Below are positions 1 through 50,834 of a stretch of DNA of 50,834 bases, one piece after another (within the stretch, counting starts at the first letter, position 1; every line of letters starts with the position of its first letter). This stretch comes from Folioceros fuciformis (lineage: Eukaryota). The position numbers and the translations under genes are program-made. The notes under the pieces are model-generated. The model had not been told where the DNA came from and made no database searches. It saw only the letters and a program-made list of their open reading frames with translations. Where the stretch lies: contig JBNGIO010006284.1 of the NCBI GenBank assembly GCA_049999805.1, positions 352,001-402,834 of the forward strand. The letters run 5' to 3'.

Positions 1-112
1 AGTGCGGGGGCGGGGGAGGGGGGAGTTGGGTGCAGCTGCTTTGGTGTCGTGTCTGGAGGAATGTGGCGGTGTTTAGGTGCGGGTTTTGATGCGGTGTCTC
101 TGTTTTTGGCAG

Positions 113-3100
113 GTGTGAGCTGCTGGTGTCGGCTGGAGGTGTCACTGAGAAGTTGGCTTCCGGATTGCTGAAGCCGTTTCAGGCGCACCTGCGGGCTGCC
201 GAAGAGCAGATCGCGCAAGGTGGCTATTCCATCAAACTGGATCCCAAGGCAGCAGGAGTTTCCAATGGTGCCGCTCCTTGGTTTTCTAAAGGAACGCTGG
301 AAAGGTTGGTTCGACTGCTCTGCTCTGCCCTGCCCTGCCCTGCCGCAGTGCAGCTTGCGGACGCCTTGTCTCAAACGTGTGTTGCTGCTGGTGTCGTCTG
401 CTGGTGGCCAGGTTTGTCCGTTTTGTGAGCACCCCGGAGGTGCTGGAGCGCGCGAGCACAGTCGAGGCTGAGCTCTTGCAGCTTGAAGTGGGAATGAGCA
501 TGCAATCAACTGATTGTGCTCGGGTGAGCATCTTTGGACCTTTATCGTTTCCTGTGTTGATTCAATGGGTTTGCTGCTTCTGTGATTACTAAACCATCTT
601 GGTTCTTAGGTTGATGATTCGGCAAGAAATGAACCACCAACTCCACCACCTGGTATGGCATTTTGGGTGTACCTCTCTATGCAACTTCATTCGTTTGGAT
701 GGGATCGATGCTTCGCTCTTACGCTACTTTCTGTCCCGCAGCGTCAAAGCAGGCATATGGACTTGGCATGGACAAGAATGCAACTTCTCTGAAGGTGAGG
801 ATCCAGATTTTGCCAGTCTCGTTGTCGATCAAGCCTTCGGCAGGCTTGCCTTATTCCGTTGACCACTTTCTGCAGCAGTTGAGGCGGGAATCTATTGATG
901 GGCCCGATGTCGGAGAGAGTTCAAAGTACGTGCACACTATCCGATTGCCATTGGACAAGTGTATGTCGTTCCCGACACCAGCTGTCAGTTCTCACCGAGC
1001 TTCTGAATTGTGTAATGTAGGAGGAGGTTGCTCAGGGCTATGGATGCGCGCCGATTGATGCTGCAGAAGGAGCAGGGCATGGCATTTGCCCGTGCCTCCG
1101 CAGCGGGCTTTGACATTGTTCACATGAATGACTTGATTATATTTGCTGAAACATTTGGAGCTGTCCGTTTGCGGTAAGCTGCCAAGTCCTTATCCAGGAG
1201 CCCAGTGAGGGCGTTAGTCTAACGAGTCGCATTGGATCTGACGTCTTGTGCCACCGTCTTTGCTGAAGATGTGTCTGGGCGTCTCGGGGATTCCTCTGAG
1301 TCTTAACCGCTCGTTTCTTTTGTCAGGGAGGCTTGTCTAAAATTTATGGCCCTATGCAAAAAGAGACAAGAGGCTGGTCTGTGGATTGAGGAGCTGGATT
1401 TGACAGCTGCAGAAGCTGCGTCTGTGCGTTCCGAGGCTCTAGGTGGGCCTGAGAAGCAGGAGATGTGGTCGGATTTGCACAGCGAGCCTGGCGAGTATAA
1501 GCTTGATGCAGGCTATGATGATGTCAACCGGGCACAAGGCAATCACTATGGAGATGGAAGAGGCTACTACGTGGAGGACTTCACTCACAACGATCCTCAC
1601 AAGAGGGCAGGGCAGCACTACGGCGAAGGAAATGGGGAGCTATCGTCGAGTTACCGTCCACGGGGCAAGCCTCACCAGTATAACATGATCAGCCAGCGTC
1701 AAACAGATGATCCTGGCAGTTACGGGCACGAGGGATCTGGCAGGTTCTCGGATGATGGGTTGATGGGTCCACGACCATCGCTTTGGCAGCAGTCATCCGC
1801 TGTTCCCCCTGCCGTCCAGTTTCAGCCCCCATCTCTCGGCAAGTTTGCAGGTGCAAGATTGCCAGGCGAAGGAGCTTACCCTGAGCATGGAGCCGGTGAC
1901 TTCAGAGATGCAGAATCTGGCAGATCCACGAGGCCCAGGGCTACCTGGGCTACAATGTCCCCCAGACAGGTGCCAAACTTCCCGCACATGGGCGACGCTG
2001 ACATGTATGAATCGAGGGCTCGTTACGATATGGTGTACAATGGGGGAAGCCAAGCTGGAAGAGGTCTCCCACCTCCTCTAGGCAGCCATGTGCACCAAGG
2101 ATATCCTGAAAACCACCTTCAACAGGAGAGGCAGATGGAGCAACAGCATCTGCACCCATCCAATCAGCTACACTGGCAGATGGGTCAAATTTATCCAGAC
2201 GGGTATGAAGCAAGGGGCTCTCCTCGCGCTCCTTCCCAAGCCTATGGTGATCCAGAGGCTACGAGTGAGATGGATCATGCAGGTGGGGTTCCGGCTCCTC
2301 CCAGGGAGTGGCACGTCTCCACCCCACCGAAAGTTCAACATCCTTCAGCGGTGTTCCAGAACAATGGCATCCACACAGGACCTACTTCTCAAGACAGTCC
2401 TTCCAAGGATGTGCGTTCTCCGACGGACGCGAATACCAACAGGCGTCTCGCCCGCAGGTCTACATCTCCCAAACGGAGGTCACCTTCCCCGATGAGAAGA
2501 GTTCAAATCGGGCGTAACGGGCCACGGCGTCCAGGCATGGTGGTCATTCGAAACATCAACTACATCACCTCGAATTCTCAAGAACGTGAGAAGGACAAGG
2601 GCAACGCCAAGGGATCAGGCGATGATGATGACGAAGAGAGCGAGTTAGAAACTGATTCTGGCGAGGAACCCCTTGCCCGCAAGGCTGAGGGTGTTCGAAT
2701 GAGTGTTCAAGATGCCATCAGCCTTTTCGAGGGCAAGAAGCGGGAGTCTGCAGGAGTCTCGAAGAAGAAAGGTGGAAAGAAAGATGGCCGCAGAGGGTCT
2801 GTGGAGAGTGCGAGTTCAGTCTTGTCGCACAGGGGATCATTCAAGCGGTGGAGCGGTGCTAGTGAGCTCAGCTCGGATTCCGTGGCACAATCGCAGCTCG
2901 AGCATGAACTGGAAGATGAGGTCGACCAGAACACTGGAGACTCACATGCCAGCTTCGATAAACAGAAGCACGATCTTGGAAACGAGATGGCTCTCATGAG
3001 TGGAATGGCTGGCAAGAGCTCGGATTTGTTGGGAGCCAAGGTGTCGAGCGCTTCAGCTAACTATGGAGATCATCAATCTGCCTGGCAAGCTGACCAGTTT

Positions 3101-6100
3101 GAAGCAGAGTTGAACAGTCGTTACGATCGTGGGAACAAGTCGGCAATGGAGGAGTCATTCATGTTCCCAGAGAGGGAGGTTCGTACTAAAAATACCAGGG
3201 ATCTTTCAACTCACACTTTTGAGGAGAGCCATGATCCCCCAAAGGCATATCCGTCTGAAGAATTCATGGTGGTGCCCGAAAGACCGCGTGTGGACGCTCC
3301 CAAGCAAAGGCTTTTGTCTGATGATGTGGCCGAAGTGCAGGGTTCTGTGAGCGGGCGCGGGCCCATAACGGATGACTCTTTCATGCTTGGCGAACGCTCG
3401 GAGCCGACGAAATCTGGAATTGCCCCGGCCTCTCGGGTGTTGAACCCTGACATGGATTTGAAGGACGACAGGAGGGATGAGCTGAAGTATAAAGTTGACG
3501 ACTCGTTCATGGTTGCAGCCCGGCAGGAGCAGAGCAGCAGCCTGTGGCGAATGGCCGTGAACATGGAGTCTGAGCTGCCCACTAATCAGTACAGCTCTGC
3601 CGATGTGCAGGCGAAGGATGATGCAAGTCCGTATGAACCGGAGGATGTATTTATGTTGCCTGAGCGCAACGTGTCCAGAGATTCATTTGGCAGAGCCTGG
3701 AACGCCACAATCGACTATGACGTGGAATTGCTGCGTGACGGGCAGCAGGGAGAAGATGATGAGGTGAGGAGCGCGGCAGCTGACGGCGTGTCTCCGAAGT
3801 CCCAGAAGGGCAGGTTCTATGACCAGTACCAGGAGAAGAGAGAAGCTAAGCTTCGTGAAGAGTCGGGCCCGAAGAGGGCCGAACGAGAAGCGAAGTTGAA
3901 AGCCATGCAGGAGGTGTTGGAGAGGAGGAAGGCTGAAATGACGGCGAGGACTGGAAGATCTGCAGACAGGAGCAATTCCTTGGCTGAGGCACAGGCTCGT
4001 GCTGAGAAACTGCGAGCTTACAAAGCTGGATTAGCGAGGAGCAAGAAGGAGCAGGTACTTCCGATTACTGATTGAATGATGCTTTGGTACTGCATTCAAG
4101 CAAAGCAGTGCCCTAGTCGTGTCATGCGTGGGGGCTCAGGTGATTGTGGTGGGTGATGTTGTTGGATCAGCTTTCGGTGGTTTTTTCCTGGGGCAGTGAC
4201 GGCAGATGCAGTGGTCGTTGTGCATGTTATTTTCCATGGTTCTTTTAGCCTTCTAACAACGTATTTCACATCTTCAGGAAGAGGAAGAGAAGAAGCGTCT
4301 GGAGGAGCTAAGAGCTCAGCGCCGGGAAAGGATTGCAGCGCGAAGTAGTCCTACCTCAGTTGGAACTCAGTCCGCTGCTTCGACACCTCGAGCCTCTGCC
4401 AGACAGCCTCAGCCGCCTACACCAAAACCCAATATTGTGAGGAAGCTTTCCCCAACCCCTCAGAAGGCAACAACTTCGGCAAGCACTCCTCGAAGTTCTA
4501 CCCGTGGCGTGGCTACATCTTCTCCAAGGCCGCCTCCTAAGAACTCCCCTAGCACTAGGCGGACTACAGGTGCAGGTCAATCTGGCAATGGGGAGAACCC
4601 GCTGAGTCGCTCTGTGCCCTCTCTGGCAGAGCTAAGGAAGGAAAACACCAAGCCGTCAGGGGGGCGCACGGGAACAAACTCACTTCAAGACAGTAAAGCT
4701 GTGCTTCCTGCAACCAAAGCCACCGGCCCTGGAGGACGAGCAAAGCCATCCAGTGAAGCTGCGCTGGTGGAGGCCAATGGGGGTGTTCCTGCGGCATCTC
4801 GGGCTTCTAGGGTAGGTGCTGATGACAGAAGGAAGAGTGTCACGGGCAGGAAGAGTCTCTCGGGTGCCACGGAACCCAGATCGCACTCTGTCCCTGCGCA
4901 GGAAAAATCTGTGTTGGGACCGCTCAAGGTCTCCAGGGATCTGCTTCCTGAGCCTACCGTGGCTAGCAGAGTTACCAGGAGGACTGCAGCACCTGCCCAT
5001 GACGCCAAGCCTTTCTTGAGGAAAGGGACCGGCATTGGTCCAGGAGCTGGTCCAGGTGTTCGCAAGCTGAAGGATGCTCTTGCTGAAGCCCAGAAGGCCC
5101 AGGATGAGGAGGATGGTGCATCAAATGCTGACACTGCGTCTGTCGTCGATGCTCCATCTACTCCGGCTTTACGGGTGCATCTCAGTGATGCGGACTCAAT
5201 CTTTGCAGACTCATACCCGGAGGCTGTTGCCCCACGCGTCACTATTACTGACGGAGAGGGTGTGGAGAGAGCTGGCGTGGGCCCTGGTCTCACTGCAATT
5301 AGAGCCCCGAGATCAACCGCCCCTGGAGCAGTGACTTCTGATTCATCTCTCGAAACCCAGGCGACAGGTGTAGGACGCCAGGATTCCGTTATTCATGAGA
5401 GCTCAGGTCGCGGGGATGTGAAGGAGCTTGATGTCCAAGCCCCTGCTGAAGATTTGTCTATTCCTATTGTGGCTCCTTCTATCAAGCCCATTTCTCCTCC
5501 TAGGATCCAGACCAACTACCCTGTGAGAGTTTCAGAGCCATCTTCTGCCATCAAATCATCGTCAGCACCGAGTGTCGGGCAAACTGAAACCTATGAGGCT
5601 CCCCATGTAGAATTGACAAGGTCTCCCACGCATCCTTCCATTTCAGTCTCAACTCAGGACAGGGACCCTGAACCTAGACCTGCTCCTCCTGCTGTCCCTC
5701 CAGTCCCTGCAGCTCCTTCTACCCCCTTGCCTGTGAAGAAAACTCTGCTGGAGGCTTTGATATCCAGTGAACCTTATGTTGCTCCCTTGGCACCAGCCTC
5801 CGCCTCCCCTGCCAGAGGTGAGGTGTATGCTCGTGCCTCTGATGCAGGTGACCATGATGGTTCGTATGCTGCAATGTCAGGGTCACCTTCCCATGTCCGG
5901 TCACCACATTTTTTGGCGACTGTTGAGCAGTACAGTGCGCCCATTGCCTTAGCTTCTGCCTCGCCAGCAGCAAGCCCTGCTTCTCAAACTTTGCCTCAAC
6001 TGCGGCACACTGTGTCGCCAAACTTAGAGGCTGTCAAAGCTGCTGCCCCTGCACCGAAGAAGTTGGCTGCTGCTCAGAAGGCAGCATCGGTAAATCAACA

Positions 6101-6733
6101 TGCCCCTCCGAAGGAGACTCAGAAGTCTGGAGGTCTGAAGAGGTTGTTGAAGTTTGGAAGAAAGAGTACTGGCAGCAGCACCAGCAGCATTTCGAATACC
6201 AAGACAGACTGGGTGTCTGCTTCAACCACCTCTGAAGGAGATGATGAAGCTGATGATGCAACCTATGGTGATAGCAAGCCTCATGGAAATGGTTCGAAAT
6301 CCAAGGCACCCACGAACGCAAAGAACTCCAAGAACATGGGTCACGCCGTGGATTTCTCTTCAGATGGAATCCATGATGACAGTTTCAACGACTACAGCTG
6401 TAAGTGCACCGACGACTTGGCATGTGCTTTCATCCGCTACCACCGTACCTCCCTATGTAATTCTAACCCTCTCCTGATGCTGCAGCCTCATCGGTCAGGA
6501 GCTCGATTCCAGCACCTCCAGCCAACTTCAAGCTGCGAGAGGATCACCTTGCCGGTGGAAGCATGCTAAAAGGTACCAGGCTCTGAAGACGAGAACCCCC
6601 AAGGACTCTTACCTTCACTTTCGTACCTTGCTTGCTAACTCCTATTCTGTCTGTTTGTTTTCCAGCTCCACGGTCCTTCTTCTCACTTTCTTCTTTCCGA
6701 AGTAAAGGCAGTGAAGGGAAGTACAGGGCTTGA
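113..6733 (+). CDS. COP1-interacting protein 7 (CIP7)-like protein, multi-exon, first exon lies upstream of the window
   Basis: Inferred exons 113-304, 412-523, 610-652, 742-794, 879-925, 1021-1173, 1327-4054, 4278-6399, 6486-6572, 6666-6733, with GT-AG boundaries. Family motifs: [94 protein letters not shown], and C-terminal [39 protein letters not shown]. Confidence 0.88.
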
Positions 6734-8048
6734 AGAGGTGTTAGCTGAAGGCAAGTGCCGTCAGCAAGCTTTGTGTTGTGAAGGCTATGGCGTCATTTGC
6801 GACAGTCACAACCTGCATGTCACGAGGCATCGTATTTTATGTGCATATCAACCTCAATTATGCCTCCTTTGTGTGAGGGGAGGCCATAGGAGATGGTTAT
6901 TATACATTTTCCCTAGAGTTAGCCTAGAATCTAGAATGAACCTTTATGTCTCCACCTGAAGAGAGTATCGTCTTTATGCGGCTGCGGCTGTTTCGGACAA
7001 TAATCCCCACATTTCTGGTTGTGACTCGGCGCTCGTTGTTAACCACGGTCAGATCGAATCGTTTGTCGTATTGGCTACGTACGAACTCTCTTGATCCTGA
7101 TGAATCTTCGGTTCCATCCCACCCTCATCCATGGGGAGGAACAGGGATCTGATCTGAATGTGTGGTAAACAATAGAGCTGGAGCTCCAAGTGGCAATTTT
7201 ATATCTTGTCCGCACCAAGTTGTGTTGTTTACAACTGGGTCTTCTTCCTCAAAAGCTGAAAGTTTCCTGGTGTCAGGGTGGATTCAGTGTGCTCCTCATG
7301 TGCCCTAACCTGCTCCCATAAGCGTTGAAGGGGCTTGTCATCCTTCACTGCAAACACACGGAGTCATAGCAAACCAATTAGGAGGACTCGCTCAGTCATT
7401 CTAGACAACTTCCATCTGACAATCCTAATTCCTGCTATCACATCTTCCCCGTTGCTCTTGACCTTGGTTTTTCTCCCCTGGTCTCAGTCCAGCCCATTCT
7501 TCACACATCAAATGCCCGAAACATAAGGAAGCTATGACTAAGGATCTCTGACACCTTCCCTGCATTCCACAATTCCCACAGGCTACCAAGAGACCATCTC
7601 GCCGACCTATTGGAGCAGGAATTCTATCCAATGACCTGCCTTTCCCCTGCGCCTTGCACAGCCGGCTGACAGAGCAGCCTGTGCACACGCAGGCAGCCAT
7701 GGAAGAGCCGTTCCCAGGGAAGAATCGGCCACGAAACCGAGCCCTGACTTGACCATGTCAAATTCGCAAGACTATAGCAGCTTTCCCACCTACCCTGCCC
7801 TGCAATGCAGGCTGGAAAAGGCAGGCCTACAGCCGGCCCAGGCCTCCACATGGCACACACCGCCCGCCACCGTCTTGCATTCAATTCAAATCTACCTGAG
7901 CTTGCCCGTGCGTCTGCGCCCTAATCCGGGGTCGATGGCGTAGCTGATGTGAGTGGCGGGGATATCTATGTATAATGGTGGTGGTGAGTGATAGAGTCTT
8001 GGCCTGGAGGAAGGCACTCCACTCCGAGCGGTGAGGTGTTTCTTGTGA

Positions 8049-8678
<630 letters not shown>

Positions 8679-9987
8679 CGCTCTAAGGCTTCCCCTTGCT
8701 CCTGCTGTTGCTACTTGCCGCATCTGTGTCTGGATTTGTATTGGAACAAAGCTCACTTGCAGGACCCTCAGGCTCGGTTCTCCCTCGCCCGGTAGCTAGT
8801 GTTGGAATTTTGCTTCACTCTCAGAGTGCAGGATTGGTACCAGGACATGCATTGGCTTGAGGACATGATATCTACTTCTTTTTCTCCACAAGGCACTTGG
8901 TCTGTTTAGTATTCTTTCTATGTTGTGGAAGAGCAACAACAGCAATACGAGGCCACCATCAAGTTTGTCAGTCTGCAGGCAACATAGCACACAATAGGAC
9001 ATCAGTTTTTCCCCCTTTTCTCTTTCCGTGACGAAGATGTTCAGGAGTGTATTTCGTTGTACCCTCTGGGACTGTTTTCTCTAAATCTATACTTGTTGCA
9101 CAAGACTTCTCTTCTCCGTTTCTTTCTGGCTGTGAGCGTCTCGGTGTCTCCATTTGGTATGATGGATGAACACCTGTCGGGAGCTAACTTCTCCTTCAAA
9201 ACAGAGCCGAGAAGCCTGGAATTTATTTATACCACTCTGCCAGGGCCCATTTGTGCAAGCCGCATGTTGTAAGCCCGCCCCGGTTTTGTGGGCAGTTCGT
9301 GGAATCTATCTTCGGGAGCCAAATCTCGTAGGAGTGAGCTGCAGGATCGCAGCACCAGCTCTGTCGTTTGAACTGCCGCTTGTTCATCAGTTACTGTCCA
9401 TTCGAAGCCTTCCAGAGCACGATATTCGGCTTCGCACGAGGTGTCTGTGATCTGCCTGCAACTGTTGGCTGTCGACGCCAAGCAACCAGTTCACAAAGTC
9501 TCTTTGATACACGATTATGTACGCCTGCACCGTAGCCCGTCATGACTGTTGCCCATTGCCTTGTGGGCATGGACGTCAACAGTGTACTGCTTGCTCTACG
9601 TTGCATGAGAGCACACTGCTGGTGAAGGACTCAGTCCTCAGATGCTGCCACAATGCACGAGCATGAAGAAGGGTACTCGGGGTTGCAACAGGTGACACTC
9701 GGTCACTTGCGTGTTGGAACAATCAAACGGAAAGCAGAGGATGGGCTGCATTGGTGTCGTTTACTCACTAGCCACGGCTGCGGTGGGAGGATCTACTCGA
9801 CAGTTACCAGGGCAGGGGCCTGGGGAGACAGCAGGGCTTTGCTCCGGGGGGTATCCTGGCAACCACAAGGGTCCAGGTCCGAGTCCGAGGACAGCGTGGG
9901 GATCTATCGTCTTTGAGGACGGCCTTGTTGTGGTGCCATCAATGGGAAGGAATAGCCTGCTGCTGTGTGGTGGCGGCAGGGAAGTTC

Positions 9988-12900
9988 ATGGAGCTCAGCA
10001 GAAGGGCAGGCACCAAGGCTATGCCCTTTTGCCTACGCCAGATAGGAAGGAGGAATGCTCAGCAACAGGCTTCTCGAGAAGACCCCTGGATGAGAGGGTG
10101 TGCAGAGGAGCCGGTCAGCGAGGCTGTTGAAACCTTGCAGCTTCTGGTGCACCAGGGTTTGTATGTGCCCACATTCGTGCTGTATCGGTTCCTCAGGACG
10201 TGCATGCTGGAGAAGGATATAGCTGTGGGCAGCTTTCTGCATTCTCTTGTCGTCGCCAGTGGGTATGAAGGGGACAAACTTTTGGCCAACCACACTATCC
10301 GCATGTTTACCTCGCATGGAAGGTTGCAGGAAGCATTACAGGTGTTTAGGAGATTCAATTCTCCAAATACTTTTCTGTGGTCTTCCATCATTTCGGCGAA
10401 TGTTCAATGTGGTCAGCCTGTGCTGGCGGTAGAAATGTATTGGAGGATGCGACAGTCTTCTGTCATGCCAGACAATCACGTCTTTGTGGCAGTTCTGAAT
10501 GCGTGTGCCAGCACAGCAGACGTAACCTCAGGCAGGCAGGTCCATGCCGATGTCCTCACTAGTCCTGTGAAGCCTGATGTCTTCGTGGGCAGCAGCTTGG
10601 TAGATATGTATGCAAAATGTGGGAGCTTAGACGATGCCCGAGTGGTGTTTGACAACTTGGCCACAAAAAATGAGGTTACATGGTCTGCCATGCTTGCAGG
10701 ATATTCTCAGCATGGGCAAGGAACGGAGGTCCTTAATCTCTACGCCAGTATGCAAAATGAGGGCATCACTCCAGCTGATCATATCACCTTTGTCTACCTC
10801 CTCAAAGCGTGCGCCAGCACTGGTGCTCTACTTCAAGGGAAGCAGCTGCATGCCGAGATTCGAGTAAGAGGGCTTGGAGCTGATGCGGTCGTCAGCAGCT
10901 GCCTAATTGACATGTATGCGAAGTGTGGAAGTATGAAAGATGCTCGATGGGTTTTTGACAATCTAGCGGTGAAGAATGGGGTCACGTGGAATGCCATGCT
11001 GGCTGGATATGCTCAATATGGGCATGGTGAAGAAGCCCTTACTCTCTTCGAAGATATGCCTGACACTGAGACAGATCACGTGACGTTCTTGTGCCTATTC
11101 AAAGCATGTGCCAGCATCGGAGCAATAGATCGGGGAAAACAGCTTCACGCTCGGGCTCAGGCGAAAGGACTAGCGGCCGACAAAGTAGTAGGGAGCTGCT
11201 TGGTCGATATGTACGCTAAATGTGGGAGCTTGGACGAAGCCCGTCGGGTGTTTGACTCGTTGGGGACAAAAGATGTAGTGTCTTGGAATGCCATGCTCAC
11301 AGGATATGTGCAGCAGGGTGCTGGACATGAAGCCCTGAATCTGTATGCAATTATGCAGCAAGAGGGATTCATTATAGCCAATCAACGCACGTTTCCGTGC
11401 CTGATAACAGCGTGTGGCAGCATAGGGGCACTAGATCAGGGGCACCAACTCCATGCCCAAATCCGGGAAAAGGGACTTGAAACCGATTTGATTATCAGCA
11501 GCTGCCTGATCGATATGTATTCGAAATGTGGGGTGCTTAGTGATGCTTGCAGGGTTTTTGACGTTTTGTCTACAAAAGACGTGGTAACCTGGAATGTCAT
11601 GCTTGCAGCATATGGTCACCATGGACTCGGTGAAGAAGCTCTTCAATGTTATGCAAAAATGCTCCTAGAAGGTGTGAGTCCAGATGAAGTCACTTTTCTT
11701 TCGCTTCTGTGTGCATGCAGTCATTCTGGGCTAGTAGACCAAGGTTTTGGGTACTTCGAGTCCATGAGCAAAGTTTATGGTTTGACTCCAAGTATAGAGC
11801 ATTATGTGAGTATGATTGACATCTGTGGACGTGCTGGACATTTGACAAGGGTACAAGAATTGCTGCAGAAGATGCCCATGCAACCTGACCTATCCACATG
11901 GCTGTCTGTTCTGGGCGCCTGTCGGAAGCACGGTAACGTTGTGCTAGGGAAAAGGGCCTTTGATTGTGCAATACATGTGGAGCCTAAGAATCCTTCTGCA
12001 TATATGTTGATGTCACACATCTATGCTGATGCTGGCATGATGGATTGTGCCAAGAAGCTGTGGAGTTTGAGAGTTACGGAATGTGCGTGGAAGGAGCCTG
12101 GTCTGACTTGGATCACACTTGATCAGCAATCTCACACATTCACTGCTGGGAGCCAGGGGGATTCAAAGCATGAAGAGGTGTATGACATGTTGCAACAGAT
12201 AACCATAAGGCTGAAGGCTCGTTACCCGTCTGGATTGACTAGTATCCCACGCAGGCACTACTGCACCCGTCGGGAGAACTGGCTGGCAGAAAAGGAGGGC
12301 TCCGTCTCCAGACGTTCAGAGAAGCATGCAGAACAGGCACAAATCCGTCTGATAGCGGGGAACACTAGTAGTCAAGGCTGTCACAACTTGGCAAATCCTA
12401 TGTCAAAGAAGGATAGCAGACCGGTGTATGGACATGCATCTGACATGTTTGAAGCAACACCTTTGGCTTCTTCTGATTTTTGTTGGAGCAAACTGTGTGA
12501 GCAAGGGCAGCTCAGTCAAGCTGTTCACTTGTTAGATCAACTTCTCGATCAAAGATCCTGTGTTTCAATATCTACCATCTATGAGATCCTCAAGAGCTGC
12601 ATCTCAAAGAAGGATCTGGTTGCTGGCAGTATCGTCCATGCTCTCGTCTTGATAAGTGGTTACGGCTCAAATGTGTTTTTGTCCAACCACATTATTCGCA
12701 TGTATGCTTCACATGGGAGGTTGGAGGAAGCGTTGCAGGTCTTTGCCAGCCTGGATAGTAGAAATGCTTATTCATGGTCTTCCATCATCTCCGCGCATGT
12801 TGAACATGGCCAGCATATGCAGGCAGTAAACTTGTACTGGCAGATGCGGCAGTCTCCGGTGATGCCAGACCAGCACACGTTTGTAGCAGCTCTAAAAGCA

Positions 12901-14658
12901 TGTGCTGGTGCAGCAGATCTGGCATCGGGCAGGCAAGTCCATGCGGATGTTGTCAACAGTGGAATGAAGCTCAATCTGTTCGTCGGAAGCTGCCTTGTGG
13001 ATATGTATTCGAAATGTGGGAGATTATCTGACGCACGCAAGGTGTTCGACAGTCTGGCCACAAAAGATGTAGTGACGTGGAATGCGATGCTTGCAGCATA
13101 TGTACGGGATGGTCTTGGGCAAGACGTCTTAACTCTTTACGCAGGGATGCAACAGGAAGGCATCGCACGTGCTACTCATGCCACATTTGTTTGCCTCCTG
13201 AAAGCGTGTGGCAGTATTGGTGCCCTGGATCATGGCAGGCAGATTCATCGTCAGCTTCAGGAAAGGCGGCTAGATGATGACCCTGTTGTGGGCAGTGCTC
13301 TTGTTGACATGTACGCCAAGTGCGGGAGCTTGGATGATGCACGTGCAGTGTTTGACAAATTGGCTGGAAAAGATGTGGTTACATGGAACACGATACTTGC
13401 AGGCTATGTTCAGCATGGCTTTGGGCATGACGCGTTGTCCCTGTACACAGATATGCAACAGGAGGGCATGACTCCAGCTGATGATGTGACAACTCTCTGC
13501 GTACTCAAAGCATGCGCCATGGTTGGTGCGTTGGATCAAGGCAAGCAGCTTCACGCCCAGGTTCGAGAAATGGGACTAGAAGCTGATGTGGTCATTGGAA
13601 TGTGCCTTGTTGACATGTATGCGAAATGTGGGAGTTTAGAGGATGCACGCAAGATATTTGACAGTCTGGCGACAAGAGATGTGGTCACCTGGACTGCAAT
13701 GCTTGCAGGATATGCTCAGCATGGACTTGGGCGGGAAGCCCTCACGCTCTATGAGAGTATGCATGCGGAGGGTACCACGAACGCCAACCATGTCACCTTT
13801 GTCTGCCTCCTGAAAGCATGTACCAGCATCGGTTCATTGGAGCAGGGAAAGCAGCTCCATGCCAGGATCCAGGAGGAACGACTCGCCAAGGATGCAATTA
13901 TCGGCAGCTGCCTTCTTGATATGTACTCAAAGTGTGGGAGCTTAAGCGACGCTTGCACAGTATTCAACAACCTGGCCACAAGAGATGTGGTTACCTGGAA
14001 TGCCATGCTGGCAGCATATGCTCATCACGGGCTTGGTGATGAGGCCCTGCGATGCTACGAACAAATGCAGCTTGCAGGCACCCGTCCAACCGGAGCCACA
14101 TTTCTTTCCCTCCTTTCTGCATGCAGTCACGCTGGCCTAGTGGACCAAGGTGTCGAGCACTTCGAATCCATGAGCAGAGACCATGCCATCAGTCCAGACA
14201 TCGAGCACTACGTGAGTTTGATGGATCTCTATGGGCGTTCTGGAGACTTCTCAAAGGTAAAAGACATTCTGTCAACAATGCCAATGCAGCCTGATCTGGC
14301 CACGTGGTTGTGTGTGATGGCTGCCTGTCGGAAGCATGGCAATGTTGAGCTGGGAGAACGGGCCTTCTGGCATGCAGTGCATCTGCAGCCTAAGCATGCA
14401 TCGGCATACATACTGATGTCGCACATCTATTCTGGGGCTGGCCTGTTCGACAAAGCGAAGTATGTCGACATCGCAAGAAGAAGAGAAGGTGCCTGGAAGG
14501 AGCCTGGCCAGAGCCGGATCGAGTATAATCGAGAGACGCACAATTTTGTGGCGGGAGATTGCAACCACCCTGAGCTCGAGGTATTACATGAATTGTTACA
14601 CGATTTAAGTTTTCGGCTGAAAGAAGCCGGGTTCAATTTACAAGAATGTCAGACTTGA
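9988..14658 (+). CDS. PLS-class PPR protein made of two tandem PLS-E1-E2-E+ modules (organellar RNA editing factor family)
   Basis: Uninterrupted ORF 9913-14658, first in-frame ATG at 9988. Repeated P-L-S triplets (LVDMYAKCGSL, VVTWNAML, TFVCLLKAC) and two L2-S2-E sets (FLSLLCACSHSGLVDQG...KEPG and FLSLLSACSHAGLVDQG...KEPG). The true start or an upstream exon is uncertain. Confidence 0.92.
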   Translation: MELSRRAGTKAMPFCLRQIGRRNAQQQASREDPWMRGCAEEPVSEAVETLQLLVHQGLYVPTFVLYRFLRTCMLEKDIAVGSFLHSLVVASGYEGDKLLANHTIRMFTSHGRLQEALQVFRRFNSPNTFLWSSIISANVQCGQPVLAVEMYWRMRQSSVMPDNHVFVAVLNACASTADVTSGRQVHADVLTSPVKPDVFVGSSLVDMYAKCGSLDDARVVFDNLATKNEVTWSAMLAGYSQHGQGTEVLNLYASMQNEGITPADHITFVYLLKACASTGALLQGKQLHAEIRVRGLGADAVVSSCLIDMYAKCGSMKDARWVFDNLAVKNGVTWNAMLAGYAQYGHGEEALTLFEDMPDTETDHVTFLCLFKACASIGAIDRGKQLHARAQAKGLAADKVVGSCLVDMYAKCGSLDEARRVFDSLGTKDVVSWNAMLTGYVQQGAGHEALNLYAIMQQEGFIIANQRTFPCLITACGSIGALDQGHQLHAQIREKGLETDLIISSCLIDMYSKCGVLSDACRVFDVLSTKDVVTWNVMLAAYGHHGLGEEALQCYAKMLLEGVSPDEVTFLSLLCACSHSGLVDQGFGYFESMSKVYGLTPSIEHYVSMIDICGRAGHLTRVQELLQKMPMQPDLSTWLSVLGACRKHGNVVLGKRAFDCAIHVEPKNPSAYMLMSHIYADAGMMDCAKKLWSLRVTECAWKEPGLTWITLDQQSHTFTAGSQGDSKHEEVYDMLQQITIRLKARYPSGLTSIPRRHYCTRRENWLAEKEGSVSRRSEKHAEQAQIRLIAGNTSSQGCHNLANPMSKKDSRPVYGHASDMFEATPLASSDFCWSKLCEQGQLSQAVHLLDQLLDQRSCVSISTIYEILKSCISKKDLVAGSIVHALVLISGYGSNVFLSNHIIRMYASHGRLEEALQVFASLDSRNAYSWSSIISAHVEHGQHMQAVNLYWQMRQSPVMPDQHTFVAALKACAGAADLASGRQVHADVVNSGMKLNLFVGSCLVDMYSKCGRLSDARKVFDSLATKDVVTWNAMLAAYVRDGLGQDVLTLYAGMQQEGIARATHATFVCLLKACGSIGALDHGRQIHRQLQERRLDDDPVVGSALVDMYAKCGSLDDARAVFDKLAGKDVVTWNTILAGYVQHGFGHDALSLYTDMQQEGMTPADDVTTLCVLKACAMVGALDQGKQLHAQVREMGLEADVVIGMCLVDMYAKCGSLEDARKIFDSLATRDVVTWTAMLAGYAQHGLGREALTLYESMHAEGTTNANHVTFVCLLKACTSIGSLEQGKQLHARIQEERLAKDAIIGSCLLDMYSKCGSLSDACTVFNNLATRDVVTWNAMLAAYAHHGLGDEALRCYEQMQLAGTRPTGATFLSLLSACSHAGLVDQGVEHFESMSRDHAISPDIEHYVSLMDLYGRSGDFSKVKDILSTMPMQPDLATWLCVMAACRKHGNVELGERAFWHAVHLQPKHASAYILMSHIYSGAGLFDKAKYVDIARRREGAWKEPGQSRIEYNRETHNFVAGDCNHPELEVLHELLHDLSFRLKEAGFNLQECQT

Positions 14659-14754
14659 AAGGGTCAAGGGTTAAAACGGGATACGTAATTTTCTTGAACG
14701 TTACATGGTTCCGTTCCGGTATATGTACACCACCTCAAGTTATTCGGGTGACTC

Positions 14755-15747
14755 TTAACGTATGATTTGTCCCGGCCCCTTGTTCCGAGGAAGGGGCTTT
14801 ATGGTTACAGATCTCTTGACAACGGAGGCACGAGGTGCCAGATGAGACTTGGACGAAGGCTTGAATTTTCCGCCTATCGAGTCATGTAGGCCAGCTTGAT
14901 TGATGCGTCGCCTCTTCGCATGCAGTTCCATCTCCGTATCTACCGGCGGCACACCAGAAAGATTTTGTCTGCCAGTAGCACAAGTCTCCGAGAATATAGA
15001 GGACGCAAGAATTGCTGCCCGCTTGTTCCTCCGATTGGATTCAAACTTGCTAGAGAAATTCACCCTCGCAGCTACCTGCGCATCTTCCTGTGAGTGAGGA
15101 AGCAACCGAATCCCCAAACCCTTGCTTCTGGCCTCTGCTTCCTCACTTGCCACACGCTTCTTCTGCTCCCTTAACTTAGCACGAAGAACCTTGTTCTTTG
15201 AGTAGTAGTCAGCATTTCTTGCTTCCGAGCACCGCTGCAGACGTATCAGCTCAGGTTCTGCCTGCTTGCCATTAGCGAGATCCTCTCCCAAATGTTCCAA
15301 CCTTGAGAATGGATCAGCCAAATCAGCCTTACTTTCGTCGCTTGGAAGCACGAGTGTTTCTGCATCTCTCGCGTCGTACACCTCAGTCTTCCGCTCAGCT
15401 CCAGCCACGATAACATATTCGCAGTTCTTCGGGTCGGTGTGAATCTCAATCTTATGCCTGCAACAGGCAGTCTTCATCGTGAAGCTCCATATCTTGGTGC
15501 TGTAATAGCTCCCGACCTGCTTCTTTTCAGCGTTGAAGCGCACCCCCTTGGCTATCATGGCATTGCATCCTCCACACCATATGTTGAAGGGCATTTCGAA
15601 CCGGATAACTAGAATCCCTCGATCGATCTTCTTGGCCCGCTCCCGCAGTGCATGTTGGCCATGAAACTTGTTCAAGCCACCTTGATCCGGAGTCCATTCG
15701 GGTGGGTAGTAGAAATTATCAGCACGGGCTGCTGCTAGCGTCGACAT
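14755..15747 (-). CDS. CWC16/YJU2-family splicing factor (CCDC130/YJU2B-like), intronless
   Basis: N-terminus MSTLAAARADNFYYPPEW, GILVIRFEMPFNIWCGGC, GVRFNAEKKQVG, TDPKNCEY. Confidence 0.93.
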   Translation of the reverse strand: MSTLAAARADNFYYPPEWTPDQGGLNKFHGQHALRERAKKIDRGILVIRFEMPFNIWCGGCNAMIAKGVRFNAEKKQVGSYYSTKIWSFTMKTACCRHKIEIHTDPKNCEYVIVAGAERKTEVYDARDAETLVLPSDESKADLADPFSRLEHLGEDLANGKQAEPELIRLQRCSEARNADYYSKNKVLRAKLREQKKRVASEEAEARSKGLGIRLLPHSQEDAQVAARVNFSSKFESNRRNKRAAILASSIFSETCATGRQNLSGVPPVDTEMELHAKRRRINQAGLHDSIGGKFKPSSKSHLAPRASVVKRSVTIKPLPRNKGPGQIIR

Positions 15748-16012
15748 GATTCCTGACGTTCACCCTTCCGAGTTCTTTCAAAGAACCAACCCAACGAAGA
15801 AATAAAGTCAAATTTTACGCAAGCTTGTGCCTGTTTTCTTAAATCACGTCTACTTGCACACACATATATAGCAGAACAGGGGCTATAGAGATTCTTTTCC
15901 TTCCCCTTTTCTTACTTTCTTTCTCTCTCTTTCTTAGTCGACCAAGGAACTAGCCGATTGGAGACAATTCGATATGCACGTTCCTTTGGACACCAATGGC
16001 TGTAGATATGCA

Positions 16013-16142
16013 GACAAGACAACCTAGCAATGTCAAGACCGCCCAATTTAAATAGGTCTGTTAGTCCTTGGCCTTTGGACAAGACAACCTAGCAATGTCA
16101 AGACCACCCAATTTAAATAGGTCTGTTAGTCCTTGGCCTTTG
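16013..16142. repeat. Tandem duplication of a 65-bp unit (2 copies, one mismatch seen)
   Basis: gacaagacaacctagcaatgtcaagacc(g/a)cccaatttaaataggtctgttagtccttggcctttg at 16013 and 16078. Confidence 0.9.
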
Positions 16143-16409
16143 GTGAATGTATCACCCAAGTTTCCTTTGTCTTTGGGATTTATGTGCACTAACGAATTCC
16201 CCTAGGTTGAGCCTACCATGACTTACCATTGCCTAGTGGCCGAGAGGCGAACCAATTTGGGGTAGGCTTAACCTAAATCAAATTAGTCTCACTAGAATGT
16301 TAGGCACATTATGTCGAATTATATATGATGCCTAGATCCACTTGTCATTTATTTGCAATGTTATTTTCTTGCTTGTCATTGTGACCCATAGTTGTTTACA
16401 TATGAGTAA

Positions 16410-16468
16410 AATCCTAGATTTAGGGTTTAGGGTAAACGACTAAACCTAAACCCTAAAACCCTAGATTT
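16410..16468. repeat. Short interstitial telomere-like repeats in inverted arrangement
   Basis: tttagggtttaggg followed after a short spacer by taaacctaaaccctaaaaccctag. Another cctaaaccctag occurs near 16587. Confidence 0.6.
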
Positions 16469-18055
16469 GTAAAATCTGCAATGTTGAGGTGAGACTTGAC
16501 CAAAGATGTGTGGAGGTTATTAATTTTCTATTTTAAAAAAAATGGAAAGTCTCATCTACTTCAAAGATTGAAGGAACGACCAAGGACCTAAACCCTAGCA
16601 CCTTCAAACATCAGTCTAACAATTATCCATTCTCCTAAAATCATTCTCAAAAATCAAAACATTAAATCAAAATACCATGATATGAAATAATAAAAAGCCT
16701 AATATAACTCTAAAACCACTACTCTAGCTCTTGATTATTTCTGCTCCCAAAATGTCATGAATAACAAAAGCGTAACAACCTCCATCGTAACAACTAGCTC
16801 TTGGATTTGTTCCCCACATATTGAGGGATGCGCGGGTCCCGGGAATGTGGGAACACGTGCGCAGCCCATCTCTGATCTCCTGAACTGCGATGGTCAGGTT
16901 ATTGTTCGCAGATGTCGATAAATGGATGCAGCTCTGCCGCTGAACTTGATCATTGATGCAGCACAGATGTAGCTCCAGAATAAACAACCTCACCTGAAGG
17001 GTTGCAGGTTGGAGGTGGCCTACAGTGCATCTCGAGATGTGCAAACCCCCTCCTTGCAGCCGACGCGTTCCGATATCTCAATGTTCATGATGGACGCTGG
17101 ATTTGATGAAGACGTGATAACGTTGAGGAAGTAGCCTAGATGCCCAGTCGATGATACTCGAGTCCCACACGGTACAAGGAGCAGGCAGGCCAACGAGACA
17201 AAGCTGGCAACATGTAACTCTTCCAGCGCTCTCCATGTTGAACCCTCTGAAACCATTTCAAGTCCAATCCTTCTTGGCTAGCTGGGCACTCACCCTGTCA
17301 GCCAAGCCACCAGATTTTAGCGCGTCCATGAGTAGCTCTCTAGCTCATCGGCGAGTTCAACCTGATTCGGGCTCGTTTTCAATAGAATTCACTCACGATG
17401 CAAGGTATCTCAACCGGACAGGCATTACAGGTCTCCCGATAACGACGGGACTGTGTAGCTTGGTCTCGTTTTATGCTCTTGTTGTCTGCAGGGTTCGGAG
17501 GCTAACCGGGGCCCGAATGTATCTTTGGTTTGAGTAGAAGCGGTCTTGATGACTTGATGAGGATGGCAGAATTGGCAAGAGGAGCTCGAACTTATGATGT
17601 CGGTGGGACCAACCATCTCCGGACCTAGATGTTCATGTTGTGATTTTTCCTTCTTGCCCTGTTTCTCTCGAAGAGAATGAGGAGAGCTGGAGGCGTGAGC
17701 GTCCACACGGTTGGCTGGGTGGTTCAAGGCAGAGCTAGGCCACGTATCCCGTTTCAGGAATGTTGCAGGCAGATGTCATCAGTGGCGGGCGTGGCGGAGC
17801 AGCGGAGATCGACAGTCAGCAGCTTTGGTTGGTATTGTAGCCGATGTTGAACGAATGGAACTCCGTTGCATGGATGAATTCTTATCTGGGCTGGCTTCCA
17901 GGTGAGGGGATCGCAGAGCAGGTCTGGTTGGGGAGGCCTGTGGTGGACTCTCCGAAGTGGTGGGTCGGGAGGGAGGTAAGCATTGTGGTTTTCTTGGATG
18001 CGTAGCTTGCTGTTTGTAGAGCAGGCCCATGTTGGTTGGGGCAGGCATTTGAATT

Positions 18056-20733
18056 ATGGCAGCATTGCAGAACAACTTCCATAATCCGGACTTCGTGCAC
18101 AGCACGTCAGGGGGGAAGTTGTGGGTTAATGGACGCGGTTCGAAAGACAGCGCTGTGAGGCCTGTAGTCGAGCACGGAGCTGAGTGTGAGGCTTCTGGCA
18201 GGTTGTGCGCAGTCTTCTTGTCTGCGTTCAGCTGGTTTTGATGAGTTAAATGCGCCTGTTGTGTTCTACACAGAGACTCTTTGTATCTTTCAGGTGTGAG
18301 AATGATTCGGAGGAGACTGAGACATGGGAAAGACTGTGTGAGGAGGGGCAGCCGAGTGAGGCAGTGGCAGCTTTGGAGCATTTGGTGGGAAAGGGGACTC
18401 CGGTTCCTTTGTCCCTTTTTTATCGTGTCCTCAGAGGATGCATATTACAGAAAGATCTGGTTCTTGGCAGGCGTGTACACCACCTTGCTGTTCAGCGTGG
18501 GTATGATTCCAGCCCATTCTTAGCAAACCACTTCATCCGTATGTATGCATCTCATGGGAGTTTGCGGGACGCCAGACAGGTTTTCAGCAAACTAGCTTCT
18601 CCAGATCTTTTCACGTGGGCCTCCATTATTTTGGCTCATGCTGATCACGGACACCCTAAACAGGCTATAAAATTCTATCTACAGATGCGCCAATCGGATG
18701 TGAAACCAGACAGCTATACACTCGTGGCAGTTCTGAAAGCATGTGCTCGGGCAGTGGATCTGGTTTCTGGCAAAGAAGTTCATGCGGACATTTTGGATTG
18801 TGCAATTGAACCGAATGTATTTGTTGGAAACTGCCTTGTCGACATGTATGCGAAATGTGGGAGTCCGGTCCAGGCTCGGAGGGTGTTTGACAACTTGCCC
18901 ATGAAGACTGTGGTGACATGGAATTCAATGATAGCAGGGTATGCTCAGCACGGGCTTGGCCATGAGGCCCTTGAGCTCCATTCAAGGATGCAACGAGATG
19001 GCATCAGTGCTCCCAATCATGTGACTTTTCTGTGCCTGCTGAAGGCATGTGGTAGTGTGGGAGCTTTACATGAGGGGAAGGAGTTGCACTTGCAGATCAG
19101 GGAACGAGGCTTGGACTCGGACGTGGTGGTTGCCAGCAGCCTAGTGGACATGTATGCAAAATGTGGCAGCTTAGGAGATGCCCGAGCTGTGTTTGATAGA
19201 TTGAGCAAGAGAGATGTGGTGGCCTGGACTGCTATGATAGCTGGATATGTCCAGCATGGGTTTGGTCAAGAAGCGCTTGCACTCTACACACGTATGCAAC
19301 ATGAAGGTGTGATGCAAGCCAATCGTGTCACCTTTGCATGCCTCCTCAACGCTTGTGCCAGTGTTGGAGCTTTACGTCAGGGCAAGGAGCTTCACTCACA
19401 GATCCAAGAAAGCAGGCTGGAAGGTGATGTGGTTGTCGGCAGCAGCCTGGTGGACATGTATGCAAAATGTGGGAGCTTAGAGGATGCTCAGAAAGTTTTT
19501 GACAGACTGCCCGCGAAGAATGTGGTGACATGGAATGCCTTAGTTGGGGGCTATGCTCAGCATGGACTTGGGCAGGAAGCCTTGGATGTGTACAAAAGGA
19601 TGGTGCTGGAGGGCGTTGCAGCCGACCGTGTGACGTTTTCGTGCTTGCTGAAAGCATGTGCGAGCATAGGAGCTGTGGATCAGGGGAAGCAACTCCACTC
19701 ACACATCCAGGAAAGACGACTTGAATCAGAGGATGTGCTGGCCAGCTGTCTGGTAGACATGTATGCCAAATTCGGGAGCTTGAATGATGCTCGGGAGCTG
19801 TTTGACAGATTACCCAGCAAAGATGCGGTGACATGGAATGCGCTTTTGAATGGCTATGCCCAGCACAACAATGTGCAATTGGCGATGCAGTGCTTCGAAG
19901 AGATGCGGCATCATGGTGTCCACCCCAACAGCTCCACATTTGTGGGTCTACTTGTGGCATGTAGCCATGCTGGCCTGGTGGACGAGGGTAAACAGTATTT
20001 TGCTGCAATGAAGGATGCCCATGGCATCGAGCCGTCGGTGTACCACCACAACTGCATGGTTGATCTCCTTGGACGGTCAGGCCGGCTGGATGAAGCAGAA
20101 AAGCTCTTGCAGACCATGCCACACAACACCGACATCGTAGGCTGGATCTCTCTCCTGAGCGCTTGCAAAAGCCATGGTGACGATACCCGGGCATGGAGAT
20201 GCTTCCACTCTATCACTGCCCTGGAACCTCAAAACTCAGCTGCCTATGCTCTGCTGGCGAGCATATATGCCTCAAGAGGCCGATGGGGAGAGGTAGAAGC
20301 CATCGAGAGCCTGAGAAAAGCTGCGGGTGCTTGCAAGAAGCCTGCGAGGGCCTGGATCGAGGTAAACAACAGGGTTTCTGCATTCATGGTCGGGGAAGAA
20401 AGAAATGACACGTCCTGCAAGCTGAACAGTGTGAACCACCAGTTCCTAGACCCAAGACCTCATGTTCACGTCCAACACTCCAAGCCGGTGACTGAAGCAG
20501 AAAAGGAAGACGCCCTATGTGGCCACGCTGAGAAACTGGCCTTAGCATATGGCCTTCTCAACACCCCAGACGGCACCACTTTACTGGTCACCAAGAACCT
20601 TCGTATGTGCGATGACTGCCACAACGGCACCAAGATGATGTCGAGGACGGAGAAGCGTGAAATCATCGTGAGAGACGCCCACCGAGTCCACCGCTTCCTC
20701 GACGGCTGCTGTTCTTGCGGTGACCAGAATTGA
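18056..20733 (+). CDS. PLS-E1-E2-DYW:KP (KPAxA-type) PPR protein, candidate RNA editing factor
   Basis: Main exon 18294-20733. Probable first exon 18056-18201 (ATG, GT donor, in-phase 92-bp intron). About 17 PLS motifs, E1/E2, then KKPARAWIEV...LCGHAEKLALAYGL...KNLRMCDDCH...REIIVRDAHRVHRF...CSCGDQN. Confidence 0.93.
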
Positions 20734-22126
20734 GACTCTCTCGGTGACAGGCTGTAATTCAGGGTCCGATCTGAAGTTTTCCGTCCCTCAAGCCTCATAC
20801 AATATGGGCTGTGAGTCAAAGGTGACACAGCATATCTACGGACTGACTTCGGGTCCGACAGGGCATTAGGGAGCAGCATACATGAAACTAAGTTACCCAC
20901 TTTGGTTTCATTACGGTGAGACGAGTTCTCTCAATTTAATTGTTAACTTTGTTGTCCACGTGCTCACAGCCTTAGTTGTTTTGGTCCCATCCAGGCGTCC
21001 TTCCTCACTGGCATATTTGTACAATACAGCGTAAAGAGCCGAAAGCTTAAATTTAGAGTTCAGCATGCACATTCCATAGTTTCTGAGGAACTTGGTAAAG
21101 GATAAAGGTATCCCACCTAGTGAAACCAAACAACAACTTGTTGTACAAACTTTCAAAGTTCAATGTTGCCAAGTCTAAAATAAATAAATAAATAAAGATC
21201 AATATTGAACTTAACTAACTAACCACTATTATTTTTCTTTGGTATTAATTCAATCTAATTCAAGTTTAAAAATAAAAAAGATTTAATTTGAGGATAAGGA
21301 TTTGCAAGCATTATACATCTCTAATCAAACTTGTTAAAGAATCATTAGAGGGTACACGATTAATAATCATTGAATGACTTACATAAGACTACATAAAAGA
21401 TCAATCCAAGGGTCAAACATTAGAAGTCATGCAATGGCTGAGATGAGCCTACTCTAAAGATGAGTTTGATTGCCAAGGATTAGCTATCATCTAATAACCA
21501 AGGTGAAGTTACTAAGGTCAATGGATCAAAAATCATTGATAGCTCAATTACCTAAATTAATATCATTATAATATATGAATACCATATGTAGTAATAGCTT
21601 ATACTATAAGCAATCACTTTACAATACAATTTTCAATAAGAGAAGAAGAAGTCTATCATAGTTCACTAAGTAGTGCATTTGCAACACATCTCTAGCCTAA
21701 GTAAGCACCGGCATACATACTATGTCGCATGCCTATTCTATGGTTTGGACTATTATAAGATGTGAATCATATGGACCTCACAAGAAAAAAAGGAGAGACT
21801 TGAAAGGCTCAAATAAAATAATATTTTTTTAATTTGAATGAAACAACAGTGGGCATTCGACTGTGTCTAAAGTGTGTCTAAGTAACAATAAATTTCCATC
21901 ATGAGACTTAATACTTAGCAACTTGTAGCATGGCGACCCTTAATACTTGCACCAAAGGCATCCTTCATTTTAGCACCTCTTTGAAGGATTGATTTAAGTG
22001 CAGGAAGCTTAATCCGAGGGTTGTTACAAATGTGTGTTCATTTGGTATAAGCCAATTGGAAAAGTAATTCCATTTCCCACTATCAAAGCTCTACTTTCAC
22101 CTTGCTTTCACCATGTTTTGATCTTT

Positions 22127-22213
22127 GAGAATGAACTGATAAAGCTTTGAGCTATGAGAATAAGCTTATAAAGCTCTAAGCTGTAAGAATGAGCTTATAA
22201 AGCTTTGTGTTAT
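22127..22213. repeat. Degenerate tandem repeat, ~29 bp x3
   Basis: gagaatgaactgataaagctttgagctat / gagaataagcttataaagctctaagctgt / aagaatgagcttataaagctttgtgttat. Confidence 0.7.
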
Positions 22214-22719
22214 ACTACTCCTCCCTCTATTTGTGCATTGATTGCAAGAGAACCCAAACCAAAAGACAACAAAAAGGAACGTCCAGACTAGAAGCAAAGA
22301 AAAGCCAAGAGAAAACTAATCTATAATATCCCGACTTGATCTCCCTAAACAAAGTGGAATGAAACGTGTGAAGCATTTGCCACTCCTGCTTGCTCTTAGT
22401 GGCAGATGCTTTGTCTTGGTTGGCCCATCATGTAGGCAGTCTAGAATACTCTCCCCATTGCACCCATCCAGACCAAAAATTCTACAATCTCTTCACCATA
22501 CTTCACCTAGGGGATAGGTGGAAGCACAATGCTCAAGAGTTTATTCATGAATGTTTTAAGATGAAACAACAGTGGGCATTCGGACATGGCTCATGTCTTG
22601 GTTTTGTTTGGGAGGAAGTCTACAAGTATTAAGTAGTCTACAAGTCTTGGGACTTAATACTTCCGTCCTGGTTTTATTTGGAAGCCCCTCTTATTGGAGG
22701 ATGAGCAGGTCTCGGGCAT

Positions 22720-23493
22720 GTGAAAAACGTATGCACAACCCATATGTGATTTCCCTGCATTGCAATGCTCAAGTTGTTGTGCACAGGTGTGATAAGCCGG
22801 ATGCAATTCTACAGTTGTGCTTGGTCATCCACGTAGCACATATGTACCTCTATAAGAAGCAACCCCACGTCAAGATGTGCAGATTTGAGCAATGCATCTC
22901 GATATGTGCAAACAACCTCCTCGCAGCTTACACGTATCCATATCTTCTTGTCCGCAAGGTTGATGAAGACTAAATGATGTTGGGGAAGTGACCTAGCTGC
23001 ACAATTGATGATACTTGTTTCGTACATGGTAAAAGGGTCAGGAAGGCACTCTAGACAGGGTTGGGCAACATTTAAGTCTTCCTTTAGTTATAGGTCTTCA
23101 ACAATGACGGGATGACAAAACTTGGTTTAGTTTTATGTTCTTGTTGTCAGTTTGCAGGCAGGGTAATCAAGGTCCGAATGCATGTTTGGCTCAAGTAGAA
23201 GGGGCAAGGCCCGAATACATGTTTGGCTAAAGTAGAAGGGGTCTTTATGCCTTGATGAGAATGACATAAGTGGCAAGAGGAGCGCAAGCTTTGGATGCGA
23301 ATTAGGAAAGCTGAAGGCATGGGCATCCACATGGTTGGCTGGGGCCTAGTTCATGGTAGAGCCAAGCAGCTCTTAACTTCCATTCAAGGCTGCAATGAGA
23401 TGGCATCAATTCGCCCAATAATGTATTTTTTGTGTGCCCATTAAAAGCATGTGTTAGTGTGGGAGATGATCATGAGGGGAAGGAGTTGCACTC
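22720..23493 (+). pseudogene. Decayed, internally deleted duplicate of the DYW:KP PPR locus (upstream region plus one PPR coding fragment)
   Basis: 22720-23050 resembles 16845-17200. 23085-23370 resembles 17425-17740. 23380-23493 resembles PPR coding sequence 18978-19091 (shared catgaggggaaggagttgcact). Confidence 0.8.
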
Positions 23494-25987
23494 GCTCTGT
23501 GTAGGAAAAAGAAGACCCCTACATGGCCACGGGTAAAAGAAACCAATGCCCTACTCCCAACGGATCACGCCATTCCCATTCGTGAACTTCTCCATCTGTC
23601 AGGCCAAGAATTTGAGAAACAAAGGGTTCTCCGGTTCTATCCGTGCAGATAAGGTGGCATCGCTGTGCAAGCCTCCCGACAAAATGAGCCAGCCGTCCGG
23701 TGCAGGCGGATGCTCACATGCAGGTACAAAATGTAAGGGCAACGGAGGGCGTCTCTTGGTGCAAGGATGCTGTATGACGTCTCTCATAGGCCAATCCAGG
23801 AACCAGGCAGATATCCATCCCAACCCTGTTCTCTTGGCCTTTTTCCAGTAAATTTATCAGGTTCTCAGAGACGTCATGTGGGAGGTGCAGCCAAGGGCGT
23901 GCACCGCGCCGGCAGCAACAGGGCCAATGACAAGCACCCACAACAGGATGCACCCTTCTCTCTCCGTCCTATAAGTTAGCGCGCATTCAATTCCACGGAT
24001 TCTGCATGTTGCTCTGCCCTTCTCCCATCAGGATTTTGGCGTTTTGTCACACTTGTCACAGTCTTCAGCAGTCGGCAGGCCGCTTTGCTTGTTTGGAAAG
24101 CTCCCAAGATAGTATTCTTTTTTCCCGCGCTGCCAAGTGTGTCTACGGCGACATGCCACCCTCCAGAATGGCACACAGACGATGCATTTCGTGCAAGGTA
24201 TGTACACACCTGCATTGTACTGTATGTGCATCAGCACCAGCAGTTGCTGTGTAGCACATACGTACAGTCCTCTGCACGTGGTGCGTGGCTGGAGGATATC
24301 CTCCCTCAGCTGGAGCAGGCTTAGACTCCGTTCTTTCTTCTTGTGGAAGCTGTGTGTGTGACAGTCCACAACGTTTTGAATTCGTGGTGTGTGTTCAATG
24401 CAATCCTGAAAATTCTTAGCCCAGCAGCTGGACACTTTCTCGAAAGTTGTTGGTGGGGGCAGTCCGGTTTCTCCATGACATCTCCTATCCTACACTTCCC
24501 ACACAACGATAACGGGAGTCCAGTCCCTCTGGCTTCCATGGATGGCTTTTCCATGATCGTGGGACAGGACGACGGATTCTTCCTTTCCATCTTTTCCATT
24601 CAATAAAATTCTTATCACACTTCTTTTCCAAAGGGATTCCGGGGGGAACGTTGTGCACTGCAACTTTGCACGCTGCACATGGCTCACTTTGGTCTGCCAA
24701 CGCCAACAACACTCCATCCAAAAGATATACATGTAGACCCAGAACGAGCCAGAAGCCGGGCCACCTGGTGTCCGGACTCGGATCGTGATTCAAGCATGTT
24801 GGAACTTAGGACCTGGTCCTGTACATCTATGTATTTTTGGTACATAAATACTGTAGTGCGGTAGGCCCGCCTCATCCACACCGCTTTGCGCCGTCGGTTT
24901 TCTTCACTATCCGGACTGCCGGCCTCGCGTTACCGTGCCGTTACGTACACGTTAGATACGTACATACATATGGATGATTGTACATACATACTGTATGTAG
25001 TATGCATAACGTAAGGGCGAGAGGGACAGGGGATGAGACGATGACTGATGAGGCCAACGGGTGATGCAGACACTGGCGGGCCCCACTTCCTAGAGCGTGT
25101 AGCGTGGAGGCTTATCCAGGAATGTCGATTCCCGAAACAGGCTCTGATTTCGATGCCCTTATTTACGGACCAACAAACCTGCTTGTCACAAGGCTTCCTC
25201 CAGTCTGGAGTTATGTCTCGGTCTCTGATAGATGATACCGCATAATCTCTCACTTTCTTGTCTCGCTGTCTCTCAGGGAGAGACTCGTAAACATCTTCTT
25301 AAATCTTTCCTCTCTCGTAGACGAATATCCCCCGGAATCCTGAAAGAAACTCGTGACATCCCTCCCCGCAGCCTAAACAGACACTTGACAACAAGACATG
25401 TTTTCATGAGACTGCTACGCAGCCTGCAAGTGGCCTTCGGGTTCTGAGAAGTGGGCGGAGGGCATTTTCTTACGTCAACAGTTGCCACTTTTGTATCTGG
25501 AATTATCCTTGAGAGGGCCCAGTTTGAGAAGCCGGTTGTGAGTCACCTTCACCGGATGAAATAGAATGATGCCGCGGCATCGGAATCTGTCCACTTGAAT
25601 ATGAGCGCCTCCTTGGCTCCAGTACCCATGCCGTCTGTTTTTGACTGCGAGCGCTTCCAAGGGTGGTGGCAGAGAGCACAAGCCCGGCAGATCCAGGAGG
25701 TGGAATTGACAGGTTGGGGACGCAGGGCCCAGGGCCAGGTCCCACGAAGAAAGGCTGATCACTTCCGGCAGTGACAATGTGCGGGAGGGGCGAACAGTAG
25801 TAAGATAGAAGAGAGAGCAAAGCGGGCACGGAAGGCCGGCAGGCACTAAAGCCTTGAAAAGCCTCTGCGAGGAACTGGAAACGAGCAGCCTTTGGATGCG
25901 CGGGTAGGGGACAATGGAGCTTTGAATTTCCTGCAAGGAGGAGGGAAAATTGGCATCTCAAGGGAAGTTTTTGAGGAAGAGGGTGGC

Positions 25988-27008
25988 ATGATGGGCTCAC
26001 AGAGAGTGGGAGAAGAGTCTGCGGGGTCGGCCGCGATGGGTGTGAGGGGGCCGGGGGCTTGTAGGAAAGCTATGAAACCCTCGGGGCTGTCTGTGGTGGT
26101 GCTGGCGTCGGATCTGGCTGTGGATGCGCATTCCTTGGGCCTACACGCTGCGCCGTCTCCCTGCTCCAGCACCGCATCCGACGCATGCTCGGAAGACTTC
26201 GACAATGACGACTTCCTGGACTTGGAGGAGCTCGAATTCCTGCGCTTCGAGGGCGTGGACAAGGAGGGCCGCCAAATTGTGCGCCTTGTCGGCAAGTTTC
26301 TCCCAGGTATGTATTAGTTCAGTCTGGTTGCTGGAGTCTTGCAATGCTGGTGACGGGATGTCCTCCTGGTGAAGCAAGGTTGTTGGTCTTACGTGCCCGC
26401 CCGTCCTGCCTGCCGCCTGCAGCTACTGTTGTGGACGGCAGAAGGCTCAAGGCCTTCGTTCAGCGAAAGATTGTGCAGCAGCTCAAGGACGGTCCATTCT
26501 GTCTCGTATACTTCCACTCCAATGTCCAGAGTGGGGACAACTCCCCAGGAATGTTCACTTTGAGGTCCATATACGAGTCTTTTCCGTGCGAGTATAAGCA
26601 GAGGCTTGAAGTGGTGTACTTCCTGCACCCCGGCCTGCGCTCTCGCCTGTTGCTTGGCACATTCGGAAGGTTTTTCTTGACTGAGAGGTGTGCTTGGCCT
26701 CCTCCCCACTCCTATGCAAAGATGGCTATTCTTTCCGTTTGCACATAGTTCTTAGCTTCGCGTCCTTGGGGTCCTGCAGGCTCTACTGGAAGATTCAGTA
26801 TGTGAGCCGCCTGGAGTTCCTGTGGGACCACATCAGAAAGGGGCAAGTGCAAGTCCCTGAGCATGTCATTGAGCACGACCAAGAGCTTGAGACCAGGCCC
26901 CTCATGGACTACGGCTTGGAAACAGATCCTTTGCAAAATGCTGACCTGCCAGCCACGGGTGCCAGCCTTGCTTTCAACAGATACTCTAGTTCATATGCCT
27001 ACAGGTGA
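25988..27008 (+). CDS. CRAL-TRIO/BCH (Sec14-like) domain protein, GDAP2-like
   Basis: Inferred exons 25988-26306, 26423-26687, 26780-27008, in phase. Motifs GVDKEGRQIVRLVGKFLPA, FCLVYFHSNV, DNSPG, LEVVYFLHPGLRSRL, YWKIQYVSRLEFLW, VPEHVIEHDQELETRPLMDYGLE. Start codon uncertain. Confidence 0.85.
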
Positions 27009-28375
27009 AATAGTCTGTGTCATGTGCATACTTGTCTTCCCGGTGTGTATCTCTGCAAACAACTACAGTTCGAGGAGACCGCACTCATTTGTGAAATTCG
27101 TTCCCTTGACGCGCAGGTAACAGAACTTGACGACCAGCCATGGCCAGACACATCGAAGTATGTGTGGTATTATCCCTTGTATCATAGAGGGGCCACAGAC
27201 CCCTAAACAGTCATCATCACTGTCCATTGAATATGGCATGCTCAGTTCGCGCTCATACTGCAGAATTGATAGATTGCTTTCTGCCATGTCTGGAATAGAA
27301 GTGCTAGCACCAGCAGCAGATGATCCCTTGTCCTTGCGAAACTTCCTTTCTCTGCACTCAGGACTGTACAAAGTGGAAATATGCAGCGTGTTGTGACTTC
27401 TTTGCACAAAAAGTAAATATACAGGGTTCTTTTTGTCAATTGCGCATACAATAATCTGTTCACGACGTTGTTCAGTGTGGTCTGGCCTGCGATTCCGACT
27501 TTAAGTACTGAAGTTCATTTCCCACATCAGCTGTTCAAAATCATATCAACAGGGAGGAAACTGTGAAGTGTTAACCTCGCTTTCCCACATTAGGTGTTCA
27601 ACATCAAAGCAGCAGTGACGAGTAGGTGGACGCAGGAACACGGCACTGCAGCAAACCATATCCGCTTAATCAATGCCAATCTTGACTGCACGCTACTAGC
27701 AACGTCCGGAAATGGCACTCGTCCGTCCACCGCTGTGCAAGTTTGCAAAGCAACGTCAATGGTCCTGCACCGTCAGCCCTGTCCCTGGTGGTTCCTTCAA
27801 CCTTGTTGCGTGTCCCTTAAGAAGTAATGGAGACCAGATCTTGCTGGCCGTCTTCCTTTAACTTTGGCACACCGTAGGCTCGATGCAATCTACACATACA
27901 ACCGGGGGGCAGAAAAAGAAAAGAAAGGGAACGTCCTGCAACTCAGAAACCATCTCCGACAATCAGTAAAAAAAGAATCAAACATCCAGCAGGGAACTCT
28001 AAGCTGTACAAGTGTTGAGATTATGTATTGAATCGGTCTCTCTTCGAAAGTAAGGGTAGAGGGTGCAACACAGAGTGACTTGCCTTCTCAAGGCTTCAAG
28101 GCTCACAATAAGACAGCATAGCCTCAGGATCTGCATTGCCTGAAGTTTTAAGAATTCCTAAACCTATCACAAAACATTCCGATCTCCACATCTATCCACA
28201 GGTAGATCTTCAAGTAGCATAATGCCCCTTCATGCATTCAAAATCGCAAGATTCCTGAACCCGGCCAGCTTAGTCTTCCCACCAAAAAAACAAAATAAAG
28301 GAGAAACAGGTTCATCATCCCGCAACAACGAAACTCCAACTCGATCCTCACGCTTCCACAGCAAGGGCAGTACGC

Positions 28376-28924
28376 TCAAAACGAGGGAGCCGGCATGAGA
28401 GCCTCAGCGTCCTTTTCCTCCGGCAACCTCACCACAACTACAGGCACGTCGCAATGGTGCACGCAGTAGTCACTGACACTCCCAAGGCGTGCCTTCCTGG
28501 AGCGCTTGGCCGCGCCGAAGCCCCGGCTTCCCATGATCACGGAAGCAGCTCCCAGGCGCTCCACTTCCAAGCAAATACGCTCCTTCATGTCGTGGTCCTT
28601 GACGATATGAATCTTGTGAGGAATTTTGGCTTCCACAAGCGGCTTGGCCAGATCGTCCGCCTTAGACGCAGTGAGTGCCTCAAATTCATCCTCCAGTCGC
28701 TGCTGCTGCGCTGGCGATGCGTTCTTCTGACCCGGCTCCGACGCAGGCCCCCAATCCGCCCCGTACAGCACGCTTGTCGGCCGCACATGCAGCAGAATCA
28801 CATGGTCGCCGGGTCGCAGGTAGTTCGCCACGGCCCAGCGTACTGCGTACGCGCTCTCATCGCTCAGATCCACAGGTATGACGATCTTTCGATCCGAACT
28901 CGGCACCGACCCTGACAGTGGCAT
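28376..28924 (-). CDS. Universal stress protein A-like (PHOS32/PHOS34-like), intronless
   Basis: RKIVIPVDLSDESAYAVRWAV, LLHVRPTSVLYGADWG, KIHIVKDHDMKERICLEVERLG, IMGSRGFG, LGSVSDYCVHHC. ATG at 28924. Confidence 0.93.
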   Translation of the reverse strand: MPLSGSVPSSDRKIVIPVDLSDESAYAVRWAVANYLRPGDHVILLHVRPTSVLYGADWGPASEPGQKNASPAQQQRLEDEFEALTASKADDLAKPLVEAKIPHKIHIVKDHDMKERICLEVERLGAASVIMGSRGFGAAKRSRKARLGSVSDYCVHHCDVPVVVVRLPEEKDAEALMPAPSF

Positions 28925-29639
28925 TTCTCCAGATCCTGCCTCCTGGCCTCCTTTCTCCACTACTTTCAGCTGCACAATCCTCCACACCCGCCGCACCGAC
29001 TCTCCTCACAGGCCACGATCCGAAGCAAACCCTGTGTGCAAGGGCTTCACAATCTCCCAAAATGCCCCAGGTCGCAGTGGTACATTCTGGAATCCTGGAT
29101 GCTTGTCCCATCACCATTCACCTAATTTACATTTTGCGGCTTGGCCCTCCGTTTACGCTTCTCTAAAGCTCTAAATTGGATGGAGACGCGCGCACCCCGC
29201 CGTGCCGCCGGACCCTTTCCGACAGGACTTGGAGAAAGGCAAAATAAATTAAATACGACTAAACATATCACATAGGCGACAGTTTCATATCGACATACAC
29301 CTGCTTCTGCCTTCTACCAGCACTTGCACCACAGCACCCGGGAGGGAGAAAAAGCCACGATCATGTGACGATGGAAATCGAGTGACTTGGCTGTAGAGAG
29401 ACTTGCATCAGATTACACCCTGCAAATGCTGCAAGCTCTGTCTGGCCCGCCAACGCAGCCCTGCTTCCACCGTTTCTGAGGCACATTGCAGGTCTGCACC
29501 AGAGCCCCGTCTCATGGAGCTGGTCATCCCTGGCAGGTAGGCTGGCCCAAGTCCATGACCCGGCCAGATCACACTGGCTAGTTCTTCGTCATTCTCGTAA
29601 AGTATGTCATCCTGTTCCTTCTCACACCCTGAATTCAGC

Positions 29640-31250
29640 ACGACTGTGATCCAGGCACGTGCCCTCCTCCATGCTGTGGCCAGTGCAGCTTTCTGATCAC
29701 CATTCTCTGTGTTTCAAGCCTGTGTACATCGCTCCACCTTCCAGCCTTTGCATAGGTATTCGCCATGAGCACATAGGCGGGCCCACAATGCAGGGCCAGC
29801 CTAACAAAGCTTTCGAGACACCACATCCTCGTCTCTATATCCCCGTGACTCCCGCAGGCATTCAATAAGGACGTCAAGCCCACAACATTACTTTGACTCT
29901 CATCTGATAATGGCATCTTCCCTGCCTCATCCAAATGACCTGCACAGCCAAGAAGATCAATCATGCAATTGAAATGTTCAAGAGTAGGTTTGATGCCATG
30001 CTGTCCAGCCATGGAATTAAGAGCTTGCGAACCCGATGGACCAGTCCCTCATGCCAGGCAGATCCATCATCCTCATCCAAGTGCCCAAAGCAGTCAGATA
30101 GTTCACAAATTACTGAACATGGTCAGCCAAAATTAGCCCCTCCTGCTCCATTTGTGTTACAGGAGGATAATCGCCTTATATCCAAGCCGTCGCTGGGCAT
30201 ATCCAGCTATTAGGGCAGTCCATGTCATCGCATCCTTCTTGTCCATGTTGTCAAAAACCTGGCGTGCATCTTCCCGTTCACCACATTTTGCGTGCTCAGA
30301 TATGACTGCATTCCATTTCACCACATCCTTTATGGCCAACCTATCGAAAATTAGGCATGCAGTTTCTAGACTACCACATTTAGAACACATTCCCACCAGG
30401 TAGTGCGTTATCAGCAGTTCTCTTTCAACAATCTGTGAGTGCAACTTACACAGGTCTTCAGAAGGCAAGCAAAAGCAACATGGTAAGCCGAAACGACGCC
30501 ATCCTGCTTAATTGTCCACAGAGAACAAGATCCTCATACCCAGATATCAGGGGAGTTCATGTCCCCACATTTCCAGTGTTCATGCTGTCAACAACATGGC
30601 GTGGTCTTTCAGTTCCCCACATTCCCCGTACATTTCCAACAGGCAGTTGCCAACAAAAAAAAACTGAGTAGGAAATGGCACCCTACAACACATCGAAGTG
30701 CACTTTTCTGCCAGATACTACGCCAGCCACAAATGCACAACCTTGAAGGGCAGGGCAGCAACAAAAAATGTGACCATTCGCCTTCACTCCAGACCTCGCA
30801 TCTCATGGTGCAGATGTGTAGCATCATTCGATTTCTTATGTTTAGCATGTGCAGAGATTATGGACCCCCACGTGATAACATCTGGTTTGCCTCACAAGGT
30901 GAATACATACGTCGGCGTCCTTCCTCTATCATACCACGAAATGAGCAAGTATACATTCGACTCGTACCCAAGTTCGACATCAAGATCATGAACCACAACC
31001 AAATCCTTCTCAGTTGGACACAGTTCCAGCACAGTGCAAAACAAATTCAGAGAATTAACAGAGTCTGTCTGCGCACCACGAGCCATCTGCATATCTCAGG
31101 AAACGAGCTGCTCATCAACCCAAGCTGGCCTGGAGATGCTGTTCGACCACAGCACCTCTCGGGACCCCTCTCCCGGATGTTGGGCAAAAGGGAAGCCTTC
31201 TTCGTCTCGTCTCTTGTCCCTCGACATGGTGGGCTCCAGAAAACAAGACT
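29640..31250 (-). pseudogene. Degenerate PLS-E PPR pseudogene
   Basis: Frame-shifted, collinear fragments: N-terminal L motif (LFCTVLELCPTEKDL...LGYESNVYL), S/P motifs (LVGMCSKCGSLETACLIFDRLAIKDVVKWNAVI; WTALIAGYAQ), and S2-E1-E2 (HGIKPTLEHFNCMIDLLGCAGHLDEA...LLNACGSHGD...AYVLMANTYAKAGRW). Confidence 0.85.
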
Positions 31251-31356
31251 TGCCACTGGTGCTCCATTTATTTTAGTTTAAGGTTTTTTACAGAGCGAAA
31301 ATAGGGTTCCTCTCAGTTGGCTAGCATGACCGGGTAAACCATACGTTTTCTTCCCC

Positions 31357-31457
31357 AGCTGGAACTCCTTTGGGCTCCCAGAGCTGGAACCCCTTGCGTT
31401 CCCAAAGCTGGAACCCCTTGAGCTCCCTGAGCTGGAGCCCCTTGAGCTCCTAGAGCT
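31357..31457. repeat. Minisatellite, ~24 bp x4
   Basis: Unit agctggaaccccttgagctccc(a/t)g with substitutions. Confidence 0.85.
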
Positions 31458-32418
31458 TTCAATTCCTGGAGCCGAGACATAAGTTGTCTACAGTGCTTAG
31501 ATGGAAGTGACCTGTAGAGACAATCACTTGGCTCGTGGATCGCACAAGGAATAGTTGGTCAGCCAAGTGATTGTCTCTACAGGCGAAGCTAGAGTACCAA
31601 CTCTCCCATCCTTGTTCGGGAGACCTAAAGTCCTTCTTCATGGATAGTTTGGGGCAGCTCATACCCTTCCCAATTTTAGCAGCACTGCTTCTAACCCATC
31701 AATTTTTTTATCATAAGATTAAGGCCTCACACAGTCACTCTAATCCAGAAAGTATCTTGTAATAAATTTTTTATTAAAGCATATATTCCTTTTTTCTAAA
31801 TACCTATCAAAGTACATAATCTTCTTTTCCTATTCAAGAGTTTTGAATCCTGCTTGAACAAATGGGATATTTGGAGAGTGAGTTATTATCTCTCTGTGGT
31901 TGTAAAACAAGAAATCTATATAAATTTGAAGCGTCCACACACTTGGGATAAGCATGGGTCTTCTTAGACTCTCCTATAACCCAAGATTCTTGTGAACCAT
32001 GACTTCTATGAATCCATGAGCAATTAGGACTAGGGTCATAAAATTGCTTTTGCTAAGACTCTCACACGATATGCTAACAATAGAGCATGGTGCATACAAT
32101 TTGCTTTTAATAATAGTTAAAATCTACATAAGGCCCTCATGTGACTATAAACATACACTTATGAGGAGGATAGACTTAATCTTAGAATGAGGACAAGCAT
32201 CTTGCAAGCTATATTACTATTCTAGAAGTGAGTCAAGTGAGGATTTAGAGTTTTCTTTTGACAAAGATAAGATCACTTCGCAGATCTATATAAGTAGTGC
32301 ACAACAAGCCGAAGGGAATGAGTTCGAAGCTGTCTTTCTAGGTACCCATTTCCCTATCCTCAAAAAAGAGTGTGGCTTACTTATCTCCTCTAGCACACTC
32401 CCACTCTCAACTCCCTTT

Positions 32419-32680
32419 AGAATTCTAGAGCATAGAGGCTTGTCAAGAATGTAGCTTAAGTGCTTACCTTTGGAATTCTAGACTATAGAGGCTTGTCAAG
32501 AATGTAGCTCAAAGTGCTTACCTTTGGAATTCTACACTGTAGAGGCTATAGGCAGGTGCCTTAAGTCTTATCTTGTCAAGAATGTAGCTCAAGTGCTTAG
32601 CTCAGGAACCCCGGATTCTTGAGGATGAAGGTAGCTCAAAGTGCTTGCATGCCCTTGGAATTCTAGACTCTAGAAGCTGA
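32419..32680. repeat. Degenerate tandem repeat, ~53-bp unit, about 2.5 clear copies plus fragments
   Basis: gaattctagactatagaggcttgtcaagaatgtagctcaaagtgcttacctttg and variants recur. Confidence 0.8.
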
Positions 32681-34042
32681 GGTCACTAGGTGTCAAGAAT
32701 ACCATGATCCACCACCACCACCACGTGTGCCCAAGATATTGCCTACTTACGGTCGTCACTGCCTTGGCCGGGGCATGGAGACTGTCCATGCGCTCTAAAC
32801 AAAGGAGACCGGGCTAATCCTTAAAGAAGATGTTAAAATTCTACACAGAACGGGGAAGAAGCTACATCCTTCCTTACCGGGCTCAGGAAATAGAGCAGTT
32901 GGTACAAAGTGATAAATGCGGAGGTGAAGGTGATGACGCTGCGTGGCGATGGGCGTGTGACAATTTAAACCTTTGTTTCTTATTACACACGTTGCACATG
33001 GAAGGTGTGATGGATCCGGTTTCAGAATAAACGCTTGCTGATGGGGGCCTGACTGTGGTCCTTGTCAGAGGCACGCTGTATAGATGTCACCCATGGCCAA
33101 CGGTATGACCTCAGATTGCGCAGAAGCTGTGTTGGCCGATACGAGCTGGCTGTGTCTAGCTGGTCCCCGGTGCTTGTGAAATTGGAGCGTGCAGCCATAG
33201 TTCATTCCAAGGCTTCTCGTACACGCACAGGCGAAATTGGGTGGTAGCAGATCGACTGCCCAGTTTCGTCAGGCTCCGGCCTGGAGAGAAGGCAAGCTTT
33301 TCTGTCTGTGGCCTGCAGGCCGTGAGGCTCAGCACACGGGCTGCACTTGTTAGCGGACAGGCAGGAAGCTGAAGGACGGGTCCCGGTTGCGGTGGCCGGA
33401 GGAGAATTTGAACACGCTCAGGACGTGCTGCACAATTCTGCGAGGCTGCATCTTGTGCGGAATTTGCAGGAAGAACGTGCTGGGCTCCAGGTTTGGGAGT
33501 GGGGAGTGTGTCTGGAGGGAGGGAGCTGGGTTTAGCTTGGAAGTGGGTACGAGTTGCCTGTTTTGGCAGATTCTGATACCGGTGTAGCCGTGCCCTGGCG
33601 TGGGATGTGGCGAGCTGGTCCGTTTTTCTCGGCAAGGCTGTGGACCTGGGTGGTGGAGGCTCCGGATTTTGGAAGTGAAGGAGCTATTTCCGCAAGCAAG
33701 CAAGCTCGTGAGATTTCCCGTTCCCGTGCTTTTCTCTCTGTGGGGTTCAGTGTTGGGAGGCCGTGTGGCTTGGCTTGCTGGCTTTCCGCGTCTGGGAGCG
33801 ACCAGCTCTGTGTCGCTTTCTCTTAATTCGTGCGCGAGTGCGTTGTTGATGGGTTTGGAATTTGAGTGCTGTCAGAGTTCGTTGATGAAAAGTTCGGTTG
33901 CTTGGTGCTTATGTTGCGTGGGTGGGTGCGTACAGGCCTCGGGATCGTGGGATACCGAGATTGTCATTTCTCTATATATGTGGGAGGGAATTGAAGTTTT
34001 CTGAAGGCGTTGCAGAATTGTGAGGAACGTACAAGGATCAGA

Positions 34043-36427
34043 ATGGCTTCCAGACGTGCAGTTGTGACCATTTTTCGTCCCATTGCTGGATCACGGCGTG
34101 TTGCCTTCGGAATCGCTCTCCCCCGGGCTTGTGGTACGCCTGATGTCGTTCTTCCAGCTCCTTCTACGTCATCTTCATCCGAGGATGTCCCTAGGCCTTG
34201 TCGGGGAAAGGGTGCCCCGAAGGCCGCTGGCCGATTCTGGGACCGTCAGTTTCTGGCTTGGAGTGGGATGAGGCCTGGTAACGACTTGGCCGGGGTTCCT
34301 TGTTCGTTCGGTTTTGGACGGCAGTGTCTCCCTCCGTCCTCCTCCTGCCGACGGTTGGTCTCAAAGCCGCAGAGGAGCATCGTGGATGAGGACAGCGATC
34401 AGCCAGAGGTCAGCAGAAGCGAAGGCTACAGTTTGCGAGTTTTTGAGCTTCCTACCTGTAAAATTGTCATTTTGTTCAACGAGTTGGGCAGTATGTTGGA
34501 CTATTGCATAGCTGTCTAATGGGTTGCGTGGATGCGATTATTGCAGTTCTTGGACTTTCCTGGAATCAATGTTCACTATTCATACGAGATGAAGTTCATT
34601 CCTGAAGTTTCTGATGAGCCAGTTCCTTGTTACCGAGTTCTGAATGATGTCGGTCAGGAGCTCCACACCGTTCAAGCAAATCATGTAAGCTCCATGTGCC
34701 TAGTGATGCTTTTGTCCCTTGAATGGCAGCATCATCTGCGTTTTGTCGCATCATATTCGTCTTGTCAAATCTCTGTATGTCACAGGTACATTTTTCTCTG
34801 GCCAGAACGATGTACTCGCATATGATAACACTTCAAACGATGGATTTGATCTTCTACGATGCGCAACGTCAAGGAAGATTTAGTTTTTACATGACAACCA
34901 GAGGGGAGGAAGCAATAAACATTGCGTCAGCTGCAGCCCTACATCCTGACGACTTCATCTTTGCACAGGTGCTCTGTCTCTCGGAGATGTCTTTAATGTC
35001 AGGTGCCTTCCTCCTCCCTGCTGAAGCTGCAGGGCCTGACGCGCTCGGCTTTCTGCTGCTGCAGTATAGAGAGCCAGGATTGCTTCTATGGCGGGGTTTC
35101 AAATTGCAAGACTTTGCGGATCAATGCTTCAGTAATGCATCTGACGCTGGGAAAGGACGCCAAATGCCAATCCACTATGGATCGAAGGCGTTGAACTATT
35201 CAACGATATCCTCCCCTTTAGCGTACGCAGACTCATACAAGAAGCCACTCCACCCCTCTTTGCTCCTCTACAGTACTTGCCATGTCTATAGGTCGTCCGT
35301 AGAGGCACGTTTATCCACTGTTGGTATGCCTTGTACAGGACACAGCTTCCGCATGCGGTTGGGGCAGCGTATGCGATGAAAATGGCCAAGCAACGAGCCT
35401 GTACTGTTGCATTCTTTGGTGAAGGTGCTACCAGTGAGGTGGGCGTCAACCTGAGTCTGTAACGTTCCTACTCTTCTGTTCTTCAGCATGCAGCAATTGC
35501 AAAGTAGTATCGCTGACAGCTGTGCTGTGGATGTAGGGTGATTTCCATGCTGCAATGAATTTTGCAGCAGTACTGGAAGTTCCAGTACTGTTCATCTGCC
35601 GTAACAATGGGTGGGCTATCAGTACTCCATCGACTCAACAGTACAAGGGTAGATTCTCAGCTAATACAGTCACCTTACTGCTGCAGCAATGGTTTAGCAG
35701 GAGGACCTCTCACCTCGTTAACCTCCGTGTTTCACATACAGGCGACGGTCTTGTTGGTAAAGGACGAGCGTATGGAATGAAAAGCATTAGGGTTGATGGC
35801 AATGATGCTTTAGCTGTCTATGGTGCTGTGAAAGAAGCGCGAAGGATGGCTGTAGAAGAATCGAGACCGATCTTCATTGAGGTGAATCCGGAAACCCTAG
35901 TTGCTTCCCCGTACAGCACACTGCTTGTGTAGTGCGCTTTACTTTCTTTCTGGTATTCTCATCTGATGGCTCCCTTTGCTGGCAGGCATTGACGTACAGG
36001 GTGGGTCATCATTCGACATCTGATGACTCATCCAGATACCGTTCAGGAGCTGAAATTGAGCATTGGAGAGATGTCCGCGACCCTGTCCTTCGATTCAGGA
36101 GATGGATCGAGGGCAAAGGGTGGTGGAATTCGGAGGAGGAGCAGAAGATAAGAGCTCAAGCGCGTAAAGAGGTTCTGATCATACACAAACTCACTCTGCT
36201 CAGTTCCTCGTTCTCTCCTACTAGTACAGTTGTCTAAGACATGCCCTGCCCCTTTGCAGGTCTTGTCGGCCATGACTCTTGCTGAATCCAAGAGAAAACC
36301 CCCGTTGTCAGATCTGTTCACTGACGTTTACGACAAAGTCCCCAGCAATCTAAGGGAACAAGAAGAAAGCCTGCGACAAACTGTTGCCAGATATCCCTCG
36401 TTGTATCCAAGCAACACCCCTGTGTAA
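34043..36427 (+). CDS. BCKDHA: Branched-chain 2-oxoacid dehydrogenase E1 alpha subunit, mitochondrial
   Basis: Inferred exons 34043-34408, 34547-34684, 34786-34968, 35065-35222, 35339-35438, 35537-35648, 35742-35881, 35986-36171, 36260-36427. Motifs [33 protein letters not shown]-binding [16 protein letters not shown]...CRNNGWAIS, and [12 protein letters not shown]. Confidence 0.95.
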
Positions 36428-36841
36428 ATATGGGCGTGGTAGAGTTCCTGACACCATACGTAGGATGTAAAGTACGTAGTTGCGCTTAATTCTCTGGCTT
36501 TGATCTTGCGATTCCAGGTTGTAAAATAGGTATGTACATGGTTACGAAGAACATCGCTCCTTTGGACCCGAGCGTGAATTGTTTAGGTACACCCGCCAAG
36601 CTTGGCACACTGCTTGTTGGAAACAGCACATCACTGCAAGTGTGCTGAGGCTTTCACATAGTATGAAAAATGGGTGTCCCGAGGTTTTTGGAAAACCATC
36701 CATTTCGTTGCTGTTCCTGTTGATGGGCTGACTGGCTTCGCGTTGTGGTACTCGGTTCGCGGTTCTCAAAGCACAGAAGGGTTTGCGGAAGTCTTGTGAC
36801 GCCGAAGACACGGACGGTGTCATTCAATAGCGCGACCGGCC

Positions 36842-37744
36842 ATGGCGCCGGCGGCACGGCTGCTGCTGCTTCTGGCTTTGACAGCTTTGTGTGTGCCAGC
36901 GCTGGCCGCGAAGAAGGTGACCTCGGCCCGCAAAGAGGATGTGAAGTTCATCAGGTGCGGGGTGTGCGACCACATGGTGAAGCAACTGGATGCTCAGGTG
37001 AAGGCGCAGAAGGAAGCAATTGCTCCTAAGAAGCTAACAGAGTTCCAGATCATCGAAATTGCGGAGAACATCTGCAGCTTGAAGAAGGCAGAGGGGGAAT
37101 GGATGATGCGGATTGACATTGTTGAAGCGGGAACGAAGCTGGAGCTTGTGGAACAGTCAGAGGAAGGAGAGTGCAAAACCGAGTGCAAGACCATCGAGCG
37201 CGCATGCCAGGAGGTTATGGGAGATCACGACACAGATGTGGCGGAGAGCATTTATAACAAGCATACTGACGGTGATGCGCTGCATAATCTGCTGTGCAAA
37301 GATCTGAGTAAGGCTTGCAAGTATCCTGCTCCGCCTGTGCCGAAGAACAGAGCTCCAGGTGAGCCCTTCTCTCCGAAGAGCTCCAAGGATGCGGAAATCG
37401 AGCGGCTGATGCGCTCCATGAGCGACATCCCTGGAGCAGGGGGCATGAAGATGTACTCCAAGGATGATCTCCTTTCTTGGCCTGGCGTTGGGGGAGACGA
37501 TGGCGACCAGTCCGAGCACGAGGAAGATGAGGAGGATGACTTCGACGAGGACGCGTATGTCTCTCCTCCAGTAAATTCCCGAAAGCCTAATGCGAAGGCG
37601 TCAGGCTGGCGGGCACGGCGAGATCTCATCCTAAGCGGAATTGGCAATGTTGTCTCATCGGCAACAAGGCAGTTTCAAGATCTGGTAACTAACGCCAAGT
37701 CTCTCTTACGGTCCATAGCTCCAGCAGCAAACGTGGAGTTGTAA
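36842..37744 (+). CDS. Canopy/saposin-B-like ER protein (DUF3456-like), intronless
   Basis: Hydrophobic signal peptide, CGVC and CKTECKTIERAC cysteine pattern, LCKDLSKAC, acidic stretch, C-terminal NVEL (ER-retrieval-like). Confidence 0.82.
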   Translation: MAPAARLLLLLALTALCVPALAAKKVTSARKEDVKFIRCGVCDHMVKQLDAQVKAQKEAIAPKKLTEFQIIEIAENICSLKKAEGEWMMRIDIVEAGTKLELVEQSEEGECKTECKTIERACQEVMGDHDTDVAESIYNKHTDGDALHNLLCKDLSKACKYPAPPVPKNRAPGEPFSPKSSKDAEIERLMRSMSDIPGAGGMKMYSKDDLLSWPGVGGDDGDQSEHEEDEEDDFDEDAYVSPPVNSRKPNAKASGWRARRDLILSGIGNVVSSATRQFQDLVTNAKSLLRSIAPAANVEL

Positions 37745-38067
37745 TGTAATGCAGTCTCTGTTTCGTCGTGCGGCTTGGTGAAGCTTGCATTACAGACATG
37801 ACAAATTGAATCAGGAAAGGGATAATTTCCCTACAGTTTTGAGTGACTTCTGAACCCTTGTTCCCTCGCTAGTCAAACTGCTTTCTTGAGAAATGGTTCC
37901 ATGAATATGTCGCAAAGGGTTTACAAAGATGTCGTGGGACGCGCTTCTGCAACAGTTCTGTACAAGTGACTCGTGTATCATACTAGAGAGGTTCCTGATA
38001 CTGCTCTGGACATAGTACTATGATCTTCACCCTTGAATTGGGGAAAAGGATCAGCTTCCTCAAGGTC

Positions 38068-39092
38068 TTATTTCTTGAAGATGTTCTTGATCTCGCCTGA
38101 GGTTACCAGCTCCTCTAAGACGTCAGCTCCTCCGACGAACTCTCCCTTGACATACAGCTGCGGAATGGTAGGCCACTGGCTGTATGTCTTGATGGCCTCC
38201 CTCACGCCTCGGTTGTGCTCCTCATCAAGAACATTGACAGTCTCGTAATCCACACCCTGCTCGTTCAAGATGGTGAGCACCTTGTGCGAAAATCCGCACT
38301 GAGGAGCTGTACGAGACCCTTTGATGAAGGCAACCACAGAGTGCGACTTCACCACAGTGTCCAGCAGCTGCTCCAAGGTGATATTCAGCTTGGTGTCGGC
38401 CCTCGGCATGAGCTTTAGATCAGCTTTCACTCGCTTCGCCTTCCTCTCTGTCCAGGTGGTGTTGCCCTGCACATTCCCCACAGGGACCTTGCCTGTTGCA
38501 TCGATGTGCTCTTGCATCCAAGCTTGCCATGCTTCCGAGAGCGCTGCCCGATCTGGAGCATCTATGACATCGACCTGAGAGGTTCAGAACGGCAGCATCA
38601 GCAACGGGACCAGGCCAATCAACCCTAGCCATGGTACAACCAGGATATCCAGAAGGGACGGGGTAATGGATCAGGCACCTTGACAGAGCCACAGAGCTCG
38701 GGAAGCTCCTGCAGGTGGTACTGAATGCTGGTGGAGACGCGTCTCGACAGTCCGACGTACTGGAGCTCGCCTTCTTTGTCGTACACAGCGTACACGCCCG
38801 GCGAAGCAGGAAATTCATTTGCCTTACCATCCTCCCCGAGGAACGGCGCGGCCTCGACCTCCTGAATCCTCCTCACTGCGCGCACAAGGAACGTTCGCGA
38901 ACCAGACGCATCCGTCCTTCTGGAGGAGGAGATGGACAGATGCACTAGCCCCTGTCTCTGGATCCGCTCCCGAAACGAGATGCTTTCTGGCAAAGCCCGG
39001 GAGCAGGAGACAGATTGCCACGCTCTGGGCCGGGCTCCACCAGAGCGGGTTGCACCAGAGGTGCAGGCGGTGGATGTGAGCGTGGACGCCAT
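38068..39092 (-). CDS. GRXS16: Chloroplast GIY-YIG plus monothiol glutaredoxin S16
   Basis: Exons 39092-38679 and 38574-38068. Ser/Arg-rich transit-peptide-like N-terminus, GVYAVYDKEGELQYVGLSR (GIY-YIG-like), PQCGFS active site, WPTIPQLYVKGEFVGGAD. Confidence 0.93.
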
Positions 39093-39681
39093 AGCCAAAG
39101 CTTGATCCACTCTTCCTGGGTCCAGAGGATGGGCCTGCACAAAGGGGATCCGGATTCTCGTGTGAAACCAACGTTGAGGATAGTGTTTGCTGATTGCACT
39201 GGCCCTCACATTTTGGATGTTGCAGATGACAAGATGTTGCAGAGCCGCTGAGTTGCAGCAATACAAACGTTGTATGAAGCACGATCTCACTCCACAGTTA
39301 TCGGGCCTCACTCTGATATCATCGTCAAGTACCCAGGAGTGTATCTGCAGGAGAGCACAAGCTGCACCGGTCCTTCTCGAGATACCCCTCTTCCGTTTTA
39401 AGTTAGCTTTGGCGAGTGTTATTAGGAAGCAAGCCATCCATCTATTTCAGAACGAAGAAATCTATTTTACAGCTCTTGTGCGACCAAAAATGGTGCAATG
39501 GCTCGCTAACGAACATCTGAACAGGACTGTATTATCGTGTGCAGGCTGCTACTCCGCATTACGGATTCCCGGCTCTGTGGAGAGAGAAGCCCTAGAACGT
39601 GCGCGAATTCACGACTGGTTCAGGACTCGCCCACGATGGCGATAGCGATTCCGCTGCTTTGGACGACGGAGGAATTGTGAA

Positions 39682-42600
39682 ATGCTGACCATGTCTTCCA
39701 CGTTGGGCAGCGTGTGGGTCTCTGATCACAAGTGGTATCTGGCCACCAGCTTGGGGGATCAGAATGCTGTTTCTCTCGCTCCATGGAGACCCAGATTTCA
39801 CGGGAATGGAAATACTGAGGTTCGGAGTCAGGTCACCTGTTCCACGTCTGATTGTGTGCATAGGGGCTTGGGGAGCAGCATGAGGGCGACGAGCAAGGGC
39901 AGGAGGCGGCGGGAAGCCACTGGGAGTGCGGCAGAGGCTGCAAGTCTGGAGGAGGTTCAACAGCAAGGGGAAAGGGACGAGGCGGAGTCCCGGTTGAATA
40001 CTCCAGGGGATCCTGGCAAGGTGTTTGTCTCCAATTTGCCGTTGCATGTACAGAAGGAAGCTATCAGGAAGTACTTCAGGCAGTTCGGGCAGATTGACAA
40101 CATTGTGCTCATCAGAAGCTTGGAGGATCCAGAGAAAAACAGGGGTTACTGTTTTCTGTATTATGGGGGTCTGGATGCGGTTGCTTCTGCCGTGCGGGCC
40201 ACGGAGATGGACGGAGCCAAGTTCCATGGGAACATTATCAGTGTGAGACTCGATGATGGCCGGAGGGCGAGAGCTAAGCTGCAGGAGAGAGACAGGTGGG
40301 TGCAGGGGGAGGAGAAGGAGTACCGGACACCGTGGCATGAAGAGCGAGAGAGAGCCGCCATTGGGTTCAGGAAATGTGTTGAGCAGGGGAGCAATTCGTT
40401 GCAGCAAGTGGTTTCGGCTTTTCAAAAGATTGACAAGGTACTGTTTGATTTGTTTGGCGAGGAGTAAGTGTTAGCTGTGTGTCGAACATATGCCTAGGAG
40501 TAGCTGCTATGGGAGCATTAAGTTGGGAGTGGCAGGTGGGGGTCGTCCTTTCTGTCGAAGGGTTCTGGGATGACATGTAGAGTTTTGATTTTTTTGGTTT
40601 TCCAGCCAGATCGACGGGACTATGCATTGTTCGTAAATTACTATGCAAAACGTGGTGACAAGCATGGTGCTCGTGCAGCATTTGAGAACATGCGGGCGCG
40701 GGGAATTGAACCCAATGTACACGTGTATACCAAGTAAATCCTTCAACTCTGGTGGCCGGTAGTGAGTGAGTGTCTGTCACACATGTTCGTTGTATGTAGG
40801 TTGGTGGTGCCGTGAGATGCCTGAGGCCAGCATGGGTTGGGCTTTTTCACTTTTTGGGTTCACCTGCAGCCTAGTGCATGCGTATGCTATGAGCAAAGAC
40901 ATGCGTGGAGCAGTGGCATGCGTGGAAGACATGGAGGCTGAAGGCATTTCAATGAGCGAGGCTACGTACAGTGTCTTGATCTCTGGGTTCGCCAAGTGCT
41001 GTAACTCTGAGTACGGGTTCTGCCACCGTCTGCCTGGGATTTGCCATACTGGAGAGCTGGCTTTTTTATTTGCTTCGGCTTCTGCCTTCACACGTACGTC
41101 ATCTGGCAGGGATGCAGAGAAATGGTTCCAGAAAGCTAAGGCATCACATTGCCCTTGTAATGCTGTTATATACAACAATATAATCAACGCATACAGGTTA
41201 GCCCTGCCCCGGTGATGGTTACCCACGTGTTGGTGTAGCTTCTGTAAGCACTGAAACTGGGGCTCCAGGAGCTGCAGCCTGCTAAGCTTACTGTCCAGGT
41301 GACACCTTCACAATTTCTTCCTTGGTCATTGGCGGAGGGAGATCATGAGGGGCTGAATCCCGGTGTGCATTGTGCTGTTCACCGCGGAGTATGTTCTGAA
41401 GGTGTAGCTATGCTGGACAGAAGGCTTCGCAGGACACAGCTCCTGGAGCCCGGGGTTGAAAGCTCTACAGCTAATGTGCTAGTCACGGTTGCAGCAAAGC
41501 AGGAAAGATGACAAAGGCAGAAGAGTTGTTGGTTGAATTGGAAGAAGAGGGACTGGATGTGACACTAGGATGCTACAACAGTCTTTTAGATGGATATGCA
41601 AACGCTGGGGAAGAGGAGAAGTGCTTAAACGTCTTTTCTAGGTTGCAGGTACTGCTCCCCTTGTATTAGATTACTGATAGCGCCTGCTTGAGGGTACTTT
41701 GTGTTTCACAAGTAAGAGCTATTTCTCATCTCGTTTTCTTGAATTGTGTTTCAGAAAGCTGGAATGTCTCCCACGAGTATCACATACGGATGCTTAATCC
41801 GTCTGTATACAAAGGTAAATCAGAATGGAAGCGGGTGACGTGAAGTTCGTGGCAAGCTCGTTGGCTTTCTTCAAGTATTGCACATACTCATCAGTATCAC
41901 GTGGACGTGCAGGTCGGGAGGATTGCAAAGGCACTTGCTATCTGCAACGAAATGAAAGTGCAGGGTATCCCGCACAACAAGAAGACGTATGCAATGATTA
42001 TGGCTGGTTATGTTCAGCTGGGAGATTTTGCAAATGCCTTCACCATCTTTGAGGAGATGATGGAGCTTGGTCTGAAGCCAGATGTTGTGATCTACAACAT
42101 CTTGATAAATGCCTTTTGCAAGACCTCTCAGATGGACCGTGCATGCAGCCTAGTTACGCGCATGAGGGAAAATGGGCAGAGCCCCACTGCTCAGACGTAT
42201 ACAACCATCATTGATGGCTTTGCTCGAGTTGGCGATATCGATACTGCTCTTTCAACTGTTCGAGATATGAGAAAGGCGGGGTGTTGGCCTAGCGCTGTGA
42301 CATATAACGTAATAATGCATGGGCTTGTGCAAAATCGCCAGGTATGTGTTTGATACATCTGAATTGGTGAAGGGTATGTTCGGAAATGAAACTGCTGAAA
42401 TTTGCCTCCGTGTCAATCAAATCTGGGTTACTTGTTGCTGCAGGTCGGAAGAGCTGCGGCTGTTATTGATGAGATGGTTCTCGCTGGGGTTGCGCCAAAC
42501 CAAAGGAGCTATTCCATCCTCATGGAGGGTTATGGAAACAATGGGGAGATCGGTACTGCCTTTGAGTACTTCAAAAGGATGAAAGCTGAGGGTTTGCAAC

Positions 42601-43572
42601 TGGATGTAGTGTCGTATGGTTCTCTCCTCAAAGCGTGTTGCAAGGCGGGCCGGATGCAAAGCGCCCTTGCCGTCACAAACGAGATGAGTGCCGCGGGAGT
42701 GGAGAGAAACACTTACATCTACAATACCCTTCTCGATGGGTGAGTTCTCTGTGCAATAAAATAGTTTGCATAATTCTCAGTTTACAAAACGGTATGCTGG
42801 CAGCGCTAAGACGTTCACCTTATTTTCAGCTGGGCTCAAAGAGGAGATATGTGGGAGGCAGCAGATGTGATGCAGCAAATGCGCAAAGATGGCCTCGCGC
42901 CAGACATCCACTCGTATACTGCCTTTGTCAATTCCTGTTGCAAAGCAGGAGATATGCAGGTAGGTATTCTCACTGGACTATCTTTGCAGCTCAGGTGCTC
43001 GTATCCGCACCCTCTCGGCAACGAAGGCGCAATTCTTGTCACTGACGTGCAATTGTTGTTGTTCACAGAGAGCAGTAGACACATTGCAAGAGATGAAGAG
43101 AGTGGGCGTCGAACCCAATTTGAAGACTTACACATCCTTGATCCATGGATGGTCAATAGCATCCTACCCTGAGAAGGCGCTAGCATGCTTTGACGAAATG
43201 AAGGCTGTGGGCCTGAGACCTGACAAAGCTGTCTACCACTGTCTGATGACATCCCTACTGTCAAGGGCAGCCGTAGCAAGGCAAACCGTCTACGATGGCG
43301 TGGTCCGCATCAGCGATGAGATGGCAGCCATGGGTATGTGTGTGGACATACCCACCGCTAAGCACTGGCAGAAGTATCTTTTCAGAGCCGAAAGAATGGC
43401 CGGTGACCTTACCAGAGTTGTGGAAAGAATCTTCCCGCCGGACTGGGATCCAGATTGGCATAGAAAAGCTGTAGAGGGTGAGTTAGACGGATCCAACAGC
43501 TCGTGGGATAGTGGACTCTCGGAAGACGAACTTGATTCGGAGTCCGAATTCGACTCTCTAGAGCCAGAGTAG
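39682..43572 (+). CDS. PPR4: Chloroplast RRM plus P-class PPR protein, PPR4-like (plastid rps12 trans-splicing factor family)
   Basis: Inferred exons 39682-40437, 40606-40733, 40870-41010, 41110-41196, 41495-41648, 41755-41814, 41913-42341, 42444-42739, 42830-42959, 43069-43572. RRM (KVFVSNLP...NRGYCF), EYRTPWHEERE, P-type PPR array, C-terminal GDLTRVVERIFPPDW. Confidence 0.88.
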
Positions 43573-44244
43573 TGCTACAGGAGTCCTGTATAGATTGTTG
43601 AGACACAGCATTTCGGACTGTTCATAGATGCGAAGCAGACAGTTCTGTTGTGACTCTTTTTTTCTAAACTTCGCTTGCTGACAGGGGGTACGCAAAAAGG
43701 AACCTGAGCGAGTCAGGAAATCTGTTCGCCAATATCTGTCTTGCCACGTCAAGATCCACCGTGTTGCGGCTCAGTTCCCGACGATGAATCTTGGAAGGGT
43801 GAATTTACCTCGGGGTAGGAATCCTGGATCTCTGGCACACATTGGTGGTGAATTTGGAGTCGTGAAGTGTCCTCCGACCTGATCCAAGGGCAGGAAAGAG
43901 CCTTGAGGAACAGAGGAGAGAGGCAATGAACCTTGGCCTTGTGCATGTACTGTATATCCTTGGGTTACGAGGATTGAGATTGCTCTTGGGCCCTCGAGAC
44001 TCGATTTTGTCCGCTGACTTGGACTGGGCCGCCGTATTTCGCTTTGGCACTTAGAAGCTGAAGGACTTGTGGGTTGTGCGGCCTTGCACTGGAAGTTGGA
44101 AGTGGCTTGCGATCGCAATCTGAGATCCAGAGGCAGTTGTGAGTTGGGGAATGCGAGGGTGAGGCTGTGTAATCGGGGGTGATCAGGCTCCTTCTGATTC
44201 GACGCTGGGAGGCAGGATTTTAGCTGAAGAGTGGGGGGGGCGCA

Positions 44245-45565
44245 ATGGCGGTGGCAGTGTGGGCAGCTGGGCAAGTGGCGGCTGTAGGCTACAATGCTCT
44301 CAGTTCTGGGAGGTCGCACCCGGGTGTGGGCATAGTGCAGCTCAGGAGCACCTTCCATGGCAGCTCTCCTCCCTTCCTGGGTGCCTCCAGGTCTGGGTTT
44401 CAAGGCCAGAGTTGCGTGGACTTGAGCCTGGTGAGGGAGGCTGGAGCTGAGGACAAAAAGGGAAGGCTGACCACATGCATGGCCTGGGGAGGGGCTTTGG
44501 CTGCTGTTCGTCTCATCATCCAAGGCAAGAATTTGGAGGTAACGACTTCCTGGGACTGTGAGGTGAAGTCCCAATTGAGGCTCTCCGTGGGCGGGCTTGG
44601 CGTTTGCTAACATGTTGGTTGCAGTTGACGGACTCGATCAAGGCTTATGTCGAGGAGAAGGTGGGCAATGCTGTCCAGAATCACGGTAATCTTGTCAGGG
44701 AAGTGGATGTGCGACTGTCGGTTCGTGGTGGCGAGACTGGGCGTGGCCAAAAGCTTCAGAGATCGGAGGTATGACTGTTGGGTTCACTAGTAGTTCTTTC
44801 GCATGAGGGGGTAGCGTCTCTATCAGTTTGCGAGTTCGTTGTGCAGGCAGGCTCCTTTGTCGGTACTGTTGATGGTTGCGTTCTGTGCAGGTCACGTTGT
44901 TCACAAAGAAGCATGGAGTGGTGCGAGCAGAAGAGGAGTCTGACAGCATGTATGCGAGTATTGATAGGGTTTCCGACGTCATATCCAGAAAGCTCCGTAA
45001 AATCAAGGAGAAAGATGGTGGACAAGGCCGCACTTACAAAATGCGACACCAGCAGTCCCGTATCGGAGAACTTCTGTCGGACCAAGTGGTTGACCTGGCA
45101 CCCATTCTAAGGAAAGAGCCTGATGACGACTTGCCGGATGAGGTATGCGCCATCTTGTTTGCCAAGCACTGCTAGGGGGCGCACGTTCTTGTTTCTGATT
45201 CCTGCTGGTTCCTCCTGTCTGCTTCCTTCTCAGGTGGTGAGAACCAAGTACTTCGACATGCCACCCATGGGGGTCGAAGATGCTCTGGAGCAATTGGTGA
45301 ATGTAGGCCATGACTTCTATGCTTTTCGCAACTCTGAGACAGGTAACGAACATTTATTCAGGCCGGGCTCGGTCCAGACTGTCACGCCTTCCAAACGCAG
45401 TTCCTTCCGTCGTTTTCGACCGTTCAGTATGGCTGACGTCTTGTTCTGTTTCTGTCAGGCGACATTAACGTCCTGTACAAGCGAACACACGGTGGATATG
45501 GAATGATCGTGCCCAGGAGTGAGGGCTCGTGGGAAACCTCGAAGAATGGTGCACCCAAGAAGTGA
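44245..45565 (+). CDS. PSRP1: Plastid ribosome hibernation factor PSRP1 (HPF/S30AE family)
   Basis: Inferred exons 44245-44538, 44625-44768, 44891-45142, 45234-45342, 45459-45565. Motifs [77 protein letters not shown]. Confidence 0.93.
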
Positions 45566-46448
45566 TGGGGAGCTTGCTCTACTGTGATCTGTTTTGAATC
45601 ATGTCATCTGGTACTTCTTTCCTGAGCATTACTAGATGGCAAAACTGCTACAGAAGCGAGTAGGAAGCCATTTCAAGTGACTGTGTAGCTGAATGCGGAT
45701 GTCTTCACGTCCATGACTGCTATCACACACAGTACCTAGATACAACATGATTCGTCTGATCTGGAAGTAGAACTGGTTGCCGAATGCATGTGTCCTGTGG
45801 TCGGGACCGCCAGAGAGGAGCCCGGCGTCTGGGAAGCAAAGGGCGCCATGCCAACTTAGAGTGAATTTGCAGTCCGTGGTGGCAGCCAACAAAGAGCTTT
45901 CGTCCAGCGTTTGGGGTTTGACGAAAATAATCTCACAGAAGGGCCGGGACCTCTTCCAGCTTCTAGACTATCCTGGGACCCTCTGCCAGCTATCTAGACT
46001 AGCCTTCACATGAATTCTCATTTCTACAAACAGGGTCGTCTACTCAACCGACGTGTTTTAGCACCCGCTAGATACTTCAATCAGAAGTCTTTGGCGTGCA
46101 AGGAACACGTAGACGAGCCCCGCGAAGGAGCAAAGGTTCCACGAGGTCTCAGTGAGAAGCACCTGTGCCTCCGAGGCCCCAAGACAGACACCCAGCATGA
46201 AAATTGCGTTGCCATGAATATGCCTAGTTGCAACTGCACACCCTGTGTGAATGAATGCCTAGATGTGCTTGTGGCGCAAAAGAAGCGTGTTGGACTTGTT
46301 ATCTCCCGATTACTGTACATACAAAGACACTGAAGCTTGTTGGAAATGGCGGGAGGGCAAGATTCCGGGGATACTATGTCGTGAGATCCAACTTCAAATG
46401 CTGAAACTCATAATCAACCCTTGCCGTCTTACTGCACTTCCGTCAGGA

Positions 46449-49400
46449 TCAGGGCTCCACACGGAGTAGATTGTTTTGGACACTGGTATCGCGCATGACC
46501 ATCTCCCTGCGGTGGTCGATGGTCCAGATGCCATCCACGATGAACTTGATCTCATAAACTCCAGGGTAGAGCAGCAAATCCAGACCCCAAAGCATGGGCC
46601 CTCGAGAACCGTCAAAATTGGGTATCTCAGACCTAAGATCTGGCTGAAAAGGGAAAAAATGTTGCCAGCCATTAAAACTGCCAGCCAGTTCGACTTTGGT
46701 GCCTTCCCCCCACCATTCAACAGACACCTTCTTGAGCCGTGACACGGCCACCTCAGCATCCTGCAACTTCCTCCTCTCCTCTTCCAATTCCACCTTGGCT
46801 TGAGCAATATCCGTGGAAACTTTGCCTTGCACGAGCATAAGCTCAGCTTTCATTTCTAGCAGCTCTTGTCTAAGGCTTAAGACCTCCGCTTCTCGGAGTT
46901 GTAGGGCTGATTTGAGGCTATCAATCTCAATTTGTGCCTGTTCCTGGAGCTGGACATCTACCTCCTTTCGTTTCTCTGCCAACCGCCCTATTTCTTGCTG
47001 CTTGGCCAAAATGCTGAAGATAATCCGATCTCTATCCTGCTGCTCAAAAGTTGCGTCCAAAGCAGACTCCAGCTGCAACTTTGCTTGCAGGATGGGACCC
47101 ATTTGTGCGGCAATAGTCTCCTCCCTCTCTGGGACGACACCATCTGGTTGATCTGCTTCCCAAGAGAGACCATCGGAGTGATAGTCATAATCTGCAATCC
47201 TCTCAAAGCCCTGGACATCGTTCATAGCAAACATTTCCTCGTTCCCTTCTTGAGAGTTCACCTCGTCATCTGGCTGCAGGCCAGAGCTTGCAATATCAAT
47301 TTCTCCGAGTGCTTGGGGCATGGCAGATTCATTCGGCCACAAATTTCCGTCGTTGTTAAGTTTCTTAGCTTCCTCTAAGACACCGGACTTCGTGTCCTCT
47401 TTGTCACGCCACTCAGTTCTTGCTCTGAGAGATTCCCGCAAGACTTTCAATCCTTCAGCACCTTTCCTAATCTCCAGCAGCTTCTGCCTCAACTGATCTC
47501 GAGTCTCCCTTAGCTTCTTGGTAGAATCTTCTTGTCCTGTGCTGAGCTTACCAATACCACCAATACCGCCAGATGGGGTTTCAAAGGTCCCAGACTCTTC
47601 CACAATGCTCGGCAGACCTGTGCTCAAAAACAACCGTGCCCTTTCCTGGAATGACAAGTGGCAGACAGTCCTCTCATCCGGAACACCCTGTGACTGTGGG
47701 TCAGATACAACAGGACTGACACTTTTACTCACCGGATTCACAAAATCTTGTTCTGAGACTGGAGCAGAACCCTGCTGTGCTAAGTTATCCGTCTCAGAGA
47801 GTTGTCCTTGTTCTGCACTCCTTTCAGACTCTTGCAGAATGCTCGACAGTCCCGTGCTCACAAACAGTCTTGCCCTTTCCTGGATTGACAGGTCAAATAC
47901 AGACCTCTCATTTGAGACAACTTGAGACTGTAAGTTAGGGACAACTGGACTTACATTTTTAGTTCCCGGATTTGTAGAGTCATATTCAGAGACTGGAAGG
48001 GAACTCTGCTGCACTGATCTCCCCTTCTCCGAAAGTTCCCCATGTTCTGTCTTCAGCTTTTCAACACCGCCAGATGCGGTTTCCAAATTTGAAAGTCCTG
48101 TGCTCAAAAACAACTTTGCCCTTTCCTCGACAGACAGGTCAAAGAGAGACCCCTTGTCTAGAATAGCTTGAGCTTGCAAATCAGTTACAGCAGGACTGGT
48201 ACTTTCCGTCCGCACATTTTCAGAATCCTGTTCTGTGGCCAAGCCCGATCCACCCTGCCATGAATTCTCTTGCTCAGAAAATAGTCCTGTTTCAATATCC
48301 AGCTTGCCAAAATCACACAATTGAGTTTCCAAGCTTCCACGCCCTGCTAGAAGGCTAGACAGACCTGTGTTCCTTGCTTTTTCCTCAATTGGCAGGTCCA
48401 AGTCATTCCTTTCATCTAGACCAGCATGAGATTGTAGCTCCTGAACAACAAGACTGTCCCTTTCAGTCTGCATAATTGTAGACTCTTGCTCTGTGATTGG
48501 AACAAAACCCTGCTGTCCTAATTTCTGCCTCTCGGTAAAATCTCCTTCTGTCGTGTTCAGCTTGTCAATATCACCAGATGGGGCCTCAAAACTTACCGAG
48601 CTCAGAAAAAACCTTGCTCGTTCCTCAATTGACAGATCCAAGACAGATCTCTCACCTGAACCAGCCTGAAACTGAGGCTCCTGTACAACAGGAATATCAT
48701 TTTCATTCCACAAACGATCATTGGACTCTTGCTCTGTGATTGGAACAGAACCCTGCTCTCTTGATTCCTGCTTGTCCGTAACTTCTTGTGCTGTTTTCAG
48801 CTTGCCGATGCCACCAGATGAGGCTTCCTGAGATTGTAGCTCCTGTACAACAGGACTACCACTTTCAGTCCGCAGTTCTACAGACCCTTGCTTTGTGCGA
48901 GGAACAGAACCTTGCTTAAGTAAATTCTCTGTCTCGGCAAATGTTCCGTCTGATGTATTCAGCGTGCCTGTACCACCTGATAAGGCTTCCAAGCTTTCTG
49001 CACTCAGAAACAACCTATCACTTTCCTCAATTGACATGACCAAGACAGACCTTTCATCTGAACCAGACTTAGATTGCAGCTCCTGTACAACAAGACTGTC
49101 AATTTCAGTCGACACATTTGCAGTATCTTGCTCTGTGATTGGAACAGGACCCTGCCGTCCTGATTTCTCCATTTCAAAAAGCTCTCCTTCCGCTGTATCC
49201 AGCTTGTCAATAACACCAGAAGGAGCTTCAGAGCTGCCCGACTCTTCCAGAGGGCTAGACAGTCCCTTGCTCGAAGGCAGCATCTCTCTTTCATACGCTA
49301 GCAGATCAAAGACATAACTCACATCTGAATCATCATGAGATGGTGCGTCAGGTACAGCCAGACTGACCTGTGCAGTCCCCAAATTTTCAGAATCATGTTC

Positions 49401-50834
49401 TGTAGTAGGAGCAAAGCTCTGCTGTTCCAAAGCATGCCCCTCACTGCGGAAAACGTCAGGTTGTTGTGCTCCGGTTTCAGAGCTTGCAGACTCGTGTACT
49501 CTGGACTCTTCCAAAAGGCTTGGCAGTCCTGTACTCGCGAGTAAAGTTGTTGTTTCCTCTCGCGACAGTCTTGAGACAGACTTATTCTCTGTACCAGACT
49601 CGTATCGGGAGGGTTGCACCACAGGATTGATATAGTCCACGTGCTGCAAATCTCCAGCATCCGAGACCAGGGACACAGAAGCCTCCTGCCCAACTGTTGG
49701 ATACTTGCTAATTGAAGCCGAAGCAACTGGTTCTGTGGAACTGGAGCTTGGAGCTTGTTCCTGGATATTGGTCTGGCCTGTAGCCACACACAACCTCGCT
49801 CTTTCCTCTGATGACAAGTGTAGCAAAGACCTCTCGGTTGTGCCAGCCTCAGGTTGCAGGCGTTGTTCACTAGGACTGACATTTTCTGTACCCTGTTCTG
49901 ATACTGAGTCGGAGGCAACCTGCCCTAAGAAGCTCCGCACCTCGGTAGGCAACGAAAGGTCCTCTTCTTGAGGAACCCCTGTTTCAGAGCTTGCAGACTG
50001 TCTTAGACTACTTGACTCTCCTGTACTCACCCACAAGCTTACTTGTTGCTCGGATGACAAGACCGAGACAGACCTCTCTTGTGAATCAATCTGAGGTGGC
50101 AAGCTAGATGCCACAGGACTGGAATCCTCGTGGAGACGATCCTGTTTCAAGACTGAGGAGATAGAAGCCTTCTGCTCTGAGGCCAACGCCGCCGCAGTCA
50201 CTACCTCATTTAAAGCTCCAACGTCCTCCCTCGGTCTGGGGACACCCACACTACTAAATGGCACCACCTGCTGAGTATTATCCTCAGCAATGACTTCACC
50301 TGGAGGACTGGCACGGCCGGGGTGCTGCAGTGTTGCAACATTTGGTACAGAAGGAGAATCCAGCCGTGGGAAGCTAAACCAACTCCCCCTGGCCTGTTCT
50401 GCACCTACATCCTCAATTTCCTCTGTCAATGCTTGCCCTGACACCACCTCTACCTGCACACTCACGTTCACACTAGAAGTTAAACTGCTCGCAAGCTCCC
50501 CCCTACCAGCTCGGCCCCCACAGTCAGAATCACTATTGCTCCCGCTGCTCGATCCTCTCCGAAATCTGGGATTCCCGAGCATGCGGCTCACAGCCTGATA
50601 CCCCCGACTCCGCACCGCATAAGCAAGATCCGAGCGACCCCTACTCGTCAGCTCCTTGATAGACGGCAACTGGTTGGCCGGCAGATCTTGCTGGGCAATG
50701 AATTGCGCCAACTGCTCCACCAGGAGAATGTCTTTCTTGCTGAGCTTTTCTCCGCCTATCTTCCTCCTTGCCTGCCGGTTCCCCTGCCCAAAACTGCCAG
50801 AACTAGAGCAAGTCACGCGGCAGAATCCCTGCGT
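46449..50834 (-). CDS. PROTEIN TARGETING TO STARCH (PTST3-like) coiled-coil plus CBM48 protein with a large internal repeat array, 5' end outside the window
   Basis: Frame is open to the window edge. N-terminal LPSIKELTSRGRSDLAYAVRSRGY domain typical of PTST2/3, a coiled coil, and C-terminal CBM48 (VELAGSFNGW...LYPGVYEIKFIVDGIW...NNLLRVE). No introns are needed across 4.4 kb. Confidence 0.87.
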   Translation of the reverse strand, partial: TQGFCRVTCSSSGSFGQGNRQARRKIGGEKLSKKDILLVEQLAQFIAQQDLPANQLPSIKELTSRGRSDLAYAVRSRGYQAVSRMLGNPRFRRGSSSGSNSDSDCGGRAGRGELASSLTSSVNVSVQVEVVSGQALTEEIEDVGAEQARGSWFSFPRLDSPSVPNVATLQHPGRASPPGEVIAEDNTQQVVPFSSVGVPRPREDVGALNEVVTAAALASEQKASISSVLKQDRLHEDSSPVASSLPPQIDSQERSVSVLSSEQQVSLWVSTGESSSLRQSASSETGVPQEEDLSLPTEVRSFLGQVASDSVSEQGTENVSPSEQRLQPEAGTTERSLLHLSSEERARLCVATGQTNIQEQAPSSSSTEPVASASISKYPTVGQEASVSLVSDAGDLQHVDYINPVVQPSRYESGTENKSVSRLSREETTTLLASTGLPSLLEESRVHESASSETGAQQPDVFRSEGHALEQQSFAPTTEHDSENLGTAQVSLAVPDAPSHDDSDVSYVFDLLAYEREMLPSSKGLSSPLEESGSSEAPSGVIDKLDTAEGELFEMEKSGRQGPVPITEQDTANVSTEIDSLVVQELQSKSGSDERSVLVMSIEESDRLFLSAESLEALSGGTGTLNTSDGTFAETENLLKQGSVPRTKQGSVELRTESGSPVVQELQSQEASSGGIGKLKTAQEVTDKQESREQGSVPITEQESNDRLWNENDIPVVQEPQFQAGSGERSVLDLSIEERARFFLSSVSFEAPSGDIDKLNTTEGDFTERQKLGQQGFVPITEQESTIMQTERDSLVVQELQSHAGLDERNDLDLPIEEKARNTGLSSLLAGRGSLETQLCDFGKLDIETGLFSEQENSWQGGSGLATEQDSENVRTESTSPAVTDLQAQAILDKGSLFDLSVEERAKLFLSTGLSNLETASGGVEKLKTEHGELSEKGRSVQQSSLPVSEYDSTNPGTKNVSPVVPNLQSQVVSNERSVFDLSIQERARLFVSTGLSSILQESERSAEQGQLSETDNLAQQGSAPVSEQDFVNPVSKSVSPVVSDPQSQGVPDERTVCHLSFQERARLFLSTGLPSIVEESGTFETPSGGIGGIGKLSTGQEDSTKKLRETRDQLRQKLLEIRKGAEGLKVLRESLRARTEWRDKEDTKSGVLEEAKKLNNDGNLWPNESAMPQALGEIDIASSGLQPDDEVNSQEGNEEMFAMNDVQGFERIADYDYHSDGLSWEADQPDGVVPEREETIAAQMGPILQAKLQLESALDATFEQQDRDRIIFSILAKQQEIGRLAEKRKEVDVQLQEQAQIEIDSLKSALQLREAEVLSLRQELLEMKAELMLVQGKVSTDIAQAKVELEEERRKLQDAEVAVSRLKKVSVEWWGEGTKVELAGSFNGWQHFFPFQPDLRSEIPNFDGSRGPMLWGLDLLLYPGVYEIKFIVDGIWTIDHRREMVMRDTSVQNNLLRVEP
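47530..50090 (-). repeat. Coding repeat array, ~10 diverged copies of an ~80-aa unit
   Basis: Recurrent (D/E)ERSV(L/F)DLSIEERARLFLSTGLSS...GKL.T...QQGSVPITEQ(D/E)S...SPVV.(E/D)LQSQ, also visible at the DNA level (e.g. ctctgtgattggaaca at 48490, 48732, 49131). Confidence 0.9.

Follow-up and report, generated by a model that had tools for sequence, protein, structure and literature searches.

Positions 9988 to 14658 of the window (the whole stretch of DNA that was analysed, 50,834 nucleotides) hold a single plus-strand gene, here called P0001, that encodes two complete PLS-E modules one after the other in one open frame. This two-module fused layout is far beyond chance and is a genuine gene fusion of tandem paralogues. 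PLS-class PPR proteins usually have one array and one C-terminal E or DYW set, and address one or few similar sites. The explanation proposed as a whole (fusion of tandem PLS paralogues, origin through decay of a DYW domain, action as a two-address factor) is rated somewhat above an even chance.

Layout of the fused gene

The frame runs from the first ATG at 9988 to the stop codon that ends at 14658 (1556 codons plus stop, giving 1556 aa) and has zero internal stops. It is already open from a TTG at 9913; 5′ of 9913 it is open back to a stop at 9769, and no ATG is found in that stretch. Pfam assigns to the protein PPR_2 (1e-134), PPR (1.7e-132) and E_motif (1.3e-17), the last in two separate stretches. 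No Pfam match to DYW_deaminase is found anywhere in P0001 at E ≤ 0.01. Each module consists of about 18 PPR-like motifs, followed by P2-L2-S2, E1, E2 and a PG-box/E+ stretch. According to a map made from residue numbers, the motif order is the same in both modules (P0-L-S-(P-L-S)x4-P2-L2-S2-E1-E2), with motifs of 35, 35 and 31 residues in P-L-S order; such tandem triplets define PLS-class PPR proteins. The terminal set P2-L2-S2 plus E1 plus E2 occurs twice (residues 532-702 and 1334-1504). The sequence-only reading had claimed two full sets, from PLS array through P2L2S2 and E1E2 to PG/E+, in a single uninterrupted frame; the ORF, Pfam, self-alignment and the motif map all bear this out.

All parts of the gene are on the plus strand. 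An N-terminal extension (residues 1-26; 9988-10065) precedes module 1. The PPR array of module 1 (P0, L-S, four P-L-S, P2-L2-S2) occupies residues 27-634 (10066-11889), and E1 and E2 occupy residues 635-702 (11890-12093). The first PG box is at residue 702 (nt 12091) and opens an E+-like stretch (residues 702-747; 12091-12228). After a spacer core (residues 748-825; 12229-12462), the PPR array of module 2 occupies residues 826-1436 (12463-14295), followed by E1 and E2 (residues 1437-1504; 14296-14499). The second PG box is at residue 1504 (nt 14497); it opens the last E+ stretch, which is closed by the stop (14497-14658). The strings that had been taken for leaders, the second of which is at residue 837 (nt 12496), are not targeting peptides: each is part of the partial first PPR-like motif (P0) of its module. 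A basic N-terminal extension is found on module 1 only. Residues 1-26 contain 6 K+R and 1 D+E, a composition that makes them a possible organelle presequence; residues 800-825, before module 2, contain 3 K+R and 3 D+E. Since only module 1 has the basic extension, module 2 would depend on the fusion for its entry into an organelle.

Ends of the two modules

The ends were scored with Pfam and with a specific HMM built from 27 tails, each running from PG box to DYW. At the end of module 2, the Pfam Eplus_motif is matched at E = 1.9e-4 with 21.5 bits, under the cut-off of 24, and the specific HMM gives 32.0 bits. The stop of module 2 is located 7 codons past the 'GF' of the E+ stretch, which matches the 'GY' of the profile. 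No remnant of a DYW domain was found after module 2 in any frame by tblastn of 14300-15000; the stop codon of the next gene is 96 nt from the module 2 end. The E+ stretch of module 1 has no Pfam match, and its sequence runs on with no stop there. To judge from these ends and from the spacer described below, neither module has a working deaminase.

The junction in contigs from two organisms

Contigs of two sequencing runs cover the junction. In the first (X1), 93% of the sampled words of 9700-14900 are present. One short-read contig of X1 lies on 11985-13243, whole spacer included, and matches it without a difference or a gap; 10761-15070 is covered by five tiled pieces, and another one extends to 15392. 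X1 may be the window's own sample, so these identical contigs mainly rule out a missed stop or a mis-join. The second run (X2) is from another organism and another study. Its 3031-nt contig lies, over its full length, on 10608-13638, with 230 differences (92.4% identity) and 0 gaps, and the length of the spacer is identical in this organism. Further pieces of X2 lie on 9977-10622 (52 differences) and 13695-14597 (80 differences). An orthologue search had been proposed to decide between one gene and two: the contig of the second organism shows the fused layout, collinear and free of gaps across the junction. As this layout is found in the X2 organism, the fusion is judged to be real and older than the split from an organism that is now about 8% diverged.

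An artefact of assembly or sequencing (missed stop, collapsed repeat or chimeric join of two PPR genes) is hardly credible. PPR repeats mis-assemble easily, and many chimeric joints between repeats are present among the short-read contigs; however, the X1 contig crosses the junction unchanged, the X2 contig is collinear across it in another organism, and the two modules, just 66% identical in DNA, are too different to collapse. The assembly collapse or missed stop by which the sequence-only reading could have failed was thus not found. Between 12091 and 12500 there is no contig joint, nor is there a splice in any contig, with the limit that contigs cannot reveal transcript ends. Elsewhere, many contig joints link different PPR repeats; they look like chimeras of paralogues and were set aside. 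Two other runs (X3 and X4) were rejected as sources of an orthologue, since their matches are limited to conserved PPR motifs, in pieces of about 40 nt. None of the runs with matches to 9700-14900 is recorded as RNA, and the record of X1 specifies neither RNA nor DNA. The depth of the X1 contigs is 256 on the E2 gene (8000-9028) and 3-13 on the PPR gene, which would be odd for even genomic coverage; contig depth is unsuited to ranking and was given no weight. Some parts of 8000-17000 have no contig cover and were left out of the reading.

The codon-level reading of X2 against the window covers 10011-10555 (40 of the 346 differences are listed). The 39 differences in this interval lead to 23 residue changes in 212 codons and to no stop, and the start Met is kept. 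By codon position (first/second/third) they are distributed 12/9/18 overall, 4/6/6 in residues 1-61 and 8/3/12 in the repeats. A bias towards third positions appears only past the first 61 residues, which change fast.

The spacer between the modules

The spacer (residues 702-825, 124 residues) separates E2 of module 1 from P0 of module 2. Its first 46 residues match the PG-box/E+ part of the specific HMM (25.6 bits, HMM positions 1-47). No Pfam family is found in the spacer at E ≤ 10. BLAST alignments to the DYW domains of P0149 and of the paralogue at 18250-20733 (see below) continue through the spacer core, with 'EK', 'CH' and 'SK' in register. In Smith-Waterman comparison of the core with 27 DYW cores, the mean score is 27.9 vs 23.1 ± 2.35 in shuffles; the mean is reached by 18 of 500 shuffles and the maximum score by 30 of 500. 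The specific HMM gives the core 1.7 bits vs -1.33 ± 0.99, a score reached by 19 of the 842 shuffles scored (1000 made). The DYW likeness of the core is weak (p about 0.02-0.06 against shuffles). From PG box to module 2 there are 124 residues; in 27 DYW proteins, the distance from PG box to C-terminus is 132-138. The core is open in frame across its 78 codons (3 and 6 stops in the other two frames), and the chance of this, given the base composition, is 0.023.

The zinc signature of DYW domains (HxE(x)nCxxC, with a DYW-like end) is absent from the core: the position of the His is Arg or is unmatched, CxxCH reads Q-G-C-H, and the terminal ~15 residues are missing from the alignments. With moderate confidence, the spacer core is interpreted as the vestige of a DYW deaminase domain that no longer has the catalytic His, the initial Cys of CxxCH or the final ~15 residues. 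Such a decayed domain, which the sequence-only reading had missed, would explain how the fusion arose. An AlphaFold single-sequence model of residues 603-927 (mean pLDDT 46, pTM 0.27) is too poor to judge the folding of the spacer.

The spacer contains two in-frame ATGs. Met805 (12400-12402) is located 28 residues ahead of the conserved Trp of P0 in module 2, and Met820 (12445-12447) 13 residues ahead of it. From start codon to this Trp there are 33 residues in module 1 and 25 in the paralogue at 18250-20733. Met805 may be the old start of the second gene; the DYW vestige would then end just past 'CH'. An alternative is that the locus consists of two working units in one frame and would act as two E+-type PPR genes: module 2 would be made mainly alone, from a transcript that starts in the spacer and with Met805 or Met820 as start codon, and read-through from module 1 would be tolerated and not needed. 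Both ATGs, and the near-normal distance of Met805 from the Trp, are in line with this. So is base composition: GC1/GC2/GC3 are 0.51/0.53/0.50 in the spacer core vs 0.57-0.59/0.41-0.42/0.50-0.52 in the modules. The core lacks the GC1 > GC2 pattern of coding sequence seen in the modules, as if it were little constrained. However, no stop of module 1 is present before 14656, so that any mRNA starting upstream yields the fused protein. Moreover, the stretch around Met805 is not basic (residues 800-825) and would be a poor presequence, and the exact length of the spacer is kept in the second organism. Two independent units are considered unlikely.

Age of the duplication and selection on the modules

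Module 1 (residues 28-746) and module 2 (residues 826-1544) share 412 identities over 719 positions (57%), with a single gap of 3 aa (E = 0). The sole difference in motif length is in one P motif, of 33 residues in module 1 vs 36 in module 2. As the modules are collinear but for this gap, they derive from the tandem duplication of an entire gene, first motif through E+ stretch. Over 720 aligned codons, the identity of 66% in DNA divides into 72%, 77% and 49% at codon positions 1, 2 and 3. Three methods give, for these codons, dN of 0.29-0.31, dS of 1.26-1.53 and dN/dS of 0.20-0.23. Of seven 100-codon windows, six have dN/dS values between 0.14 and 0.34; dS is not computable in the seventh. Since dS is saturated, the duplication is old, not recent. 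Both modules are judged, on these rates, to be old duplicates that purifying selection has maintained as protein. The open frames had been attributed to selection or to a recent fusion. The first part of this claim gains from the inter-module dN/dS of about 0.2 and from the lack of indels in the second organism; the second part loses from the saturated dS and from a layout common to an organism diverged by about 8%.

A gene on its way out would be read differently: the deletion that joined the genes would have disabled one or both of them, the frame would be open only for lack of time and the protein would be useless. The loss of both deaminase domains is compatible with this, as are the fast leader, in which all three codon positions change (residues 1-61, among the listed differences), and the lack of a related double-module form in protein searches. 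Against it, 1556 codons contain no stop. Unconstrained plant DNA is expected to gain many indels alongside 230 substitutions, and zero were found in 3031 nt (an expectation of a general kind, not a computed one). The dN/dS between modules also speaks against it, though most of the time that it records may precede the fusion. A decaying gene is considered distinctly unlikely.

Predicted RNA specificity

The base preference of P and S motifs is described as set by the pair formed by the 5th and last residues (PMC7190159). These pairs are NN, SD, SN, SD, SN, ND, SD, NN, SD, ND and VD in module 1, and NN, SD, SD, NT, SD, ND, MD, TN, SD, NT and VD in module 2. They agree between modules at 5 of the 11 P/S motifs. 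In the PPR code, S or T with N corresponds to A, S or T with D to G, N with D to U, and N with N to C or U. The read predicted by this code is Y-G-A-G-A-U-G-Y-G-U for module 1 and Y-G-G-?-G-U-?-A-G-? for module 2. Because the specificity residues differ at 6 of 11 motifs, the modules should address different RNAs, as far as the code predicts.

Neighbouring genes and host

A single-module PPR-DYW paralogue (827 aa) is located at 18250-20733 on the plus strand, as established by Pfam, alignment and the motif map. It lies 3.6 kb downstream of the fused gene, and a convergent Yju2B/CWC16 gene stands between the two. The paralogue shares 48% identity with module 1 and 51% with module 2, and its DYW_deaminase is intact (E = 3.8e-32), with HxE and CxDCH present. 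The modules are closer to each other (57%) than to this paralogue or to public proteins (about 50% at best, among the best 150 of 30310 matches). The paralogue is likely, from its domain content, to have kept the ancestral form of the modules of the fused gene. The protein of the Yju2B/CWC16 neighbour is about equally distant from proteins of seed plants, lycophytes, mosses and liverworts (63-69% identity) and has no closer named match; the best named matches of the PPR modules are from ferns, Ginkgo and a lycophyte. By these matches the host is identified as a land plant.

Proposed origin and function

The fused gene probably originated from a tandem pair of PPR-DYW genes, through decay of the first DYW domain. 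The ancestor would have resembled the DYW-bearing paralogue found 3.6 kb downstream. The DYW deaminase of the upstream copy would first have lost its zinc ligands. An in-frame deletion would then have removed the C-terminal end of this domain, the stop, the intergenic spacer and the N-terminal extension of the downstream copy, and the remainder would be the present spacer of 124 residues (E+ plus dead DYW core). The single basic N-terminus would direct the import of the entire ~170 kDa protein into an organelle. The two solenoids would each bind an RNA sequence of their own, because the 5th and last residues differ at 6 of the 11 P/S motifs. As neither module has a deaminase, each E1-E2-E+ end would have to recruit a DYW domain in trans, if editing is what the protein directs. 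The fused protein would then be a specificity factor with two addresses.

Action at two addresses would be a reasonable expectation, by analogy with known PPR factors. A narrower form is proposed tentatively, as a possibility well short of an even chance: selection would maintain a two-address PPR factor in which one import signal takes both solenoids into the organelle, where they act on two sites simultaneously or tether two stretches of RNA to each other; these would be a pair of editing sites in a single transcript, or would belong to separate transcripts. The dead DYW core would remain as a spacer, or offer a surface on which a deaminase acting in trans could dock.

Two diverged arrays in one natural protein would mean that the PLS family also grows by the joining of whole modules. 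Such a protein would be a test case in three respects: the independence of two solenoids carried on the same chain, the ability of an E1-E2-E+ end to recruit a deaminase when it lies internally, and the way in which a DYW domain degenerates into a spacer. At this locus the likely ancestral form adjoins the derived fusion, which makes the evolutionary steps traceable. If the two-address reading is true, the gene is the natural equivalent of tandem PPR designs made by engineering, and editing factors can gain multi-site reach without a change of code. If the fused protein is inert, it is a snapshot of gene-family turnover.

Comparison with known proteins

No related double-module protein was found by a search with the junction among proteins of 855-2723 aa (124 matches), nor among the best 150 of 30310 matches of 1200 residues to 1.84 billion representatives. 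Among shorter proteins, none of 298 candidates matched at E ≤ 0.001. Pfam finds at most one E set in each of 7 long matches. In a scan of 264 collected proteins for S2-E1-E2, 200 have a match; two sets are found only in P0001 and in four unrelated models, and six further proteins contain an internal E set with other domains after it. In the literature, no report was found of a PLS protein that naturally has a second E or DYW set; subscription journals are thinly covered, and such forms could be listed in large PPR surveys (e.g. of 1KP transcriptomes).

Four other predicted proteins, P0067 (Stipagrostis), P0077 (Aristida), P0078 (Nymphaea) and P0260, likewise contain two PLS-E modules each. These are only about 37% identical to P0001, and so are not orthologues, and they have shorter modules. 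In both grass models (P0067 and P0077), the second module opens with its own Met directly past a non-PPR spacer. The four may be gene models merged by annotation. Very long PLS-E+ proteins (P0002, 1526 aa; P0004, 1612 aa; P0006, 1489 aa; P0008, 1264 aa; and others) are similar to P0001 in length. Proteins of this type have the most similar P2-L2-S2-E1-E2-E+ ends (45-59% identity, best local alignment), and P0002 ends at roughly the end point of module 2; unlike P0001, they consist of a single array with a single E set at the C-terminus.

PPR-DYW factors (the paralogue at 18250-20733; moss PPR56 and PPR65; OTP86) have the same motif order up to E2, whereas the modules of the fused gene are without the zinc-binding signature. 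The E+-class PLS editing factors of flowering plants (e.g. CLB19, SLO2, CRR4) are built like the modules: a PLS array followed by E1, E2 and PG/E+, with no working deaminase. E+ proteins in Arabidopsis are described as borrowing the DYW domain of DYW2, and CRR4 that of DYW1 (PMC7076377). By analogy, the modules of the fused gene would need catalysis in trans. The fused gene differs from the E+-class factors in that two such units are joined in one polypeptide, the first of which keeps an apparent dead DYW core and is not a clean truncation. The parts of P0001 are ordinary; their arrangement is unusual.

Genes surrounding the fused PPR gene

The fused two-module PLS-class PPR gene (9988-14658, +) is preceded in its own frame by 72 more open codons (9769-9987, +), among which no further ATG is found. 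A separate contig of low depth, assembled from X1 (the short-read run whose contigs match the window without differences), covers 9190-9569. The PPR gene may have an additional exon or a 5′ UTR here. Further upstream, an intron-free single ORF (8058-8678, +) encodes a ubiquitin-conjugating enzyme (UQ_con, 9.3e-50). The X1 contig that extends across this gene covers 8000-9028, ends at 9028 and has a depth of 256.

On the other side, a Yju2B/CWC16 (CCDC130) splicing-factor homologue of 330 aa is encoded by a single ORF without introns (14755-15747, -). This gene and the PPR gene are convergent, with 96 nt between their stop codons, and the ends of both are crossed by one X1 contig (13995-15070). 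A single-module PPR-DYW paralogue of 827 aa is found at 18250-20733 (+). Its HxE and CxDCH motifs are both intact and its C-terminal residues are G-D-Q-N, not D-Y-W.

Other long ORFs

Two long S/A/G/E/R/P-rich ORFs, of 909 aa (1346-4075, +) and 710 aa (4437-6569, +), were assigned to no family by a Pfam search; they may be exons of a single disordered protein. The ORF at 46449-50834 (-), 1461 aa or longer, continues past the end of the window. Its product abounds in S and E, contains coiled-coil-like sequence and carries an AMPK1_CBM glycogen-binding module at the C-terminus.

Comparison with public proteins

Among the public-collection proteins compared with the fused PPR protein, P0002, P0004, P0006, P0008, P0023 and P0027 form a group of PLS proteins that are very long (1264-1612 aa) and have a single array with extended L-like motifs; some of them have E+ only as terminus. 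The ends of the fused PPR gene are most closely related to the C-terminal ends of this group. Two separate S2-E1-E2 sets (the C-terminal motif series of one PLS-E module), as in the fused protein, are found in each of the predicted proteins P0067, P0077, P0078 and P0260, whose sources include the grasses Stipagrostis and Aristida as well as Nymphaea. These four correspond either to merged gene models or to independent fusions of neighbouring PPR genes.

Follow-up and report, generated by a model that had tools for sequence, protein, structure and literature searches.

PTST3 is a plastid starch-granule-initiation factor without enzymatic activity. Together with PTST2, it is described as one of two partly redundant initiation proteins composed of a coiled coil and a CBM48. 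PTST2 (also FLO6 or BGC1) is reported to bind malto-oligosaccharides and SS4 as well as PTST3, and PTST3 is reported to interact with PTST2 only, the sole partner named for it in the literature. The SAGA1 and SAGA2 scaffolds of Chlamydomonas, described from Volvocales only, are also proposed granule initiators.

The window, i.e. the whole 50,834-nucleotide stretch of DNA analysed, contains most of a gene for a much longer protein of this type (Table 1). ORF calling gave one stop-free frame reaching the window edge, and the length of more than 1450 aa put forward in the original prediction is borne out with the 5' end still open. As residue 3 of the window protein pairs with residue 45 of P0002, its closest relative, in blastp, the part outside the window probably amounts to some 40-50 codons and presumably includes a transit peptide. 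An N-terminal helical domain is followed by an 892-aa repeat array, a coiled-coil-like stretch and a C-terminal CBM48. Splicing out of the repeats had been raised as a check on the prediction. However, record 3 of the X1 contigs covers positions 45456-50834 in one piece, with no gaps, listed joints, indels or mismatches, and the array is thus retained in the transcript. We take X1 to be RNA on the argument of its spliced joints, since its contigs have, in adjoining genes, at least 15 GT..AG-type joints absent from the DNA runs X2 and X3. Over the gene itself, a second sample's listed DNA contigs show the same sequence. The genome is compact and rich in PPR-E/DYW genes, with a GC content of about 50%.

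Table 1. Features of the PTST3-like gene and its product (window coordinates; aa, residues of the open frame).
Feature	Position	Strand	Details
Stop codon (TGA)	46449..46451	-	
CDS	46452..50834	-	1461 codons, intron-free inside window, 5' open
CBM48 glucan-binding module	46455..46727	-	aa 1370-1460; Pfam PF16561, E 2.6e-12
Coiled-coil-like region adjoining CBM48	46728..47093	-	aa 1248-1369
Acidic linker	47094..47423	-	aa 1138-1247
Putative basic, heptad-like short helical stretch past array	47424..47531	-	aa 1102-1137; suggested by crude a/d-position enrichment
R11	47535..47810	-	aa 1009-1100, core from aa 1052; HMM and alignment
R10	47811..48044	-	aa 931-1008, core from aa 974; HMM and alignment
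R9	48045..48299	-	aa 846-930, core from aa 892; i-E 2.8e-23, non-seed
R8	48300..48548	-	aa 763-845, core from aa 806, helix minus 3 residues
R7	48549..48800	-	aa 679-762, core from aa 726; HMM and alignment
R6, truncated	48801..48944	-	aa 631-678, spacer blocks only, core deleted
R5	48945..49205	-	aa 544-630, core from aa 592; HMM and alignment
R4	49206..49466	-	aa 457-543, degenerate core from aa 503; i-E 5.3e-13, non-seed
R3	49467..49718	-	aa 373-456, core from aa 415; i-E 1.9e-8, non-seed
R2	49719..49970	-	aa 289-372, core from aa 332; HMM and alignment
R1	49971..50210	-	aa 209-288, core from aa 251, most diverged; i-E 8.2e-8, non-seed
Variable linker, S/G/R-rich	50211..50540	-	aa 99-208; without conserved columns in alignment A2
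N-terminal helical domain, PTST3 family	50541..50771	-	aa 22-98

The regions flanking the array identify the family. A Pfam scan of the whole ORF returned nothing besides the CBM48, which aligns with that of AMPK beta-1 (1z0n, E 1.2e-6) and retains FNxW, KFxVDGxW and NN, presumably the residues by which the AMPK beta module contacts glucan. The N-terminal domain, which matches no Pfam family, is predicted by AlphaFold to form four principal helices with a fifth, shorter one (mean pLDDT 78.8), with weak fold matches of HTH/Myb/TetR-like type (Z up to 4.4). It has 13 invariant columns across an alignment of 25 sequences, and invariant columns are also found in the coiled coil and the CBM48. The protein's three longest stretches without Pro or Gly all fall in the coiled-coil-like region, which also shows heptad enrichment and conserved L/E/K columns in alignment A2. 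By eye, the final ~20 residues of the acidic linker open a block also present in fern and moss homologues, and a second shared block comes shortly after it, where the coiled-coil part begins. All 185 homologues are shorter; among the 120 listed, which measure 89-630 aa, the 20 bearing a PTST name are all called PTST3 and none PTST2. We thus class the protein as PTST3-like, as predicted, by the names of these listed homologues, among which PTST2 sequences are absent. In the tree, the window protein and P0002 are sisters (support 99/96) and fall outside mosses, one lycophyte, ferns and seed plants.

The array comprises 11 matches to a repeat HMM built from six strong units, over aa 209-1100 (window 47535-50210). 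Ten are full units of 78-92 aa, with a core-to-core spacing of 78-89 aa, and the other, R6, matches HMM positions 4-44 alone (i-E 5.9e-11). The five units that were not seeds were recovered with i-E values of 8e-8, 2e-8, 5e-13, 6e-11 and 3e-23, and the non-seed part of the array gave domain scores of 71, 38, 32, 23 and 20 against a best of 10.5 in 500 composition-preserving shuffles. The prediction of about ten copies of an ~80-aa unit thus stands, as does its core, ERSV.DLS.EERA.LFLSTG, given the ten-unit consensus ..QQGSxPxTEQDSxN..SPVVQxLQSQxGSDERSVxDLSxEERARLFxSTGLSS... Its proposed extent, 47530-50090, runs from the first core through the end of the last unit, but the HMM envelope places the start of R1 at 50210, some 40 aa closer to the N-terminus. 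The array is rich in S (16%), E (11%), L (10%), V (8%), Q (7%) and G (7%), and strongly acidic (pI 4.34, net charge -83). Tandem Repeats Finder did not detect it in the window because the units are old, with DNA identities of 43-76% between them. A search of 1.84 billion representative proteins with the unit profile gave a single, unrelated-looking match (E 1.9e-4).

Cores and spacers have evolved differently. Pooled over 45 unit pairs, dN/dS (Nei-Gojobori) is 0.47 in cores and 0.70 in spacers; for the younger units (R5 and R7-R11) the values are 0.29 and 0.74, respectively. Between-unit dS values of 0.6-1.0 point to ancient copies that have been retained. Six of the ten cores are nearly complete relative to the consensus, and those of R1, R3, R4 and R8 are degenerate. 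With paralogues as the alignment, AlphaFold predicts the segment FQERARLFLST as a helix (pLDDT ~86) in otherwise low-confidence sequence; in R11 it occupies unit residues 54-64 (block pLDDT 86 and 75), with a short helix at 69-73 and values below 60 elsewhere. The middle of the protein is therefore sticker-and-spacer-like as proposed, with ten conserved short helices on poorly conserved, low-confidence S/E/Q/G-rich spacers, and with the array retained, the proposed interpretation as a 'candidate multivalent plastid scaffold' is reasonable.

The core is a family motif in amplified form. Ten window cores, 21 vascular-plant motifs and two from P0002 align without gaps, apart from the cores' own deletions, and have in common I/L, E, R/K, A, F, V/I/L, T/N, G, L/I, E and E/D. 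Profile-profile alignment placed core and family motif in identical register over 23 columns (P 0.0064, for a single comparison of a short segment), and in relatives the motif likewise lies between the N-terminal domain and the coiled coil. Among 126 proteins scanned, 99 have a match, single in 97 of them; the exceptions are P0002, with two copies (four by eye), and the window protein, with eight at the family-scan threshold and ten with its own HMM. The original prediction's view of the angiosperm proteins as short, with a SLEEKV..FI..G-like motif once or a few times, thus holds for PTST3, where there is one. The single-copy carriers include ferns, one conifer and angiosperms, all devoid of pyrenoids, and the ligand of the core is thus probably ancestral. 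Three full-length moss sequences and two algal EukProt records have the N-terminal domain, coiled coil and CBM48, but no motif was detected in them, which suggests that it is dispensable for the core job of the family.

The explanation that we favour, with a probability of roughly 55%, is that this expressed gene, intronless within the window, encodes a PTST3-type adaptor, bound to glucan and rendered multivalent by amplification of an ancestral docking helix to ten copies. Family knowledge suggests a plastid location, glucan binding and a role in granule initiation. The CBM48 would hold malto-oligosaccharide or nascent starch, and the coiled coil would mediate pairing, either between two copies of the protein or with a different coiled-coil initiation protein. 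Each core is a candidate binding site: its helix (S-cap, I/L-E-E-R/K-A-x-x-F-L/V-x-T-G, then L..L-E-E) might bind one copy of the ligand recognised by the single vascular-plant PTST3 motif. Many ligand molecules would thereby be gathered on one glucan-bound, high-valency hub. With ten copies of a motif that is single elsewhere, the protein could reveal what that ligand is.

Alternatively, the expansion might be mostly neutral, with unequal crossing-over in an intronless gene having inflated a disordered linker. One or a few cores would then work as in other plants, the rest forming an acidic entropic spacer that separates the N-terminal domain from the coiled coil and CBM48. The spacer dN/dS of ~0.7 and the degenerate cores do suggest that some copies may be non-functional, and one unit has lost its core altogether. 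Furthermore, P0002 has only about four copies of a different unit of ~118 aa with extra W-containing blocks, which indicates that the array is evolutionarily plastic, and the moss sequences lack the motif entirely. Nevertheless, we consider this reading unlikely, as the cores are under tighter constraint than the spacers, an 892-codon frame has stayed open despite near-saturated synonymous divergence, and six cores retain nearly the full consensus.

The pyrenoid or Rubisco tether of the original prediction has so far found no support. In a SAGA-like version, the ten helices would be Rubisco- or RbcS-STAR-binding motifs of this lineage, the CBM48 would link starch or malto-oligosaccharide to the pyrenoid matrix, and the protein would set the starting site of starch relative to the pyrenoid. 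A carbohydrate-binding module, a coiled coil and a repeated short motif are what the SAGA1/SAGA2 paper predicts for equivalents in other lineages, and that paper reports a predicted structural similarity of SAGA proteins to PTST2. Published linker screens in hornworts would have overlooked this protein, one needing a pI above 8 and the other a period of 40-80 and a repeat content of at least 0.8. The tree position, the compact, PPR-E/DYW-rich genome and its GC content fit a hornwort. However, the array is acidic, where published screens for linkers select for high pI; its motif is ancestral and single-copy in vascular plants without pyrenoids, and the window protein has no match to the pattern that we take to be the Chlamydomonas-type Rubisco-binding motif. 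Moreover, pyrenoids of the model hornwort A. agrestis are described as lacking a starch sheath, with Rubisco condensed by RbcS-STAR. Such a tether thus appears improbable.

We give equally little credence to self-association, in which a PTST3 network or condensate would form with no external ligand, the cores of one molecule docking in trans on the N-terminal domain or CBM48 of another. Helix 1 of the N-terminal domain ends in F.S..GLP, resembling FLSTGLP of the core, and their profiles align weakly (12 columns, P 0.03), but so short a likeness may be due to chance. Finally, a misassembly or pseudogene is hardly credible: the window edge cuts the gene and short-read DNA contigs break within it, but its 4.4-kb frame is unbroken, a single spliced-RNA contig covers all of it, a second sample's listed DNA contigs are identical and the domains at both ends are conserved.

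The multivalent PTST3-type adaptor that we favour can be set beside several known systems. EPYC1, CsLinker and PYCO1 also have a sticker-and-spacer layout, with short helices every 60-90 aa in disordered sequence, but they are described as basic and made almost entirely of repeats, unlike the acidic window array (pI 4.3) with folded domains on either side. SAGA1 and SAGA2 are likewise reported as large scaffolds in which a starch-binding module and a coiled coil are combined with a short binding motif present several times. However, their module is an N-terminal CBM20, whereas the CBM48 is C-terminal here, and their W-containing Rubisco-binding motif is missing from the window protein; the likeness is one of architecture, and no sequence relation is expected. 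PTST2/FLO6/BGC1 is described with the same coiled coil, CBM48 and initiation function, and is absent among the listed homologues. P0002 (1064 aa, from a public read assembly), the only long relative, also has an amplified motif and shares 51% identity in the C-terminal part (257 aa) and 49% in the N-terminal part (154 aa); its units contain GW[AS]R.D and G[LQ]GR.QQ blocks missing from the window protein, and the spacers of the two cannot be aligned. As for vascular-plant PTST3 (e.g. 'protein PTST homolog 3, chloroplastic'), it has the same N-terminal helical domain, a mid-protein S-L-x-E-K/R-A/V-A-x-F-V/I-x-T/N-G motif, the coiled coil and the CBM48, with 40-58% identity in the C-terminal part. 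Where the listed vascular-plant proteins present that motif once within at most 630 aa, the window protein presents it ten times within at least 1461 aa, in an acidic array encoded without introns in the window.

An HMM built from six clear units finds 11 matches in the PTST3-like protein of the window; for the five units outside its seed set, the i-E values range from 8e-8 to 3e-23. The non-seed part of the array reaches domain scores of 71, 38, 32, 23 and 20, compared with a maximum of 10.5 over 500 composition-preserving shuffles. Ten units are complete (78-92 aa, core-to-core distance 78-89 aa), which bears out the original prediction of about ten repeats with a conserved core; the remaining unit, R6, has kept its spacer blocks and lost its core. 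In a complete unit, the core DERSVxDLSxEERARLFxSTGLSS is accompanied by three spacer blocks of weak conservation. The first three units, R1-R3, are the most diverged, with 18-37% protein identity to the others (28-56% among R4-R11). As units share at most 76% identity at the DNA level, they are too diverged for Tandem Repeats Finder, which does not report the array and yields only two trivial micro-repeats. The array has a pI of 4.34 and a net charge of -83, and the pI of the whole protein is 4.54.

All 21 aligned sequences of the vascular-plant type have a single motif between the N-terminal domain and the coiled coil, S-L-x-E-K/R-A/V-A-x-F-V/I-x-T/N-G-x-L-D-x-x-E-D. The ten cores, these 21 motifs and two motifs of P0002, a 1064-aa protein from a public read assembly, can be aligned without gaps except for the cores' own deletions. 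Cores and family motifs have in common a hydrophobic residue, E, R/K, A, F, V/I/L, T/N, G, L/I, E and E/D, and a profile-profile comparison (hhalign) places them in the same register over 23 columns, with a P value of 0.0064 that is modest because the motif is short. A core HMM from the window repeats alone is too weak to detect the single motif of other plants, and a combined alignment was therefore needed. With the combined-motif HMM, 99 of 126 proteins match at i-E 0.01 or better, and 97 of these, including the 21 used to build it, have exactly one copy. The model finds two copies in P0002, where four are seen by eye, and eight in the window protein, where its own HMM finds ten. The 27 proteins with no match to it are from mosses, two algal records and Closterium, or are fragments shorter than about 320 aa, three angiosperm entries and a fused Musa model. 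Judging from these alignments, the repeat core is the PTST3 family motif, amplified tenfold. Some angiosperm PTST3 isoforms (P0102 from Populus and related proteins of 580-630 aa) have additional degenerate half-motifs of the LS.E.K type ahead of the full one, noted by eye and below the threshold of the combined HMM.

The window protein is thus a variant, with an amplified motif, of a known family. Its C-terminal 312 aa match 185 shorter proteins; among the 120 listed, the best matches are from a lycophyte, ferns, mosses and two EukProt algal records, followed by seed-plant proteins, and the PTST-named entries are PTST3 in 20 of 20 cases and PTST2 in none. Pfam recognises the C-terminal CBM48 alone (PF16561, E 2.6e-12). 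Aligned to the carbohydrate-binding module of AMPK beta-1, this domain has kept the FNxW, KFxVDGxW and NN positions, which we take to be the glycogen-contacting residues. The region directly before it has the conserved L/E/K columns of a coiled coil in a 25-sequence alignment, and the longest Pro/Gly-free runs show heptad enrichment by a crude script, the sole coiled-coil test. Invariant columns of that alignment are found in the coiled-coil region, the CBM48 and the N-terminal domain, whose pattern F..x..GLP...PS.KEL...GR.DLA..VRRRGY has 13 of them. AlphaFold predicts a small helical fold for the N-terminal domain (pLDDT 78.8). No Pfam family covers this domain in the PTST3 family, Foldseek gives no match at E 0.001 or better, and the best VIA-align hits (Z 4.4) are TetR-N, Myb and homeodomain-like three-helix arrangements, a generic likeness with a Z below the level meaningful for small helical domains. 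The first helix of the domain ends in F.S..GLP, similar to the repeat core.

A maximum-likelihood tree built from the C-terminal 240 aa of 26 selected sequences, with no PTST2 branch included, unites the window protein with P0002 in a clade (support 99/96) placed outside mosses, lycophyte, ferns and seed plants. The units of P0002, four in number at aa ~300-750, are about 118 aa long, and behind the core each contains two further blocks, GW[AS]R.D and G[LQ]GR.QQ; the window protein has neither. Amplification of the motif is thus common to the clade, with different units. The other long PTST-like proteins screened (803-2557 aa with P0002) were two Salix and one Musa models, rejected as fusions to other enzymes, and P0126 from Closterium sp. 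The latter, a CBM48 coiled-coil protein of 1657 aa, has two N-terminal domains and a long G-rich filler; no copy of the motif and no comparable array were found in it. A search of 1.84 billion representative proteins with the 10-unit profile, which also missed the window protein itself and P0002 and hence shows neither absence nor novelty of orthologues, gave one match, P0127 (149 aa, E 1.9e-4). We rejected P0127, which matches spacer positions 13-44 and has its own, unrelated-looking triple repeat. The single PDB-sequence match of the profile, chain SAKeCEref, lies in the spacer part with no stretch significant alone and was taken as compositional. An ESM Atlas search with R5-R11 gave no usable match. 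In the literature on PTST2 and PTST3 covered here, we came across neither a bryophyte PTST nor the mid-protein motif or its amplification.

The frame of the window protein runs for 1461 codons without a stop, its 5' end being cut by the window edge. By blastp, its residue 3 corresponds to residue 45 of P0002, so that some 40-50 N-terminal residues, presumably a transit peptide, lie outside the window; homologues named 'chloroplastic' point to a probable plastid location. Contigs of three sequencing runs match the window. Those of X1 have 15 GT..AG (or CT..AC) joints listed in the neighbouring genes, which are missing from the DNA runs X2 and X3; X1 was therefore taken as spliced RNA, a label that is a guess by database annotation, as no run is recorded outright as RNA. 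A single X1 contig of 7495 nt spans the gene unbroken, with no joint, indel or base difference, and none of the joints listed for X1, all but two of those recorded, falls inside the ORF. The array is hence retained in the transcript and not spliced out, and the gene is expressed. The DNA contigs listed for this gene from a second sample have the identical sequence. The gene has no intron in 4.4 kb, compared with 4-8 short ones per neighbouring gene, and an algal homologue of 586 aa has, by its record name, a 7.5-kb locus. The gene may thus have lost its introns or arisen as a retrogene.

Features of the window and of the PTST3-like protein
Feature	Window position	Strand	Residues	Remarks
S/P/E/R-rich stop-free frame	1307-4075	+	922 aa	
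S/P/E/R-rich stop-free frame	4257-6569	+	770 aa	
PPR-repeat frame	9772-14658	+	1628 codons	Two E-motif matches, best at aa 1522-1584
PPR-E-DYW protein	18250-20733	+	827 aa	Intronless; DYW_deaminase E 3.8e-32
Neighbours with X1 joints	36000-46000			Introns ~90-300 nt
Convergent neighbour	43894-46448	+		Four introns by RNA joints
X1 contig	45456-50834			
PTST3-like ORF	46449-50834	-	1461 codons	TGA at 46449-46451
Repeat array	47535-50210	-	aa 209-1100	
N-terminal domain	50541-50771	-	aa 22-98	Invariant columns at aa 45-86
R6			aa 631-678	
Longest Pro/Gly-free runs			aa 1248-1375	
CBM48			aa 1370-1460	

As for its surroundings, the window has a GC content near 50% and about a dozen genes per 50 kb, among them PPR-E and PPR-DYW genes free of introns. 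Together with the tree position, these features agree with a hornwort, though they may also suit a liverwort or some other unsampled lineage. The longest PPR frame looks like two tandem PLS-E genes in one frame or a fused gene, and the PPR-E-DYW protein ends in ..GDQN in place of the usual DYW tripeptide. The convergent neighbour is on one RNA contig with the PTST3-like gene, indicating that their 3' ends abut or overlap; by eye, its exon at 44562 looks like part of a protein of the ribosome-hibernation/PSRP1 type. The two S/P/E/R-rich frames have no Pfam family with an E value of 1e-5 or lower and may be exons that belong to a single large disordered protein.

Pooled over the 45 pairs of full units, the Nei-Gojobori dN/dS is 0.47 in the cores (23 columns) and 0.70 in the spacers; in the younger units R5 and R7-R11 it is 0.29 and 0.74, respectively, with the spacer values blurred by a less certain alignment. 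Between units, dS is 0.6-1.0. When the paralogous units serve as the alignment, the AlphaFold model has a helix at FQERARLFLST (pLDDT 86 and 75 in 10-residue blocks), one short second helix and pLDDT values below 60 elsewhere in the unit. The modelled profile would oscillate between order and disorder over the ten units, with a confident helix at the core only. 'Amphipathic', as the core had been called, is a fair description of the younger cores (hydrophobic moments of 0.3-0.5), without being striking. Alternatively, the array might be a largely neutral expansion, as the spacer dN/dS of about 0.7, the loss of one core and degeneration of several, and the different repeat unit of P0002 could indicate; with the lower ratio in the cores, we consider this unlikely.

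The published accounts covered here present PTST2 and PTST3 as granule-initiation proteins without enzymatic activity that combine a coiled coil with a CBM48. PTST2 is described there as binding malto-oligosaccharides, SS4, MFP1 and MRC, and PTST3 as partly redundant with PTST2, its sole reported partner. These roles lead us to read the window protein as a PTST3-type adaptor in which one docking helix has become ten. We favour a mechanism in which its CBM48 would sit on glucan, the protein would pair through its coiled coil, and the ten helices, equivalent to one another and borne on spacers that are acidic and flexible, would bring many copies of the ligand together on one scaffold. Each core might then be one binding site, and its ligand may be PTST2.

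The proposal that the protein tethers starch to the pyrenoid or Rubisco fares poorly, and we hold it to be improbable. The array is acidic, the motif is older than the pyrenoid-less vascular plants, and the protein has no match to a pattern for the Chlamydomonas-type Rubisco-binding motif, which may not be this lineage's. The published work covered here cuts both ways. A. agrestis pyrenoids are described as having no starch sheath, and hornwort Rubisco, in a review, as condensed by RbcS-STAR; nevertheless, the layout is that predicted by the SAGA1/SAGA2 authors for functional equivalents in other lineages, the same authors note a similarity of SAGA proteins to PTST2, and an acidic protein with 84-aa units would escape the hornwort linker screens. 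Self-association of the cores through the N-terminal domain, hinted at by a weak 12-column profile resemblance (P 0.03), is improbable. One repeat unit modelled with the N-terminal domain and CBM48 of the protein scored 0.00 (mark 0.34), in predictions made without alignments and with an uncertain partner fold that speak neither for nor against it.

The window protein reveals a conserved helical motif of PTST3 between the N-terminal domain and the coiled coil, multiplied tenfold under purifying selection in one plant lineage. This natural ten-valent version should make ligand hunting easier, because avidity helps pull-downs, and it offers engineers who wish to change the number or position of granules a scaffold that already exists. 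Should the source be a hornwort with pyrenoids, the architecture matches what the SAGA field predicts for starch-positioning proteins outside Volvocales, and this would bear on building pyrenoid-based carbon concentration into crops.

A bolder reading, which we regard as rather improbable, makes the protein a land-plant counterpart of SAGA1/SAGA2. The amplified docking helix would have been co-opted, and the glucan-bound dimeric scaffold would draw the machinery of starch initiation together into a hub resembling a condensate. The hub would occupy a defined site in a giant chloroplast with pyrenoids, beside Rubisco/RbcS-STAR bodies or the thylakoids surrounding them, and among hornworts the number of copies would vary with the architecture of the pyrenoid or chloroplast. 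Like EPYC1-type Rubisco linkers, the window protein has repeats with a predicted order/disorder oscillation; unlike them, its array lacks the high isoelectric point that a published linker screen requires. Compared by description only, it is probably not the A. agrestis 'EPYC1 analogue', reported in a preprint to have no predicted fold, because it would fail the screen behind that candidate. With SAGA1/SAGA2 it shares the combination of a starch-binding module and a coiled coil, the module being CBM20 there and CBM48 here, an analogy rather than a homology.
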